Source: Parcubacteria group bacterium Gr01-1014_31 (GTDB taxonomy: Bacteria; Patescibacteriota; Patescibacteriia; Buchananbacterales; GWA2-38-13). Taken from it: a stretch of 64,000 bases of DNA. A program made the translations under genes and the position numbers. Position 1 is the stretch's first letter. Each line of letters starts with the position of its first letter. The notes under the pieces are model-generated. The model had not been told where the DNA came from. It made no database searches and saw only the letters and a program-made list of their open reading frames with translations. Positions 1 to 64,000 of the stretch are shown in pieces. The DNA lies in NCBI GenBank assembly GCA_007376135.1, contig VMFR01000005.1, positions 4,141 through 68,140 of the forward strand. Reading direction: 5' to 3'.

Positions 1-501
1 GTCAGGACTGCCGAGCGCGCGGTAGGTCCGCTCGCTGTCGAGCTGGCCGTTCTCTTGGAAGAAGATGATGGAACTTGCATCCATGAAGTCCCGATGGAAA
101 TGGGCAGCCAGGATCCTGGCCATCAGGAACTCGCCTCGGCTGGCGGCGAAATCCGGGCTCTGGGGCCGGTCGATGATGCCGCGCTCCGCGTCATCCAACA
201 GCACTTCGAGGTCGATGCCGACCTGCAGGCCGCGCACGATCTCGCGAAAACGGTCCCGAACCAGCTGGAAAACGTGGTCGAACCGAATGCCCTGGCGGAC
301 ATGAGCCTGACACAGGTAGAGCAGATCAGTGACCTTGTGGTCATCGCGCGTCCGTTTGCCAGGCGCCGACACGACGAGGTATTCCCGCCGGGCGTTGGCC
401 TGCATAATGGAGCCGACCTTCTTGATCTGGTCGGCGGTGGCAACCGATGTGCCGCCGAACTTCGCCACAACCGTGCCCTCAGGCACGACAATACTGGCCA
501 C
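1..501 (-). CDS. Aspartate kinase, N-terminal part; the 3' end lies beyond the window start
   Basis: My minus-strand translation gives (M/V)ASIVVPEGTVVAKFGGTSVATADQIKKVGS...VVSAPGKRTRDDHKVTDLLYL. KFGGTSV is the amino-acid-kinase/aspartokinase N-terminal signature. A GTG start sits 4 nt after a perfect AAGGAGG Shine-Dalgarno (SD). The ORF has no stop down to position 1. It is missing from the ORF track because it is incomplete. Confidence 0.5.
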   Translation of the reverse strand, partial: MASIVVPEGTVVAKFGGTSVATADQIKKVGSIMQANARREYLVVSAPGKRTRDDHKVTDLLYLCQAHVRQGIRFDHVFQLVRDRFREIVRGLQVGIDLEVLLDDAERGIIDRPQSPDFAASRGEFLMARILAAHFHRDFMDASSIIFFQENGQLDSERTYRALGSPD

Positions 502-647
502 GTGGCCTCCTTTCATCTGGATTGTCCAAGGTACGATCGGCACGACGCGCAACGTCGCGAGCCGTTGGTTGGTCGTACCATAACTATCCATCACTGTCAA
601 TAAAAAACGGCCCGCAGGCCGCAAACATTCCCGGTACGCCGATGCCG

Positions 648-1901
648 CTATTCCTCGAGCACCACCACGCGTTTGGGTTCGCCGTCCGGCGAGAACCCGA
701 CCACCGCCACATAGGTCAATTTTCCCCCGACCTCGCCGACTTGGGAGAGCGCGAAAAATTTTTCCGCCCCCTGGCGCGCACCGGCGGCTTCCCTGAGGTC
801 ATACCGTTGGCCGTACTCTTGTCCATCGAGGACCACCACCGATGTACCCGCCTTCATGGCCAGCAGTGCGAGCTTTCCGCCGACCGCGGCGATCTCCAGC
901 ACGTCATCATACTCGCCACCCAGCGTCTGGCCATCGTAGTCGACGACCGATTTGCCGTTGACCGGCAGCGGCAGCATGGCGAGCTTACCACCCACCACAG
1001 CTGCATCGCGGTGATCCCCGGTCGGCAATACGTATGCGACTCTCCCATCGGGGTACTTGACGGCGGTGGCGTCGACCTGTACGGCGGGCAATCCCGTCTC
1101 TTTGCCGTCGGCTTCAACCACCGTCACGCGAACGCTGCCGCCGTCAACGATGGCGGCGGCTAATTTTCCGTCATAGAGAAACGGGAACAGCGCCCCACCT
1201 GTTGCCGCAGCAAACTCGCTGCCGTTGTGCCACACCGCGGTCCGGTCGGCGCCGGATGGATCTTTTCCCGGATCCACTCCGACGAACGCCAATTTCCCCT
1301 GAACCTCCAGCGGACTGCGCGCGAAAGCATACTGATCGCCGAACCGTTCCCCACGGTGAAAGATGACGGAACCGAATCCGCCCAGCGCGGAGAGAGACGG
1401 CTTGAGCGCGACCAGGGCCGGGCTGCCCCCGACATCAGCGATCTGCACCACGTCGCCGACATCGGCGTCTTCGGAACGCCAGATCTCGTCGCGGAAGACG
1501 GCCACCATGGTCTGACCGTCGCGAGCGAGGTACGCCAGCTGGCCGCTGACCGACGCGTAGCTGTCCCCAAGTCCGATGCCCACGGTTGTGAACTGCCGGC
1601 CGTACTCGCGGAAGGTGCGTCCGTTTTCCACGAAGGCCGCCGTGTTGGGCACCGCCACCGCCGGCGAAGTATTCCCAACCGCCCCGCGTCCCGCATCCTC
1701 CGGCGCCAAGGTCGGCCGCCAGAAGTACCATGCTAATCCGCCCAGACCGACCGCCAGAACCGCGATAATGGACAAAATGATAGCCGTTGTTGGCCGATGT
1801 GAAGAACCGCCAAGTGGGTCGACGATCTCACCACGCGGTGCGCGGGATGGCATACGCAAATATTGTACCACACCCGGTAGGACAACGGTCGAACCTAACA
1901 C
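648..1901 (-). CDS. Membrane-anchored repeat protein, about 6 tandem G(G/Q)KLA units, possibly a beta-propeller; hypothetical
   Basis: N-terminal TM helix IILSIIAVLAVGLGGLAWYFW. Recurring units about 45 aa long: VGGKLAMLPL, VGGKLALLAM, VGGKLTYVAV, DGKLAAAIVDGG, QGKLAFVGVD. Confidence 0.45.
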   Translation of the reverse strand: MLGSTVVLPGVVQYLRMPSRAPRGEIVDPLGGSSHRPTTAIILSIIAVLAVGLGGLAWYFWRPTLAPEDAGRGAVGNTSPAVAVPNTAAFVENGRTFREYGRQFTTVGIGLGDSYASVSGQLAYLARDGQTMVAVFRDEIWRSEDADVGDVVQIADVGGSPALVALKPSLSALGGFGSVIFHRGERFGDQYAFARSPLEVQGKLAFVGVDPGKDPSGADRTAVWHNGSEFAAATGGALFPFLYDGKLAAAIVDGGSVRVTVVEADGKETGLPAVQVDATAVKYPDGRVAYVLPTGDHRDAAVVGGKLAMLPLPVNGKSVVDYDGQTLGGEYDDVLEIAAVGGKLALLAMKAGTSVVVLDGQEYGQRYDLREAAGARQGAEKFFALSQVGEVGGKLTYVAVVGFSPDGEPKRVVVLEE

Positions 1902-2042
1902 GAAAAGTGTTGAGCCAATACCAGAGCCACCGCAGACTACAGTTGTATGTACTCGTCCGTTGTACTACCGGGCACACTCAAAACGCCCGTACCCAAAAAA
2001 CCGTCACGCAGATGCGGGACGGTTTGTACGCTGGGTGCTCCA

Positions 2043-3536
2043 TTACCGCGTCGGTGGAATGGCTTCGACGGTCGGTAGCGCCTGGTCCTCAACAGCCTTC
2101 AGCGGCATGACTCCTCCGCCGCCGCGCGACGGCTGGTCATTGGGTTCCAGCAGCTCCTTGATCAGCGGCACCACCACCGCCGTGCTCCAATACGGCTGTT
2201 CTTTCGGCGATTCGATCACCGGGAAACTGGCGGCCGGCACCAACAGCTCGTCGTTACGGTTGTTCTCGTACCGCCAGACCTTGACGTAGGTCAACGTCGG
2301 GGTACCCAGAACCACATCCAGAATTTTTGCCTGCGTACCTTCCGGGGTGAAGGAGCGGGCCTGCACCACCTTCAGGATGCGGTCAAAATCCGTTTCGGCG
2401 GCATACTGGGAACTTTCGAACTGCTGGCTGGTCAGATTCCAGACGTTGCCAACCTTGCGCGTACGGACGTTTATGCTGACGTTCACGCCATGCACGTTAC
2501 CGCCTTCGTCGTGCACCACCGTTCCGTCCACCAGCTGCGGGAACACGACGTTAATGTACTCCGGCACGTAGGCTGGCATGGTTTTTTCCTGCGCCATCAG
2601 GTAGAGGCGCTGCTCTTCCTGGATGGCGGGCTCTCCGTAGCCCCTCAGCTGCACTCCGTGCTGACGCAGAAAACCCGTTGCCAGCGCGATGAGGTCGGCA
2701 TCCGACGGCACGTCGCCGGGCTGGAGGGGATTTCCCGCGGCCTCCGGCATCGGACCGGGATAGGGGGACTTCTGGTTAATGGAAACCATTCCCTCCTGCA
2801 AATCGACGAACACCTGGTAGCCATCATTGGTCTCTTGGGTCAGGTTGACGGACTGCAACTTGGCGCCGCCGAAACTGCCGAGGTCGAGCAAGCCTGAACC
2901 GAGCTCGAGGAGCGACGATGCGGCCGGCAAATTGCCCTTGATGCGGCGGTACACGGTGCGCTGGTCGTCCTTCAGCTCCATCGGTTCTCCGCGGAATACG
3001 AAACGGTAGCCGACCATCATGTCCGGCGCGACCATGGAGGGCGCAGAGAGGGTCGCACGTTCGGCCGTCGCGACGCCTCCGCCGCCGCCCATACCGACAG
3101 CCATTTTGCTCGCGTCGCGCGAGATCATCATATTGCCCGCCAGCGAGCTGAGCGTTCCAAAGGCGTTGCTGCCACGCGCCGTCACCGCGGCTTGGGACCA
3201 CGTGACGGTTTCGCTCACGGGATTGGAGCGCCGCTGTAGGAGCGTCATCGTGGGAACAATGAGGAGTGTCGCCAGCGCCACGCCGCCGGCGGTGTACATG
3301 AATTTTTGCATAAAAGGTAAGGTAAAGAATGACGCGGACGGTATCTGTCGGTGGTGGTCGAGTTGCTGCAAAAGCTCCGCGCGCAAGCGCTGTACGAACA
3401 CCTCATCCACGGTCACCTGCGGCTGCGCGGTAATCAGCGTCGCAACGATCTCCCGCAGCCGCGCTTCGTGCTGCCGCAGGCCTGGCTCCAACGCGTAGAG
3501 CTCCTCCAAGATCGTTGCGAGATGTTGGGACGCCAT
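2043..3536 (-). CDS. Anti-sigma factor-like membrane protein with one TM and a large extracytoplasmic domain
   Basis: Starts 7 bp downstream of the ECF sigma stop. N-terminal helical region, then a single TM (MYTAGGVALATLLIVPTMTLL). Confidence 0.5.
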   Translation of the reverse strand: MASQHLATILEELYALEPGLRQHEARLREIVATLITAQPQVTVDEVFVQRLRAELLQQLDHHRQIPSASFFTLPFMQKFMYTAGGVALATLLIVPTMTLLQRRSNPVSETVTWSQAAVTARGSNAFGTLSSLAGNMMISRDASKMAVGMGGGGGVATAERATLSAPSMVAPDMMVGYRFVFRGEPMELKDDQRTVYRRIKGNLPAASSLLELGSGLLDLGSFGGAKLQSVNLTQETNDGYQVFVDLQEGMVSINQKSPYPGPMPEAAGNPLQPGDVPSDADLIALATGFLRQHGVQLRGYGEPAIQEEQRLYLMAQEKTMPAYVPEYINVVFPQLVDGTVVHDEGGNVHGVNVSINVRTRKVGNVWNLTSQQFESSQYAAETDFDRILKVVQARSFTPEGTQAKILDVVLGTPTLTYVKVWRYENNRNDELLVPAASFPVIESPKEQPYWSTAVVVPLIKELLEPNDQPSRGGGGVMPLKAVEDQALPTVEAIPPTR

Positions 3537-3542
3537 AGAAAG

Positions 3543-4115
3543 TTAGATGAATGGTACCAAGAGGGATATCAATGCGGCCGGACCCAGCCTGCCCCGCAGC
3601 GACGCAATGGCGCGGGAGAAACCCATCTTGCAGGCGGCCTCCGACTTGCCGGTGATCTCCGCGATCTCGCGGTAGGACAGCTGGTCCCAGAGCCGCAGCA
3701 GGACAAGGTCGCGCTGCTCGGGGGTTAGCGCCGCTACCTGTTCCCGCACCCGTTCCAGCTGCAGCGTCACGTGGGCGTCGCGGGCAACGTCCTGCGCGTC
3801 GGCCAGGTCCCAGGCGTCCGCGATATCGACGGTGGCACGCCGCGTGCGGTAGTGGTCGGTCACCGTATTGCGAGCGATGCGGTAGATCCACGCGCCGACG
3901 CTCCCGCGTTTAGGGTCGAAGGTGCGGATATGCTGCAGCGCCTTCAGGAACGCTTGACTGGTCAGATCTTCCGCCGTTTCGCGATGGTGCGTCCGATAGT
4001 AGACAAATTTAAAGATCGGCCGCGCGTACGCATCATAGAAAGCCGCGAACGCGTTGGCGTCGCCCGAAGGCAGTCGTTCAAGCAGTGCAGCGTCGAGGGT
4101 TGGGTTCACAGGCAC
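3543..4115 (-). CDS. ECF-type RNA polymerase sigma-70 factor
   Basis: Sigma-70 region 2 (AFAAFYDAYARPIFKFVYYR...AEDLTSQAFLKA) and region 4 (LTPEQRDLVLLRLWDQLSYREIAEITGKSEAACKMGFSRAIASLR). Confidence 0.8.
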   Translation of the reverse strand: MPVNPTLDAALLERLPSGDANAFAAFYDAYARPIFKFVYYRTHHRETAEDLTSQAFLKALQHIRTFDPKRGSVGAWIYRIARNTVTDHYRTRRATVDIADAWDLADAQDVARDAHVTLQLERVREQVAALTPEQRDLVLLRLWDQLSYREIAEITGKSEAACKMGFSRAIASLRGRLGPAALISLLVPFI

Positions 4116-4243
4116 TCCGGAGAGCGTGCCGGCCGGTGGGAGCGACCCGTCGGCAGCGGTGGCCGAGCCGGCCCTAGGCGCCGGCAGTTTGGCCTATCGC
4201 TACCATTCTACTACGAATCCTGCGGCCGGGGGTAACGCCGCGG

Positions 4244-5257
4244 CTACTTCCCTTCCGCAGGATGAGCTTGGTCGATCTCTTGGTAGACGATCTTGGAAAC
4301 GGCGGCGATGACCGGCGGAAGCCGGGAAAACTCCGGCCCGCGCGTCATCACGCACAGCAGGTAAGGCGCGCGCGGATGGTAGATAATACCGCAATCGTGC
4401 AGTTGGGCAACCGGCCTTCCGGCCTGGAGCGTTATGCGTTCCCCAAACTTGTGCGCAACCGTCCGGTTGGCGGGCACGCCGGCAATAATACCGTCGCGGA
4501 ACCGCGTTTTTGCCATCAGCTCCAATGCCTGTTCCGACCGCTCGCGATCCAGGTAGGAGGCATTATAGAGGATACGGAAGAACGAGGCGTAATCCTTCAC
4601 GGACATGTAATCACTGGCCGACCGCAGGCCGGGCACTTCCACCCCCAAATCGCGATAGACCGTTTCCAGGGTTGAGGTTGGGAGCGCTGATTTCAACAGA
4701 TCTTTGGCGTCGTTGTCGGAATTGACGATCATGCGGAACAACAATTCGCCGACCGGGTAGACCGTTCCGGGACGGATCGGTTCGACCGCCGCAATCTGCT
4801 GAGCGAAAAAGGCCTTCGGGCCATCGTACATCAATTCACGCGTCAGCACCGCGGGGTCGGATTCCGCAGCCTTAAGGTAGGACATCAGCACTGGCACCTT
4901 CAGTAAACTGGCTGGAGAAAATAAGTCCCGTTCGTTAATGCCAAACCATGGCCCGTTATTGAGGTCGCGCACATACACGGCAAGCTCAAGCCCAGGATTT
5001 GCCTGCTGGACCTCGATCAAAATGCGCTGTTTGGCGACCTTTTCGAAGGGAATGTATTTCTGCCGCAACGAGGCGAAGTCTCCCACCTCGCACTCGAGCA
5101 GCGGGTTGATCAAGCGGTAACCGGATTGCCGGACGACGACCGGAAGCGTTTCGGCGCAACACGCCTCGGGAGTCGCCAAGCGCTGCCCGATCAAAAATCC
5201 TAAACCGAGGCAAGTGATGCCGATGATGATCGTTGGAATACGCGCGCTCGGCGGCAT
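4244..5257 (-). CDS. Class A beta-lactamase-like serine hydrolase, N-terminally membrane-anchored
   Basis: SxxK (SPASLLKV), SDN (MIVNSDNDAKDLL) and a KTG-like AHKFGE motif. N-terminal TM/signal IIIGITCLGLGFLIG. Confidence 0.6.
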   Translation of the reverse strand: MPPSARIPTIIIGITCLGLGFLIGQRLATPEACCAETLPVVVRQSGYRLINPLLECEVGDFASLRQKYIPFEKVAKQRILIEVQQANPGLELAVYVRDLNNGPWFGINERDLFSPASLLKVPVLMSYLKAAESDPAVLTRELMYDGPKAFFAQQIAAVEPIRPGTVYPVGELLFRMIVNSDNDAKDLLKSALPTSTLETVYRDLGVEVPGLRSASDYMSVKDYASFFRILYNASYLDRERSEQALELMAKTRFRDGIIAGVPANRTVAHKFGERITLQAGRPVAQLHDCGIIYHPRAPYLLCVMTRGPEFSRLPPVIAAVSKIVYQEIDQAHPAEGK

Positions 5258-5308
5258 AAAAAAAGTGCTTCCACAGTAGCGGAAGCATCGCCCACCGACA
5301 AGGGTCGT

Positions 5309-5728
5309 TTACGCCAGGAGATTCAGTCCGGTCGATGGGTCGTGCATGCGGACAATCTCGTCGGGCAGCTGCCGAAAGGAGATCTCACAGGTTACCGAAA
5401 CGACCAGCCGCTTGATGTGGCCGCCGCGCACCCGCAGTTTATCGTCGGCGAACGTCCCGTGCACATGCACCGCGACTCCCCCCTCGAGCCGCGCCACGTT
5501 GCCTTGCAGGCCGCAGATCTCCAGGCCCTCCTCGATGATCTCGTCGCGGTATTCCTTATCGTACGGATGGTAGTGCGACAATGTCAACTCGCCACAGGCG
5601 CCGATCCCGTTGAACGTACCTCCGACAATGCCCTCGGCCTGGCACCATGCCTGCAATCCGGCGACCACCTCCTCGCCACGGTCGAACCGCAGGAGAAAAT
5701 TCTGACCATCGCGGGTGATCACGCGCAT
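5309..5728 (-). CDS. PPC/DUF296 domain DNA-binding protein
   Basis: MRVITRDGQNFLLRFDRGEEVVAGLQ...GACGELTLSHY is typical of the PCC domain. The in-frame upstream extension overlaps the next gene, so the internal Met was taken as the start. Confidence 0.5.
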   Translation of the reverse strand: MRVITRDGQNFLLRFDRGEEVVAGLQAWCQAEGIVGGTFNGIGACGELTLSHYHPYDKEYRDEIIEEGLEICGLQGNVARLEGGVAVHVHGTFADDKLRVRGGHIKRLVVSVTCEISFRQLPDEIVRMHDPSTGLNLLA

Positions 5729-5732
5729 ACGA

Positions 5733-6551
5733 TCATTCCACGCGCCGTGCCGCCGCACGGTAAGCACAATGCACGCAGGTTGGCGAGACGGGCGGCGACA
5801 CATCCGACTGCAGGCAGGCCCGCAGTTCAAGCAGCGTCGGTTCGACCCACGTGTCGTTGCCGACGTACGGAATGATCTTAACGTTGAACTCTAATTTTCC
5901 GTCGAACGCCTCGCGGTCGGTATCGCCGTTGCAGTACACAAAATACCCCGTTGGCGAAACGGTAAATTCGTTCCGGCGGAACAGCCACTGGTAGACCTCC
6001 ATCTGCCGCTTGTACGAGATCTGCCACGGCGCGTCAATGGTCACCTCGGTCTCCTTGGCCGTGGCCTTATAATCCACAACGATGAGTTCTCCCTGGGGGT
6101 TCACCCACACGTCGTCCACGCCGCCGGTCACCAGGAAATTCGTCGGCGGATGGAGGTACTGGACGCCGCGGCGCAGCGCGTCGCGCCACTCGTCCATCTT
6201 CGGGTGCTGGTACGGCACGGCGTCCACGCCGTAGGTCTTCATCAAGGGGTGCGCGGTTCCGGCCGCCCGGTGGATGTCGAATTCTTTCTTCAGGAGCGTA
6301 TCGACCGCCGTGTTCAGGTTGAATGGATACCCGGGAGGCTGCGGAATACCCAGCCGCCGGTCCAAGTAGAAACAGCGCCGGCAGTTCATGAACAGCTCGA
6401 TCTTGGAGCGGCTCACGCGGTAGGGCGCGCCCGAGGTCGGGGAAAAAACGTAGTGCCGGAATCCATTACTGCTCATATCGTCGGCAGTGTACCAAGAAAC
6501 CCCTTGATCCAGCCAGTCCACCGATCGCCCGACGGTGGGCAGCTGGCGCAC
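5733..6551 (-). CDS. PD-(D/E)XK nuclease, Cas4/RecB-like, with Fe-S cysteines (DUF83-like)
   Basis: IVVDYKATAK (D..K motif), QMEVYQWLF (the QhxxY motif of RecB-family nucleases), N-terminal CRRC and C-terminal C..CVHC cysteines. No CRISPR array or other cas genes nearby. Confidence 0.55.
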   Translation of the reverse strand: MRQLPTVGRSVDWLDQGVSWYTADDMSSNGFRHYVFSPTSGAPYRVSRSKIELFMNCRRCFYLDRRLGIPQPPGYPFNLNTAVDTLLKKEFDIHRAAGTAHPLMKTYGVDAVPYQHPKMDEWRDALRRGVQYLHPPTNFLVTGGVDDVWVNPQGELIVVDYKATAKETEVTIDAPWQISYKRQMEVYQWLFRRNEFTVSPTGYFVYCNGDTDREAFDGKLEFNVKIIPYVGNDTWVEPTLLELRACLQSDVSPPVSPTCVHCAYRAAARRVE

Positions 6552-6552
6552 C

Positions 6553-7014
6553 TTACGTGTTCAGACTCCATACGATGTAATTGAGATACGCGGCAAACAG
6601 CGTCCAGGCCAAGTACGGCGAAAGCAGCCAAGCCGCAAGTGGTGCTGGTCGCCGCAGCAGCACGATCAATGCTGCCACCGACGACCCCAGCAGCAGCGCC
6701 TCGGCAACCGCCCAGCCGATCTGATGAAAACCGAAAAATATCCAGCTCCACCCGGCATTCAGCGCGGCATTAAAAGCGAATACCGACATAACCGTCCGGC
6801 GCGTCGCTCCTGCCGTTTTCTCGTATGCCAGCAACGCCGCAGCGGCGGCCAGCGTAAACAGCGTCGTCCAAACCAGGCTAATAACCATGCCCGACGGTGT
6901 CCAGGACGGCTTCCCGATGGTGGCATACCACGCCATGTTGGCGCCGGTCACCAGACTGCCGGCAACAGCCGTGGCGATCGTTGCCAGTGGAATGACGATT
7001 TGATGGATACCCAT
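6553..7014 (-). CDS. tspO: TspO/MBR tryptophan-rich sensory protein
   Basis: KPSWTPSGMVISLVWTTLFTL and C-terminal AAWLLSPYLAWTLFAAYLNY; five TM helices. Internal Met taken as the start. Confidence 0.8.
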   Translation of the reverse strand: MGIHQIVIPLATIATAVAGSLVTGANMAWYATIGKPSWTPSGMVISLVWTTLFTLAAAAALLAYEKTAGATRRTVMSVFAFNAALNAGWSWIFFGFHQIGWAVAEALLLGSSVAALIVLLRRPAPLAAWLLSPYLAWTLFAAYLNYIVWSLNT

Positions 7015-7052
7015 ATCCCCTCCGTTCCCGCCCCGCCGGTTTATCGCGGCGT

Positions 7053-7466
7053 TTATGACGAAAGACCTCGCTGGCTGCGCGGGATGACCAGCTTCAGCCC
7101 GGACCACGTACGGTCTACGGCAACGACTTTTACGTCCACCAGTCCCTGCTGCAGCGCCAGGTGCCGAAGCACATTCTCATCAACATCCGAAGCGATGCCG
7201 GAACTTTTCTTCGGCCAAGACACCCATATCATCCCATTGGGCCGCAGCCGCGTTTTCAACCCAGGCAGCGCGGCTGCTAGCGCCTGCCGGTGAACGCAGA
7301 AATAATGAATATAATCAAGGTTGCTCCCCTGGGTGACCAACCGCGCTCCCGCCGGCAGCTTCCGAAATACCACGCGCAGAATTTCCGGCACATGGTAGAG
7401 TGCCACCCGCATTGCCGGTTTCAGCCCGAGTTTTTGCCGTAACGGTTTCCCCGAGTACCCTGCCAT
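7053..7466 (-). CDS. DUF3052 family protein
   Basis: GYSGKPLRQKLGLKP...WVSWPKKSSG...GLVDVKVVAVDRTWSGLKL matches my recollection of DUF3052. Confidence 0.5.
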   Translation of the reverse strand: MAGYSGKPLRQKLGLKPAMRVALYHVPEILRVVFRKLPAGARLVTQGSNLDYIHYFCVHRQALAAALPGLKTRLRPNGMIWVSWPKKSSGIASDVDENVLRHLALQQGLVDVKVVAVDRTWSGLKLVIPRSQRGLSS

Positions 7467-7469
7467 AGT

Positions 7470-8177
7470 TCAAGCTGTCCCCGCCAAGTACGCGCGCCGC
7501 CGCGGCGGTGGAAATCGTTCGATTGCGTAGCGCAGCATCGTGCGCGGCATCTTCTGATACCGCGGGCGCAGCCACGATTCCAGCGCCGCCGCATCGCGCT
7601 TGCCGACCTCGCGCAGCATCCAGCCCACGGCTTTATGAATGAGGTCGTGACGGTCGGCCATCAAGACCTGCGCCAGGGTGAACGTCGGACGGAAACGGCC
7701 GGCGCGGATGAACGCGAAGGTTGCAACGATCGCGACTCGCCGCTCCCAGACGTTGCGCGATTGAGCCAGGCGCGCCAAAAGTGCCGTTGGCCGGCCGACC
7801 AGGTACGCTCCCACGATATTGACGGCCGACAGGTCAACCAGATCCCAGTTGTTCACCCGGCGCAGGTGGCGCAGATAGAACTGGAATACCCTGTACTGCT
7901 CCCGTTCGTCGCCGATTTGGAACCGATGAACCAGGATGAGCAGCGCGCACAGTCGCTCCTCGTGTATCGCAGAGGAGAGCAGCCGCGCAACATCGGCGAG
8001 CGCGAGGTCGGTAAACTGCCGCGCCACCGCACGCGTCTGCGGGACGGTCACGCCCAAAAAAATATCGCCTTCTCCATACTCGCCCGGCCCGGTACGGAAG
8101 AAGCGCTGTAAAACCTTTGCCTTGGCGCCCGACGCTTGTTGGCGCAAGCGACGACGGAGTGCCGCAAGGGATGCCAT
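7470..8177 (-). CDS. DNA alkylation repair enzyme, AlkD-like HEAT-repeat glycosylase family
   Basis: LQRFFRTGPGEYGEGDIFLGVTVPQTRAVA is the hallmark N-terminus of the pfam08713 family. Confidence 0.65.
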   Translation of the reverse strand: MASLAALRRRLRQQASGAKAKVLQRFFRTGPGEYGEGDIFLGVTVPQTRAVARQFTDLALADVARLLSSAIHEERLCALLILVHRFQIGDEREQYRVFQFYLRHLRRVNNWDLVDLSAVNIVGAYLVGRPTALLARLAQSRNVWERRVAIVATFAFIRAGRFRPTFTLAQVLMADRHDLIHKAVGWMLREVGKRDAAALESWLRPRYQKMPRTMLRYAIERFPPPRRRAYLAGTA

Positions 8178-8229
8178 AGGATGGCGTTTCGGTCTTGGCA
8201 GGTGGTCGAACCGATACTATACTGACCGC

Positions 8230-8757
8230 ATGCCATTCAAGCTACCACACCTGACTAATCGGCAACAGGTTGCCGTCGCCGGCGGCGCACTGGTATTCAT
8301 TGCTGCAATCACACTGCTGATGTCCGGAATCCGCCCGCTGGGCAATCCCCCGGCAACGCTTCTGCCATCACAGATCCCCGTTGCTGGATCGACAGTTTCG
8401 CCGGCACCGGGAGGCAGCGCCACCCCGCGAACTTCTCCGACCGTACGCCCCGGCACAACCCCAAAACCCGGCGCGCTTTCCTATGGCGATGCGCTCGCCA
8501 AATACGGCGATTGGCGCATCCAACTCAACAGTAAATGCCAGGCCCAGCCGCCAAAGATGACGGTCAAGACCGGCACCTCGATACTGCTGGACAATCGTGC
8601 CCCGACGCCGAAAACGGCCACCCTCGACGGTACGGTCTACAAGCTCGCGGCCTACGATTTTCGGATCATTCGAATGACCGCTGCAACCTTGCCGCATACG
8701 GCCATTCTCCACTGCGATCCGCTGAAAAACGTCGCCCAGATCACCATTCAAAAATAG
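8230..8757 (+). CDS. Small membrane-anchored/secreted protein, paralog A
   Basis: N-terminal TM helix; C-terminal block YGDWRIQLNSKCQAQPPKMTVKTGTSILLDNR...; the ORF is followed by a terminator. Confidence 0.55.
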   Translation: MPFKLPHLTNRQQVAVAGGALVFIAAITLLMSGIRPLGNPPATLLPSQIPVAGSTVSPAPGGSATPRTSPTVRPGTTPKPGALSYGDALAKYGDWRIQLNSKCQAQPPKMTVKTGTSILLDNRAPTPKTATLDGTVYKLAAYDFRIIRMTAATLPHTAILHCDPLKNVAQITIQK

Positions 8758-8768
8758 CGACGTACCAT

Positions 8769-8800
8769 GCCGCCGCCGGCGTCTGCCGGCGGTTTTTTTG
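8769..8800 (+). terminator. Rho-independent terminator
   Basis: gccgccggcgtctgccggcgg hairpin followed by ttttttt. Confidence 0.6.
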
Positions 8801-8893
8801 TCAATCTAGCGAACCAACACATTCAGCCGTTCAAAAAATACCAGCCCGCCCGTCTACTACAACAGACGGAAGTTAACAAAAAATGCCTGCCTT

Positions 8894-9394
8894 ATGCAAC
8901 ATTTTCTTAACAACTTTCGTGCCGAGATTGCGATCGGCGTGGTTGGTACGGCCATCATTGTCGGCATCGGCGGCTGGTGGCTGCAGTCACTCGCCCCGCG
9001 ACCGGGAACAGCGGAGCTCCTGGCCGCCGATGAGCGCACTTCGCCGGACGCCCAACCTGAGAATACCGCCGGGCGCGTACGGCTCGCCAGCGCTGGCGCT
9101 GTCGGGGTCGCAACCACGTACGATGAGGCGCTGGAACAGTACGGCGACTGGCGCATCCAATTGAATGACGATTGCCAGGCCCGCCCGCCGCGAATGACGG
9201 TAAAAAGCGGGACCAGCGTGATGCTGGACAACCGTTCCGACGACCCGCAGACGGTCATCGCGAACGGCACTTCCTATCAGATCGCTCCGTACTACTACCG
9301 AATCATCACGGTCCGCAGCGGAGCGTCGCCCCACACCGTGTACCTGGACTGTGGGCAAGGGAAAAATGTTGCCCTTATTACCGCCCAATTCTAG
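8894..9394 (+). CDS. Small membrane-anchored/secreted protein, paralog B
   Basis: Same C-terminal block as paralog A (YGDWRIQLNDDCQARPPRMTVKSGTSVMLDNR...) and an N-terminal TM helix. Confidence 0.55.
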   Translation: MQHFLNNFRAEIAIGVVGTAIIVGIGGWWLQSLAPRPGTAELLAADERTSPDAQPENTAGRVRLASAGAVGVATTYDEALEQYGDWRIQLNDDCQARPPRMTVKSGTSVMLDNRSDDPQTVIANGTSYQIAPYYYRIITVRSGASPHTVYLDCGQGKNVALITAQF

Positions 9395-9397
9395 GGA

Positions 9398-9946
9398 TCA
9401 CGGTGTGGGACGCACCAACGGGGAGAATTTCTGACGCAGCTTGGCTAATTTCGGCGAGATGACGAACTGACAGTAGGGCTTATCCATATTATTCGCGTAA
9501 TACCTCATATGGTGATCCTCGGCCGGATAGAAGGTGGCGTACGGCGCAACCTCGGTCACGATGGGCCGCGGGTATACTTCTTCCGCACGCAAGTGCTCCA
9601 GGAACCGTTCAACGTCGCGCAGCTGTTCATCATCCGTGTACAGCACTACGGAGCGGTACTGCTCGCCGAAGTCGTTACCCTGCTGGTTTCTGGTCGTCGG
9701 GTCGTGCAATGCGAAAAATACCTCCAGCAGCTCCCGAAACGAAATGACGGCGGGGTCGAACTCGATCCGAACCACTTCCGCGTGCCCCGTGCCGCCCGCG
9801 CAGACCTGCTCATACGTCGGCTGCTTGGTTCTGCCGCCCGCGTAGCCCGGGGTCACCGCCGTCACTCCGCGCAGGCTGGCAAAGATCGCCTCCGTACACC
9901 AAAAGCAGCCGCCACCGAAGACCGCAAATTCACTTTTGCGCGCCAT
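9398..9946 (-). CDS. msrA: Peptide methionine (S)-sulfoxide reductase MsrA
   Basis: [13 protein letters not shown] active-site motif. Confidence 0.85.
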
Positions 9947-10307
9947 GCGGTTGAGAAACAAATGTTATGGACAACGAATTGACACAATGGCGGGTGTTCT
10001 TCGGGGTCATTCCCTCGCCCTCGAAGACATGGCCCAAATGGCCGCCGCACCGCGCGCAGGTGATCTCGGTCCGCAGGCCGTCGGCATCCAGCGTCCGCTG
10101 CACGGCGCCCGGAAAATGGTCGTCAAAACTGGGCCAGCCGCAGCCGGCATCGAACTTCGCCTCGGACGTGAACAGCGGATTGCCACACCGCCGGCAAACG
10201 TACGTGCCGGGCTCGAAGAACGCGTCGTACGTGCCCGAGAACGGCCGCTCCGTGCCCTTGCCCACGATCACGGCTTCCTCCTCCGGGGTCAACGGATTGA
10301 ATTGCAT
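9930..10307 (-). CDS. msrB: Peptide methionine (R)-sulfoxide reductase MsrB
   Basis: CxxC...CxxC zinc site ([21 protein letters not shown]) and a catalytic RHCVNS-like C-terminus. Precedes msrA as an msrB-msrA operon. Confidence 0.8.
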
Positions 10308-10504
10308 AGACGAGTATGATTATTATAACGAATCTGATACGGCGGCCACAAGGACCGCCCTGATGCCCATCCCCACACTCTGGGAGCAACTCCGCACGAC
10401 CACCGGTCCGCCGGTGTGCGCCGTTGCCGCTGTGTGTGGCTGATGGTAGAATATGCCGTATACCGTTCTTTCCGAAGTGATTAGTCTCTAACCGACAAAT
10501 CCGT

Positions 10505-12298
10505 ATGAAAAAAATATCCGTCGCGTTCATGACGCTGGCCCTGGCCGCCAGCACCCTCGCGCCGCTCGGCGGCGTCCAGCCCGTCCTCGCCCAGAGTAAA
10601 CTGAGCGAAGGCACGGTCGTGAAGGTCAAAGGATCGACCTCTCTCTACTACATCGGTTCGGCCGGCAAACGCTACGTCTTCCCGAACGAGCAAACGTTCC
10701 TCAGCTGGTACGATGACTTCTCCGGCGTCGTCGAGGCCAACCCGCAGGACGTCGCGCCGTTGCTGATCGGCGGCAACGTCCGCTACAAGCCGGGCGCGCT
10801 CCTCATCAAGATCGAGAGCGACCCGAAGGTCTACGCGGTCTCATCCAACGGCGTCATCCGCTGGGTCAAGACTGAAACGCTTGCCAAACAATTGTACGGC
10901 GACAAGTGGAACCTGCTGGTCGATGACGTACCCGTCGCGTTCTTCGCCAACTACAACGTCGGCACCGCTATCGAGAGCGCCGCTGAATTCGACCCGGAGG
11001 GCGAGGAAACCGTCACCCTCACCATCAGCGACAGTTTCCGTGCACGAATAGTCGCCAAGCAGGTGAGTAAAAACCTGGAGGAGTGCGAAAAGGCGGAAAA
11101 CCAGCTCGCCAAGATCCAAAAGCGTCTGCGCAAGCGCGGTTTATCCGTTGATTCGGTCGTGGATGGCTTCATTCAGCGCTGCATCGCGTCCGCCATCCAG
11201 CCGCTTGGCCCGGGACAGCCGATTCCGGTCAATAATGATGACGATGATGATGATAACGACGGAAAGAAGGTGACCATCTGCCATATTCCGCCGGGCAACG
11301 CGTCAGCCAAAACCACCATCAGCATCGGCTGGGCGGCGTTAAAGGCCCACATCAAGCACGGTGACACCCTCGGCGCGTGCAGTGGGCAAACCCACGGCGA
11401 CACCACCGCGCCGGTCATCTCCGCTATCGTTACCACGCCGCACGCCACCTCGACCGACATCGGCTGGACGACCAATGAGCCCGCGACCAGCAAAGTGGTC
11501 TACGCGACCCAAACGCTCGCGACCGCCTCCAGCACGTTCGCCGTCGCCAACGGCAGCCTGGTCACCACGCATGCCGCGATGCTCCCCAACCTCACCCCGT
11601 CCACGCTCTACTACTTCCGCGTAGAATCGGCGGACGCCAAAGGGAACGTTGCGACCTCGACGGAGCAGACCTTCACCACCACGGCTGGCCCCGCGCCGGC
11701 CGACACCACAGCGCCGGTCATTTCGCAGCTTTCCGCCACGTCAACCAACCAGACCACCGCGTCGGTCACCTGGCAGACCAATGAAAACGCCACCGGCAAG
11801 GTCACCTATGCCACCCAGCCGTTGAGCACGGCCACCACGACGCAGATGGCCACGCACGCTGGCCTGATGACCAGCCACGCCATCAATCTGTCCGGTCTGA
11901 CCGCTTCCACGACCTACCACTTTCGCGTGGAATCGGCCGACGGCAGCGGCAACACGGCCACCTCCAGCGAGATGACCTTCACTACGAAGCCCGTCCCGCC
12001 GCCGGTGGACACAACCGCGCCCATCATTTCGGGCCTGACGGTCACCCCGCATGCCACGACCACCGTCGTTGCCTGGACAACGAACGAGGCCAGCACGAGC
12101 AAGGCGACGTTCGCCACGCAGACGCTGGTGACGGCGACCAGCAGCCAGATGGTGTTCAACGCTTCGCTCACGACCTCGCATTCGTTGACGCTTTCGAACC
12201 TTGCGACCTCAACCTTGTACTTTTTCCTCGTGACGTCTGCCGACGCCAGTGGCAACACGGCCACCAGCACGGAGACGACCTTCCTGACCCTGCCGTAG
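10505..12298 (+). CDS. Secreted protein with three tandem fibronectin-III-like domains after a poly-Asp linker
   Basis: Signal peptide MKKISVAFMTLALAASTLAPLGGVQPVLAQ. DDDDDDND linker. Three repeats of about 100 aa: TTAPVIS..W.TNE.ATSKV.YATQ.L..A......L.TSH...L..L..ST.Y.FRVESAD..GN.ATS.E.TFTT. Confidence 0.6.
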   Translation: MKKISVAFMTLALAASTLAPLGGVQPVLAQSKLSEGTVVKVKGSTSLYYIGSAGKRYVFPNEQTFLSWYDDFSGVVEANPQDVAPLLIGGNVRYKPGALLIKIESDPKVYAVSSNGVIRWVKTETLAKQLYGDKWNLLVDDVPVAFFANYNVGTAIESAAEFDPEGEETVTLTISDSFRARIVAKQVSKNLEECEKAENQLAKIQKRLRKRGLSVDSVVDGFIQRCIASAIQPLGPGQPIPVNNDDDDDDNDGKKVTICHIPPGNASAKTTISIGWAALKAHIKHGDTLGACSGQTHGDTTAPVISAIVTTPHATSTDIGWTTNEPATSKVVYATQTLATASSTFAVANGSLVTTHAAMLPNLTPSTLYYFRVESADAKGNVATSTEQTFTTTAGPAPADTTAPVISQLSATSTNQTTASVTWQTNENATGKVTYATQPLSTATTTQMATHAGLMTSHAINLSGLTASTTYHFRVESADGSGNTATSSEMTFTTKPVPPPVDTTAPIISGLTVTPHATTTVVAWTTNEASTSKATFATQTLVTATSSQMVFNASLTTSHSLTLSNLATSTLYFFLVTSADASGNTATSTETTFLTLP

Positions 12299-12316
12299 GG
12301 TCCCGCGAATGAGGAA

Positions 12317-12350
12317 CAAAACCGCCCCGCTTAAGCGGGGCGGTTTTGTT
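12317..12350. terminator. Bidirectional rho-independent terminator between convergent genes
   Basis: aaaaccgccccgcttaagcggggcggttttgtt. Confidence 0.7.
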
Positions 12351-12858
12351 ATTTGGAAACCTGGTAGTACAGCGGGGTGCCGTTCGGTCCGTTGCTGGAC
12401 GCCTGCAGCACGCCCGTGCCGGCATTGGGCGTGGGCGCGGTCAGCCCCGGCAGCGTGACCGTCTCTCTGGTGTTCTCAAAATTCGCGTACAGGACGCAGT
12501 GGCCGTCAGCGGTTGCCGTATAACGGTAGTTGGTCGCCGCATCCGTGCCGGTCTTGGGGTCTTTGGGCAGGTTGGTCAGCGCCGATGCGAATTGCGGGTA
12601 CTTGGTCCGCAACTCGGCGGCAACCTCCGCCAGGTCGTAATCGCCCGCTCCGGCATCGGGCAGATAGCACTCGCTGCTCATCAGCATCCGGCCCATCTGG
12701 CTCATGGTGTGCAGACGCTTGGTGTCCCGCGCCTTGCCCACGACGCCGCTGAGCGAAACGATGACCAGTGTCGCCAGTATCCCGACAATAGCTACGACGA
12801 CTAATAATTCAAGAAGGCTGAACCCGCTGCGAAAAGATCCTGTCCGCATACCCATCAA
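12349..12858 (-). CDS. Type IV pilin / pseudopilin with class III prepilin signal
   Basis: N-terminal RSGFSLLELLVVVAIVGILATLVI processing and methylation motif (G|FSLLE). Confidence 0.75.
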   Translation of the reverse strand: MMGMRTGSFRSGFSLLELLVVVAIVGILATLVIVSLSGVVGKARDTKRLHTMSQMGRMLMSSECYLPDAGAGDYDLAEVAAELRTKYPQFASALTNLPKDPKTGTDAATNYRYTATADGHCVLYANFENTRETVTLPGLTAPTPNAGTGVLQASSNGPNGTPLYYQVSK

Positions 12859-13170
12859 ACTATTCTACTATTCACCCCGTTAGAGATTCGCAAGTGAACG
12901 CTTGAGGCGATTCTTCAGATAACGTTTCCCCATGCCGGATTTGAGATACGTCTCGCGTGCCCGCGCATCATCTTCGTTCAGACACGCTTCGTAATACAGC
13001 AGCCGAAACTGGCCTCGATGTTTAGTTGATTGGACCGTTCGTTCATTATGGATCCTCAAGCGTTCACGCAGATCGCTCGTATAACCGGTGTACCAACGTT
13101 TGTCCTTCAAACTTTGTAGTACGTAAGTGTAGAACATGAATCTCTAACGGGGTGAGCGCGAATAGTACCA
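12859..13170. mobile_element. Small TIR-bounded element carrying a GIY-YIG endonuclease gene
   Basis: Left end ACTATTCTACTATTCACCCCGTTAGAGA (12859-12886). Right end TCTCTAACGGGGTGAGCGCGAATAGTACCA (13141-13170). This gives a 15-bp perfect inverted repeat plus an ACTATTC outer match, and the IR overlaps the gene's stop codon. Related copies lie at 13483-13516, 14877-14952 and 15589-15665. Confidence 0.6.
12880..13137 (-). CDS. GIY-YIG nuclease family protein, 85 aa
   Basis: YTYVLQSLKDKRWYTGYTSDLRERLRIHN is the GIY-YIG motif. Confidence 0.7.
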   Translation of the reverse strand: MFYTYVLQSLKDKRWYTGYTSDLRERLRIHNERTVQSTKHRGQFRLLYYEACLNEDDARARETYLKSGMGKRYLKNRLKRSLANL

Positions 13171-13194
13171 TTGAACGAAATCTGGTAAATACGG

Positions 13195-13455
13195 CTAGAG
13201 AAGGGAGAGCAACTGCTTGACGATAACATGCTGCTGCCGAGCCAGAGCGTAGCAAACCAGCAGACTCTGCTTCTCGTACTCAATAATGTCGGCGGCCGAA
13301 AGGACCCGCAAATGCTTGGAAGTTGCCTTGAACGAAAGGCGAATTGCTTCGGCAATATCGCCCACCGGAGCCCCGGGGTGGCGCTTTAAATACTGCAAAA
13401 TTGCCAGCCGGCGGCGGTTGGCAGTCGCTTTCATCAGTTTCTCCAGGTTCTTCAT
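13195..13455 (-). CDS. ArsR/SmtB family transcriptional regulator
   Basis: ANRRRLAILQYL...VGDIAEAIRLSFKATSKHLRVL winged HTH. Confidence 0.7.
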   Translation of the reverse strand: MKNLEKLMKATANRRRLAILQYLKRHPGAPVGDIAEAIRLSFKATSKHLRVLSAADIIEYEKQSLLVCYALARQQHVIVKQLLSLL

Positions 13456-13482
13456 GCTCCCAAGCTTATCACAAGTCCTGCA

Positions 13483-13516
13483 CCTATGGAACTATTCGCG
13501 CGAATAGTTCCATAGG
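13483..13516. repeat. Perfect 34-bp palindrome directly upstream of the arsR start; resembles two element termini joined head-to-head
   Basis: CCTATGGAACTATTCGCGCGAATAGTTCCATAGG. Each half matches the right terminus of the GIY-YIG element (GCGCGAATAGT[A/T]CCAT). Confidence 0.6.
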
Positions 13517-13527
13517 ATGAACGGGGT

Positions 13528-14862
13528 TTACAGCAGAGCGGACGGATGACGGCACTGCGCAAGGAACTCCCGCTGCACCTTTTTCCGTTCCAGCAGACCC
13601 ACCTCCCGGAGGAAGGCGGCATCCTGCGCCGACTGCTCGCGCAATTTTTTGTCCAGCACGATAACCTGCTCATTCACCTGCAGCGCCAGGTCGTTGAGCC
13701 CGACCAACTTGATGCCGGCCAGCGTTCGCACGCGCGAGAGCGCCACGTACCCCATCCCGTATTCGAAGGTCTTTCCCAGGTCTATTTCGGCGCAATCCAG
13801 GCTCATACCCTGGCTCTTGTGCACGGTAATGGCCCACGCCAGCCGAAGTGGTATTTGGATGATGGACGCCAGGACCTTGCCGTCGTCCTCAATTGCCCAC
13901 GTTTCCGTCTGGGCTTTTATCTCCTCCCCGCTCAGCGTGGTAACCATAGGAAAACCGTCGTCCTCGTCAAACCCCGTCACGGTGCCGATGGTGCCGTTCA
14001 CGTAGCCCCGGTTGAAATTGTTCCGGATGAACATCACCACCGCCCCGACCTTCAGCGGCAGCTCCTGGTGGGCCAAGCAACCCCGCTGCAGCTCTTCTAC
14101 AAGGTGCGGGATGCCAATCGCTCGCATCGTGAACACTTTTTCCTCGCCGGGCAGTTTGTCGAGTTGCGTGAGATTGTACGCGTCCACGTCCGAATTGTGC
14201 GTGTACAGCAGCGTCGGCCGCACGATGCCGGCAACGGGCTGGTGCAGGCGTTCGCGCAGAATGTCGCGCGTCTCATCGGACACCCGGTTTTCTCGGATAT
14301 CGTTGAGTACGCGCAAAAACCGCTCATCGGCCTGCCGGTACTGCTCTTCCAGATAGCACACGGCAACGTCGGCGTTCTGCCAAGCTGCCGACTCGACGGC
14401 AAACCGGGGATCCTGGCCGTCGCGGGGCACGGGCGGCAGCTGGAAAAAATCTCCGCAGAACACTATCTGCAAACCGCCGAACGGCCGCAGGTCCTGCCGT
14501 ATAGATTTGCAGATGAGGTCCACCAGGTCCAACCGCTTGGCGTTCAGCATGGAAATTTCGTCGATGACCAAAACGCTGGCATAGTGCACGCGCGGCCACA
14601 GCTGCTCTTTTTCCAGCACCCTTTTCAGCTGCGCGTCGTTCAGCGTTTCGTGGATGCCCATACCGATCCATGAGTGGATGGTTCGGCCGTTCAAGTGCGT
14701 CGCGGCAATGCCGGTCGGCGCGGTGACCCCGACGTTGACCTTGTGTTTCAGAAGATACTCGATGTACCGGTTCAGCAAAAAAGTCTTGCCGCTCCCCGCC
14801 GGGCCGGTGAGAAAGACATTCCTGCCCGTCTTGAGCATTTCGTACGCCTCAAACCGCCGCAT
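13528..14862 (-). CDS. PIF1/RecD-like ATP-dependent DNA helicase
   Basis: Walker A GPAGSGKT, DEISML, and the FCGDFFQLPPV motif of the Pif1 family. Confidence 0.75.
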   Translation of the reverse strand: MRRFEAYEMLKTGRNVFLTGPAGSGKTFLLNRYIEYLLKHKVNVGVTAPTGIAATHLNGRTIHSWIGMGIHETLNDAQLKRVLEKEQLWPRVHYASVLVIDEISMLNAKRLDLVDLICKSIRQDLRPFGGLQIVFCGDFFQLPPVPRDGQDPRFAVESAAWQNADVAVCYLEEQYRQADERFLRVLNDIRENRVSDETRDILRERLHQPVAGIVRPTLLYTHNSDVDAYNLTQLDKLPGEEKVFTMRAIGIPHLVEELQRGCLAHQELPLKVGAVVMFIRNNFNRGYVNGTIGTVTGFDEDDGFPMVTTLSGEEIKAQTETWAIEDDGKVLASIIQIPLRLAWAITVHKSQGMSLDCAEIDLGKTFEYGMGYVALSRVRTLAGIKLVGLNDLALQVNEQVIVLDKKLREQSAQDAAFLREVGLLERKKVQREFLAQCRHPSALL

Positions 14863-14876
14863 AACATCAAAATACG

Positions 14877-14952
14877 ACTATTCTACTAATTTACCCCGCT
14901 AAAAGCGGGGTTCGCTCTCACCCCGCCAACGGCGGGGTAAATAGTACCATGG
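14877..14952. mobile_element. Gene-less (MITE-like) copy of the GIY-YIG element family
   Basis: ACTATTCTACTAATTTACCCCGCTAAAAGCGGGGTTCGCTCTCACCCCGCCAACGGCGGGGTAAATAGTACCATGG. Same termini as the 12859-13170 element, with two internal CCCCGC/GCGGGG hairpins. Confidence 0.5.
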
Positions 14953-14959
14953 TGGGTTT

Positions 14960-15160
14960 TTAGGGTTTGGGGTGAGTGTGCTGCACGCGGCCGACCACAC
15001 CGCTCTGCAAGCGGACCTTGATGCCGTGCGGATGGGTCGCGGAACTGGTCAAAATCTCCTGCACGATGCCGCGGGTCAGTTTCCCCGTCCGCTGGTCTTC
15101 TTTTTGGATAATGTCCACCTCCAAGCCTTCGACAATGTCTTCCCTATTTGGCACGGTCAT
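14960..15160 (-). CDS. YwbE (DUF2196) family small protein
   Basis: GLEVDIIQKEDQRTGKLTRGIVQEILTSSATHPHGIKVRL closely matches YwbE. Confidence 0.65.
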   Translation of the reverse strand: MTVPNREDIVEGLEVDIIQKEDQRTGKLTRGIVQEILTSSATHPHGIKVRLQSGVVGRVQHTHPKP

Positions 15161-15408
15161 ATTTTTCTAAAGAATCTAGAACGCTCAACAATATAGGCGG
15201 CAAGTTCTGGCTTGGTAAGACTTTCACCTAATTTTCTCTTGATCCTCAACCCAATCTGACGTATACGCTCCCTTGTTACACCCATTTCCTCACCGACTTC
15301 CTGGAGCGTCTTCCCTTCAAGTCGCAGGCTTAGGATTTTCTTTTCGCGAGGAGTGAGAAAATCTTCCTGCATTATCTTTTGCAAAACCGTGCTGTACTGC
15401 TGGGGCAT
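15157..15408 (-). CDS. Sigma-70 region-4-like HTH protein (small LuxR/sigma-factor C-terminal domain protein)
   Basis: [43 protein letters not shown]. Confidence 0.55.
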   Translation of the reverse strand: MPQQYSTVLQKIMQEDFLTPREKKILSLRLEGKTLQEVGEEMGVTRERIRQIGLRIKRKLGESLTKPELAAYIVERSRFFRKI

Positions 15409-15459
15409 AACTGTACTTATTTCTCCGTCATTGATGTGAGAAATACTGAATATAATTTA

Positions 15460-15531
15460 CGCCCTCGGCAGGACTTGAACCTGCAAATCCTCGTTAGAAC
15501 CGAGGCAGTTTATCCGTTAGCTTACGAGGGC
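15460..15531 (-). tRNA. tRNA-Arg (anticodon TCT)
   Basis: Hand-folded from sequence. Acceptor GCCCTCG/CGAGGGC. Anticodon stem CCTCG/CGAGG with loop GTTCTAA. T-arm GCAGG-TTCAAGT-CCTGC. Discriminator G. No CCA encoded. Confidence 0.75.
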
Positions 15532-15588
15532 ATGATTCCGACCCAGCACTGCCCCCTTCTCTTCTGCGGTGTAAACATAATCCCTGGA

Positions 15589-15665
15589 AACTATTCCCCT
15601 ATTTACCCCGCTGATAAGCGGGGTTCGCGCTTGACCCGCCGTTGGTAGTGGCGAATTAGAGAATG
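15589..15665. repeat. Degenerate copy of the TIR element family
   Basis: ACTATTCCCCTATTTACCCCGCTGATAAGCGGGGTTCGCGCTTGACCCGCCGTTGGTAGTGGCGAATTAGAG aligns with the 14877-14952 copy. Confidence 0.45.
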
Positions 15666-15673
15666 GGTTGAGT

Positions 15674-16474
15674 TTAGTAGAAGGTCATGTCGGGGTCGAA
15701 CTGACGGAGTTTCTTTGGCATGACGTCGTCGAGGTGATCCAGATCTTCGGGTACCAGCTCGATGAGCGGCAGTTTATATTTTGCGTACAGCGCTTGTTTG
15801 ATCGCCTTGCGCTTCAAGTAATCGGGCTTATCGTTCATGCCCCAAAATTCCACATACACACCCATCCGTTTCGTCGGCAACGGGATCAAAAAATCACACA
15901 CCAACGGTTCGGCCACCGGCACCCGTCGCTCATACCCATGCGGAATCAAATTGTGGTACAGCCAGTTGTCGATCGTTACCTCGGCGAAACTCCGAACATA
16001 GTGGCCGTCATCGGTGAATTTTTCGGGGTGGAACTCGTCACTGAAACGGAAATCGTGCTCCCAGGAGGTTTCGACATGATACTTCCCAAACGTCCGTTCG
16101 ACGGCCGCAACTTCCGCTGGCGTAAGCACCACCGGCGGGTAGTAACCTGTTTTCACTTTCTGAAAATTCAGCGCGCCTTTCAGCTGGAGACGGGTTAGTT
16201 GATAACGCCGGATTTTCCAAATCACACGCACCTGCTGCGAAAATTTTCCACCCCACGCCTCTGGAACTATATTGCCCTGCACCGTACCCAGCGCACGGAA
16301 CGTGCCGAACAGCCGCTCGGACATCAAATTGTACAGGTAGACAAAATCACCCTCGAGCAACTCCGCTAGCTGTTTCGCATGGATTGGCTTCTCTCCAAAC
16401 AACATCCGCTGGAAACACTCGTCCTGTGTGACATTAGTACAACGGAAAATATAGCCTTTGGGTGTGGACGGCAT
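15674..16474 (-). CDS. DCD (PUA-like/EVE-related) domain protein with an uncharacterized C-terminal domain
   Basis: PKGYIFRCTNVTQDECFQRMLFGEKP matches the DCD-domain N-terminal signature. Begins 14 bp after the MmeI-like stop. AT-rich. Internal Met taken as the start. Confidence 0.5.
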   Translation of the reverse strand: MPSTPKGYIFRCTNVTQDECFQRMLFGEKPIHAKQLAELLEGDFVYLYNLMSERLFGTFRALGTVQGNIVPEAWGGKFSQQVRVIWKIRRYQLTRLQLKGALNFQKVKTGYYPPVVLTPAEVAAVERTFGKYHVETSWEHDFRFSDEFHPEKFTDDGHYVRSFAEVTIDNWLYHNLIPHGYERRVPVAEPLVCDFLIPLPTKRMGVYVEFWGMNDKPDYLKRKAIKQALYAKYKLPLIELVPEDLDHLDDVMPKKLRQFDPDMTFY

Positions 16475-16487
16475 AAAAACAGCAAAA

Positions 16488-19298
16488 CTATGAAATCGTA
16501 CGGCGCGGCGAGGGTCTTTTCGTTGGTTTACTCTTACTTCCTGGATGTTCTTCTTTCCCGAGATACGCCTTGTACAGCCCAAACAAAAACTCTAACCGTT
16601 CGGGTTCGGTTTTGAAATCCCGCTTGCCGTAACATGCGTCAACCGCTCTGTCGAGGTTGTGGTGAGCATCGAGCAGCTCTTTTGGCATGGTGTTAGGATC
16701 ATAGAGATCGGCCAAAGTTGAACTGGTAAACTTTGCACGAGCATCAAGCACTGCCTGGGCTGCATTCTCAACAGCTTCTTTCTTATCCATCAATGGATTC
16801 TCCGGCCAAGGAAAGCTGTTGTAAACGATATCCTTCGAGTAACGGTAATCAGATTTTAGACGCCCTGCCACAGTACGCATCCAGGCCATGTGCATCCTAC
16901 TTTCCAATACTCCGAAATGGTAAAGACCCGCGCCAGAAACAATAAAAACTGCATCGCCTGCCAACGTATCTTTCCCCATAAAACCTATGGGGATATATTG
17001 GCGACGCTCGGAAGATACTTTTGGAATGACAAGGTAATCCCCATCTGGAATATTCTCAACATGGAAATGCGTTGGTTTTTCGGCCAGCCTTCGCGTTGGT
17101 TCACTTTTACTAAGGGCACGATATTGCCTTACGGCATTAATCCGTCGCATTACCTCAGGCAAGGAACGGATCTCATCTGGCCGTGCGTCACCTACCCATA
17201 GGCACCAGCGCTCAATCCCGTTAAGGAATTCTTCCGAGCCAATCCAACGTTTAAAGAATTTCTCCGCGCGTGGCTCTAAATGTAAAAACTTTAATTTTTC
17301 GGCCGCCGAGAAAAGATACATCCCTCCATCTATGGGCTTATTCCCAATTCCGATTTCTGGAATAATGCCCAAAGGTGCACGACGCCTCTCAAGAAAAACA
17401 TCAGGTGCGTCGACGAGATATGGATTAATATGAGAGGCGATAATCTCGTGTGGCTCGCCACGAATATCTTCGTATTCATATATCTTGAGAGTTTCGCCGG
17501 GCTGGCACCCAAAACCTATCACAACACAATACACAGCGGCTTTCCCCGGCGCCTCATTCGTCCACTTGAAAGTGCGATGTGCAAAATTAATATGGACCCT
17601 GTATCTCCCCATCATTTCATGCCATAGAATTCCTACCTGTTCTCCTTGAGTGATTGAATTAGTAGACACAAACGCACAGCTAATCGCGGTACCTTGAATG
17701 TATTGAGCTGCTTTGAGGTACCAACCTGAAACATAATCTAATACGCCACCTCCACTCTTATCACCAAACAACGAAACGATTTCCGCTCGTTGTTCATCAG
17801 CCATAACCTTCGAGCCAATAAACGGTGGGTTACCGACTATGTAGGTAAGTTTTTCCTCGGATACAAGTAATCGCCAGTCAATCTTCAGTGCGTTCCCCTG
17901 CATAATATGTGGCTGCTCAATGAGTGGAAGTTTACGGAGAGGCTCACCAAAGTAATCACCTAGTTGAACGTTTGTCATATGATCAGTCAACCAAAGTGAT
18001 AGCTGCGCAATCTGCGACGGGAATGATTCAAGTTCAATCCCAAACATCCTCTCGACGGAAAGTTTCGAAAGTTTCGATAAATCAATTTCCATCAGTAATA
18101 CACCCTGCCCGGCATCTACCCTAGCTGTGCGATCTTTATGCAATCGTTTAATTATCTCTAACTCAATTCTGCGTAGTTCACGATACGCGATGACAAGAAA
18201 GTTTCCACAGCCGCAAGCAGGATCAAGTAACGTAATTTTGGCTAACTTTTCCCATAAGGTGTTAAGCTTAGTAGTATTATTACCTACTGTCCTCAGTTCC
18301 CGCTCTAAATCATCTAGGAACAAACCACTTAGTACCTTAAGGATATTCTTCTCTGAGGTGTAGTGTGCACCTAAGTCATGGCGAGCTCGATCATCCATGA
18401 CCGATTGGAACATGGACCCGAATATCGCAGGCGAAATAACTGACCAATCAAATTGTACCGCCGCGATGATTGCGTCTCGGATGCCACGAGTGCCGAAGAG
18501 TGCGGGCAGCGGGGCGGCAAAAAGTCCACCATTAACGTATTCTAATGATGCAAGATCCTCATCAAAGTTTGTCTGCCGCTGGGCCGGCGGTGTATTTAGT
18601 ATTTGAAAAATTAGGCTTAGATGTGCACCAATATCTGAGCCGTCTTCTTTCGTTCTTTCTTCAAGGTAGTTACGGAAAAAATCACTATTAAAAATTCCGG
18701 TGTCATCGGCAAAGAAACAAAACACCAAGCGCGTCAGGAGCTTATCAATGGCCTCCCGGGGGTAATTCGTGATACGGATGGCTTCGTATAACTTTCCGAT
18801 GGCTTGAACCGCCTTAACACTAATGGGGTTTTCTTCACGATATGTCCGAACCCGAAATCCAGGAATGAAACTAAACAGCTTGATCTTTTTGGGGAATTCT
18901 TTAAGCTCGAATTCCTCCTGAAAAACCCCGCCGTCGGCCTCCAGATCATAAAACCGAATTCGAGCATAGTCCGTTACAACGATGTAACGAGGGCGATCAA
19001 CCTCTGGGAGCGCATCAAAATACGATCCTGCCTGTTGGTACGCGCTGTCTAAATTTTTACCGCCGCTTTTGTGTTCAACTATCAACGTGCCAGGCCAGAA
19101 TAAATCGATGAATCCACGATGGCGCTCACCGATGAGATTTACTTTTTCCTGATATCGGGCAACTGTGCGTCGTCGAATTCCGTATACCTCAAAAAACTCA
19201 TTCCAAAAAGACTGGTACTCACCGACTTCACTAGTCTGCCCCGCCCATTCACGGGCGAACGCGACTGCCTGGGCTCGTATTTCATTCCAATTCAGCAT
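16488..19298 (-). CDS. MmeI-family Type IIL restriction-modification enzyme (fused endonuclease, gamma-class N6-adenine methyltransferase and target-recognition domain)
   Basis: Collinear similarity to MmeI along its length: WNEIR, FFEVYGI, GFIDLFWPG, PRYIVVTDY, DPACGCGNFLVIAYRELR, GNPPFIG, CAFVSTNSITQGEQV, INFAHRTFKWTNEAPGKAAVYCVVIGFG, RWCLW, RQYIPIGF, RYRYSKDIVYNSFPW, DLYDPNTMPKELLDAHHNLDRAVD. 936 aa; MmeI is about 919 aa. Confidence 0.85.
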   Translation of the reverse strand: MLNWNEIRAQAVAFAREWAGQTSEVGEYQSFWNEFFEVYGIRRRTVARYQEKVNLIGERHRGFIDLFWPGTLIVEHKSGGKNLDSAYQQAGSYFDALPEVDRPRYIVVTDYARIRFYDLEADGGVFQEEFELKEFPKKIKLFSFIPGFRVRTYREENPISVKAVQAIGKLYEAIRITNYPREAIDKLLTRLVFCFFADDTGIFNSDFFRNYLEERTKEDGSDIGAHLSLIFQILNTPPAQRQTNFDEDLASLEYVNGGLFAAPLPALFGTRGIRDAIIAAVQFDWSVISPAIFGSMFQSVMDDRARHDLGAHYTSEKNILKVLSGLFLDDLERELRTVGNNTTKLNTLWEKLAKITLLDPACGCGNFLVIAYRELRRIELEIIKRLHKDRTARVDAGQGVLLMEIDLSKLSKLSVERMFGIELESFPSQIAQLSLWLTDHMTNVQLGDYFGEPLRKLPLIEQPHIMQGNALKIDWRLLVSEEKLTYIVGNPPFIGSKVMADEQRAEIVSLFGDKSGGGVLDYVSGWYLKAAQYIQGTAISCAFVSTNSITQGEQVGILWHEMMGRYRVHINFAHRTFKWTNEAPGKAAVYCVVIGFGCQPGETLKIYEYEDIRGEPHEIIASHINPYLVDAPDVFLERRRAPLGIIPEIGIGNKPIDGGMYLFSAAEKLKFLHLEPRAEKFFKRWIGSEEFLNGIERWCLWVGDARPDEIRSLPEVMRRINAVRQYRALSKSEPTRRLAEKPTHFHVENIPDGDYLVIPKVSSERRQYIPIGFMGKDTLAGDAVFIVSGAGLYHFGVLESRMHMAWMRTVAGRLKSDYRYSKDIVYNSFPWPENPLMDKKEAVENAAQAVLDARAKFTSSTLADLYDPNTMPKELLDAHHNLDRAVDACYGKRDFKTEPERLEFLFGLYKAYLGKEEHPGSKSKPTKRPSPRRTIS

Positions 19299-19365
19299 GG
19301 TTCGGAGTCGAGTAAATCATTCAAGCTTTTTTAATGACTAACAATTCTCCAGCATTCCAGTGTGT

Positions 19366-19400
19366 CAATTTTCCCACCATTGGGCCAAAAAGTCAAAAAC
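19366..19400 (-). promoter_or_regulatory. Promoter-like motif copy A upstream of the MmeI-like gene
   Basis: On the minus strand: TTGACT-TTTTGGCCCAATGGTGG-GAAAAT. Near-identical copies lie at 22496-22530 and 25783-25815. Confidence 0.45.
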
Positions 19401-19429
19401 AAACGGGGCTATTAGCCTTTCTTCAAAGA

Positions 19430-19460
19430 ACAAAAAAACGCCAGCATGAGGGCTGGCGAT
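19430..19460 (-). terminator. Rho-independent terminator on the minus strand, following the PRTase-like gene
   Basis: Minus strand: gccagccctcatgctggc followed by ttttttt. Confidence 0.55.
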
Positions 19461-19718
19461 TCCTCTTAAGAGCTCATACTAGAAGATTTCAAATGCAACG
19501 CGTCAGCTATTTGAATTTACAATTCACATAGATACCTTTTAATAGAGCCCGCACTTTTATCTTAGCACTACTCAGCTTAGTAGGCCAGAATAGTATCAAG
19601 GTATTCGATAACGGCTGTAGCTTAGGCCAGTCCACTATTGTGGCGCTTTTTAGAAAACTTCCGCCGTTCTTTAGTGAACAGAAATTTTATGGTGCGCATT
19701 TCTTAATCGCACACTCCT

Positions 19719-20579
19719 TTACCCGCGGACTAGATCAGTAATGCGTGGAAAAATGCCAAATTTACTATCCTGTCCCACGTTGCCCCTGAAAATGCTAGGC
19801 ACGCCATTAGGTGTATTCCTATAAAAAACTACCATAGAGGCAAGGCCTCTATAACCCAATGGAGCCCCCCGATCTCCCTCCCTGCAATAACCAACCAGCC
19901 TCTCTCTTTCTACATCATCAAGAATTATACTATCAGGGTGCAATGGTCGATCATTCTTATCGTGGATATAATCACAGACGATTTCGACGCCTACTTTAGT
20001 AATTGCAGCGAAGGCTTCGCGACAAATGCAAGGCAAGAGAAAAAATTCAGAAAACTGACCTATCAAAGGAACTTCTTTTGCGACATAATTTCTTGAATTT
20101 AAAAATTGATCACCAGTCCCCGAAAAATCATCAACATATATAATAGCGCCACTTCCTAGGCTGATTGTCGTCTTGATGAGCTCAAGTAAGTTTTGACAAT
20201 CGATAATATGCACGCGCTTTCGTTCTAGATTAGCTTTATCGCGGAGTAAGTTAAGCATCAAGTGGCTACTACTTGCTGGCTTGTCCACGGTCACATATAT
20301 AACTTTTTCTAATGCTACCCCTCGACTTTGTAATTTAGCTAGTAACTTTCCATTGTGTTTGACGAGGACATCTTCCGTCTTTTGTTCCGAATAATACCGG
20401 ATATGACTCAACAAGGACAAAATTAGATGGTGATCAGTTTTAGGAAATTGATCGAGCCAACTAAGAACTAATTGCGGGTGGACTTTTTGAGGGTGGTAAT
20501 CCTTAACTCGCCTACAAAAGTGCAGAATCCTCAAGTAATCTAAGGGATGCAACATCGCCCATGATAAATTATTCATCAT
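19719..20579 (-). CDS. Phosphoribosyltransferase (PRTase)-like domain protein
   Basis: AIIYVDDFSGTGDQF resembles the PRPP-binding loop (hhhhDDhxxTG). AT-rich. Start uncertain; overlaps the upstream gene's end. Confidence 0.4.
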   Translation of the reverse strand: MMNNLSWAMLHPLDYLRILHFCRRVKDYHPQKVHPQLVLSWLDQFPKTDHHLILSLLSHIRYYSEQKTEDVLVKHNGKLLAKLQSRGVALEKVIYVTVDKPASSSHLMLNLLRDKANLERKRVHIIDCQNLLELIKTTISLGSGAIIYVDDFSGTGDQFLNSRNYVAKEVPLIGQFSEFFLLPCICREAFAAITKVGVEIVCDYIHDKNDRPLHPDSIILDDVERERLVGYCREGDRGAPLGYRGLASMVVFYRNTPNGVPSIFRGNVGQDSKFGIFPRITDLVRG

Positions 20580-21576
20580 CTGTCGGGGTGCCATCCTCCA
20601 TTTTCGCAAGCAGATTTGTAATATAGACCTGCACACCCCTCACGGCCCTCACAAAATCTTTATTAACCTCGCTTGTTAGCTGAGATTCCAATCCCCTTAA
20701 CTTTTCTACAAGATCATTACAAGCGGTAATTGCTGTTGTAATATTTCGAGGTGGCAAAAAAATATCAAAAGTATCACGAGTTTCTAGCTCTATGTGGTTC
20801 ACGTATTCTTTTAACTTTGATTTAAATTCTTTCTCCCGGTTCTGTTCTTGGGCTTTTGCCGATGCTTCAATTATCCTTCGGAAATGAATTACGCTTACGA
20901 TCTTCCCTGATTTGTATTTATCAACAAGCCTTTGAATCAAAACTTCTCTGCCAAGTTCCCTAAATAATCCTGGTAGTTTATCCTCATAAATCTTAATGAC
21001 CGGGTAGGCCTCAATCCAAAAATTCGAAGCCACTCGTCTATCGGGCTCTGACTCTAGAGACAAAGCCTGAAACTTTTCCGGAAAGCTAAGTAATATTTTG
21101 CAACGCTCCACCTGCATCTCACTTAAACCCGTAAGATCAGATATCTTTTTATTATCGTCTTCGTGCAGCTCTTCAATGATGGTTTTCAGACTAATCGCAG
21201 TTGGCATTAGCTCCCATTGTTGTCTAAAGTTATGAATCGAAAACATGTAAAGCAGGCCGGCAATTTTTGTCGGTGGCTCAACAATATTAGCGGGTATAGT
21301 AATCTCAAAACCATCATCAGCCAATTCCGCGCAACACCGAAACCGTCTCTCCCCATCTAAAATTGCATATTTTTCTTGTCCTTTAATTTTGTAAGCGGTG
21401 ATCGGTACAAGTACCCCATGTTGTTGGATACTTTCTTTTAATTCTCGTAAGGGCACGGGGTCGAATAACTTTCTGGGGTTATTTCGATTTGGTTTTATCT
21501 CGGTGACATGAAGATGCTTGAGTAGTCCGGTAGGAACAACTTCCGTAATAACTTTATGTTGTTTATTACTAGACAT
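20569..21576 (-). CDS. ParB/sulfiredoxin-like nuclease domain protein
   Basis: HVTEIKPNRNNPRKLFDPVPLRELKESIQQHGVLVPITAY...LDGERRFRCC is the ParB N-terminal domain with its GERR motif. Confidence 0.65.
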   Translation of the reverse strand: MSSNKQHKVITEVVPTGLLKHLHVTEIKPNRNNPRKLFDPVPLRELKESIQQHGVLVPITAYKIKGQEKYAILDGERRFRCCAELADDGFEITIPANIVEPPTKIAGLLYMFSIHNFRQQWELMPTAISLKTIIEELHEDDNKKISDLTGLSEMQVERCKILLSFPEKFQALSLESEPDRRVASNFWIEAYPVIKIYEDKLPGLFRELGREVLIQRLVDKYKSGKIVSVIHFRRIIEASAKAQEQNREKEFKSKLKEYVNHIELETRDTFDIFLPPRNITTAITACNDLVEKLRGLESQLTSEVNKDFVRAVRGVQVYITNLLAKMEDGTPTDDE

Positions 21577-21580
21577 TATT

Positions 21581-22387
21581 TTAAACCAATATGTTTGAAA
21601 TCAAAAATTCTCGAGCAGCTTTCCGATTAGAGGAGAACCCAGCTATGCTTCTCCTCACAGAAATTATTCTTTTATAAAATCCTTCCGAAAGCATTTTCGC
21701 CTCATTTGATTCTAAATAGCTAACCAAAAAAGGAATCCGCATGCGACTAAGCCTGCGCATCCATTTTCGTAATCTAATAAGCTTTTTGAAATCAAATTTA
21801 GAGCTATCATAGTCTGTAAAAATGTTTTTGTTATGGACACTGAAAGGCGGATCCATATAGACAAAATCTCCTTTCCGAACGTAACGAAGTGTTTCATCAA
21901 AATCAGCAGCTAAGAGATGTGCCCTCTTCAAAAGCTTAGAAGAACGAGAAAAGACAAGCTCGCTCGGGATGCTGCCAGTTTTGCCGTAAGGCACATTAAA
22001 TTGGCCTGATTGATTTGTTCTATATAAACCATTGAAACAAAAACGATTGAGATACACAAAACGAGCCGCCCTTACCAATGGGTTGTTGATTTTTTTTGAA
22101 TCAAGAGACCTTAGCGAGTAATATGTCTGCTTAGATTGATCTAGCTCTTCTAATATAGCCAAGACTCCTTTCCAATCTTTTTTTATCTGCCTATAGGTAG
22201 CTATCAACTCAAGATTAATATCAGCGAGTAGGGCCTCTTTTGGGGCTACATTAAAAAAGAGGCACGCAGATCCGGCGAACGGTTCCACATACCGCTTACT
22301 TTGACTTGCGCGCCAATAACTGGAAAGTAACGGTACTAACTGCCTCTTGCTGCCAGCCCAACGTAAAATTGTATAATTAGCTGCCAT
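21581..22387 (-). CDS. Dam-family DNA N6-adenine methyltransferase
   Basis: LRWAGSKRQLVPLL...YVEPFAGSACLFF (AdoMet-binding motif I) and DPPF (motif IV). Confidence 0.8.
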   Translation of the reverse strand: MAANYTILRWAGSKRQLVPLLSSYWRASQSKRYVEPFAGSACLFFNVAPKEALLADINLELIATYRQIKKDWKGVLAILEELDQSKQTYYSLRSLDSKKINNPLVRAARFVYLNRFCFNGLYRTNQSGQFNVPYGKTGSIPSELVFSRSSKLLKRAHLLAADFDETLRYVRKGDFVYMDPPFSVHNKNIFTDYDSSKFDFKKLIRLRKWMRRLSRMRIPFLVSYLESNEAKMLSEGFYKRIISVRRSIAGFSSNRKAAREFLISNILV

Positions 22388-22495
22388 TCACAATTATTAT
22401 TATACGCCCAGTTCTTATTAAAAGAAAAAATTCCCTAATATGACTGACCGGAAGTGAAGTAAACCATATCGAAAAAAATAGTCTATTACCATTCC

Positions 22496-22530
22496 AATGG
22501 TCCCACCGTTAGGCCAAAAAGTCAAAACCT
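22496..22530 (-). promoter_or_regulatory. Promoter-like motif copy B upstream of dam
   Basis: Minus strand: TTGACT-TTTTGGCCTAACGGTGG-GACCAT. Confidence 0.4.
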
Positions 22531-22658
22531 CGATGCGCCCATTGGTAGGAAAGTAGGTAAAAAATCGAGGCCCCGCCTCGGGCGGGCAGGGAGCAAAGCG
22601 GTGGGTCCCGCCAACGGCGAGGTAGGCCATTTACCCGGTAATGACGGTTTGAGGTTAC

Positions 22659-22772
22659 TGGATTCCCGCCTTCGCGGGAATGACGGTTTTTTTGATTTCT
22701 GGACCTCCGCTACGGCGCGGGGATGGCGGTTTCTGGTTTTTTTCTGGACCCCCGCCTACGCGGGGTGACAAT
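22659..22772. repeat. About 2.7 tandem copies of a 41-45 bp hairpin unit
   Basis: TGGA(T/C)(T/C)CCCGC(C)T(T/A)CG(G)CG(C)GGG(A/G)ATG(A/G)CGGTTT..TTTTT. A related gggaatgacgatttgtttt lies near 25870. Confidence 0.5.
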
Positions 22773-22773
22773 A

Positions 22774-22806
22774 CAAAAAAGCGCCACCAGCAGGTGGCGC
22801 TTTTTC
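22774..22806. terminator. Rho-independent terminator ending the DUF5674-to-DUF4342 operon
   Basis: aaaaaagcgccaccagcaggtggcgcttttt. Confidence 0.7.
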
Positions 22807-22816
22807 AACGATATCT

Positions 22817-23104
22817 CTACCCCCTCCTCTCCACCACAATCGTGCAATTGGCAACCAGCGCAGCAATGGCACCGATGGCCGCCCAAATCGGGATGAGGGC
22901 GACGCCGACCACGCCGATGGTGAGGGGAAATTCCAAAATAGTGTGCCCCTTCTCATTTTTGATGATGATACGCCGGACGTTGCCCTCCTTCACTAGGGCT
23001 TTTATCCTTTTCACCACGTCGCCGCCCGAAACTTTGAACTCTTCGTGCCGCACGTTTTCTGCCATATGTTTGGTGGTTAGTAGCGCTTCAATTCTCGCAG
23101 GCAC
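22817..23104 (-). CDS. DUF4342 family small protein
   Basis: VKRIKALVKEGNVRRIIIKNEKGHTILEFPLTIGVVGVALIPIWAAIGAIAALVANCTIVVER matches my recollection of DUF4342. Confidence 0.55.
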   Translation of the reverse strand: MPARIEALLTTKHMAENVRHEEFKVSGGDVVKRIKALVKEGNVRRIIIKNEKGHTILEFPLTIGVVGVALIPIWAAIGAIAALVANCTIVVERRG

Positions 23105-23618
23105 CGCGAACGTAAGAACTCACCAGCGAATTGCGGCAGGCTTCGCACGCGTTGGAAAACGTTTGCTGAATCGGATAGCATGGTGCCCTGATACACTGGA
23201 TTTGCACTGTTCCGCACACGGGGTCGTACTGCTGGGTGCAGACCTCGGCGTTCCGCGACTCCGGCGTACAAGTAGCAGACCCCCCTGCCGGCGGCTTGGC
23301 ACCCGTGCAGCGCCAGTTGATTTCTGCTGTTTTGGTCTCCGCGCTCACGACGCAAGCCGGGTTGCAACCCTCGCGCGTAGCGTTCAGGTTGGCATCAAAC
23401 CACCACGTCTTTGAATTCTCGTTGAAAGAGCCGGGGGCCAGGGTCTCCCCGCCCTTGATACAGGTTGCCTCCGCAATTTCCCGCGCCTGGGCTTCCGTGA
23501 AATCGGCCGGGCTCGGCTCGGGCGTTACGGTTGGGGACGGTGTTGGAGTTGGCGTTACCGCGGGCGTACACCCCGCCAGCACCACAACCGCTGCGCTTGC
23601 AACAAAGTATTTCAGCAT
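23088..23618 (-). CDS. Lipoprotein with a C-terminal Kazal-type inhibitor-like domain
   Basis: Lipobox VVLAGC, Pro/Thr linker, then CTQQYDPVCGTVQIQCIRAPCYPIQQTFSNACEAC (Kazal-like YDPVCG...FSNAC..C). Confidence 0.5.
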   Translation of the reverse strand: MLKYFVASAAVVVLAGCTPAVTPTPTPSPTVTPEPSPADFTEAQAREIAEATCIKGGETLAPGSFNENSKTWWFDANLNATREGCNPACVVSAETKTAEINWRCTGAKPPAGGSATCTPESRNAEVCTQQYDPVCGTVQIQCIRAPCYPIQQTFSNACEACRNSLVSSYVRGACEN

Positions 23619-23746
23619 ATACAAGGTGATACGACAGCAAAGCAAATAAGTAACTTACTCAATAATTCTCACACTACTGGAAGGTGGAGCCAAAAACAGT
23701 GAAGCGGGGAGCATGAAGTAAGGAGTAAGAGTACCGGAAACGATTT

Positions 23747-25087
23747 CTACCGAATGCCGGTATCGCAGGAAAGCCGTACTTCATGCAGCGCCCCCGGTTC
23801 GATGGCGATGGTTTGCGTCTCACAGCGAGGAAAGGGGTTGCCACCGACGGGCTGCAAGCCGTACTCGCCCGGCGGGAGCATCACGCGGAAATTGCCCTCC
23901 TGGTCGGTTTCCGCGATGGCAAACGGGGCGCTGCTTGGACTGTCGGCGGCAATCACCTGCACCGCCGTCACGTAGGGCTTATCCGCGCACGCCGGGTCGG
24001 GAGGTTCCCGCTGCACCGGGCAGTTGGGGCCAAGTATGACTTTTCCCTGCACGCCGGAATCGTACGGCAAAATACCGCCGCTCCCCGGCGTTGGTGCCGC
24101 CATTGGCTCCCAGCCAAACGGGACGGCGCACGGCGTTGGGAAATCCTTTTCCTCGCCGGTCAGCGTGCTTTTCGCGCGCGTGATGACCTGAATGCAAACC
24201 ATCGAACTTCCCTCGCCCCGAGCTTGGCGGGCCAGGAGATTCAAACGGCCATCCTTCATCTCGTAGTACTCCACCGCAACGCCGGCAGGCGCTTCCGAGA
24301 GCTCATCGAGGTACAGCGGCGGATTTGCGACCAGCAGCCGACTGTCCAGCCGGTACTGCAACGAAAACGCGCTGCCTAAACTGTACTCTACAATTGCACC
24401 GGTCTTCGCGTCCACAATGGCATGCATCTGACACGACGCACCACAACCCCATTCAATGACGGTATAGTGGCCGGCAAAATTTGGCCCGTAGGTGAGTCCG
24501 TCAATAATCCTTGGCCCAACGATCTTTGCCGCCGCCGGGGATGTCTCGAAATCAACGTTGGCACGCGGTCCGGTATACGCATCTGGGGCTGGATAATCAC
24601 TGAAGCGGTACAGGTATGGCGTAGCTACATCCAACAACCATACCGCCGGGCCTTCGTAGGGCGAACCGTGCAGCACATGCACGCGCGGGGCCAGCAGCTC
24701 CCCGACCGGTTGCGAAATCGCGTACTCCCCATTGGCCGCCACGCTGAACACATACTCTTTCTTGTCCCCGAACCACAGCGAGAGCGGCTCACTGGTCTTG
24801 TTCTTGATGACGAGGCGCTGCTTGGCCGTCATTTTCTGGCAACGCGGGGAAGGAACGTCTTGGTTCACCTCCACGCGAACGACGTTTTCATCGCCCGGTT
24901 CAACACACGCTCCGACAGCGGGATACTCGCTGTCGGCCGGCAAGACTGCGGCCAGCGGTTTGCCACCACCCTGGTCGGGCTGATCGTTCCCGCTGGGGGT
25001 GCGGCTGGGACGGCGAATCGCAAAAATTGCAATTCCCGCAACGGCAACCAGCGCCACGGCAGCGACGACGAGAATAATTTTTTTCAT
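23747..25087 (-). CDS. Hypothetical membrane-anchored extracytoplasmic protein
   Basis: N-terminal TM ILVVAAVALVAVAGIAIFAI; no recognizable domains. Confidence 0.45.
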   Translation of the reverse strand: MKKIILVVAAVALVAVAGIAIFAIRRPSRTPSGNDQPDQGGGKPLAAVLPADSEYPAVGACVEPGDENVVRVEVNQDVPSPRCQKMTAKQRLVIKNKTSEPLSLWFGDKKEYVFSVAANGEYAISQPVGELLAPRVHVLHGSPYEGPAVWLLDVATPYLYRFSDYPAPDAYTGPRANVDFETSPAAAKIVGPRIIDGLTYGPNFAGHYTVIEWGCGASCQMHAIVDAKTGAIVEYSLGSAFSLQYRLDSRLLVANPPLYLDELSEAPAGVAVEYYEMKDGRLNLLARQARGEGSSMVCIQVITRAKSTLTGEEKDFPTPCAVPFGWEPMAAPTPGSGGILPYDSGVQGKVILGPNCPVQREPPDPACADKPYVTAVQVIAADSPSSAPFAIAETDQEGNFRVMLPPGEYGLQPVGGNPFPRCETQTIAIEPGALHEVRLSCDTGIR

Positions 25088-25108
25088 ACGGTTATTTTCA
25101 CACCGACA

Positions 25109-25438
25109 TTACAAATGCGCCCGCGCGGCGTAATTGAAGGGGTAAAAATAATTACGCCACAGCTGGTCGGTAGATTTCCATTGATTGTCACCGACAAAAT
25201 AATCGCTCAACACTTCGCGGACCCGCGCGATCTCCTTGCAGCGCCGCCTGTTTTTTCCGTCCGCCAGGGTCAGGTCGATGAGTTCCAGCGCGCGCTCGAA
25301 CGCCAGGCGGCTGTACTCCGGATTTTTGCTCCGCCACGAGATGGTCCGCTCCACTTCGCTGCCGATATTGGCCAGCTGCTCGATCAGCGAAAGCTCGCGC
25401 CATTTCCCGTTCGCTAATTCCCGATGTTGGTAGGTCAT
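25109..25438 (-). CDS. Hypothetical protein, 109 aa
   Basis: ORF translationally coupled (ATGA) to the upstream DUF5674 gene. Confidence 0.4.
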   Translation of the reverse strand: MTYQHRELANGKWRELSLIEQLANIGSEVERTISWRSKNPEYSRLAFERALELIDLTLADGKNRRRCKEIARVREVLSDYFVGDNQWKSTDQLWRNYFYPFNYAARAHL

Positions 25439-25776
25439 TTCGTTACCAGCTGAGTTACTATCGCAACGATCTTTTTCTGCAGCGCCGGGTCTTGCACGCT
25501 GCGGCTGCGGTTGTCTTGCGACGGCCGCAGGTTGATCATCGAGTCGAATTCGATAAAATTTTCCTCTTGTTCATCCGGATACAGGTTGATACCCCACAGG
25601 TCGGCTTGCAGAGAACCCTGCTCAAGCAGGTACGCCTCTTCGTCGGCGTGCAGCTCGGCGTCAATCGCCATGATCTTTTTCTCCACGTCAACTACCGCTT
25701 TGACCATATTGCCAAAACCATGCGCAGCGATCTGCCGCAACTCCGCAAGAGTTACCGGGGACTGGATGATACGCAT
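25435..25776 (-). CDS. Conserved small protein resembling DUF5674
   Basis: GFGNMVKAVVDVEKKIMAIDAELHADEEAYLLEQGSLQADLWGINLYPD...FDSMINLRPSQDNRSR. The promoter-like motif ends 7-11 bp from the ATG, so the transcript is probably leaderless. Confidence 0.45.
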   Translation of the reverse strand: MRIIQSPVTLAELRQIAAHGFGNMVKAVVDVEKKIMAIDAELHADEEAYLLEQGSLQADLWGINLYPDEQEENFIEFDSMINLRPSQDNRSRSVQDPALQKKIVAIVTQLVTK

Positions 25777-25782
25777 AAAAAA

Positions 25783-25815
25783 ATTTTCCCACCGTTAGGC
25801 CAAAAAGTCAAAATC
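25783..25815 (-). promoter_or_regulatory. Promoter-like motif copy C immediately upstream of the DUF5674 ATG
   Basis: Minus strand: TTGACT-TTTTGGCCTAACGGTGG-GAAAAT, with the -10 ending about 7 nt before the ATG. Confidence 0.45.
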
Positions 25816-25965
25816 ATGAAGTAGGGAACCCGTAACAAGTGGGAGAGGAATTTTTTCTAGATTCCCTCTGCGTCTCGGGAATGACGATTTGTTTTCCCCC
25901 TCACCCAACCCTCTCCCACATCGGGGAGAGGAAAATTATTTTGGGTATAATACAGGTGCTCCTGG

Positions 25966-27429
25966 TTAGTCACCCAAATCAATCACCTCATCAATACGGA
26001 TCTGCGCGACAAAGTCGGGCAAATGCGAGACTAGCACCATTCCGCCGGCGTACTGATCCAGTGCCTGCGCAATGATGGGCAGGTGGCGGAAGTTGATGTG
26101 GTTGGTGGGCTCATCCAGCAGCAGGACGGCGGGCGCCAGGAGTACCAGTCGGCAGAACGACAGCAACCCTTTCTGGCCTTCGGATAACGCGCGGATGGGG
26201 CTGGAAAGCAGCTTCCCGTCAAGCAGGAAACCCGCCGCGGCAGAGCGCAAGAGGTGCTCGTCGGGGCGCTCCATCGCGGCTTTGAGCACCGCGAACGCCG
26301 TCAGGTCGGGGTCCAGGTTGCTGAAATCCTGCTTGTAGTATCCCACGCGCACTTCGGGAGAGATGACTGCATCATCAAAACCGCCGGCATTCAACCGTTC
26401 CAGCAGCGTACTCTTACCCACCCCGTTGGGCCCCGCCAGCAGGACGTGGGTGTCTTTTCGCACCGTCAGATCCAGCGGCCGGCGCACGGGGGCGTGGTTT
26501 TTCAGCGCGGTCACGGCGCGAAACGCGATGAGCTGGCCGTCGAAGTGCCGATCCAGCGCCTGGACCGGAATGGTGAACGGGCGGATGACCTTGTCTTCGC
26601 GGCGCACGTCCACCATCTGTTCTTCGGCAGTCTCGGCAACTTGGCGCATGCGTTTGGCGACGCTCCGCAATTTTCCCCCCTTGTGAGCAAACACTTCCGC
26701 TTGGGCGCGCTTTTCCCGCACCTGCGCTGCCAGGCGCGCGTTCTGCAGATTTTCCCGCTCGATGCGATTTTTGATCTCCTCCACCACCACGCTGTAGTTG
26801 CCGGTGTACTGCTCGATGGTGTGGTTGAACGCGTCCAGATACAGCACGCCGTCGGAAAACGCGTTGAGAAAATCCGCATCGTGGGAGATGACCACGCAGG
26901 TTTTCTCATACGCCATCAAAAAACCGGTCAGGTGCTCGATGCCGATGGCGTCCAGATTATTGGTGGGCTCGTCCAGCAGCAGGACATCCGGGTGCTGGAT
27001 GAGCGCGTGGGCCAGCAACAGCCTAGCTCTCTGGCCGCCGGAACATTTGTTCAGGTGGCGCTCGAAGGGAACGGACAGGTGCACTACTTCGCACACCTCG
27101 GCGATGAGTTTATCGAGATTGTACTTCTGCTCGGTGAACGCGCTGGCAAAGTATTCGCGCACCGTGTGGCCCAGCATCGCTTTGGGCATCACCTGCCGCG
27201 CAATGCCGATGGTGGCATCGGCGGGCGTGAGAAATACGGAACCCTCGGTCGGGGCAAGTTCTCGGGTGATGAGCTTGAAGATGGTGCTCTTGCCGGCGCC
27301 GTTCTGGCCCATCAAGGTGATGCGGCTGCCCGTGCGGACGGAAAAACTGGCTTCCTCAAGCAGCTTATGATCGTGCTCGTATTCGAAGCTCACGTTCGAG
27401 AACCGAAGGATGACGTTATCGTTGGCCAT
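25966..27429 (-). CDS. ABC-F family ATPase with two ABC domains
   Basis: Two Walker A sites (GQNGAGKST, GPNGVGKST) and two signature/Walker B regions (LSGGQRARLLLAHAL...LLLDEPTNNLD, LSEGQKGLLSF...LLLDEPTNH). Confidence 0.8.
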   Translation of the reverse strand: MANDNVILRFSNVSFEYEHDHKLLEEASFSVRTGSRITLMGQNGAGKSTIFKLITRELAPTEGSVFLTPADATIGIARQVMPKAMLGHTVREYFASAFTEQKYNLDKLIAEVCEVVHLSVPFERHLNKCSGGQRARLLLAHALIQHPDVLLLDEPTNNLDAIGIEHLTGFLMAYEKTCVVISHDADFLNAFSDGVLYLDAFNHTIEQYTGNYSVVVEEIKNRIERENLQNARLAAQVREKRAQAEVFAHKGGKLRSVAKRMRQVAETAEEQMVDVRREDKVIRPFTIPVQALDRHFDGQLIAFRAVTALKNHAPVRRPLDLTVRKDTHVLLAGPNGVGKSTLLERLNAGGFDDAVISPEVRVGYYKQDFSNLDPDLTAFAVLKAAMERPDEHLLRSAAAGFLLDGKLLSSPIRALSEGQKGLLSFCRLVLLAPAVLLLDEPTNHINFRHLPIIAQALDQYAGGMVLVSHLPDFVAQIRIDEVIDLGD

Positions 27430-27573
27430 GGGGGAAATAATATTTCTCTACTTCGAGCGAGCCGCGCGAGTCGAGAAGTAAGCTCATAGGTAGCTTCTCG
27501 ACAAGCTCGAAGGCTATTTTTTACTTTTCAACTATTCCTCAACCGTTTCAAAATACTGGCTCATCCCAAATGC

Positions 27574-28839
27574 CTAGCAACTGTTCCCTGCCACAAAACC
27601 GGTCGTCCAACACAACTGCAGACTGTAGCCCCCCGAAGGACGGTCAATGTTCAAAACGTCGCCGACCAAATAGAGATTCGGCACCAGCCGCGACTGCATG
27701 GTTTTAAAATCCACCTCGGGCAGCGCGACACCGCCCGACGACACCACGGCCTTATCCGCACCCAGCAGGCCCTGCACGTGCAGGGGTATGGCCTTGAGCA
27801 GCGCGACCAGAGCGCGTCGGTCAGCACTGCGTACGCTGTGGTTGGCAGTCTCGCCATCAATACCGGCAAGCTCCAAAATTGCGGCCACCAGCGCCGCCGG
27901 AATGAGCCTACCCAAAGTATTTTTCAATTTTTTATTGCTCTCGGCCACCAGGTGGGTTTGCAGCTCTTGGCGCAGCTGGGCGTGGTCCCGGGACGGGAAC
28001 AGGTCCAGTACGATTTGCACGTCGCCGTAGCGCAGCAGCTCGCCCACGTGTTTGCTCATGTTCAACACCACGGGCCCACTGATGCCAAAATGCGTGAACA
28101 GGAGCTTGCCCTTGTGTACCTCCTGCTTCTGCTGATTTTGGAACGTGGTGAGTTTGCACGCTGGCAGAGCCACGCCGCCCAATTTTTTCGCCCATGCGTC
28201 GTGGAGCGCAATAGGCACCAGGGCAACGTCATTTTCTATGATGGTATGGCCGAGCTGCTTCAGCCAGGCGTAGCCCTCGCCCGTGGAGCCGGTTTCCGGC
28301 CGCGAAGTGCCGCCCGTCGCCACGATGCACGCTGCGGCCTCCAGCTCGGGCGCATTTTTGCGCCGGATGCGGATGTGGCCCGTGCTTTGGTCCACCGCCA
28401 AACCGCGAACGGCGGCGGAAGTTTGTACCTGCACGCCGCCTTGCCGCACGTAGCCGGCCAGCACGTCGAGCACCGACTGCGCGGAATTGGAAACCGGAAA
28501 TACCCTCCCCTCCGCCTCAACTTTCGTCGCCATCCCGCGAGCGTGGAAAAAACTTAAGCTTTCCTCCATGCCAAACTGCGAAAACGCGGAGAACAGGAAT
28601 TTGTCATTGCCTTTGTATTTGGCGAGCAGCGTGCGGGTCTGGGGCGCGGCGTTGGTCACATTGCACCGTCCGCCGCCGGTGATGAGCAGTTTCTTCCCCA
28701 AGATGGCATTTTTCTCCAACAGCAACACCGAACGGCCGCGCTCGGCCGCCCGGCCGGCCGCCATCATCCCAGCCGGACCGCCGCCGATGACCACCACTTC
28801 CCAGCGGGTTGGAGCAATGGGTTTCCCCTGCGACATCAT
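27574..28839 (-). CDS. HI0933-like FAD-dependent flavoprotein (BaiN / aminoacetone oxidase family)
   Basis: VVVIGGGPAGMMAAGRAAERG Rossmann fold, GGGRCNVTN, and C-terminal GYSLQLCWTTGFVAG. Confidence 0.7.
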   Translation of the reverse strand: MMSQGKPIAPTRWEVVVIGGGPAGMMAAGRAAERGRSVLLLEKNAILGKKLLITGGGRCNVTNAAPQTRTLLAKYKGNDKFLFSAFSQFGMEESLSFFHARGMATKVEAEGRVFPVSNSAQSVLDVLAGYVRQGGVQVQTSAAVRGLAVDQSTGHIRIRRKNAPELEAAACIVATGGTSRPETGSTGEGYAWLKQLGHTIIENDVALVPIALHDAWAKKLGGVALPACKLTTFQNQQKQEVHKGKLLFTHFGISGPVVLNMSKHVGELLRYGDVQIVLDLFPSRDHAQLRQELQTHLVAESNKKLKNTLGRLIPAALVAAILELAGIDGETANHSVRSADRRALVALLKAIPLHVQGLLGADKAVVSSGGVALPEVDFKTMQSRLVPNLYLVGDVLNIDRPSGGYSLQLCWTTGFVAGNSC

Positions 28840-28854
28840 GGTTATAACGTTCCT

Positions 28855-28892
28855 GACGAGAAGAACCGCCCTCCATGGAGGGCGGTTCTTGC
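28855..28892. terminator. Hairpin terminator downstream of csp
   Basis: agaaccgccctccatggagggcggttctt. Confidence 0.55.
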
Positions 28893-28902
28893 ACTGCTGC
28901 GC

Positions 28903-29100
28903 TTACGCGCGAGCGACGTTGGTGGCGGCCGGACCCTTGGGCCCGTCCACGACCTCAAAGGTTACCGTGTCGCCGACCTTCAGTTCGCTGTAGGTCACTC
29001 CCTTGAGTTCCTTGGAGTGAAAAAACAGGTCTTTGGCCTCGCCTTCGCGGGCGATGAACCCAAAGCCTTTTTCCGTCAGCGTCTTGATAGTACCAGTCAT
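28903..29100 (-). CDS. Cold-shock protein (CspA family)
   Basis: GTIKTLTEKGFGFIAREGEAKDLFFHSKEL...GDTVTFEVVDGPKGPAATNV; RNP motifs. Confidence 0.85.
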   Translation of the reverse strand: MTGTIKTLTEKGFGFIAREGEAKDLFFHSKELKGVTYSELKVGDTVTFEVVDGPKGPAATNVARA

Positions 29101-29483
29101 GTAATTGTGCGTACGTTAACTTATTTTCAGAAACTCGACAACGATTTCTGTAGCTTAGCAGCGTGCCGCCACTCTAGCACAAACGTAGGATTATTTCAAA
29201 TTCCCTGAGCGTCAGGTGCGCCCATTGGTTTCTGACACCTTTTGGTACCTTTCTTAGACCACCGCCGTCGGCGGGGCAAGAAGGTACCGCTAAAGTCGCG
29301 CCCCGTGTCGGAAAGTAGAAAAAATCGGGTTGCTTGACTTCCGCATGGGCGGCAGTGACGGTCCGGCCGCTGCTGCCAAATACATATTGACGAACATAGA
29401 TGTTTGACCTAAATATTACAGTACTTCCACGCCCCTTTCGGGGAGGTCGACGGCGGGACTAAAGGTAACTTATATTTTTTCTT

Positions 29484-30116
29484 ATGATAGCAACTCTTCC
29501 CATGCCGATGCGACGCGCAGCAGCCTTGCTGGCGGCAGCCGGGCTGCTCCTGGCGGGGCTCATGTTCGCGCTGCAACAGCGGCCGGCGCAGGCGGCTCCG
29601 TCCTCCGCGGCGGGCGGCATGTGTCCCCGCGACACGGCCGGCACGATCTATCTCGAGATCAAAGGTATTGAGGGCGAATCCAAGGACCAGCAGCATCCGG
29701 GCTGGCTAGAACTTGAATCCTACAGCTGGGGCATGACCCAGACGGGCGCGATCGGCGGCGGTGGGGGCGGCGGCGCCGGCAAGGTCAGCATGCAGGATTT
29801 CCACTTCACGATGAAGATGGATAAAGCCTCGCCCAAACTGATGCAGGCCTGTGCACTTGGCGAGCACCTCCGCGAGGTCAAGCTGGACGTGCGGCGCCCC
29901 AACGCCCCGGAATCCTTCCTGCAGTGGACGATGGAAGACGTTTTCTGCTCGTCATACCAGACGAGCAACATCGCAAACGGCGACGCCCTTCCGACCGAGC
30001 AGGTCAGCCTGAACTTCGGCAAGATCAAGGTTTCCTACACCGAGCAGGACAAGATGTGCAAACCGGGCGAAAAAACCGAATTCCAGTGGGACGCGGAGAC
30101 CAATACCGGCGTCTAG
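29484..30116 (+). CDS. hcp: Hcp1-family protein (type VI secretion tube protein) with an N-terminal Sec-type signal peptide
   Basis: IYLEIKGIEGESKDQQHPGWLELESYSWGMTQTGAIGGGGGGGAGKVSMQDFHFTMKMDKASPKLMQACALGEH aligns closely with P. aeruginosa Hcp1 (IKIGDVKGESKDKTHAEEIDVLAWSWGMSQSG...GGGGGAGKVNVQDLSFTKYIDKSTPNLMMACSSGKH). The N-terminal 45 aa, MPMRRAAALLAAAGLLLAGLMFALQQRPAQA|AP, is a canonical signal peptide. An alternative internal start at 29619 would give a standard Hcp. Confidence 0.7.
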   Translation: MIATLPMPMRRAAALLAAAGLLLAGLMFALQQRPAQAAPSSAAGGMCPRDTAGTIYLEIKGIEGESKDQQHPGWLELESYSWGMTQTGAIGGGGGGGAGKVSMQDFHFTMKMDKASPKLMQACALGEHLREVKLDVRRPNAPESFLQWTMEDVFCSSYQTSNIANGDALPTEQVSLNFGKIKVSYTEQDKMCKPGEKTEFQWDAETNTGV

Positions 30117-30135
30117 CGGCCTTTTCCACCGGATG

Positions 30136-30170
30136 CAAAAACCCCCGGGCGCTCCGGGGGTTTTGTTTTC
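30136..30170 (+). terminator. Rho-independent terminator after hcp
   Basis: aaaaacccccgggcgctccgggggttttgtttt. Confidence 0.7.
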
Positions 30171-30236
30171 TACGTTATCGCCGATCAAGGCATTTTGTGG
30201 TAGAATACAGTACATCGAAATAATAACCCAACCTAT

Positions 30237-32042
30237 ATGCCAAAGCGAGCGCCCCGCAAGCGGCAACCGCACCCGCTGTCCCTCCACGCGAAAATCGCGC
30301 ACACGTATGCCTGGCTGATGGTCTGGACGTACGCTGATTTCGTTTTGGGGGTGATCATCGGAGCGACGGTGTTTTCCCTCTTCCCCCCGACGGTCACGCC
30401 CGGGGCTCTCCGCGCCTACGCCGCGCCGGGAGTCACCATGGCGGCGACGGCCGTTGCCTCGCCGTCCGCCTACGTCATCTACGTCAGCGTGGATGGCTTG
30501 CGCCCGGACGCCGTCACGAATCTGGGACCGGCCGGCGCGCCGAATTTCTACCGCCTGATCAACGAGGGGGCAACGACCTTGAACGCCCGCACCGACTACG
30601 ACTATACCATCACCCTGCCCAACCACGTGACGATGGCCACCGGACGAGGGGTCAACGGCAGCAACGGCCACAACTGGACCTTGAACTCCGACCCCGCGCC
30701 CGGCCAGACCATCCACAGCAACAAGGGCAGCTATGTGGCCAGCGTCTTTGACGTCGCCCACGACAACGGCCGTCGGACCGGCCTGCTGGCGAGCAAAACC
30801 AAGTTCAGCTTGTTCGATACCAGCTACGACGCCGCCAACGGCGCGCCGGACACCACGGGAACGGACAACGGCCGCGACAAGATCGACACCTACGTGTACA
30901 ACGGCAGCACCGCCAACCTGACGTCGCGCTTCATCAACGACATGAACGCCAATCCCTATCATTTCAGCTTTGTCCACTTTGCCGACCCCGACACGGTTGG
31001 CCACGCCAACGGCTGGAACCCCACGCCCGGTTCCGCCTATTCCAACGCGGTGAAAACCGTGGACGGGTACCTCGGGCAGATCCTACAGCTCATTGACTCC
31101 AACAGCACGTTGAATGGCAACACGACGCTCATCGTTTCCGCCGACCACGGCGGCAGCGGAGGCGACCACTCCAACGCCACGCTGCCGGAGGACTACACCA
31201 TCCCGTTCTTCGCCTGGGGGAAAAATACGGCCGCCGCTGCCGAGCTCTACGGGCTCAATCCGGCCTCGCGGCTTGACCCGTTCACCGGGCGCCCGACCTA
31301 CGGCGCAACGCCGCAGCCCATCCGTAATGGCGACGCGGGCAATCTGGCGCTCTATCTGCTGGCGCTGCCCCCCATCCCGACTTCCTTCATCAACGCCAGC
31401 CAGGACCTCGCGCTGACGGCGGGTGGCCCCACTTCCCCGGTCGCCAACGCCGGGCCGGACCAGTCTAAAACGGACACGGATAACACTGGGAGCGAAACCT
31501 TTACGCTTGACGGGAGCGGCTCCTTTGACCCCGACGGGACCATTACTGCCTACGAATGGTCCGAGGGCGGCTCGACCATCGCGACCACCCCCACGTTCAG
31601 CCGGGATTTCGCCGTCGGTTCGCACTCCGTGTACCTGACCGTCACCGACGACAGCGGGCTGACCAGCCTGGACACTGCGGTGGTTACCGTCAACCCGTAT
31701 GTGGCGCCGCCGCCAGCGACCACGATCCATGTCGGGGGCATCACCATGGGCAAGGAAACGACCATTCGCGGCAAAAAACCCTACTGCCGCGCCATCGCCG
31801 CCGTGGCCATCGTCAACCAGGACAACGCGTCGATCAAGAGCGCCAACGTAATGGGCCAATGGGCAGGGTCGGTAACCGCGACTGCCAGCCTTTCCACGAA
31901 TCGGAACGGTGTTGCCACGTTCCGCAGTTCGTGGACGCAAAATTGCGGGGTCTTTACCTTCACGGTTGCCGACGTGGTGCTGGCTGGATACGTGTACGAC
32001 CCGTCGCTGAACGTAGCAACCACCGCCAGCATCAGCTTCTAG
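30237..32042 (+). CDS. Alkaline-phosphatase-superfamily phosphodiesterase/phosphatase with a PKD domain and C-terminal beta domain; membrane-anchored/secreted
   Basis: YVIYVSVDGLRPDA is the AP/NPP metal-site motif. PKD domain: ANAGPDQS...FTLDGSGSFDPDGTITAYEWSEGG...HSVYLTVTDDSGLTS. N-terminal TM helix. Exact start uncertain. Confidence 0.6.
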   Translation: MPKRAPRKRQPHPLSLHAKIAHTYAWLMVWTYADFVLGVIIGATVFSLFPPTVTPGALRAYAAPGVTMAATAVASPSAYVIYVSVDGLRPDAVTNLGPAGAPNFYRLINEGATTLNARTDYDYTITLPNHVTMATGRGVNGSNGHNWTLNSDPAPGQTIHSNKGSYVASVFDVAHDNGRRTGLLASKTKFSLFDTSYDAANGAPDTTGTDNGRDKIDTYVYNGSTANLTSRFINDMNANPYHFSFVHFADPDTVGHANGWNPTPGSAYSNAVKTVDGYLGQILQLIDSNSTLNGNTTLIVSADHGGSGGDHSNATLPEDYTIPFFAWGKNTAAAAELYGLNPASRLDPFTGRPTYGATPQPIRNGDAGNLALYLLALPPIPTSFINASQDLALTAGGPTSPVANAGPDQSKTDTDNTGSETFTLDGSGSFDPDGTITAYEWSEGGSTIATTPTFSRDFAVGSHSVYLTVTDDSGLTSLDTAVVTVNPYVAPPPATTIHVGGITMGKETTIRGKKPYCRAIAAVAIVNQDNASIKSANVMGQWAGSVTATASLSTNRNGVATFRSSWTQNCGVFTFTVADVVLAGYVYDPSLNVATTASISF

Positions 32043-32066
32043 GCGCTCGCGGGAAAAACAATTCGC

Positions 32067-32100
32067 CAAAAAGCGCCGTCCTAGGACGGCGCTTTTTTTA
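32067..32100. terminator. Bidirectional rho-independent terminator
   Basis: aaaaagcgccgtcctaggacggcgcttttttt. Confidence 0.7.
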
Positions 32101-32230
32101 CTGCGGCAAGCAGGACCGGCTTAATTACTCTGCAAATTCTTCTTCAGGAACGCGAGCGTCTTTTCCCAGGCGTCCTTGGTCTCCTGCGGTCAGGCCGGCG
32201 CGTGCCGGCCTGACCGCAGGAGAGAAACAA

Positions 32231-32713
32231 TTACTGGCGCCGCCGCGCGCGGACGAACAGGAAGACCGCGATGGCGGCCACGGCAATGACAATGACCCAC
32301 GACATCGGCCCGCCCTTCGCACTCTCCCCGGCAGTTGCCGGGGCATCGGTTCCCAGAGCCGGCACCGGCGTGCCAACCACCCGCTCCTCCGCGGTGATGT
32401 CGTCTTGCTTGTCCGCGACCCCGTCGGCGTTCGTGTCGGTCAGCTCGGCAACGACTTGGTCATTTTCCCAGCGCAGCCAGAGGTCGTTCTTGCCGTCCTC
32501 ATTCTGGTCGTACGCGGTCAACACCATGGCCTCGCCGTCGTAGTAGGTGGTGCGGTCGGTCTTGCCGTTGCCGTCGGTGTCGGCGGCAACCACCTCGGTA
32601 TACGCGACGCTCTGCCCATATACCTCCACGGTCTGAGGGGTGGTGGTCTGGGCGAACGCCAGGACCGGGGCGAACAGCGCAATGGTACTGAGAGAAAAAA
32701 TGCGGTTTCGCAT
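32231..32713 (-). CDS. Secreted Ca-binding-like (EF-hand / thrombospondin type-3-like Asp repeats) protein with a C-terminal TM anchor
   Basis: Signal peptide MRNRIFSLSTIALFAPVLAFAQ. Asp/Asn/Gly loops: DTDGNGKTD, DQNEDGKNDL, DTNADGVAD. C-terminal TM then RARRRQ. Confidence 0.5.
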   Translation of the reverse strand: MRNRIFSLSTIALFAPVLAFAQTTTPQTVEVYGQSVAYTEVVAADTDGNGKTDRTTYYDGEAMVLTAYDQNEDGKNDLWLRWENDQVVAELTDTNADGVADKQDDITAEERVVGTPVPALGTDAPATAGESAKGGPMSWVIVIAVAAIAVFLFVRARRRQ

Positions 32714-32718
32714 AGCAA

Positions 32719-33924
32719 TTACTGGTTTGCCTTGGCCTTCTCTTTCTGGCAAGCGTCGATGAGCGAGGACTTCACGCGGTCTTTCTCCTTGGCCTCCCAC
32801 TGGACCAGATCATTCTGGAATTGGGAAGCCTGCTGCTTGAGCACGTCGGCCTGCAGGCGGCGCGCGCGGTTCTTCAGATAGCTTTCCTGCAGCACGTCGT
32901 CGATGCCGCGGTTCTTCAGGTGTTGCTGGCGGAGGATCTCCACCTCTTCGTCGGTCAGGTCGGCCGAGCCGAAGGTGGATTTCACCGATTCCGAGACCAC
33001 GGTGGTGGCGATGGTCAGGGGATCGCCGACGCTCTCCAGCGCGTCCAGCGCCGCGGACAGCCCGACGGACTTGACCTTACCCGTCACCGAATCCGTGTTG
33101 ATGGCCAGCTTGGAATCGCCGGGCGTCACCTGTCGCACCAGCTTGATCTTGGCCGCGAGCACTTCCGCGACGCTCTCGAAATCCAGCACCTTCTCAAAGC
33201 TGCCCTTCATGCCGCGGTTGGCATCGATGGTGTCGTAGGTCACCCAGGCCAGCCGCCAGAAAGATTTCAACAGGTTCGTCTTGATGTTTTGGACCAGCGC
33301 CTGCTTGTACTCGCGCAGCTCCACGCGCACCAGCCGGTCGACTTCCATATCGCGTTCCAGGAGGAAGATCTCGAGCTTCGCATCAACGATCTTACCCATG
33401 GTCGCCGCGTGTTCCTTGCCTTCAAAGCTGCGGTCCGACGGCGCGATGCGGTCGTCCAGGTCCGAGTACTTCTTCCAGTCGCTATCGAAAACCGACGCGT
33501 TGATCTGGCAGGTCTTTGGGTTGATGGGGCCGCTCAGGTCGGCGGCCTCCTCGGCATCCACGCATTTGCCGTTCACGGCCTTGGTGCCTTCCTTGCAGTA
33601 ACGGCACTCGTCGGAGGCAAAGATGCCCCCGGCAGCCTCGCAATTGCCCTTGAAAGCCGCGCGTAACTCATCCACCCAGGCTTTGTAGCCGGCTTGGACC
33701 TTGCTGTTGGCCGCGCTCTTGCTCTGGCCGATGTCCTTGCAGTACTCGTTGTGGAACGCGCACTTACAGTAGCGGAAATCCATCTTCGCCCCGCAGTAGT
33801 CGTCGCGGATGTCGGGGGCGCGGAATTTGTCCACCTTGGCGTACGACGCGGCGAACGCGACGGCGGCAAAACCAAGCCCCGCCGCGACCGCGGCTCTCGT
33901 CCCCCAGGCGCGCATAGATTTCAT
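32719..33924 (-). CDS. Hypothetical secreted protein with a Cys-rich N-terminal region
   Basis: Signal peptide, then a region with 10 cysteines, then a long helical region. Confidence 0.45.
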   Translation of the reverse strand: MKSMRAWGTRAAVAAGLGFAAVAFAASYAKVDKFRAPDIRDDYCGAKMDFRYCKCAFHNEYCKDIGQSKSAANSKVQAGYKAWVDELRAAFKGNCEAAGGIFASDECRYCKEGTKAVNGKCVDAEEAADLSGPINPKTCQINASVFDSDWKKYSDLDDRIAPSDRSFEGKEHAATMGKIVDAKLEIFLLERDMEVDRLVRVELREYKQALVQNIKTNLLKSFWRLAWVTYDTIDANRGMKGSFEKVLDFESVAEVLAAKIKLVRQVTPGDSKLAINTDSVTGKVKSVGLSAALDALESVGDPLTIATTVVSESVKSTFGSADLTDEEVEILRQQHLKNRGIDDVLQESYLKNRARRLQADVLKQQASQFQNDLVQWEAKEKDRVKSSLIDACQKEKAKANQ

Positions 33925-33972
33925 AACGGCACCAGTTTTACACTTCCCGCTGCTCCCGTCAACGCAGGCTAT

Positions 33973-34656
33973 TCACAGGTAGGCGACGTAACGGTACATC
34001 ACCCAGAAATGGCTGAAGCTGCCGGCGATGACGAAGAGGTGGAAGATCTCGTGCATCCCCAGCCAGCGGGTGCGCGGCAGGACCCGGTCGAGACCGAAAA
34101 AGACGGTGCCCAGCGTGTAGAGGATGCCTCCGGCAAACAGCCAGGCAATGCCGGCCGCAGGCAGGATGGTCACGAGTTTTGCCATGGCAACCATCACCAG
34201 CCAGCCGATGCCGATGTAGAGAAAGACCGACAGCCACGGGTTCAACATGATGCCCGCGCCCTTGAGGATGGCGCCGGCGAGCGCCAAACCCCAGACGACC
34301 CCGAACAGCGTCCAGCCCCAACCGCCGCCGAGCGCCACCAGGCAAATGGGTGTATACGTGCCCGCGATAAGCAGGTAGATGGTCGCATGATCAATGCGTC
34401 GCAGGATAAGCTTCCCCCGCCAGGACGCCGGCGCCAGGTGGTAGAACGTACTGGCCAGGTACAGGAGCAGCAGCGTCGCCCCGAAGACCGAGAACGAAAC
34501 GACCTCGCGCGCCGTGCCGGAAACCGCCGCAAACCCGATGAGCGCGACGGTACCCAGCACCGACAGCAGGAACGCCGCAAAGTGCAGCAGGCTGCTGCCG
34601 GGCTCATTATCCGCCTGAGGATGGAGCACGAGATGCCGAACCGGGTAGCCCATCAT
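33973..34656 (-). CDS. Hemolysin-III / PAQR family membrane protein
   Basis: Seven TM segments; motifs STFYHLAP...LRRIDHATIYLLIAGTYTP...HEIFHLFV. Confidence 0.75.
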   Translation of the reverse strand: MMGYPVRHLVLHPQADNEPGSSLLHFAAFLLSVLGTVALIGFAAVSGTAREVVSFSVFGATLLLLYLASTFYHLAPASWRGKLILRRIDHATIYLLIAGTYTPICLVALGGGWGWTLFGVVWGLALAGAILKGAGIMLNPWLSVFLYIGIGWLVMVAMAKLVTILPAAGIAWLFAGGILYTLGTVFFGLDRVLPRTRWLGMHEIFHLFVIAGSFSHFWVMYRYVAYL

Positions 34657-34741
34657 ACTTCATCATTATCCTGCGGACAGCTCGCCGCGTCAAAAAAAAG
34701 AGCGCCCACGGCAGGAGCCATGGGCGCAGGAACGGAAAGAT

Positions 34742-36034
34742 TCATGAGAAGCGGTATCCCTTGGGGATGACCAGGATGCCGCCCTCGGACAGGACGGGGG
34801 TGTTGGACACCGGCTCGCCGGCCTTGAGTCGGGAAAACATATCGGCGAACTTGACGGTATCCCACGGCGGTTGCCGCGGCGACATCTGCAGGCCATGAGG
34901 AATGACCACCTCCTTGTCCACGACGACCCGCTCCAACCGGCAGTTCGAGCCAACCTGCACGTCATTGAGCAGGATGCAATCGGCAACGACGCTGCCACGG
35001 CCGACGACCGTGCCGGACGACACCACGCTGTGGGTAACGTGCACGTCGTCCTGGCAGATGGCGTCGGGACCGAACACCGCCCGGTCAATGCCGCCGACCC
35101 GGTCGAATTTCGCCGGACTGATGGGCCAAAGCGGCGCGGTGTACATCGGCCACTGGCGGCCGTAGAGATTGAACGGCGGCTGCCGGTCGCACAGCATCAT
35201 CTGCACCTGGTACCAGGCCTCGATGGTGCCCGTGTCGGCGAAAAAACCGCGTTCGCCTGCCTCCACGCCGGGAATGCTGTTGATTTCCAGGTCGTAGCCC
35301 AGCACGCGGCAATTGTTGATGAGCCAGGGGATGCCGGAACGGCTCAAGGTCATTTCCGGCTGGTGGGATGCGCCGATGTGGTCCAGCATCTGGACGAACG
35401 GCTGGCGCCGGATGGCGTACATCGCCAGGTTGGCGTGACAGAAGCCCGGTCGGCCGGGAATAGACTGGGGCGCGTCCGGCTTTTCCCGCATGATGTGCAC
35501 GCGGTCGTCGGGGTCGATCTCCAGCACGCCGAGCTGGCCGCGCGCCTCCGCCACGGGAACAGCGCGGTAGACCATGGCCGCGTCCGCATCGGCTTGCAGC
35601 ATCGCGGTGATGAACTGGCGAAAGTCGACTTTGACCACCTGGTCGGCCATCACCACCAGGAAAATTTCGGTGCCGTTGGACAGCAGAGTGCTGCGCAATT
35701 GCAACAGGGAGTCGGCGTCCGACAGGAAAAACCGGTCGTCCTCCTTGGGAGGCGCCAGCACCCGCACGTACTGGCCCCGCATCTGCGCCACGCCATTGGC
35801 GTAGCCTTCCAGATGCCGGATGAGCGACTGCGGCCGCCGTTGCACGATGACGTGCACGTGGGTGATGGAGGAATTCAGCAGGTTGGACAGCATGATGTCC
35901 ACCAGCCGGTTGTTCCCCCCGATGGGGATGGCGGGTTTGGCGCGAAAACGCGACAGCGGCTCGATGCGCGTGCCGTCGCCGCCGGCGCACACCACGCCCT
36001 GCACTTTGGAGGTATCCAAGATAAGGTATTCCAC
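34742..36034 (-). CDS. glgC: Glucose-1-phosphate adenylyltransferase (GlgC)-like nucleotidyltransferase
   Basis: GVVCAGGDGTRIEPLSRFRAKPAIPIGGNNRLVDIMLSNLLNS matches the GlgC N-terminus. C-terminal left-handed beta-helix region. Confidence 0.55.
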   Translation of the reverse strand: MEYLILDTSKVQGVVCAGGDGTRIEPLSRFRAKPAIPIGGNNRLVDIMLSNLLNSSITHVHVIVQRRPQSLIRHLEGYANGVAQMRGQYVRVLAPPKEDDRFFLSDADSLLQLRSTLLSNGTEIFLVVMADQVVKVDFRQFITAMLQADADAAMVYRAVPVAEARGQLGVLEIDPDDRVHIMREKPDAPQSIPGRPGFCHANLAMYAIRRQPFVQMLDHIGASHQPEMTLSRSGIPWLINNCRVLGYDLEINSIPGVEAGERGFFADTGTIEAWYQVQMMLCDRQPPFNLYGRQWPMYTAPLWPISPAKFDRVGGIDRAVFGPDAICQDDVHVTHSVVSSGTVVGRGSVVADCILLNDVQVGSNCRLERVVVDKEVVIPHGLQMSPRQPPWDTVKFADMFSRLKAGEPVSNTPVLSEGGILVIPKGYRFS

Positions 36035-36188
36035 GGGTTTTCAACTCCTTTTCAAGGGGACAAACGAACGAGCCACCAATGAACACGAACGGCCACGCTA
36101 GCACACAACGGCAAGTTTTTCAAGGCCTTATCGGGATGACGGAGGTACCGAGTTCGGCTATACTGCTAGGGTAATCACTCCCCTTTGT

Positions 36189-37103
36189 ATGCCCAAACAC
36201 CCGTACGCAACAGCAACGACGCTGGCGCTCGCCACGGCTGCAATCTCCGGCGCGGCCAATTTCCTCAACAAGTCGGCGCTGGCCGCCGTTCAGGGCCCGA
36301 TATTCTTCACCACCATGAAAAATGGGGCGGTGGCCGTCGCGCTCATCGGGATCGTGCTGATGTCCCGGCAGTGGCGCGAATTTTTCCATCTCCGTCGCGA
36401 CCAATGGCTACGGCTGCTTTTGGTCGGCGTCATCGGCGGGTCGCTGCCGTTCGCGCTGTTCTTCACGGGCCTGGCCCAAACCTCAGCCATTAACGCGTCG
36501 CTCATCCATAAAACGCTGGTGTTGTGGGTGGTCGTACTGGCCGTGCCCCTGCTGAAGGAACGCATCTCCTGGCTACAGGGACTGGGCATCGCGGCCGTTT
36601 TTTCCGCCAATCTCCTGGTCGGCGGTTTTGCGGGTTTCAAATTTAACGCCGGCGAACTGATGATACTGGCCGCCACCCTGTTGTGGGCGGTGGAGAATGT
36701 TATTGCCAAACGGACGCTTGCCGACGTGTCCAGCCTGACCGTGGCTTCCGCGCGCATGGTCATTGGGTCCGCGCTACTGTTTGTTCTTCTTACCTGGCGC
36801 GGAGAGGCCAGCCGGATACCGGAACTGAACGCGGCGCAATGGGGATGGGTGGCACTCAGCGGCGTGCTGCTCACGGGGTACGTTTTGACCTGGTACGCAG
36901 CGCTCAAGCGCGCGCCGGCAACGTACGTCGCGACGCTTTTGGTACCCGCGACTCTAGTGACCAACGTGCTTTCCGCGGTGTTCGTGACCCACGCGATTCC
37001 CGCGCGCGACGTGCAGGCAATACTGTTGTTCGTTCTGGGTACCCTGCTGGTCATCCGCTTTGCCAGAACGACAAAAATTCCGGCTCCCTCACCGGTGACC
37101 TAG
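36189..37103 (+). CDS. EamA/DMT family transporter
   Basis: Ten predicted TM helices with a duplicated EamA architecture. Confidence 0.65.
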   Translation: MPKHPYATATTLALATAAISGAANFLNKSALAAVQGPIFFTTMKNGAVAVALIGIVLMSRQWREFFHLRRDQWLRLLLVGVIGGSLPFALFFTGLAQTSAINASLIHKTLVLWVVVLAVPLLKERISWLQGLGIAAVFSANLLVGGFAGFKFNAGELMILAATLLWAVENVIAKRTLADVSSLTVASARMVIGSALLFVLLTWRGEASRIPELNAAQWGWVALSGVLLTGYVLTWYAALKRAPATYVATLLVPATLVTNVLSAVFVTHAIPARDVQAILLFVLGTLLVIRFARTTKIPAPSPVT

Positions 37104-37104
37104 T

Positions 37105-37836
37105 ATGGACGGCATTTTGCGCTGCAGCCGATACTCCTTTGGACCCAACCGGCTGCACTACTGCGGCCCTGACCAGAACCGCGAGATGCTCGCCTATCTG
37201 GAGGAAGGCGTCAGCGACGCGGGGCTAACCGGCATTCTGAAAAAATTCGCGACGCTGTACCCGTATCTCCAGCACATCGCGGCTGCTAACCGCATCGCCG
37301 ACCCGTTTGATGAGCGCGTGGTGGAGGCCTACTGGATCGGCAACGACCTGCTGGAACGCGTCTCACCGCAATCGCTCTATACGCACCTACGCGATACCCT
37401 GCAGCTGAAGGACCGCCTGGGCAGCGTGGAGTTCGACCGTTTGACCGAGAAGATCCGCGCGGGTGCCCTTCCCCACCACTCCTTCCATGTCTTGGACATC
37501 TGGTTGCGCACCGGCCATGTGGAGCGAATGCATACCGTAGAAAGCATGGACGCCTGCCGCATCGGCTGGGGCACGGTGGTGACCGTGCAAGGGCCCGCGA
37601 TCACCGTGGAAACCGAGCCGGTCGTCCTGCGCGACGGCAAATTGGAATTGGGCGCGCCCGTGCAGCGGACGGTTACCCGTGCGCTGGAAACGGCCAGCGA
37701 CCTCGAGCAGGTACAACCCGGGGACCTCATCACCATGCACTGGGGAGTTCCGTGCGAGGTCGTCACCTCTGCCCAGGCCGCGGTATTGCGCCGCTACACC
37801 GTCCGCCACCTGCAGTTGGCGAATCTGACGCTATGA
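37105..37836 (+). CDS. Conserved hypothetical protein (possibly DUF6390-like)
   Basis: N-terminal SRYSFGPNRLHYCGPD motif. Gene coupled to the downstream YibE/F gene. Confidence 0.4.
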   Translation: MDGILRCSRYSFGPNRLHYCGPDQNREMLAYLEEGVSDAGLTGILKKFATLYPYLQHIAAANRIADPFDERVVEAYWIGNDLLERVSPQSLYTHLRDTLQLKDRLGSVEFDRLTEKIRAGALPHHSFHVLDIWLRTGHVERMHTVESMDACRIGWGTVVTVQGPAITVETEPVVLRDGKLELGAPVQRTVTRALETASDLEQVQPGDLITMHWGVPCEVVTSAQAAVLRRYTVRHLQLANLTL

Positions 37837-38942
37837 GGATACGTTTTATTCTTCTCTCGGTAGTACTGGCCGTTGTGCCGTGGGCCGCAGCGGCGGATGA
37901 CCATGATGCCGGCGACGTGTTCACCGCACGGGTCGTCGAAATATTGGAGCAGCAAACGGAAACCCGCGACAACGGTTCAACCTTCACCCAGCAGGATCTG
38001 AGGCTCGAGGGACTGCAGGGGGAATGGCGTGGGCGCACTATCGTCACCCAAGGCGTCTCCGACATCGAAATCCTTGCCAGCCGCGTCTATCGCGTCGGCG
38101 AGAAGGTCTTGGTACAGCGCGTGCCGGGGGTAGACGGCAGCGACGCGTTCTACGTGGTGGATGCGGTGCGCACCGGCAGCCTGGCGGCGCTGGCGTTGGT
38201 CTTCGCACTGGTGGTCGTCGCGATCGGCCGCCGCAAAGGCCTGCGGGCGCTCGTCAGTCTGGCCGCCAGCTATGCCGTCATCATGTGGTTCATCCTGCCG
38301 CGGTTGTTGGCCGGCGCCAACCCGCTGCTGGTCAGCGTCCTGGGTGGGTTTGCCATCCTCACGGCGATCACCTACCTGACCGAGGGGTGGTCGAAACAGT
38401 CGCATGTCGCGCTGCTGGCGATGCTCGTCAGCCTAGTGGCGACGTACCTCATCGCCGTGCTGTTCACGACGCTGGCACAGATCAGCGGCACCGCCCAGGA
38501 GGAGGTGCTAGTGCTGGCCGACGCGGCCACGGGCGCATTGGATTTCCGGGGACTGCTCTTGGCGGCCATCATCATCGGCACCCTGGGGGTACTGGATGAT
38601 GCGGTCATCAGTCAGGTGGAGACCGTCGCCCAGCTGCGCCAAGCCAACCCGGGATTGTCCGCGCGCGAACTTTATCGGCGGGCGTCTGCGGTCGGCACGG
38701 CACACCTCGGCGCAATTATTAATACGCTATTTCTCGCCTATGTGGGCGCCTCGCTGCCTTTGCTGCTCCTGTTCTCGCTCCGTACGCCGCCCTTTACCAG
38801 CACCGCGCTGCTCCTCAATAGCGAACTCATTGCCACCGAGATCGTGAAAACACTGGTGGGTTCGATCGGCTTGGCCTTGGCGGTGCCGATCGCGACGGCG
38901 CTCGCCGCCTACGTGCCGCACTCGCGCACACACCCGAGATGA
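37833..38942 (+). CDS. YibE/F family membrane protein
   Basis: Signal peptide plus an extracytoplasmic domain, then multiple TM helices. ATGA overlap with the upstream gene. Confidence 0.55.
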   Translation: MRIRFILLSVVLAVVPWAAAADDHDAGDVFTARVVEILEQQTETRDNGSTFTQQDLRLEGLQGEWRGRTIVTQGVSDIEILASRVYRVGEKVLVQRVPGVDGSDAFYVVDAVRTGSLAALALVFALVVVAIGRRKGLRALVSLAASYAVIMWFILPRLLAGANPLLVSVLGGFAILTAITYLTEGWSKQSHVALLAMLVSLVATYLIAVLFTTLAQISGTAQEEVLVLADAATGALDFRGLLLAAIIIGTLGVLDDAVISQVETVAQLRQANPGLSARELYRRASAVGTAHLGAIINTLFLAYVGASLPLLLLFSLRTPPFTSTALLLNSELIATEIVKTLVGSIGLALAVPIATALAAYVPHSRTHPR

Positions 38943-39322
38943 TAGTTTTTGTCTTCGGCAACTCCGACCTGGCGGCTGATTCCTTGCCGCTGCGGATCTT
39001 GCCGCGGCTGCAGGCACTGCGCCCGTCGGTGGATTTTCGCGTGGCCGACCCCAACGAAGAATGGGACATCCCGTGCCAGCTGGTCGTCGTGGACACGGTC
39101 GTTGGCATTTCGCAGGTGACCGTGTTCGAGGGGCTTGAAAAATTTTCGGCCGCGCCGCGGATGACCATGCACGACTTTGACGCGCTTTCCAACTTGCGGC
39201 TGCTCCAAAAGCTCGACAAACTGGACCAGGTGACCGTCATCGGCATACCTCCCGCCATGGACGAAACAAAAGCGGCGGCAGAAGTTGCCGCCGCGCTGCA
39301 ACGCTTGCCGACCGCCGGCTAA
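38939..39322 (+). CDS. Hydrogenase maturation protease (HybD/HyaD/HoxW-like), short form
   Basis: Collinear with HybD: MIVFVFGNSDLAADSLPLRILPRL vs ILVLGVGNILLTDEAIGVRIVE; VVVDTV vs IIADAI; MTMHDFDALSNL vs ISPHQLGLADVL; VTVIGIPP vs LTLVGVIP. Confidence 0.55.
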   Translation: MIVFVFGNSDLAADSLPLRILPRLQALRPSVDFRVADPNEEWDIPCQLVVVDTVVGISQVTVFEGLEKFSAAPRMTMHDFDALSNLRLLQKLDKLDQVTVIGIPPAMDETKAAAEVAAALQRLPTAG

Positions 39323-39858
39323 TGCCGGTGGCCGCCGCCTTCCCCGTGGCCGTGGACGCTGTCCGTGGCGCAGGTGTAGAGCTGGTGCGAATATACTTGA
39401 AACCCAAGCATCGCCTGGGTATACTGGCGGGCTTCGACGGTGCTTTTTTCGGCATGCTCCTGGAGGTGCTCCAAATGGTGGAAGCGGTTCCAGAGCTGCT
39501 CTTGGACGGCAGCGGTGAGAAAATCAACGAGCGGCTGCGGGTCGCCGGTCTCAATGGCGCGTTCGGCCAGCGGGATGACCGGACCAACAGACAGCCCTGC
39601 GGGCTGCAGCCCGCTGAACGGCGCGCCCTCTCCCGCCCGATGGAGGCGCACGACGGTCTCATACAGCCACTGCTCGGCCACCTCACGCGCCGCTTCGCCC
39701 AATGCCCGCGCGGCCATAGTTTTCATGAACGCGGCACGCAGTTCGGCTTCGGCCTCCGCCGGCGCATACGGCAAAAGGATGGCTACGTTATTTTCCGCAA
39801 CGGCCCGCTTGGCGGCTTTGATGACCGGCCCGTCCCACGTATCACAATGCGGCGGCAT
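39319..39858 (-). CDS. Hypothetical protein with a His-rich C-terminus, last gene of the hydrogenase operon
   Basis: Ends ...SVHGHGEGGGHRH; a possible metal (Ni)-binding tail. Confidence 0.4.
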   Translation of the reverse strand: MPPHCDTWDGPVIKAAKRAVAENNVAILLPYAPAEAEAELRAAFMKTMAARALGEAAREVAEQWLYETVVRLHRAGEGAPFSGLQPAGLSVGPVIPLAERAIETGDPQPLVDFLTAAVQEQLWNRFHHLEHLQEHAEKSTVEARQYTQAMLGFQVYSHQLYTCATDSVHGHGEGGGHRH

Positions 39859-40052
39859 ACCGTGAAGTGATTAAGATTCAAAATACCGTTTTACTCGCAA
39901 GGACTTTCCGGCGCTGGGACGTCCGCGCCGTGCTCGATCCACTGCCCGCCGCGGCAGCTCCAGTTGTCCTCGCCCGACAGCAGGCGCAGCCCCAGGAAGA
40001 ATGCTACGACGACGCCCGCGATCAGCATGATCATTGCGCTCTCCCGCATAGC

Positions 40053-41348
40053 CTAGGCGTCCCAGTTCACCTTGAGGAAGTGCGAACCGCAGCTCATGCA
40101 CGGATCATAGGCGCGGATGAGCTTCTCGATCTCGAACGCGATCTTCTCTTTCGGAGCGTCCGGCAGCAAGTCTTGAACCAGACGGCGCACGTCGTCCTCG
40201 ATATTGAACTGGTTCTGACCGGTAGGAACGACGATCTCCCCGCGCTGAACGATCCCGTCCGCGCCGAGCTCCACCTTGTGGTAGAGCGTGCCGCGCGGCG
40301 CTTCCACCACACCCACGCCAACAGCCGCCCTCGGTTTGGCGGTCACCACCGGTTCCGGCGTGAACGTCGTTTGCGCCAGAGTGTCGATGCTGGCATCCAC
40401 GCAGTGCAGGATCTCGATGGCCTGCGCCAGGTTGTTGTGAAAAATATCGGTCGAGGGAAAGACTGCCAGCGCCGCTACCACGTCGGCTTTGGTCCTTGCG
40501 TGCAGCCGGTCTTTGGCCAGGTTCATCCGCGCCAGCGCCCCGACCATGTAGGACTCCCCGCGGTGCCGGTACGCGGACGCCTGCGAATACGGCAAAACTA
40601 CTTTTTCCAGATGGTCACGGAACTGGTCCTCCTGCAAGCACAACCCTTTGCCCGTCTGGATGCAGCCGTTGACAAAACCATAGCGTTCCGGCAGAAGGGC
40701 CATGTAGTTGGTCTGGCGGTCGAAATGGAACGGGGCACGCAAGAACACGTCGATGAGGCGCAGTACGGCGGGCCGCGCGGCTTGAAGCTTTTTCACCGCC
40801 TCAGCGATACCCGCCGGGTCCGGAAATTTCAGAAAGCCGCCGATGGTCGGATACAGCGCATGCACGGAGCGCCCCGACACCAATGTCGCGAGGTAGTTGC
40901 CGGCGGATTTTATCTCGAACCCGTCGTGGAGCAGCTGGTGCTGCTCGGGGTCATTCTCGTCGAAATCCAAAAAAGCGTCCTTGCCGTAGATATCGGGCAG
41001 GGCAAACAGGTAGAGGTGCAGGGCATGGTCGCGGATGTTCAGCCCGGCCATGGTCAGCTCCTTGAGCGCGATGCTTTGCGGCGTGGGCGTTATACCCAGT
41101 GCCCGTTCGCAGGCTTCAATGCTGCACAGCAGGTGCGCATTGGAACAGGTGCCGCAAATGCGCGCCAGCAGCTGCGGCAGCGCGGCGATGGGTTTCCCCT
41201 GCATCGCCTGGGTAAAGAAGCGCTTGAACTCGGTGATCTTGAACTGGACCTGAACGACCTTGCCGCCGCGAACCTTGACGTCCAGCGCGGCCGAACCTTC
41301 CACCTTGGTCAGGCGGTCCATCGTGAGGTCTAGGTCGATGGTGTGCAT
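40053..41348 (-). CDS. [NiFe]-hydrogenase large subunit, about 432 aa, likely group 3 (cytosolic)
   Basis: N-terminal RICGTCSNAH and C-terminal DPCMSCGSH metal-binding motifs; an 8-aa tail after His consistent with protease processing. The ORF track's 150-aa N-terminal extension was rejected; start set at MHTIDLDLTMDRL. Confidence 0.75.
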   Translation of the reverse strand: MHTIDLDLTMDRLTKVEGSAALDVKVRGGKVVQVQFKITEFKRFFTQAMQGKPIAALPQLLARICGTCSNAHLLCSIEACERALGITPTPQSIALKELTMAGLNIRDHALHLYLFALPDIYGKDAFLDFDENDPEQHQLLHDGFEIKSAGNYLATLVSGRSVHALYPTIGGFLKFPDPAGIAEAVKKLQAARPAVLRLIDVFLRAPFHFDRQTNYMALLPERYGFVNGCIQTGKGLCLQEDQFRDHLEKVVLPYSQASAYRHRGESYMVGALARMNLAKDRLHARTKADVVAALAVFPSTDIFHNNLAQAIEILHCVDASIDTLAQTTFTPEPVVTAKPRAAVGVGVVEAPRGTLYHKVELGADGIVQRGEIVVPTGQNQFNIEDDVRRLVQDLLPDAPKEKIAFEIEKLIRAYDPCMSCGSHFLKVNWDA

Positions 41349-41365
41349 AACAAGAAAGGCAAAAA

Positions 41366-42055
41366 TCAAAATGCAAAAGGCAAAAGCTTGGCGGTCAATT
41401 CGGCGGCCAGCAGCCCCCCCATGACGATACTTAGACACCCGGCGCTCAGTTGTACCGCGCGGTGTGCCCGGTCGAACCGCTGCGTGAGCAGGAATGGCAC
41501 GGTCAACGCCGACGATACGGCCATCATCCCAAGGATGGACCCCGCCCCGAACACGCCGGCAAACAGCATACCTTGGCCGAACGTCGGGGCACTCGCCATG
41601 ACCAGCAGTGCGAGCGCAGCGCTCCCCGCCAGCCCGTGGAGCATCCCGACAAGGAACGAACGGTGCTGGTGGGCATGCGCGGGACTGCCGGCGTGGGCGT
41701 GCCAGTGCACATGCCGTACGCCATGGTCGTGGACATGCGCGTGCACGTGCAGCCGCTCCCGCCGCATCGTGCGCAGGACGTTGACCCCGAGCCACACCAG
41801 CATCGCCGCGACGGCATACTCAAAGAGCAGCGCCAAGACGACCGGCATCGTGACGCGGAACGCGAGCAGCAGAATACCGACGGTCATCAGCGCGAGGGTG
41901 TGCCCGAGCCCCCAACGCAAACCTAACTGCCACGACCGCCGCACGCTTTTCGTTTCCGCGGCCATCGCAGTGACCGCGAGGACATGATCGGCGTCTAAGG
42001 CATGCTTGACGCCCAGCACCAGTCCCAGCAAGTAAATTGACCACCAGGTACTCAT
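41366..42055 (-). CDS. NicO/RcnA-type Ni2+/Co2+ transporter
   Basis: KHALDADH is the HX4DH motif. His-rich loop HVHAHVHDHGVRHVHWHAHAGSPAHAHQH. Six TM helices. Confidence 0.65.
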   Translation of the reverse strand: MSTWWSIYLLGLVLGVKHALDADHVLAVTAMAAETKSVRRSWQLGLRWGLGHTLALMTVGILLLAFRVTMPVVLALLFEYAVAAMLVWLGVNVLRTMRRERLHVHAHVHDHGVRHVHWHAHAGSPAHAHQHRSFLVGMLHGLAGSAALALLVMASAPTFGQGMLFAGVFGAGSILGMMAVSSALTVPFLLTQRFDRAHRAVQLSAGCLSIVMGGLLAAELTAKLLPFAF

Positions 42056-42741
42056 AACGCGCCCCCTCGCAGTTCCTTGACCAGCGCATTTACTTTCGCC
42101 AAAAACGTATTCGGGTCCATCGGGCAGCCCGGGATTTCCGCGTCAACCTTGACGACGTCCGATACTTTTTGCACCTTCGGGAGGGCGGAAAACCGCGCCA
42201 CTAGTGGGGCGATCTCGGCCTGCTGCTCGGGCGTGAATGTATTGCGCTGCCCCGCCGGCAGTCCGATGCAAGCGCACGCCCCGACGGCCACCAACTTTTT
42301 GGACCGTCCGCGAATGTCCCGTACAGTTGCCGCCTGGTGCTCGGAGGCAATCGCCCCCTCGATGAAAGCAATATCGAACGCATCCATGACGTTCCGCGAC
42401 TTCAGCACCCGGGCATGGCGGAAATCGAACAGCCGTTTCCACTCCTGCCAGTGGTCATTCATCACCTCGGTCATCACCACCGTATTGTCCTCGCAGCAGG
42501 AGAAGGAAAACCATCCAATTTTCAGCTTCGGCGGGAGCGGCGGGACGGCGGGAATGATGGCGGGCGCCTGCGCGCTGCGCACCGCCAGGGCCCGGACGGG
42601 TGGCTTTTTCGCCGTCCGCCGAAGGGTCTTTGGCAAAGATAAACGAGGTTTTGTTAGACGCTTCTTGACAACCCGTTTTACTGCGCGAGAGCGCAGCCTG
42701 ACAGGCCTACGTTTGCCAATTTTCAATTTTCGATTTCCCAT
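42052..42741 (-). CDS. [NiFe]-hydrogenase small subunit (NuoB/HoxY-like) with an unusual basic N-terminal extension; start uncertain
   Basis: KLKIGWFSFSCCEDN...GACACIGLP...IPGCPMDP cluster-binding motifs. In-frame N-terminus of about 70 aa rich in K/R with no alternative ATG. The annotated ATG lies inside the IR of the adjacent inserted element. Confidence 0.6.
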   Translation of the reverse strand: MGNRKLKIGKRRPVRLRSRAVKRVVKKRLTKPRLSLPKTLRRTAKKPPVRALAVRSAQAPAIIPAVPPLPPKLKIGWFSFSCCEDNTVVMTEVMNDHWQEWKRLFDFRHARVLKSRNVMDAFDIAFIEGAIASEHQAATVRDIRGRSKKLVAVGACACIGLPAGQRNTFTPEQQAEIAPLVARFSALPKVQKVSDVVKVDAEIPGCPMDPNTFLAKVNALVKELRGGAL

Positions 42742-43185
42742 GAATGTTACATTAGTATTTCAATGAGGCTCGTTCACGTAGGGTAGAAGTTATCTTTTGG
42801 AAAATCATAGTTAGTGCCTGCGTCTCAAGCCACAACTTTCGAATATCTGTCCTCATGTCTGGTTGCGCAGTTACCAACATCCGCAGCCAATGCTTGGTTT
42901 CCTGGGCCTCTTTTTTACAAATGGCTATTTTATGGCCAAAATCCTTTTTTGAGCTAGCACCATTCGCTTCCATGTAGTTCGCCCCAATGCTTGTGGCAGA
43001 GCGAATAAGTTGAGAAATTATCGGCTTTGTTATGTGATCAGGATTCACGGTTCTACAAAAAACGATCACTGCGCTGCCAAATAATGCCGTCCGTTCCTCC
43101 AAATCATATCGCTTTGTTTGGAATTTTTGTTCCATTGAAAATTCATCGAAAATTGGAAATTGTAAATTGAAAATTTGCTCGCTCT
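42714..43185. mobile_element. AT-rich IR-bounded insertion carrying a four-helix-bundle (rRNA-IVS-type) protein gene
   Basis: Left GCCAATTTTCAATTTTCGATTTCCCATGAATG and right ATTCATCGAAAATTGGAAATTGTAAATTGAAAATTTGC are imperfect inverted repeats. About 40% GC vs about 65% in the flanks. Confidence 0.5.
42752..43135 (-). CDS. Four-helix-bundle protein (23S rRNA intervening-sequence protein family, TIGR02436-like)
   Basis: YDLEERTALFGSAVIVFCRTV...LIRSATSIGANYMEANGASSKKDFGHKIAICKKEAQETKHWLRML. Confidence 0.7.
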   Translation of the reverse strand: MEQKFQTKRYDLEERTALFGSAVIVFCRTVNPDHITKPIISQLIRSATSIGANYMEANGASSKKDFGHKIAICKKEAQETKHWLRMLVTAQPDMRTDIRKLWLETQALTMIFQKITSTLRERASLKY

Positions 43186-44452
43186 AGCGCGCTAAGGTCC
43201 CCAGGTCCACGGTCGGGTCGGCAAGCTTATCCTTAATGGGACTTACCTTTACGTTCTTTTCGATCAGTTTGCATACGGAGGCAAGCTCGTTGGTGCGGTT
43301 GATGAAGGTCGCACCCACCAGCTCGTCATGCTCGTCCACAATGAGACGCGCAAAGGTATTGCCCTGCGGCCCCCGGGTGATGACTTGGCGGCCCTGCGAC
43401 CGCACGTCGCCGGCGAACGCGATGGTCAGCCCGAATCCCATGGCCGTATAGAACGACACCAGCTTGAACGGTTGCCGCTCGCCCAGCATGTTGGCGGCCG
43501 CAAGCTTGCCGTGCATCTGGGCGTTGACCCAATTGCCCAGCAATACATGCTCGTCCAAAATAAGGTCGTTGAACTCGGCGCAATCGCCGGCCGTATACAC
43601 GTCCGGTGCGCTGGTCTTCAGGTACTCGTCGGCCAGGATCCCGCGATTGGTTTTCACGGTTGACCCCTGGAGCCAGGAAAGGTCGGGCTGCGCCCCTACG
43701 CCAGCGACAATAACTTCACAAGGAATATTCTGACCGCTTTCCAGGGTCACCCCCGACACCTTGGCGCGGCCGTCCACGGTTTTGACGAGCGCGTTGCGGT
43801 GGATCTTCACGCCGCCGGAAAGCAGCGCCGCCTCGATCATTTTGCCCGACTGTTCATCCAGCAACGGGTCCCAGTAGTGCGGCTCGCGCATGACCAGGGT
43901 GACCTGCAAGCCTGCCATCGTCAACATCTCGCACATCTCAAAACTGGTGAATCCGGAACCGACGCAAACAGCGCGCTTGGCTTTTTTTATGGCGGCAATG
44001 ATCTGTTTCGCGTCGTCCAGCGTCCGCAGGTACAGGACTCCCTTTTTGTCGGCGCCGTCAGCAGGCCAAGGGACGGCCTGCGCCCCAGTCGCGATCAGCA
44101 GCTTGCGATACCGCAATGTTTTTTTGCCGTCCAGGGTAACGGTGTGCGCCGCCGCGTCAACGGCCGTGGCGCGCTGCCCCGCCAGCAAATCAATTTTCAG
44201 CTCGCGGTACCATTGCAGGGTTTTCAGCCAGATCTGGTCGAAGGGGATCTTGCCGAGGAAAAAATTCGGTTTGGACAACAAAATGCGCGAATAAAAACGG
44301 TGCGGTTCGTCGGAGACGACCGCAATCGTTGCGCCCGCATCCCGCTGCCGCAAGGTTTCGGCGGCCGTGGTACCCGCCACCCCACCGCCGATGATGCAAT
44401 AGTCGTAGGCCACCGCCTGCCGGCTACGGATAGATCTGCTTGCCCGCTTCAT
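43184..44452 (-). CDS. FAD/NAD(P)-dependent pyridine nucleotide-disulfide-family oxidoreductase (ferredoxin/rubredoxin reductase-like)
   Basis: YDYCIIGGGVAGTTAAETL FAD fold; a second Rossmann fold VCVGSGFTSFEMCEML; TAGDCAEF. Confidence 0.65.
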   Translation of the reverse strand: MKRASRSIRSRQAVAYDYCIIGGGVAGTTAAETLRQRDAGATIAVVSDEPHRFYSRILLSKPNFFLGKIPFDQIWLKTLQWYRELKIDLLAGQRATAVDAAAHTVTLDGKKTLRYRKLLIATGAQAVPWPADGADKKGVLYLRTLDDAKQIIAAIKKAKRAVCVGSGFTSFEMCEMLTMAGLQVTLVMREPHYWDPLLDEQSGKMIEAALLSGGVKIHRNALVKTVDGRAKVSGVTLESGQNIPCEVIVAGVGAQPDLSWLQGSTVKTNRGILADEYLKTSAPDVYTAGDCAEFNDLILDEHVLLGNWVNAQMHGKLAAANMLGERQPFKLVSFYTAMGFGLTIAFAGDVRSQGRQVITRGPQGNTFARLIVDEHDELVGATFINRTNELASVCKLIEKNVKVSPIKDKLADPTVDLGTLAR

Positions 44453-44699
44453 CGTACAGGAAGATCGCGCGCGTCGGGCAGGATTGCGCGGCCGCTAAGA
44501 TGGTCGCGTCGCCGACCTGCTGGTCCTCAAGGCTCCCCCGCTCGGCCGGACCCGAATTTTTTACGCCCTGAAGTTTAATGACCGCCTTGTTCTCGGCATC
44601 CAGTTCGAACACGGTGTTGGCCGTAATGACGCAGGTCGACGCCCCGATGCACAGGTTGCGGTCGACGACGATCTTGGCGATCTTCTTCTCGTCTGCCAT
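44424..44699 (-). CDS. Small single-cluster ferredoxin
   Basis: VVDRNLCIGASTCVITANTVFELD...AAQSCPTRAIFL resembles [3Fe/4Fe-4S] Fdx-type ferredoxins. Confidence 0.5.
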   Translation of the reverse strand: MADEKKIAKIVVDRNLCIGASTCVITANTVFELDAENKAVIKLQGVKNSGPAERGSLEDQQVGDATILAAAQSCPTRAIFLYDEAGKQIYP

Positions 44700-44729
44700 A
44701 CCGGCAATAGTTATTGATTAAGAGATCGG

Positions 44730-45335
44730 CTAACAAGCAAATTCACCCTGCCCGCACGGCGAGGGCAACTCGCGCTGCAGCGGCACGCCCGGCTCAGTGC
44801 CAGTGGCGATATACTCCTCAACTTTGCGCTGCGCCCACTCGTGCTCATGGTTCCATAACGTCCAGAAATGGCGCCACTCGTTCCAGCCGATACCCAACGA
44901 TTTGACGTAGATGCCCTGCTCGGCCAGCATTTGGCCGACCTTGCGGCCGGTCATGCACGGCATGCTGTAGCAATAGACAATCACCTCTTTGCCCCCGGGC
45001 AACGCGCGAAATCCTGCAGTAATACGGTCTTTTTCGTCGTAGGCGGAGGTATTGGGGTCCGTGTAGGCAGAAATGTTGACCGCCCCGATGATGTGTTCAC
45101 GCTCGTACTCCTGGGGTGAGCGCAGGTCAACGAGGACGAAACTTTTGTCGCCCTTATCCATCTTACCGCGCAGACTGTGCGGACTGACGTGCACCGCATT
45201 CTCGATGCGATAAAACTCGGCAATGGAATCCTGGGGGGTCGGCGTCGCGGGTCTATTGTTGTACCACACGACGGCTCCGCCGGCCAGGGCGCCGAAAATG
45301 GCCGCAATGATGATGGTTCTGATGGTCTGCATATG
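44730..45335 (-). CDS. Rhodanese-domain sulfurtransferase, membrane-anchored
   Basis: Active-site loop VYCYSMPCMTGRK (CxxGxR). N-terminal TM. Confidence 0.6.
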   Translation of the reverse strand, partial: HMQTIRTIIIAAIFGALAGGAVVWYNNRPATPTPQDSIAEFYRIENAVHVSPHSLRGKMDKGDKSFVLVDLRSPQEYEREHIIGAVNISAYTDPNTSAYDEKDRITAGFRALPGGKEVIVYCYSMPCMTGRKVGQMLAEQGIYVKSLGIGWNEWRHFWTLWNHEHEWAQRKVEEYIATGTEPGVPLQRELPSPCGQGEFAC

Positions 45336-45431
45336 CGGATAGTATACCGGCCCGGGGCGGCAAAAACAAGATAAAAAACGGGCCACCTGGCGGCGGCCCG
45401 TTTTGTTGCGGCGGATTTTTTTCGTCGGCGA

Positions 45432-47090
45432 CTAGCGCATCTTCAACCCCTCCAACCCGCGCACTTCGCCTTTCAATTCCAGCGCGGGTACCTGAATGAC
45501 CGGCACCTGGCTCGTCTTGCCGTAGCCGCACTCCTCGGGGTCGGGAATGACCGTACCGTCCAGCGCCGTGGCCGACCCGCTCTTCGCGTGCCAGTGCTCC
45601 TCTTTGTCGCACTCCGGTCCCGTGAAACGCCGTAGTTGCGCGAGGGGGATCATTTTCCCGCCGTAATTGATGACGTCGATCATCGCGGCCACTGGCGTGA
45701 CGGTAATTTGCACATTGAACGGAATGGTGTTGATGAGCTCGTTGGACGCGTTGTAGACCGTGATACTGCCAACCGCGGTGTACAGGCCCGGACCAAAGGC
45801 CTGCACCGTGCCACAGGAGTAGCTGACGTCTACTTTCGCCGGCAACGCTCCGCCGGGAGCGGCGATCTTCAGCCAGCCGGGGATATTGCCGACGACGGCG
45901 TAACGGGCGGAGTCTGGCGTTGCCTGCTGCAAATTCAGCGTCTGCAGCTGCTGCGCGCACGGCCCGCGCTCCGGAATGGTGCGACTAATGTAGACGCCAT
46001 CCTGCTGTTTGGCGCCCGTGGACGGCGCCACGCACTGGGCGGGCTTGCCCGCGCAGATCTCGGGGGCGACGCAGTCGGTCTTTTCGGACGCGCAGGTTCC
46101 GTTGTCGCAGAACGCGCGTCCGACCTGCGAGCTGCTGCAGCATACCGGTTCCGTGCTGCCGCAGTCGGCGTCCTTCGCGCAGGTCCGGCCGGAATCCTTG
46201 AGCTTCTGCTTGAGCTCGTCCAGCGATTCCTTGATGTGTACAGTGCCAAACAACCCATCGCTTAACCCGGCTGCCTTGGCTTTCTGCAGCTGGTTCTCAA
46301 GGTCGGCAATCTGCCGCTGCAGCTCGGGGTCGTTGCCGGAAAACGCGCCGGTGCAGGCGGGACTGGTGGACTGTATCTGCGCCCCGCTCCCGCCGGTCGT
46401 CAGCGCGCCAATGTTCACGTTCGACGCGCCGCCGGGTTCCTTGCACTTCTTTTCGATGGCATCAAGGATGGCCAGTTTTTGCTGCGCCGCGGCCTGGGCC
46501 TGGGCCTGCGCCGCCTCATAGCGCTGCTGCGCTGCCGCCTCTTTCGCCTGCCGGTCATTCTGGTTGGCGGTCCTGCCGGCCGCCAGCTCGGCGTCGCACT
46601 GCGTTTCTTTCTCCTGATAAAACTCCGGCTTGCGCGCCTTTTCCACGCAGTCGTTGTACTCCTTTTTCGCCTGTTCACGCTGGTTGAATTTCGCCTCATT
46701 GAATCCTTTGTCCGCTGCAAAATCCGCCATGATCTCCTCGTAGAGCCGCCCGACCTCCTCAAAAGCCTGCTTGCACGGGTCCGCGGTCAGCGCCCGCGAA
46801 ATGCACTCGTGGTACTGTTTTTCAAGCTGCTGGTTTTTCGCCCAATACGCGTCGCTTATTTGGTCGCGCGCGGCCGCGTGCGATCCTTGTGCGGCGGTTT
46901 TCCGCTGCTCCAATTCATCAGCGACCGCTTGTCTCGCCTGTACGAGCTCCTCGCACTTGGTATTACGCACATCTACCCCGCCGTCCGTGAACTGCGGATT
47001 GAAAGCGCCGCTCAGGAAAGCGGCGGCTACGCCAACCGCGGCCACGCCGACCAAACCGGCCGCAACGCGTCCCAACATCATACCCTTCAT
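45432..47090 (-). CDS. Hypothetical secreted protein; coiled-coil, Q/A-rich, with a Cys-rich region
   Basis: Signal peptide; AQAQAQAAAQQ low-complexity stretch; CxxDxDCGSTEPVCC cysteine cluster. Confidence 0.45.
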   Translation of the reverse strand: MKGMMLGRVAAGLVGVAAVGVAAAFLSGAFNPQFTDGGVDVRNTKCEELVQARQAVADELEQRKTAAQGSHAAARDQISDAYWAKNQQLEKQYHECISRALTADPCKQAFEEVGRLYEEIMADFAADKGFNEAKFNQREQAKKEYNDCVEKARKPEFYQEKETQCDAELAAGRTANQNDRQAKEAAAQQRYEAAQAQAQAAAQQKLAILDAIEKKCKEPGGASNVNIGALTTGGSGAQIQSTSPACTGAFSGNDPELQRQIADLENQLQKAKAAGLSDGLFGTVHIKESLDELKQKLKDSGRTCAKDADCGSTEPVCCSSSQVGRAFCDNGTCASEKTDCVAPEICAGKPAQCVAPSTGAKQQDGVYISRTIPERGPCAQQLQTLNLQQATPDSARYAVVGNIPGWLKIAAPGGALPAKVDVSYSCGTVQAFGPGLYTAVGSITVYNASNELINTIPFNVQITVTPVAAMIDVINYGGKMIPLAQLRRFTGPECDKEEHWHAKSGSATALDGTVIPDPEECGYGKTSQVPVIQVPALELKGEVRGLEGLKMR

Positions 47091-47154
47091 AAAAAAAGCT
47101 TAGGAATAGGATGGGTACAGCCTAGAGGATTTTATAATATTAATAAAGGTCTAT

Positions 47155-47397
47155 CTATCGCAGGGGGTACGCCGCGGGTTTGAACCTCTCATCCTCTAAA
47201 TCATCAACAAAACAGACCACCGCAAGGCCGACAGCGGCTCGGTACATTCTATTGCTGCTCATCTTTCTCGCTACCAGCTCATACGTGAGAGCGGAGCCAA
47301 AGAGAAGCCCGCCCATGAAAACAAAATCGAAGAAGGTCCAATGCCAGCCGTCTCCATCTACTCCACTGCCGAGAAGTGTCAACACCAAGGGTATCAA
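47155..47397 (-). CDS. Possible small membrane protein within the AT-rich segment (low support)
   Basis: 80-aa ORF with two hydrophobic segments. Confidence 0.2.
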   Translation of the reverse strand: MIPLVLTLLGSGVDGDGWHWTFFDFVFMGGLLFGSALTYELVARKMSSNRMYRAAVGLAVVCFVDDLEDERFKPAAYPLR

Positions 47398-47527
47398 TAG
47401 TAAGAGTTCTACGATAACAGCTCACGCACTCAGTCTTCTTTTAATGCTTTGCATAAAAAATGTCAGGCTCTTTCTAAGATAACTCTGCTGGCCATCTGGG
47501 ACGATGCTGGAACCACTATTTCTCATA

Positions 47528-48157
47528 TTATTCCATCTGTTGTTTAATCTGCCAATCTGTGAAGTCTTGGTTTACATACACGATGTGTGATACGGATCTA
47601 TCTTTAAAGGTGTCGCGAAATTCGCTAACAATGTAAGAATAGGCACCATCTTTGATTTCTAGTAATCCCACACAAAATACTATTTTGAAATTGTGCCTTT
47701 TGTAAATCGCCTCTCGTATTTTACTTCTGTAGAATTTTTTTGCGCCATCAAAGAAAACTACCAGCGCTTTATCTTTTGCGTATTCTGGGCCTCTTTTGAT
47801 TTTGTGTTCTACCGCCCAAATTATTCGTTCTTCCCCTGTAGGCAGTTGTTTACCCGCTGGATAATCCATTGCGCAAACGTGTTCAACTACAAAACCATTT
47901 TGCTTGTCTACATTCCAAACCACTCCATCTCCATCTTTTTTCTCGCCGAATGTTTGTCTGTCGCCCGTAATTTTCTGAATGACAACCGTAATAAGCCAGT
48001 TCGCCCAAGCTTCGCGCACCAGCATATCAAAATTAGTGAATCGCTTCCCTTGCGTTAGAAAAAGAGGATTTTTCACATAGGGCTCCATATTTTTTAGAGC
48101 CCGTTTCAGGTCTTTAATAAATTTTGCGCCGTCTTCAATCATGAGAATATTTCTCAA
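47528..48157 (-). CDS. Hypothetical protein within the AT-rich (~40% GC) segment
   Basis: 209-aa ORF with atypical composition; no motif recognized. Confidence 0.45.
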   Translation of the reverse strand: MRNILMIEDGAKFIKDLKRALKNMEPYVKNPLFLTQGKRFTNFDMLVREAWANWLITVVIQKITGDRQTFGEKKDGDGVVWNVDKQNGFVVEHVCAMDYPAGKQLPTGEERIIWAVEHKIKRGPEYAKDKALVVFFDGAKKFYRSKIREAIYKRHNFKIVFCVGLLEIKDGAYSYIVSEFRDTFKDRSVSHIVYVNQDFTDWQIKQQME

Positions 48158-48244
48158 GGGCGTCTATCGACTCTCTTAATTATGCCTCACCATATCGGAC
48201 TAGGGGTTTGGGACGATGTTGGAACAATCTTAAATTGAAAAACA

Positions 48245-48688
48245 TCAAGGGCGACGCTTTCCGGCTGCAAGCATCAAACAGGCTTCCTCGATTCGGCGCG
48301 TATGAGCCTCCGGCTGTTTGGCTAATTCGATCCAGCTAACAAAGTCCCTGCGCTCGGTCGGCGTGAGATCTCTCCAGGTAGCCTTTGCTTTCGGGGCAGC
48401 TCCGAGGGCTTTGTAGAGATTCATTGGCACAACTGCAAAGCAACAGGGGCGGCGCTTTCCGGCTGCAAGCATACTGGGGACTCTCTCGATACGGCGTCTC
48501 CGCGTCTCCGGTTGCTTGGCTGAGTCTATCCAAAGAATAAAATCCCGGCGCGCAATTGGCGTGAGATCCTCCCACTGAGTCTCCGCCTTCGAGGCACCCA
48601 CAAGAGCTTTGCGAAGATCCGTTGGCACTCTGGCCTCCGGTCCTTCTCCAGGCGGCTTAGGATTCATTTTGTTCATAACTGTTCTCAA
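48245..48688 (-). CDS. Tandem-duplicated YdeI/OmpD-associated (OmdA, bacteriocin-protection) domain protein
   Basis: Two repeats: VPTDLRKALVGASKAETQWEDLTPIARRDFILWIDSAKQPETRRRRIERVPSMLAAGKRRP and VPMNLYKALGAAPKAKATWRDLTPTERRDFVSWIELAKQPEAHTRRIEEACLMLAAGKRRP. Confidence 0.55.
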   Translation of the reverse strand: MRTVMNKMNPKPPGEGPEARVPTDLRKALVGASKAETQWEDLTPIARRDFILWIDSAKQPETRRRRIERVPSMLAAGKRRPCCFAVVPMNLYKALGAAPKAKATWRDLTPTERRDFVSWIELAKQPEAHTRRIEEACLMLAAGKRRP

Positions 48689-48705
48689 TCAATTATTTTA
48701 CTATT

Positions 48706-48800
48706 CATCCTATTTGGCTCGCGTGGCGGGATTCGAATTCACCACGGCGAACCTTCGGCCCGCAACCAATGGATTAATCCGCCGAAGACGGACTCTGCCA
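48706..48800 (-). pseudogene. tRNA-like remnant: partial duplicate of the tRNA-Asn 3' half with a 21-nt insertion in the T-arm and a different acceptor end (encodes CCA)
   Basis: Shares the exact 19 bp cccgcaaccaatggattaa and gggattcgaa with the adjacent tRNA-Asn. It cannot be folded into a complete cloverleaf. Confidence 0.45.
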
Positions 48801-48837
48801 TTGAGGTAAACTAAAAAGATACACAACACCCTCCCTG

Positions 48838-48909
48838 CTCCGGGGGCGGGATTCGAACCCGCAACCAATGGATTAACAGTCCACTGCTCTGCCGTTGAGC
48901 TACCCCGGA
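48838..48909 (-). tRNA. tRNA-Asn (anticodon GTT)
   Basis: Hand-folded. Acceptor TCCGGGG/CCCCGGA. D-arm GCTC-AACGGCA-GAGC. Anticodon stem GTGGA/TCCAT with loop CTGTTAA. T-arm GCGGG-TTCGAAT-CCCGC. Discriminator G. A 10-bp inverted extension flanks the acceptor stem. Confidence 0.75.
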
Positions 48910-49152
48910 GCAGGGAGGGTGTTCATAAGCCACTCCCGACCTTTTCCCGATTTTAAAAAACGTTCGCGGCCCATCGCTTCGGATCGCGTCTGATACTCCT
49001 CGCTTAACACGACGACCCAAGGGCCTCTATTTTTTGTGGAAAAACACCATCCGCGTTGTGTGACCGCAACCGTTCCGCAAGATTCTTTGTCTGGCCCTTG
49101 TAGAGCCTGCCCTTTCCATTACGAATGACGTAGACCCAAAATGACACAGCAC

Positions 49153-50334
49153 TTAATAGTCCTTTAATTTTGCCGCGTCGACGTGCTTGGATATCTTTTC
49201 CAAGGCCTTGGCCTCGATCTGACGGATGCGTTCGCGCGTGACGTCGAATTCCTTCCCAACCTCTTCCAACGTGTGGGACACCCCGTCGGTCAGGCCAAAC
49301 CGCATCTCCAGGATCTTTTGCTCGCGCGGGGTCAGGTCCCTGATGACGCGCGTGACATACTCCTTGAGCAGCTGCAGCGCGGCCACGCGGTCGGGCGTCA
49401 CCGTTTTTACGTCCTCGATGAAATCTTCCAGGGTGCTATCCTCGTCATCCTCGCCGACCGACGTCTCGATGGAGATGGTGTCTTGCGAAATCTTAATAAT
49501 GTGGTGGATTTTGTCAATCTCTTCGCCCATTTCGGCGGCGATCTCCTCCGGCAGCGGCTCGCGGCCCAAATCCTGGATGAGCTGGCGTTCCACCTGCTTG
49601 AACTTGTTGATGGTCTCCACCATGTGCACGGGGATGCGGATGGTGCGGGACTGGTCGGCCAGCGCGCGGGTGATTGCCTGGCGGATCCACCAGGTCGCGT
49701 AGGTGGAGAACTTGTACCCCTTGCGGTAGTCGAATTTTTCCACCGCGCGGAACAGGCCGATGTTGCCCTCCTGAATGAGGTCCAGGAGCGACAGCGACTT
49801 GCCGGTGAACCGCTTGGCGATGGAGACCACTAAACGCAGGTTGGCCTCGATGAGACGGCGTTTGGCCTCCTGATCGTTGCGTTCGGCGCGCTTGGCCAAG
49901 GCGATCTCCTCGTCCGCTTTCAGCAGCGGGACTTTGCCAATCTCGCGTAGGTACATCTGGATGGAATCGGACGACACGTCGCCGATGTCGATACGCTTTT
50001 TGCCGCCGGCCTTGATGCCGATCTTCTCCATCAACGCCTCGGGGTCCTTTGCCTTGTCCAGGTAGCCGCCCTCCAGTTCGATGATCTGGATGCCCATCGA
50101 ATCCAAGTCTTCCAGCATCTGCTCGTACAGGTGCAAGTAATCCTCCACTTCCGGCAACGCCTTGAGCAACTCCGCTTCCGTCAAAAAACCGCGCTGGCGC
50201 CCCTTGCGGATGAGCTGGTCGATAAGCGCTTGGTCGGGGACGGCCTTGGCGCGCACGACGGGCTTTTGCGCCTTGCGGGGCGTGCGCTTGGCCGAACGCG
50301 CCGGGCGGGAACGGGCCATTTTTTTGGCTGCCAT
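49153..50334 (-). CDS. rpoD: RNA polymerase primary sigma factor (sigma-70)
   Basis: [40 protein letters not shown] (region 2) and [24 protein letters not shown] (region 4.2). Confidence 0.9.
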
Positions 50335-50428
50335 ACGCAGGACGATAAAAAATCACCGGCCGCAAGGACTGGCGCAGTTTCCCACAACGTTGAATGTGCG
50401 GGTGGTCACGGAGTGATGAGGGACGCCG

Positions 50429-52225
50429 CTAGGCGCCCAGGAGGTGCAATTGGTTCGTCAACTCGGAAAATTGGCGCGTCAGGCGTTCGACCGCACCACT
50501 GTCGCGGGCGGCCTCCGCTGCCTGCAGCTCCTGCTGCACCGTCTTGATCTGCCGCCGCAGATGTTCGCGGCGCAGCTCGGTGCAAATGGTCGCGACCTCC
50601 TGCGTCAGCACGGAGTCAACGAAGTCGCCGAAGTCGCGCTCAGCCGCCATCCACAGGGTGTCGACCAGCGCCGCTAACTCGGCCGCTTCGCTCCCCTGCA
50701 GCCAACGTCGAAAATCAGTGGCGGCAGGCACCTTGCCTTCCGCCGACGTGGTTTTATTATAATAGAGAACCAGCTGTCTGTAAAGCTGCTGATATTGGGG
50801 TTCCTGGACCTGCTCAGGCCCCAGCCACTGCACGGTACTGGCGACACGCGCGGGCTGAAAAACCAGCAGCGTCACCAGCTGCTCCTCCAGGCGCTGCCAT
50901 CGCTCGCGCTCGTCGGCCCGGGCGGCGGCTTGGACGGCGGGTTGGGCGCGGGATGTCGACGGCCGCGGCAACTGTTCCCGCAAGACCTGCTCCGGAACAT
51001 CGACGGTATTGGCCAGGCGCTGCAGCCAGTGGCTGCGCTCCACGGCGCTGCCGATCTTCCCGATGGTGGACAGGAGGACCTTGGCGACCTGTTTTTTGTT
51101 CGCCGCGCCGGTCAACGGATGCGCGGCCAACGTCTTTGCGAAACTGAACTCCATGAATTCCGCGGCTGATTCCACTGCCGTCCGCCAAACAGACGGGTCC
51201 TTGCGCACGCACTCATCGGGGTCTTTGCCGAACGGCAGCTGGATGACGCGGACGTTGCACTCCGCCGCCAGCATCAGGTCGATACCTCGTGAAGCGGCCG
51301 CCAGTCCGGCAGCATCCATATCGAACGCCAACGAAAAATTCGCCGAAAAACGTTTCAGCAATTTTATCTGATCGGCGGTCAGCGCCGTGCCGGCTACCGC
51401 GACGACGTTCTTAACCCCTGCCTCCCAGGAGGCGATGGCGTCCATGTAGCCCTCGACCAGCACCGCCCGGTCCAGGGTCCGAATCTCCTGCTTGGCGCGG
51501 TGCAGGTTGTAGACGATCACCCCCTTATTATAGATGTCGGTTTGCGGCGTGTTGATGTACTTGGCGCCGGTTTCCTTCGGATCCAGGGTCCGGCCGCCGA
51601 ACCCGACCGTCTGGCCGTGCCCGTCATGGATGGGAAACATCAACCGGTTGCGGAATCGGTCGTAGAAACCCGAGCCGCGCTCCTTTTTCACCAGCAGGCC
51701 CGCCTCAAAAATGTCGCGCTCCGTGAATCCGCGCTCCTGCAAGAACCGTCCGGTCGCCTCCCAGCTGTCGGGCGCCCAGCCCAGGCCGAACGTTTCCACC
51801 GCCGCCGGGCTCATTTCGCGCCGCTGCAGGTACTCGCGCGCGAGTTCGGCATGCGGAGAATCGCGCAGCAGCGCCTGAAAATATCCCGCCGCCGCGTCCA
51901 CGATCTCCAGCAGGGTATTACGACGATTATGCAACTGCGGGTCGGTGCGACGCAACGTCACCCCGGCTTTCTGCGCCAGCAACCGCAGGGCGCCGGGAAA
52001 ATCCAACCCCTCCATTTTCATGATGAAGCTGAAGACGTCCCCGCCCTCGCTGCAGCCGAAGCACCGCCAGATCTGACGGTCCCGCGAGACCATGAACGAC
52101 GGGGTCTTTTCGTGGTGGAACGGACAGAGCGCCTTGTGGTTGGCACCGGCCGGTTTCAATGCCACGTACTCACCCACGATATCAATGATATCCAGGCGCG
52201 TTTTTACCTCTTCCTTGGGGTCCAT
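50429..52225 (-). CDS. dnaG: DNA primase
   Basis: CHC2 zinc finger CPFHHEKTPSFMVSRDRQIWRCFGC; TOPRIM VLVEGYMD; classic dnaG-rpoD order. Confidence 0.9.
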   Translation of the reverse strand: MDPKEEVKTRLDIIDIVGEYVALKPAGANHKALCPFHHEKTPSFMVSRDRQIWRCFGCSEGGDVFSFIMKMEGLDFPGALRLLAQKAGVTLRRTDPQLHNRRNTLLEIVDAAAGYFQALLRDSPHAELAREYLQRREMSPAAVETFGLGWAPDSWEATGRFLQERGFTERDIFEAGLLVKKERGSGFYDRFRNRLMFPIHDGHGQTVGFGGRTLDPKETGAKYINTPQTDIYNKGVIVYNLHRAKQEIRTLDRAVLVEGYMDAIASWEAGVKNVVAVAGTALTADQIKLLKRFSANFSLAFDMDAAGLAAASRGIDLMLAAECNVRVIQLPFGKDPDECVRKDPSVWRTAVESAAEFMEFSFAKTLAAHPLTGAANKKQVAKVLLSTIGKIGSAVERSHWLQRLANTVDVPEQVLREQLPRPSTSRAQPAVQAAARADERERWQRLEEQLVTLLVFQPARVASTVQWLGPEQVQEPQYQQLYRQLVLYYNKTTSAEGKVPAATDFRRWLQGSEAAELAALVDTLWMAAERDFGDFVDSVLTQEVATICTELRREHLRRQIKTVQQELQAAEAARDSGAVERLTRQFSELTNQLHLLGA

Positions 52226-52347
52226 AGCGATAGCGAACCCATTGTACGCCTCCGGAGAGCCACAAACCAGTTGACCGCCCGACGGTTTCTTGGTTTAATG
52301 AGTGGACTCAATTCCGGCGCGGCGTCCGTCGCGTTCTGCCCGAGAGC

Positions 52348-52432
52348 GGAGAGGTCGCATAGTGGCCTAGTGCGCCTGCTTGGAGAGCAGGTATACCGCA
52401 AGGTATCGCGGGTTCGAATCCCGCCCTCTCCG
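52348..52432 (+). tRNA. tRNA-Ser (anticodon GGA), long variable arm
   Basis: Hand-folded. Acceptor GGAGAGG/CCTCTCC. D-arm GCAT-AGTGGCCTA-GTGC. Anticodon stem CCTGC/GCAGG with loop TTGGAGA. 16-nt variable arm. T-arm GCGGG-TTCGAAT-CCCGC. Discriminator G. Confidence 0.75.
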
Positions 52433-52570
52433 CCCTGGTCGGAACACTGACTGCTGCCGACCGCTCCAGTCGGCGCTGCACCAAGTGAACCAAGAACCAT
52501 AGTGATGCCCCGCCGTACGTGCGAGGCGTTTTCGTTACCGCCCAACCTGCTATACTGAGGATATTCATCT

Positions 52571-53230
52571 ATGCGCCTTTCACGGACGGAATGGTTGACT
52601 CTGGGCTTGATCGGGCTCACGTTTGTCGCCGGCGCCCTGGTATTCCCGTGGCTGCCGGCGCGGGTTGCCGCGCATTGGAACTTCTCCGGCGCGGTGGACG
52701 GTTACACCTCGCGTTTTTGGGGAGCATTTTTAGTACCGCTCATCGGCCTGGGGTTATGGGCGCTGTTCGTCTTCCTGCCGCGCGTCGACCCGCAAAAACG
52801 CAACATCGAACAATTCCGCCACACCTTTGACGCGTTCATCGCCCTCATCTTCATCTTTCTCGCCTACATCTACCTCTTGACGCTGGGTTGGAACTTCGGC
52901 ACGCGAGGGGAGATCGGCCAGTGGCTTTCCCCGGCCTTTGCCCTGCTGATGTTCGGCATCAGTGAGTTGGTCACGAATGCTCAGCCGAATTGGAGTGTGG
53001 GCATCCGCACGCCCTGGACCTTGAGCAGCCCGACCGTCTGGAAAAAAACGCACCGCCTCGGCGCGGTGCTCTACAAGGTTTGCGGCGGACTGGCGCTGCT
53101 GGGCGCGCTGTTGCCTAGCGTCGCGTTCTTTTTCGTTCTCGTGCCCGTCGTCAGCGTGAGCATCATACTGTTCGCGTACTCCTTCTTCGCCTATCGCGCC
53201 GAGCAGTCCGGGACGGCGCGGCCGCGCTAG
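52571..53230 (+). CDS. SdpI/YhfL-like (DUF1648 + SdpI) membrane protein
   Basis: Six TM helices with the characteristic N-terminal DUF1648 helix pair. Confidence 0.5.
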   Translation: MRLSRTEWLTLGLIGLTFVAGALVFPWLPARVAAHWNFSGAVDGYTSRFWGAFLVPLIGLGLWALFVFLPRVDPQKRNIEQFRHTFDAFIALIFIFLAYIYLLTLGWNFGTRGEIGQWLSPAFALLMFGISELVTNAQPNWSVGIRTPWTLSSPTVWKKTHRLGAVLYKVCGGLALLGALLPSVAFFFVLVPVVSVSIILFAYSFFAYRAEQSGTARPR

Positions 53231-53239
53231 CACGCTCGT

Positions 53240-54742
53240 ATGCGGATGATCCCGGCCACCATGGCCACGCAGCACCCGGACAACGCGGGACCTCCGTACT
53301 GGGAACGTGACAGCGACGGATTCGTCTCCACGGGCGAAGAGATCGAGGAGTGCCTATCGGCATTCCGCGACCTGGGTTGCCAGGAATTCATGTGGGACTG
53401 GGAGGGCAAGCACGTCGACGAGGCGGTCGTCGATAAGCTCTTCCATGCCCACCTCGCCTTTTTTAAAAAACGCCAGTTGGGCCGTGACGTATTTTTGACC
53501 TTCCGCATCCCCAACATCTGGCACGAGCGCGGCTACAGTTTGGCGCGCGCGATGATGGGCATCCATACGGCGGAAAGTTTTGCCCGCGACCTGGGCCTCC
53601 ATACGCCGCCGCTGTTCGAGGTCATCTTGCCGATGACCAAAAAGGCATCCGACATCATTACCATTCAAAGAACCTTCAGCCGCCTGTCGCGCTTTACCAG
53701 CAGGCTCTTCCGCGAACCGTGCCATTTCCACTACCTCAACGTACTGCCCCTGCTGGAGGGTGTTGATGACCTACTGTCCGCACCGCGGCTGCTTGAGCGC
53801 TACCTGGTGCTGCACCGCCGCGAGTTCGGAAAAAAACCCTCTTCGCTTCGACTCCACATCGCGCGCAGCGACCCGGCGCTCAACGCCGGGCTGGTGCCGG
53901 CGGTCGTGGCAGGCAAAGTGGCGCTCCATCATTACTATCGGTTCGGCCGCCGCCACAACATCGCGATCTATCCGGCGCTCGGAGCCGGCACGCTGCCCTT
54001 CCGTGGCGGTTTGTCGCCCCTGCGCATCAACGATTTTATCCGCGAGTACGGCGGGGTGCGCACCGTCTACATTCAGTCGGCGTTTCGTTACGACTTCCCC
54101 TTGCCGACGGTCATTCGGGCGATCCAACGGCTGAACCGCGAACTGCCGCGCACCGAGCCGCCGCACTACTCCCACGCCCAGATCGCAACGGCGGCGCAGC
54201 TCTGCCGTCAATTCACTGCGCCCTACCGCCGGACCGTGGAAGCGATCGCGCCCATGGTCAACCGCGTCGCCCAGCATGTCCCCAGCCGACGCGAACGGAA
54301 ACTGCACATCGGACTGTTCGGCTACTCGCGCACGATGGGGAAGGTGCGGCTACCGCGGGCCATTCCCTTCACCGCAGCGCTCTACTCCCTTGGGGTTCCG
54401 CCGGAACTGATCGGCACGGGTCGCGGGCTGCGGCTTTGGGGACGCGCAAACAGCGGCGTGGAAACCTACTACCGTAACTTCCGCCGCGATCTGGTGCTGG
54501 CCGGCCGCTCCCTTAACAAGGACAACCTGGCGCGGTTGAGCGCGCTGCATCGCGGTTGGCGAGCCGTTGCGGACGATGTTGCCGCCATCGAATCCTTTCT
54601 GGGCCTGGAACTGGGGCCCAAAACCCGCGCCGACGAGGTCCACCACACCCTGACGACCGACGTATTGCGAAACTGGTCGACGGGCGCGGAGGTCGCCGAC
54701 CTCATCATCCAGTCGGGCAAGATCCGTCACAGCCTCGGGTAA
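53240..54742 (+). CDS. Phosphoenolpyruvate carboxylase, archaeal type (PepcA family, about 500 aa)
   Basis: N-terminus MIPATMATQHPDNAGPPYW...LGCQEFMWDWEGKH and the overall length match archaeal-type PEPC rather than the 900-aa bacterial Ppc. Confidence 0.65.
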   Translation: MRMIPATMATQHPDNAGPPYWERDSDGFVSTGEEIEECLSAFRDLGCQEFMWDWEGKHVDEAVVDKLFHAHLAFFKKRQLGRDVFLTFRIPNIWHERGYSLARAMMGIHTAESFARDLGLHTPPLFEVILPMTKKASDIITIQRTFSRLSRFTSRLFREPCHFHYLNVLPLLEGVDDLLSAPRLLERYLVLHRREFGKKPSSLRLHIARSDPALNAGLVPAVVAGKVALHHYYRFGRRHNIAIYPALGAGTLPFRGGLSPLRINDFIREYGGVRTVYIQSAFRYDFPLPTVIRAIQRLNRELPRTEPPHYSHAQIATAAQLCRQFTAPYRRTVEAIAPMVNRVAQHVPSRRERKLHIGLFGYSRTMGKVRLPRAIPFTAALYSLGVPPELIGTGRGLRLWGRANSGVETYYRNFRRDLVLAGRSLNKDNLARLSALHRGWRAVADDVAAIESFLGLELGPKTRADEVHHTLTTDVLRNWSTGAEVADLIIQSGKIRHSLG

Positions 54743-54746
54743 CGGT

Positions 54747-55364
54747 ATGCGCTTCATTGACCTGACCCGGCCGCTGGGCGCGACCGTACCGGTGTTTCCC
54801 GGCGATCCCCCGGCCATTCTGGAATGCATCGCGACGGTCAGGGAACACGGCTTCGCGAGCCATCGCATTGCCGCGAGCGTGCACACCGGTACCCACATTG
54901 ATGCGCCCGCCCACATGCAGGAAGGCGGAAAACTTTTGTCCGACATCGGTGTGGAACGGTACTTTGGACGCGGCGTGCTGGTGGATGCGCGCGGCACGAC
55001 CGCGGTAACGGCCACTGCGCTGAAAAACATCGAGTTACGGCGCGGAGACATCGTGCTGGTGCTGACCGGATGGTCGGCGCAGTACGGCAGTAAGCGGTAC
55101 TATGCCGATTACCCGGAGATCGCACCGAGCTTTGCTCAGCTGCTGGCCGACGCGCACGTCAGCCTCGTGGGCATGGATACGCCCAGCCCCGACCGTCCGC
55201 ACTACCTGGTCCACAAACTGCTGCTGAGCCGCGATGTGCTTATCATTGAAAATCTCACCCGCCTGGAGGAACTGCAGGAGGCAAAGGAATTTGAAGTGAC
55301 GGCGCTCCCTGCCTACTGGGAAGCCGACGCAGCGCCCATCCGCGTGGTGGCGCGCATCCCGTAA
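54747..55364 (+). CDS. Cyclase-family protein (kynurenine formamidase-like)
   Basis: HTGTHIDAPAHM is the HxGTHxDxPxH motif. Confidence 0.65.
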   Translation: MRFIDLTRPLGATVPVFPGDPPAILECIATVREHGFASHRIAASVHTGTHIDAPAHMQEGGKLLSDIGVERYFGRGVLVDARGTTAVTATALKNIELRRGDIVLVLTGWSAQYGSKRYYADYPEIAPSFAQLLADAHVSLVGMDTPSPDRPHYLVHKLLLSRDVLIIENLTRLEELQEAKEFEVTALPAYWEADAAPIRVVARIP

Positions 55365-55373
55365 CCAAAGACT

Positions 55374-55952
55374 ATGATCAACCGCACTATCAAATTGCTC
55401 ATTTTCTCGGACATATTTTTCGTCACCGGATTCGGACTGATTGAACCGATCCTCGCGATCTTCGTCAAAGAGAACCTTGCGGGCGGGACGGTATTTGCCG
55501 CCGGTATCGCCACCATGCTGTTCCTGGTCACGAAATCCGCCATCCAACTGCCGTTCTCCCGCTACGTGGACCGCCACGAGCACAAGGTCCGCTGGCTGAT
55601 CGTCGGGTCATTCATCATCGCGACGGTGCCCTTTCTCTATATCCTCGCGCGCGATGTTTCCATCATCTATCTGGCGCAGATCCTCTACGGTATCGGCAGC
55701 GGCTTGGCGTACCCGACGTGGCTGGGGCTGTGGAGCACCAATCTGGATAAACGCCAGGAAAGTTTTGAGTGGAGTCTATACTCGACGCTGACGGGTTTTG
55801 GCACGGCGGCAACGGCAGTGGTCGGCGCGGCGATCGCCCAATTCATCGGCTTCACCTACACGTTCGTGCTGGTTGGCATTATGGCGCTGGCCGGCTGCCT
55901 GGTCCTCTTCACGCTGGAGGAACAAGCCGCACACCGCGCGCGCCGGCGCTAA
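55374..55952 (+). CDS. Half-size MFS-like transporter (6 TM, 192 aa)
   Basis: Six hydrophobic helices and an MFS-like loop-2 motif; only half the usual 12-TM length. Confidence 0.4.
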   Translation: MINRTIKLLIFSDIFFVTGFGLIEPILAIFVKENLAGGTVFAAGIATMLFLVTKSAIQLPFSRYVDRHEHKVRWLIVGSFIIATVPFLYILARDVSIIYLAQILYGIGSGLAYPTWLGLWSTNLDKRQESFEWSLYSTLTGFGTAATAVVGAAIAQFIGFTYTFVLVGIMALAGCLVLFTLEEQAAHRARRR

Positions 55953-55964
55953 TTTGACGCCGGT

Positions 55965-56528
55965 ATGGCCCGCATTCCTTCCGTCGAACATGTCGTGCTC
56001 ATCGACGACAACGACCAGGTGCTCGGCGTCGCGCCGAAAGCGACCGTGCACGGTTCAACCACCCCGCTGCACCGCGGATTTTCTCTGTTCCTGTTCAACC
56101 GCGCGGGCGAACTGCTCCTGCAGCAACGCGCGCTGCACAAGCTGACCTGGCCGGGCGCGTGGTCCAACTCCGTGTGCGGACATCCTGCCGCGGATGAAAC
56201 GGCATCGCAAGCCGCCGTCCGGCGCACGCGGGAAGAACTCGGACTCACGCTGCAGGACGCCCTTCAGATCGCGCCTTACCGGTACCGTTTCCGCCGCCAA
56301 GGCGTGGAGGAAAATGAGATCTGTCCGCTGGTCGTCGCCACCACCCGCCAAACGCCATCGCCGAACCCCGAAGAAGTGGCGGCGATCCGCTGGGTCGGAT
56401 GGAACGATTTTCTCAGAGAAGTGCGTGAAAATCCTGGACGCTATTCGGAATGGTGTGAAGAGGAGATCGTGGTGCTGGATGAAAGCCCGGCCTTCCGCGA
56501 CTGGTACCTCCAACGGTTCGGGAAATAG
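55965..56528 (+). CDS. idi: Isopentenyl-diphosphate delta-isomerase, type 1 (Nudix)
   Basis: HRGFSLFLFNRAGELLLQQRALHKLTWPGAWSNSVCGHP...EEVAAIRWV. Confidence 0.75.
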   Translation: MARIPSVEHVVLIDDNDQVLGVAPKATVHGSTTPLHRGFSLFLFNRAGELLLQQRALHKLTWPGAWSNSVCGHPAADETASQAAVRRTREELGLTLQDALQIAPYRYRFRRQGVEENEICPLVVATTRQTPSPNPEEVAAIRWVGWNDFLREVRENPGRYSEWCEEEIVVLDESPAFRDWYLQRFGK

Positions 56529-56535
56529 CCTGACG

Positions 56536-56580
56536 ACAAAAAAGATCCCCCCCCCCCCCGTTTCAGCGGGGATCTTTTCT
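56536..56580. terminator. Bidirectional terminator hairpin containing a C13 homopolymer
   Basis: aaaaaagatc-C13-gtttcagcggggatctttt. Confidence 0.55.
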
Positions 56581-58081
56581 AGACCGGCCGCGCCGGTATG
56601 CCGGTCGGCGCGATCTTGAAATGCAACGTTTTTTCCAGCTGATGACCGACGCGCAGCAACAACGCTTCATCGAACGACTTACCGATGAGCTGCAGTCCGA
56701 CCGGGAGTTTCGCGCTCGCATCATCAGGCGCGGGAGCCAACCCGCACGGCAGCGACAACCCCGGCACGCCGGCAACGTTGGCCGCAACGGTATACACGTC
56801 CGAGAGGTACATGGCCAGCGGATCGTTGGCGCGCGCGCCGATCTTGAACGCGACGGTCGGCGAGGTCGGCGTCACCAGGCAATCCACCTGCTGAAAGGCG
56901 CGCTCAAAATCCTGCCGAACCAAGGTGCGCACCTGCTGGGCTTTACGGTAGTACGCGTCATAGTAACCGGCCGAAAGCGCGTAGGTGCCCAGCATCACGC
57001 GCCGCCGTATCTCGGGACCCAACCCCTCGCCGCGCGTCTGCCCGTACTGGGCGATCAGGGTATCTTGCTCGCGCCGCGACAACCCGAAACGCACGCCATC
57101 GTAACGGGCTAAATTGGATGACAACTCGGCCGGCACGATGACGTAGTACACGGCCAGCGCATAGTCGGTATGCGGCAAACTGAGGTCGTACACCAGCGTC
57201 GCCCCCAGGCGTTCCAGCTGCTTGAGCGCCGCTTCAAAACTTTCCTTGACGCCAGGCTCAACGCCGGCAACCGTGTGCTCTGAAAAATATTCCTTCGGGA
57301 CGCCGATCTTCATCCCCTTCATGGGGCGCTCGAGATCGGCGGAAAAATCCGGTACGGTCCGGGGAGAAGTGGTGGCATCCAGCGGGTCCTGGCCGGCGAT
57401 CGCCTGCAGTACCGCGGCCGCATCGCCGACGCTGCGCGCAAAAGGCCCGATCTGGTCCAACGACGACGCCATGGCCAGTAATCCGTACCGCGAAACCCGC
57501 CCGTACGTCGGCTTCAGACCGACCACGCCGCAGAGACTGGCGGGCTGGCGGATAGAGCCGCCCGTATCGGAACCGAGCGCCACGCAGGCCTCGCCGGCCG
57601 CAACCGCGGCCGCCGAACCGCCACTGGAACCCCCGGGTACCCGGGTCACATCCCAAGGATTTTTCGTGGGGCCGAATGCCGAATGCTCCGTCGATGAGCC
57701 GCACGCGAATTCATCCAGATTGGTCTTCCCCAGCACGACCGCGCCGGCCTGCTGGAGGCGGGTAGCCACCGTCGCGTCGTAGGTGGCAACATAGTCCGCC
57801 AGTATCTTTGAGGCCGCGGTAGTTTTGGTCCCGGTCACGCACAAATTATCCTTCAGGGCGATGGGGATGCCGGCTAACGGATTTGAAAATTCTCCGGACT
57901 TATCATACGCCACGGCCCGCGCGACCGCCTGCTCAGGCGCGACCGAAAGGAACGCATGCAACGCGCCTTCGACCTGGGCGATGCGCGCCAAGTACGCCAC
58001 GGTCAGGTCGCGGCTGGAAAACTCCCGGCTTCGCAGGCCGGCGTTGGTTTCCCTGAGCGTCAGCTCGGTCAAATGGGCCAT
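56579..58081 (-). CDS. gatA: Glutamyl/aspartyl-tRNA amidotransferase subunit A
   Basis: Amidase signature GGSSGGSAAAVAAG; 500 aa; gatC immediately upstream. Confidence 0.9.
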   Translation of the reverse strand: MAHLTELTLRETNAGLRSREFSSRDLTVAYLARIAQVEGALHAFLSVAPEQAVARAVAYDKSGEFSNPLAGIPIALKDNLCVTGTKTTAASKILADYVATYDATVATRLQQAGAVVLGKTNLDEFACGSSTEHSAFGPTKNPWDVTRVPGGSSGGSAAAVAAGEACVALGSDTGGSIRQPASLCGVVGLKPTYGRVSRYGLLAMASSLDQIGPFARSVGDAAAVLQAIAGQDPLDATTSPRTVPDFSADLERPMKGMKIGVPKEYFSEHTVAGVEPGVKESFEAALKQLERLGATLVYDLSLPHTDYALAVYYVIVPAELSSNLARYDGVRFGLSRREQDTLIAQYGQTRGEGLGPEIRRRVMLGTYALSAGYYDAYYRKAQQVRTLVRQDFERAFQQVDCLVTPTSPTVAFKIGARANDPLAMYLSDVYTVAANVAGVPGLSLPCGLAPAPDDASAKLPVGLQLIGKSFDEALLLRVGHQLEKTLHFKIAPTGIPARPV

Positions 58082-58084
58082 AGC

Positions 58085-58390
58085 CTAGGCAAACACGCCG
58101 CGCGTCTGGATGAAATCGCCGGACCGCTCCGGTGCCGCGGTCAGCAGGCGTTCGCGCGTGGCCGCATCGCACCCAGCCACTTGATCGGCCCGCATAACAT
58201 TGCTCAGACCCGTAACTTGGGCGGTTACCGCCACCCCATCGGTCTTCAACTCGCTCAACTTTCCGACATACTGAAGAATGGCGGCAAGCTGCTCCGTGAA
58301 ACGCGTCAGTTCATCGGCCGGCAAGGTCAGCCGCGCCAGCTGCGCTACGTGCTCCACGTCACGACGGGTTATCGTTGGCATACCGAACAA
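58085..58390 (-). CDS. gatC: Glutamyl/aspartyl-tRNA amidotransferase subunit C
   Basis: TRRDVEHVAQLARLTL...is a GatC-like N-terminus. The real start is probably the internal Met at about 58381. Confidence 0.75.
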   Translation of the reverse strand: MFGMPTITRRDVEHVAQLARLTLPADELTRFTEQLAAILQYVGKLSELKTDGVAVTAQVTGLSNVMRADQVAGCDAATRERLLTAAPERSGDFIQTRGVFA

Positions 58391-58420
58391 TAAAAAATAT
58401 CCTCCAGCGTACGCGATTAC

Positions 58421-60595
<2,175 letters not shown>

Positions 60596-60599
60596 TTAC

Positions 60600-61484
60600 T
60601 TACGGGCACGGCTGGTCGGCCGGCAACGACAGCGGATATTTCTTGTTGATGCCGCACTCGGAGTAAATGACCTGGTCCAGCAGTCCGAGCACCGGGGGAC
60701 GGTTGGGAACCGACACCTTGATCTCCTGGCTGCTGATGAAATTACCCGCGCGGCCGGTCAGCTCGACCCGAGAGGCGACCGGCTGGGTCACGTTGCTATT
60801 CCGCGCCCGGAAGGCGCTGATATTGACGTCTGAACGGATCGCCCGCAATTTCACGACGTAGCTGGCACCCGTGTTTAAACCGGAAAAAGAATTCGCGCTC
60901 GTGCTGTTCAGCGGACAATCGTAGACTTGCTGCAGTGTCGTGCCCTGCATGCCGCCCCACACGTTCGCATCTCCCACCTTGGTTACGGTGACCACGACCG
61001 ACCCTTGCGGATTCGTCCCGCTGGCATCGCGGCAATTGATCTCCAGCTCGTCGACACAGGCGGCCGTGCTCAAGCTGCCCGACACCGTGTCGGAGGCGCA
61101 GCGTCCCGGCAAAGTGGTCTGCGTATCGAAAATATCGATCTGCTCCGACTGGTCCTGTTCAAGTGGCACAAAGGTCAGGGTCGGCGATGTCGGGTACACG
61201 TCGGTCAGCTCGCAGCCCGCGATCGCCGGGCATGACCCGCCGCAATCGCAGTTCGTGCCGACCCCCATCCCCAGCTCGGGCGGCGGAATACGCAGCTTAC
61301 GGGTACGGTAGAGCGCTCGTTCCACGCCGCTCTCCGCCACGTAGTACAGGCGCTGCGACGAGGCGCTCAGCGTTGCCCCACCCAACCCCGCCAGGACGGC
61401 GATCGCCAGGTTCAACGCCGCCGCCAATGCGGCCGTGGTGATCAACAGCGTGAGCAGCAGCTCGGAGCCGCGGCGGGATTTCAT
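60600..61484 (-). CDS. Pilin/pseudopilin-like protein with an atypical prepilin motif
   Basis: N-terminus MKSRRGSELLLTLLITTAALAAAL (G-S-E rather than the canonical G-F-T-L-x-E). Sits in the pilin cluster. Confidence 0.4.
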   Translation of the reverse strand: MKSRRGSELLLTLLITTAALAAALNLAIAVLAGLGGATLSASSQRLYYVAESGVERALYRTRKLRIPPPELGMGVGTNCDCGGSCPAIAGCELTDVYPTSPTLTFVPLEQDQSEQIDIFDTQTTLPGRCASDTVSGSLSTAACVDELEINCRDASGTNPQGSVVVTVTKVGDANVWGGMQGTTLQQVYDCPLNSTSANSFSGLNTGASYVVKLRAIRSDVNISAFRARNSNVTQPVASRVELTGRAGNFISSQEIKVSVPNRPPVLGLLDQVIYSECGINKKYPLSLPADQPCP

Positions 61485-61530
61485 GATGCCGGAAACTTGG
61501 AACATGGGACAATAGGTGCCGACGGCCGGG

Positions 61531-62418
61531 CTATCGCTTGTACAGGCGCTGCACGATGGTCGACTGGAATGTCAGCCGCGTGCCCGGGTTGTTGGCATCC
61601 TGCACCGTCAGGAAAAACGTGACGGCCGGCTGCACATTCGGCCCAAATGCACACTGGCCTCCGGTCGTCGTCGTACAGGTGGATGAAAAACACGCATCCG
61701 TCCGGTTGACGGCCGTACAGGTGCAGACGGAGCCATTGTAATTTGCACCATCGCGCGGCCCGCAGTCGGCATCGCGCGTCGTTTGAATATCGGTCGCTGG
61801 GTCAATGTCATCCGGGTACGGCTGGAGCGGCTGCGTGAAAAAGAATCCCACATCCACGACATTCAGGCCGGGGATATTGAACAAACGCTCACAAACGGTC
61901 GCCGCCGCTCCCGCGCGCGTGAAGCGATACAACCCGAGCGTGCCGGGAAACAAGGGGTCGCCGTCGTCGTCGGCGCAGAGGTCAAGTACGGTACTGGGGT
62001 CGCGCCGGTTAAAAACGTAGGCGACCACCGTGTCGTTGGTGTTCGTTTCATCGCCGCCGTTGTTGGAGAGCACGAGCTCATGTTCCTGGCGGTAGATATT
62101 GGTATTGGCGTAGGGATTCCCGGCCTCGGCCGCGTTCACATCAACCCGATACAAGGTTTCGGGGGTCGCATCGTTGCTGTAATTGAACGTCCCCCAGTAG
62201 GACAGCTCCAAGATGCGGATCTCGCGCGCCATCTGGTCCATGAGCAGATTGGCTTCGGTGATGATCTTTTGACGCTGCGAGCCGAGCCGTTGGGCCCGCG
62301 AATACGTCAGGTACACGTTCACAACGGTCAACACCACGATGACGAACATGCCGAGCGCCGCCATGGTTTCCAACAACGTGAACCCTTGGGGCTGCGAGTA
62401 TCGCCTACTTCCAGACAT
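61531..62418 (-). CDS. Type IV pilin-like (minor pilin/pseudopilin) protein
   Basis: QGFTLLETMAALGMFVIVVLTVV prepilin motif after the internal Met; the ORF's long N-terminal extension was rejected. Confidence 0.6.
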   Translation of the reverse strand: MSGSRRYSQPQGFTLLETMAALGMFVIVVLTVVNVYLTYSRAQRLGSQRQKIITEANLLMDQMAREIRILELSYWGTFNYSNDATPETLYRVDVNAAEAGNPYANTNIYRQEHELVLSNNGGDETNTNDTVVAYVFNRRDPSTVLDLCADDDGDPLFPGTLGLYRFTRAGAAATVCERLFNIPGLNVVDVGFFFTQPLQPYPDDIDPATDIQTTRDADCGPRDGANYNGSVCTCTAVNRTDACFSSTCTTTTGGQCAFGPNVQPAVTFFLTVQDANNPGTRLTFQSTIVQRLYKR

Positions 62419-63097
62419 AGAGATAATCCTCCAGGATAACGCAGCCGTTGGCACTGCCGGAGCAGCTCCGCCCGGGGTAATTGACCCGGGCGCGGATGAC
62501 ATGTCCAGCGAACTGCGTATACTGGGCAGCGCAACTCCCCGGGCAGCTGGCCCCGGTCGTGGTGACGCACTCCGCATTGGTGTCGGGCCGGACGCAGATG
62601 AGAGAAATATCCAACCGGCGGCGGTAACGGGTACCGGTGCCCGCCGGGCAACCCGCCTGCTGCTGGAAGTACATATTATTCTGAAGGCACAGCTGGGTGC
62701 CGGTATTCGTGAAGCTGGCGTTCGCACTGTTGAAGTTCAACGTCCACGAACCTGAGGTCGTATTCATTTCCACGGTCGCGTCCTGGTCGGCGGTGGGCGG
62801 CGTGGGCTGGGGCAAAGGATACGGCAGCGTGGTGTACGACGGCGGCGTACAGTCGGAACAGCCCACCTCATACGAACCGCGCAACATCCCGTTATCGCGC
62901 AACCACCGTGCCACTTCGATACCCTCGCGTGCCAGGTTATTGGCCACTGCCGTCTCTTCGGAAGAACGCTGGCCGCGCAACGACATGACCACAAGCGTCG
63001 CGATCGAAGTCAGCGCCATGAGAATAATAAACACGGCCACCGTCAGCTCTGCCAGACTTTGGCCGTGTCGTTGGCGGAAAAAATATCCCGCGCCCAT
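62405..63097 (-). CDS. Type IV pilin-like protein
   Basis: GQSLAELTVAVFIILMAL prepilin-like N-terminus. Confidence 0.55.
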   Translation of the reverse strand: MGAGYFFRQRHGQSLAELTVAVFIILMALTSIATLVVMSLRGQRSSEETAVANNLAREGIEVARWLRDNGMLRGSYEVGCSDCTPPSYTTLPYPLPQPTPPTADQDATVEMNTTSGSWTLNFNSANASFTNTGTQLCLQNNMYFQQQAGCPAGTGTRYRRRLDISLICVRPDTNAECVTTTGASCPGSCAAQYTQFAGHVIRARVNYPGRSCSGSANGCVILEDYLYVWK

Positions 63098-63101
63098 GAC
63101 G

Positions 63102-63851
63102 CTAACGTTCCTGAATGCCGCCGCCGCCCGTGTTGAAGATGAGCTGCACACTGGACCCGCTGACGGTCGGGCCGAACGTCACGATATTGCGCAGCCGCGC
63201 GGAACCAGTGTAGCCGCCGCAGTTGGTGAGTTCGCCACGGAGCGTGGCGCTGCCGCTGTACGGCGCGAACACCACCGAACCCCAGGTCTCATTTTGGTCA
63301 GCGCACCCGACCATACCCACCGTCAACGGGCTGGTCTGCATCGGCGACTCCACCGTTTTCACACCGTTCTGTAAGACTTCATCCGCATCGTAGGCGCTGT
63401 CCCCGTCAACGTCGGCAAATACCTGGTACGTACAGGGCGGGGTCGTACAGCTTTGGAACCGGAGGCCGAACCCCCCCTTCGGCACTTTGTCCGTGCACGT
63501 GCCCGCACAAGATCCGCTGGGCGTACACACACTGACGTCGCTGGAACCGACGACGCAAACGGAAGCGGTCTTTCCCGAAAGCCCGAGCTGATGTACGAAA
63601 CGGGCATCAGCAACGACCACGTCGCGAACCCGCCGCAAGGTCTGTACTTTCGTGCGGCCGCGGAATGCCGCGATACTGGCGCCGGCAATGACTACGGTAA
63701 TGAGCAGACCGACCCACACCTCCACCAAGGTGAACCCGGAGGGCCAGCGACGTTTTCCGTGAACACCCCCGGCTGCTGTTGGAGTTCGAATTTCCGCCAT
63801 AGTGCACTGCCTGCGTTTAATAATTACCAACCGATCTGTCGGACGTACCAA
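63102..63851 (-). CDS. Type IV pilin-like protein
   Basis: SGFTLVEVWVGLLITVVIAG prepilin motif; start uncertain (63800 or 63851). Confidence 0.55.
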   Translation of the reverse strand: MVRPTDRLVIIKRRQCTMAEIRTPTAAGGVHGKRRWPSGFTLVEVWVGLLITVVIAGASIAAFRGRTKVQTLRRVRDVVVADARFVHQLGLSGKTASVCVVGSSDVSVCTPSGSCAGTCTDKVPKGGFGLRFQSCTTPPCTYQVFADVDGDSAYDADEVLQNGVKTVESPMQTSPLTVGMVGCADQNETWGSVVFAPYSGSATLRGELTNCGGYTGSARLRNIVTFGPTVSGSSVQLIFNTGGGGIQER

Positions 63852-64000
63852 GCGATGATGGGTTCCCCATACAATAACGCGGTGATGCCCCCGGCGGCCA
63901 GGAACGTTCCCAGAGGAAGTTTGCTCCCCAGCCGTTTCATGCCCACTGCCAAGAGCGCGACCCCGACCGCTGCTCCCACGAAATAGGAAAGCATCAGGGC
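63824..64000 (-). CDS. Prepilin peptidase (A24 family), C-terminal fragment; the 5' end lies beyond the window
   Basis: My minus-strand translation ends ...LMLSYFVGAAVGVALLAVGMKRLGSKLPLGTFLAAGGITALLYGEPIIAWYVRQIGW*, matching PilD/A24 C-termini. Confidence 0.55.
   Translation of the reverse strand, partial: ALMLSYFVGAAVGVALLAVGMKRLGSKLPLGTFLAAGGITALLYGEPIIAWYVRQIGW

Follow-up and report, generated by a model that had tools for sequence, protein, structure and literature searches.

A four-helix-bundle gene between inverted heptamer arrays in a Patescibacteria hydrogenase operon: a probable intervening-sequence-like cassette of a large family

The hydrogenase operon in the window (the whole 64-kb stretch of DNA analysed, from Parcubacteria group bacterium Gr01-1014_31) is split by a compact element in which a four-helix-bundle (4HB) gene is enclosed by two inverted arrays of tandem heptamers. 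Our preferred interpretation, in which we have somewhat better than even confidence, is that positions 42715-43176 represent one copy of a cassette made of inverted 4 + 1 AATTTNC arrays around a 4HB gene. The cassette would belong to a large Patescibacteria subfamily that lies between co-oriented genes and abuts the upstream stop and the downstream start. It would probably be ancestral at this locus and act by a mechanism resembling that of rRNA intervening sequences (IVS).

Layout of the cassette in the hydrogenase operon

The initial annotation had described a segment of about 40% GC, bounded by imperfect inverted repeats and carrying a 4HB gene inside the hydrogenase operon. The composition was confirmed: the GC content of 42714-43185 is 0.403 versus 0.60-0.63 in the flanks, and GC3 is 0.44 (0.438) in the 4HB gene versus 0.77-0.82 in the adjoining genes. 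Neighbouring ORFs encode a ferredoxin, an oxidoreductase, hydrogenase subunits, NicO, rhodanese, YibE/F, HycI-like, DUF6448 and OmdA proteins and a sigma-70 factor. The features of the locus are listed in Table 1.

The inverted repeat was confirmed, with arms at 42715-42748 and 43138-43178 that show 81-94% complementarity over 18-32 nt, but its tandem structure had been missed. Each arm is not a generic inverted repeat but an array of heptamers, (AATTTNC)x4 plus one more unit. On the minus strand the 5' arm reads AAATTTTC AATTTAC AATTTCC AATTTTC GATG AATTTTC A, followed by the 4HB ATG, and the 3' arm reads CATTC ATG G GAAATCG AAAATTG AAAATTG GC. Both arms are tandem heptanucleotide arrays in the usual sense (at least three units of 7 nt, intergenic). 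Only three period-7 arrays were found in the 64-kb window, two of them being the arms (42716-42738 and 43148-43175). Other copies of the repeat were sought with the 18-mer CAATTTTCAATTTTCGAT; at up to 3 mismatches it gave 5 matches in the window, all in the two arms, where 0.04 were expected. Thus the window contains one cassette copy. No transposase was found in the cassette and no known RNA family on the arms (E ≤ 5). The window contains no rRNA (Rfam); contrary to a typical IVS, this copy is not inserted in 23S or 16S rRNA.

Table 1. Features of the cassette and of the adjoining genes, in window coordinates.
Feature	Position	Strand	Evidence
FAD/NAD(P)-dependent oxidoreductase, upstream host gene; stop codon 7 nt before 5' arm	43184..44452	-	ORF call and profiles
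AGCGAGC, 7 nt from oxidoreductase stop to first heptamer; no counterpart in L011 (closest relative)	43177..43183	-	window/L011 alignment
5' (proximal) arm: four heptamers AATTTNC, spacer GATG, fifth unit AATTTTC, A	43136..43176	-	sequence, inverted-repeat pairs I1-I3, family-consensus match
4HB gene, 127 aa, intact (S23p / 23S_rRNA_IVP / TIGR02436 family)	42752..43135	-	profile matches, model
3' (distal) arm: degenerate inner unit, CATTC, ATG, GAAATCG AAAATTG AAAATTG	42715..42751	-	sequence, inverted repeat
Tract adjoining distal arm, strongly diverged from L011	42628..42714	-	blastn breakpoints and alignment
Small-subunit basic N-terminal extension, 71 aa, clade-specific, opening in distal arm	42529..42741	-	orthologue comparison
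NiFe hydrogenase small subunit conserved core (group 3-like; PF01058), downstream host gene	42052..42528	-	profiles, orthologues

The enclosed gene encodes an IVS-type four-helix-bundle protein

The gene is a member of the IVS-type 4HB family (PF05635/TIGR02436), as had been proposed. Its 127-aa product matched PF05635 at 1.2e-13 (51.7 bits, cutoff 33.8) and TIGR02436 at 2.4e-19 (69.6 bits, cutoff 24). The AF2 model (pLDDT 90.7) has helices at residues 13-29, 36-58, 63-90 and 92-125, and the best Foldseek matches in the PDB were 2RLD (E = 8e-5, TM 0.74-0.83; phmmer 8.5e-11) and 2GSC (TM 0.73-0.83). Both crystal entries contain five chains, A-E. The Patescibacteria subfamily comprises about 8000 homologous clusters at 90% identity, the best of which reach 64-74% identity. 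All 46 columns that are invariant among 31 homologues are kept in the window protein, and homologous ORFs display a dN/dS of 0.03-0.10.

The next structural matches were chains of Avd (8UB7 and 4DWL, TM ~0.7), the accessory protein of diversity-generating retroelements. Avd forms pentamers and binds both nucleic acid and the reverse transcriptase. This shared four-helix-bundle fold, and the position of the gene inside a hydrogenase operon, could point to an Avd protein or to a native hydrogenase accessory protein. We consider either identity very improbable. Avd is only a distant structural match, with 2RLD and 2GSC closer, and its sequence similarity to the cassette protein was undetectable by phmmer. 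Moreover, no reverse transcriptase was present among the ORFs called about 5-7 kb on either side, no template/variable repeats were seen near the cassette, and none of 79 orthologous hydrogenase operons contains the gene.

The distal arm provides the putative start of the hydrogenase small subunit

The initial annotation had stated that the left repeat encodes the annotated N-terminus of the small subunit, and this proved correct. The small-subunit ORF (42052..42741, PF01058) opens with MGNRKLKIGK, its ATG (42739-42741) lying inside the distal arm. A 1-nt insertion relative to the family consensus places this ATG in frame with the small subunit, stop-free, and it is the sole ATG opening the homologous extension; initiation further inside the ORF, near V55, is an alternative candidate. 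Most small-subunit orthologues start 4-10 aa ahead of K(I/L)KIGW; the N-terminal extension was found only in the window, L011, P0121-P0124 and P0127. A systematic translational fusion of the arm ATG to downstream genes was rejected at the family level, since 9 of 27 loci have the ATG in frame, as expected by chance. At the present locus, the cassette splits the hydrogenase operon and donates the small-subunit start codon; therefore it probably shapes how the hydrogenase is expressed in this genome.

The 10-mer CCAATTTTCA (TGAAAATTGG on the minus strand) occurs exactly at 42515-42524 and 42716-42725. The recurrence noticed earlier is thus genuine, but its reading as a target-site duplication was rejected because the second copy encodes the KLKIGW motif and because no such duplication emerged from the family-wide comparison described below. 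This copy is also about 200 bp away and not at the edge of the element. KLKIG(W) is conserved without exception among the orthologues; many of them encode it with AAAATYGG and have no cassette nearby.

The cassette belongs to a large family in Patescibacteria

Homologues were collected from 80 fetched metagenome loci, yielding 64 unique loci, window included. The same arms surround about 60 independent homologues from Patescibacteria. Nearly all of these lie between protein genes, which makes a location within operons the norm. The view that a 4HB gene in a protein-coding operon is unusual therefore has to be abandoned: every Patescibacteria locus examined lies between protein or tRNA genes, the 20 related Patescibacteria loci scanned contained no rRNA, and 4HB genes inside operons occur in other phyla too.

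The modal layout has 4 units per arm. The consensus is (AATTTTC)x4 AATn AATTTTC A ATG for the 5' arm (27 aligned loci) and TGAAAATT CA ATG (AAAATTG)x3 AAAATT for the 3' arm (39 loci). The distance from the end of the 5' arm to the 4HB ATG is exactly 12 nt in 36 of 63 loci, and the identity of this arm was 81-98% in eight of nine pairs and 71% in the ninth, including pairs with saturated synonymous sites. Other Patescibacteria hydrogenase loci, about 780 kb in total, contained no such arrays. The cassettes fit tightly between their neighbours: in most loci, 38-48 nt separate the upstream stop codon from the 4HB ATG, and the downstream gene mostly starts inside the arm or at most 30 nt from its end. 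Of 54 loci, 50 have a co-oriented upstream neighbour, versus a baseline of 81% (p ~0.01), and co-orientation of the downstream gene (83%) equals the baseline.

The GC content of the 4HB gene tracks that of the host with a constant deficit (n = 48 loci, r = 0.67). For a host of 60% GC, the regression predicts a GC of 0.43 and a GC3 of 0.46, and the observed values are 0.427 and 0.438. Low GC is thus a family trait and no proof of recent arrival, and the use of composition as a sign of recent insertion is not supported.

Arrays also occur apart from complete cassettes. Two arm pairs contain no ORF (L119 2495-2589 and L149 4087-4168), and extra arrays are clustered near some cassettes. The arm pattern was detected in 12 viral contigs, none with a 4HB gene, and solo arrays resemble the viral ones in lying 0-30 nt from start codons. 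Carriage of the gene by phages was considered and rejected, as peptide patterns of the window protein retrieved no 4HB relative in IMG/VR.

Inverted terminal arms, MITE-like ORF-less arm pairs, clusters of extra arrays near cassettes and presence/absence polymorphism would suit a transposon with terminal inverted repeats, or a MITE with a passenger gene, whose transposase would be encoded elsewhere and act in trans. We nevertheless regard this explanation as quite improbable. Neither the window junctions nor 39 cassettes revealed a target-site duplication; across these 39 cassettes no flanking direct repeat was consistent, and, three 7-mers aside, the matches equalled a non-cognate control. 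No transposase was found in or beside cassettes, and the arms are composed of tandem short units rather than a unique terminal repeat. Finally, long-term purifying selection on both ORF and arms, and vertical inheritance at orthologous sites, are not expected from such an element. Orthologous cassettes do occupy the same sites in diverged genomes, for instance in the pairs L098/L107 and L124/L160.

History of the cassette at the hydrogenase locus

An empty site in related operons had been suggested as a check on insertion. The 4HB gene was absent from all 79 orthologous operons examined, one of which has neighbouring proteins 95-98% identical. However, the site is not pristine, since relatives keep arm-like heptamers at the start of the small subunit. 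In L201, which has no 4HB gene, the small subunit opens with CATTC ATG GGA AAT AGA AAA TTG AAA ATT; the first codons of the extension are thus arm heptamers in both the window and L201, which have this arm sequence in common at a pS of 0.47. Progressively decayed versions of the arm start were found in L203, L202 and L011. The closest relative, L011 (pS 0.21-0.23 with the window), lacks the 4HB gene as well and was at first taken as a clean empty site; this was revised after arm relics were recognised in L201, L202 and L203.

Because all extension-bearing relatives open the small subunit with decayed heptamers, the cassette is probably old at this locus and was lost elsewhere. The most likely history is that the ancestor of the small clade with the extended small subunit already had the cassette or, at the least, its distal arm, and that the 4HB gene has since been lost in L011, L203, L202 and L201. 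Ancestral presence needs three or four independent losses. Re-insertion of the cassette at a relic arm is an alternative.

The tract of 87 nt beside the distal arm has about 50% identity to L011 and a 27-nt in-frame indel, in surroundings that are 94-96% identical; its divergence exceeds that of neutral sites. It could reflect the recombination that brought the cassette in.

A recent selfish insertion into the hydrogenase operon of this lineage, with GAAAATTGG as preferred target or duplicated sequence, would account for this anomalous tract, for the absence of the gene from L011 (pS 0.21-0.23) and from every other operon compared, and for the contrast in GC3 with the neighbouring genes; the arm-like sequence in relatives could even serve as a homing target. 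We consider this scenario unlikely, though it deserves to be kept in view. The second 10-mer is 200 bp off and encodes the invariant KLKIGW, no consistent target-site duplication was seen in 39 cassettes, and the family regression predicts the low GC for a resident copy. The arm shared with L201 at pS 0.47, the decayed copies in L203, L202 and L011, and the orthologous cassettes of L098/L107 and L124/L160 argue for long residence.

RNA structure and proposed mechanism

A terminal stem of about 27 bp, as is characteristic of an IVS, was present in both the MFE and centroid folds of the window cassette, although not backed by covariation. Across the family, arm-arm duplexes averaged -25 kcal/mol versus -12.5 for shuffled arms. 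The fold of the whole cassette was no more stable than that of shuffled sequence (z = 0.32). Covariation of the arms was considered as evidence for an RNA stem and rejected: cognate and non-cognate duplexes had equal energies (-25.1 versus -25.7 kcal/mol, permutation p = 0.85), and the two arms showed no compensation at the variable sixth position, where 13 of 48 were the same and 16.9 were expected. The absence of covariation indicates that selection acts on the sequence of the unit, and the stem remains a prediction.

The mechanism that we consider most likely, modelled on that of rRNA intervening sequences, would comprise co-transcription, arm pairing and processing by RNase III. A consensus scan detected no promoter-like or terminator-like site on the minus strand within the cassette, and a cassette with no recognisable signals of its own would be transcribed by read-through of the operon. 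In the transcript, the arms are predicted to pair into the stem of about 27 bp around the ORF. Cleavage of this stem by RNase III would leave an almost leaderless 4HB mRNA and would split the transcript into a ferredoxin/oxidoreductase portion and a hydrogenase portion. The small subunit would then be translated from the putative start within the distal arm. Finally, a pentameric 4HB protein probably recognises the heptamer arrays; we infer this recognition from the family-wide co-occurrence of gene and arrays, from the unit following the protein clade, and from the nucleic acid binding of the Avd relative.

Alternatively, the arms may act at the level of DNA or of translation initiation, as operator, promoter-like or leader elements for the 4HB gene and the downstream gene, instead of forming an RNA stem. 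We judge this possible but rather doubtful. A unit conserved without covariation is what it would predict, and so are the fixed 12-nt spacing between 5' arm and ATG, where no Shine-Dalgarno sequence is seen, and the solo and viral-contig arrays 0-30 nt from start codons. In the consensus, four GNAAATT units set TTGAAA and GAAAAT 17 nt apart. A role in translational regulation has been proposed for heptamers at start codons in Beggiatoaceae (PMC4679880), and a role as binding sites for regulators for such heptamers in Geobacter (PMC2700814). However, the scan gave no promoter-like site in the window arms on the minus strand, and the T conserved at the sixth position of outer and inner units produces TTCAAT on the sense strand, without the A2 that is key to a -10 element. 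A period of 7 bp does not keep phase with the DNA helix, and a pure promoter model has no obvious role for the inverted symmetry of the arms. The solo and viral arrays beside start codons fit a DNA- or translation-level role as well as they fit a stem.

Heptamer arrays accompany 4HB genes in other phyla

A distant set of 14 homologues (28-61% identity over the aligned stretch) was assembled from Cyanobacteriota, Bacteroidota, Chloroflexota, Spirochaetota and Bacillota. The distant 4HB genes in these five phyla are also flanked by inverted heptamer arrays. Within 200 nt on either side of the genes, period-7 arrays covered 1019 nt, and arrays of periods 5, 6 and 8-11 covered 0 nt. In Treponema and Chlorohelix, the sole heptamer arrays in 40 kb are those beside the 4HB gene. 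The heptamer unit tracks the clade of the 4HB protein, not the host; it is AATTCAA in Nostoc and GAAAGNG in Treponema. Altogether, the layout of a 4HB gene with heptamer arrays recurs in at least six bacterial phyla.

Discussion

The closest known systems are the IVS of 23S rRNA that carry an S23p/4HB ORF (Coxiella burnetii, Leptospira, Brucella, Xanthomonas-type). They encode the same protein family and likewise have an ORF of about 120 aa within complementary termini forming a long stem, which in the cassette is predicted. In Coxiella, a 28-bp terminal stem is cut by RNase III, at the first repeat; 3 + 1 tandem heptamers (GACAGAT) immediately precede the S23p ATG, and the Shine-Dalgarno sequence is poor or absent (PMC4990558). 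The cassette differs from these IVS in lying between two protein-coding genes and supplying the downstream start codon. Its unit is AATTTNC where that of Coxiella is GACAGAT, and strong purifying selection acts on its ORF, in contrast to the decaying ORF of Coxiella.

Tandem heptanucleotides have been described in intergenic regions of Xanthomonas (GGGAATC) and Nostoc (GGGGAYT) (PMC4692102), in Beggiatoaceae (TAACTGA; PMC4679880) and in Geobacter as four- and five-unit elements (PMC2700814). Like the arms, these repeats and the cyanobacterial STRR have a 7-nt unit, typically in four copies, and are intergenic, close to start or stop codons, with occasional inverted pairs. However, these reports (PMC4692102, PMC4679880, PMC2700814) tie the arrays to no protein, whereas the cassette arrays form an inverted pair around a 4HB gene and their unit co-varies with the 4HB clade. 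Our literature search found no link between heptamer repeats and 4HB/S23p proteins, apart from the local remark on Coxiella. MITE and REP-type palindromic elements share with the cassette short inverted arms, ORF-less derivatives and an intergenic location; they differ from it in that the cassette has no target-site duplication, has arms of tandem heptamers, and in its full-length form contains a conserved gene that is not a transposase.

These sequence comparisons lead us to a broader proposal, which is tentative and which we hold with low confidence: 4HB/S23p proteins and tandem heptanucleotide arrays may constitute one system across bacteria. The inverted 4 + 1 arrays would be the cis sites of a pentameric 4HB protein, each subunit recognising one unit; unit and protein would co-evolve, and the ORF-less four-heptamer arrays of Xanthomonas, Nostocales, Geobacter, Beggiatoaceae and Patescibacteria would be non-autonomous derivatives or targets of this system.

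The S23p/IVS 4HB family is abundant: Patescibacteria alone contain thousands of its clusters, and cyanobacteria and Bacteroidota have many paralogues. It has no assigned function, its distant relative Avd aside. Several reports, none with an explanation, have noted an excess of tandem heptanucleotides in bacteria, typically as four units and frequently as inverted pairs. The co-occurrence of the two features in at least six phyla gives a concrete hypothesis, in which a 4HB oligomer binds heptamer arrays that are processed like an IVS. If this is true, the rRNA-IVS protein family would gain a function, and the excess of heptameric repeats in bacteria would gain an origin.

A four-helix-bundle gene between inverted heptamer arrays

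Between the oxidoreductase and small-subunit genes, the hydrogenase operon contains a 127-aa ORF matching PF05635 and TIGR02436 with scores over the curated cutoffs (four-helix-bundle, 4HB, or S23p family). Of the alignment columns invariant across 31 homologues, the encoded protein retains 46/46. AF2 models it with confidence as a four-helix bundle (pLDDT 90.7), with the S23p-family proteins 2RLD and 2GSC as best solved-structure matches and DGR Avd more distant. The segment has a GC content of 40%, compared with 60% in its surroundings, inverted repeats bracket the ORF (5 matches vs 0.04 expected), and the small-subunit ORF opens at an ATG within the left (distal) arm. The initial annotation of an AT-rich, repeat-bounded 4HB gene in this operon was thus borne out.

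Both arms are heptamer arrays. On the minus strand, the 5' arm reads AAATTTTC AATTTAC AATTTCC AATTTTC GATG AATTTTC A, immediately followed by the 4HB ATG, and the 3' arm reads CATTC ATG G GAAATCG AAAATTG AAAATTG GC. The arms are two of the three period-7 arrays in the 64-kb window. Heptamer arrays of this type are specific to the cassette: other CPR hydrogenase loci, about 780 kb in total, contain none. The third array (CTTTTGC CTTTTGC ATTTTGA TTTTTGC CTTTCTT GTT ATG) overlaps the 3' end of the NicO-like gene and stops 3 nt short of the large-subunit ATG.

Features of the hydrogenase locus and of segments elsewhere, in window coordinates.
Feature	Position	Strand	Remark
Ferredoxin	44424-44699	-	first in operon gene order
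FAD/NAD(P) oxidoreductase	43184-44452	-	after ferredoxin
5' (proximal) arm	43136-43176	-	
4HB ORF	42752-43135	-	
3' (distal) arm	42715-42751	-	
NiFe-hydrogenase small subunit	42052-42741	-	after 4HB ORF
Second 10-mer	about 42514-42523		
NicO-like transporter	41366-42055	-	after small subunit
NicO gene missing in closest relative	41352-42062		
Third period-7 array	41366-41387	-	
Hydrogenase large subunit	about 40053-41372	-	after NicO-like transporter
Segment with DUF6448 gene	39302-39925		624 nt
DUF6448 gene	39319-39858	-	
Segment beyond homology to closest relative	47091-48909		1.8 kb
tRNA-Asn	48837-48909		
Low-GC stretch	15000-23000		
tRNA-Arg	15459-15532		

An operon-embedded cassette family in Patescibacteria

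The host genome belongs to the Patescibacteria (CPR), and the 80 small-subunit relatives retrieved from GTDB genomes all seem to be CPR MAGs, even if several have generic titles or titles naming other groups (for example 'uncultured Gammaproteobacteria'). Homologues of the 4HB protein form about 8000 clusters (best identity 64-74%) from Amesbacteria, Giovannonibacteria, Parcubacteria and others. From 80 fetched metagenome loci, 64 non-redundant loci with usable flanks, including the window, were analyzed, and the architecture of the window was repeated almost without exception. The upstream consensus is (AATTTTC)x4 AATn AATTTTC A ATG and the downstream consensus TGAAAATT CA ATG (AAAATTG)x3 AAAATT, with a modal count of four units per arm and exactly 12 nt between 5' arm end and ATG in 36/63 loci.

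Purifying selection on the 4HB ORF is strong (dN/dS 0.03-0.10), and the 5' arm is 81-98% identical in 8/9 pairs, some with saturated synonymous sites (71% in the ninth). For most loci, the upstream stop codon lies 38-48 nt from the 4HB ATG, and the start of the downstream gene falls within the arm or at most 30 nt past its end. The upstream neighbor is co-oriented in 50/54 loci, vs a baseline of 81%. Purifying selection acts on the arms as well as the ORF, and the cassette is tightly embedded in operons. No rRNA genes were found across 20 related cassette loci scanned; tRNA genes adjoin a few cassettes. The initial view that a protein-coding operon is an unusual site did not hold: since homologous cassettes are wedged tightly between genes, such a site is the rule for the Patescibacteria 4HB subfamily. 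The window element belongs to a very large, conserved family of cassettes embedded in operons and is not a stray rRNA intervening sequence (IVS).

Solo arrays and ORF-less arm pairs are also present among Patescibacteria loci. In two mini-cassettes (L119, 2495-2589; L149, 4087-4168) the arms are only 27-40 nt apart; such forms would result from a deletion between two TTCAATG direct repeats, one at the 4HB start and the other in the distal arm.

History of the cassette at the hydrogenase site

The 4HB gene is absent from 79/79 orthologous operons examined, including that of the closest relative, L011, in which neighboring proteins are 95-98% identical (nucleotides 90-96%; synonymous divergence, pS, 0.21-0.23). 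There, only 93 nt correspond to the 556 nt at 42628-43183. This site is not pristine, however: the L011 small subunit shares with that of the window a basic N-terminal extension, specific to the clade and about 70 aa long, and decayed arm heptamers persist. In L201 (pS 0.47), which has no 4HB gene and whose oxidoreductase is a deleted pseudogene, the small-subunit start (CATTC ATG GGA AAT AGA AAA TTG AAA ATT) is nearly identical to the distal arm of the window. The starts are increasingly decayed along L203 (ATGA AAAATAA AAAATCG AAAATTA), L202 (ATGG GTAATCG AAAAACA; pS about 0.59 for both) and L011 (ATGA AAAAGAA AAAGTTA). Low GC as a sign of recent arrival was rejected by regression over 48 loci: 4HB GC tracks host GC at a fixed amount below it, with the window copy on the line.

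Because relatives keep arm-like starts and low GC is no argument for recency, we favor an old cassette, probably long resident at this site, whose distal arm would have become the start of the extended small subunit before the ORF was lost in relatives. Re-insertion of a cassette at a relic arm is possible. An 87-nt tract beside the arm, with a 27-nt in-frame indel, exceeds neutral sites in its divergence from L011 and could be a recombination scar.

The repeated 10-mer, initially proposed as a possible target-site duplication, is a coding coincidence. The second TGAAAATTGG encodes (L)KIG of the K(I/L)KIGWF motif, which is invariant across all small-subunit orthologues; many orthologues have AAAATYGG there with no cassette nearby. 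It also lies 200 bp away from the element edge, and no consistent flanking direct repeat was found across 39 cassettes tested. At the KLKIGW codons, the window (42514-42525) and L011 (6013-6024) show three synonymous differences, CTGAAAATTGGA vs CTCAAGATCGGA, in DNA otherwise about 94% identical. With them, the window copy agrees with the arm heptamer, probably by chance (p roughly 0.02-0.05). Overall, the initial annotation had recognized a real element and partly misread it.

Other differences lie nearby. The NicO gene is missing in L011 and occupies the same position in L203 and L030. A second presence/absence difference, a short way downstream of the hydrogenase genes, is the DUF6448 segment, matched by only 55 nt in L011. 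Homology to L011 ends at 47091; the following segment (44-51% GC; a 209-aa ORF without Pfam match and an OmdA-family gene), ending at tRNA-Asn, resembles a small tRNA-adjacent island. Elsewhere, the long low-GC stretch starting at tRNA-Arg (0.39-0.50 vs 0.60) may be a larger foreign island.

Heptamer arrays around 4HB genes of other phyla

A tblastn search of PLSDB with the 4HB protein returned 31 plasmid records with distant homologues (28-46% identity along most of its length, with 56-61% in two short partial matches) from Cyanobacteriota, Bacteroidota, Chloroflexota, Spirochaetota and Bacillota. Flanks were analyzed for 14 of the 31 records. Within 200 nt on either side of these 14 homologues, period-7 arrays covered 1019 nt and arrays of periods 5, 6 and 8-11 covered 0 nt. 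Tandem heptamers, inverted and with lineage-specific units, flank the distant genes: AATTCAA x4 vs TTGAATT x4 in Nostoc flagelliforme (31 nt, 100% complementary), GAAAGNG vs its complement in Treponema, GATTTTR in Chlorohelix and Gloeocapsa, AATCCCC and AATCGTA in Planktothrix, AAGTAAA in Anabaena and Nostoc, and CTGGTCA x13 in Euhalothece. On the Treponema and Chlorohelix plasmids, 40-kb regions have no heptamer arrays other than those around the 4HB gene. Chlorohelix has two cassettes with differing units, and 4HB proteins 66-80% identical from different phyla have related units; the unit tracks protein clade, not host.

Distant 4HB genes also lie between operon genes, including an RND adaptor/permease pair. 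Defense-operon sites recur for gene plus arrays: cas2/cas1 (L184, L193, L198), DUF1156/Swt1-HEPN (L187, L196), helicase/N6-methylase (L195) and HsdS/HsdR (L200, where the gene is without any annotation). Twelve IMG/VR contigs classed as viral (L171-L182; GC 21-63%, at least 47% in 8/12) carry arrays of 4-11 AATTTTC units without a 4HB gene, often with a start codon 0-15 nt away and arrays of other heptamers alongside.

Possible mechanism and significance

No promoter-like or terminator-like sites were found on the cassette coding strand, and a terminal stem of about 27 bp is predicted. The cassette would be transcribed by read-through with the operon and, by analogy with rRNA IVSs, cleaved by RNase III in the arm stem; the resulting, almost leaderless 4HB mRNA would be translated, and a 4HB oligomer may bind the heptamer arrays. 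Two observations count against a pure stem model: the arms show no covariation, and solo arrays, like the viral-contig arrays lacking a 4HB gene, adjoin start codons. A serious rival is therefore that the arrays act on the level of DNA or of translation initiation.

In the Coxiella 23S IVS, too, tandem heptamers (3+1 GACAGAT) precede the S23p ATG, with RNase III cleavage at the first of them (PMC4990558). Heptamer repeats that lack an explanation have been described in Xanthomonas and Nostoc (PMC4692102), Beggiatoaceae (PMC4679880) and Geobacter (PMC2700814); these papers make no mention of the 4HB family, and no link between the two was found in the open-access papers and preprints searched. 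As far as could be established, the cross-phylum association of 4HB/S23p genes with inverted heptanucleotide arrays is previously undescribed. It opens to experiment both what the 4HB family does and how bacterial heptamer repeats arose.
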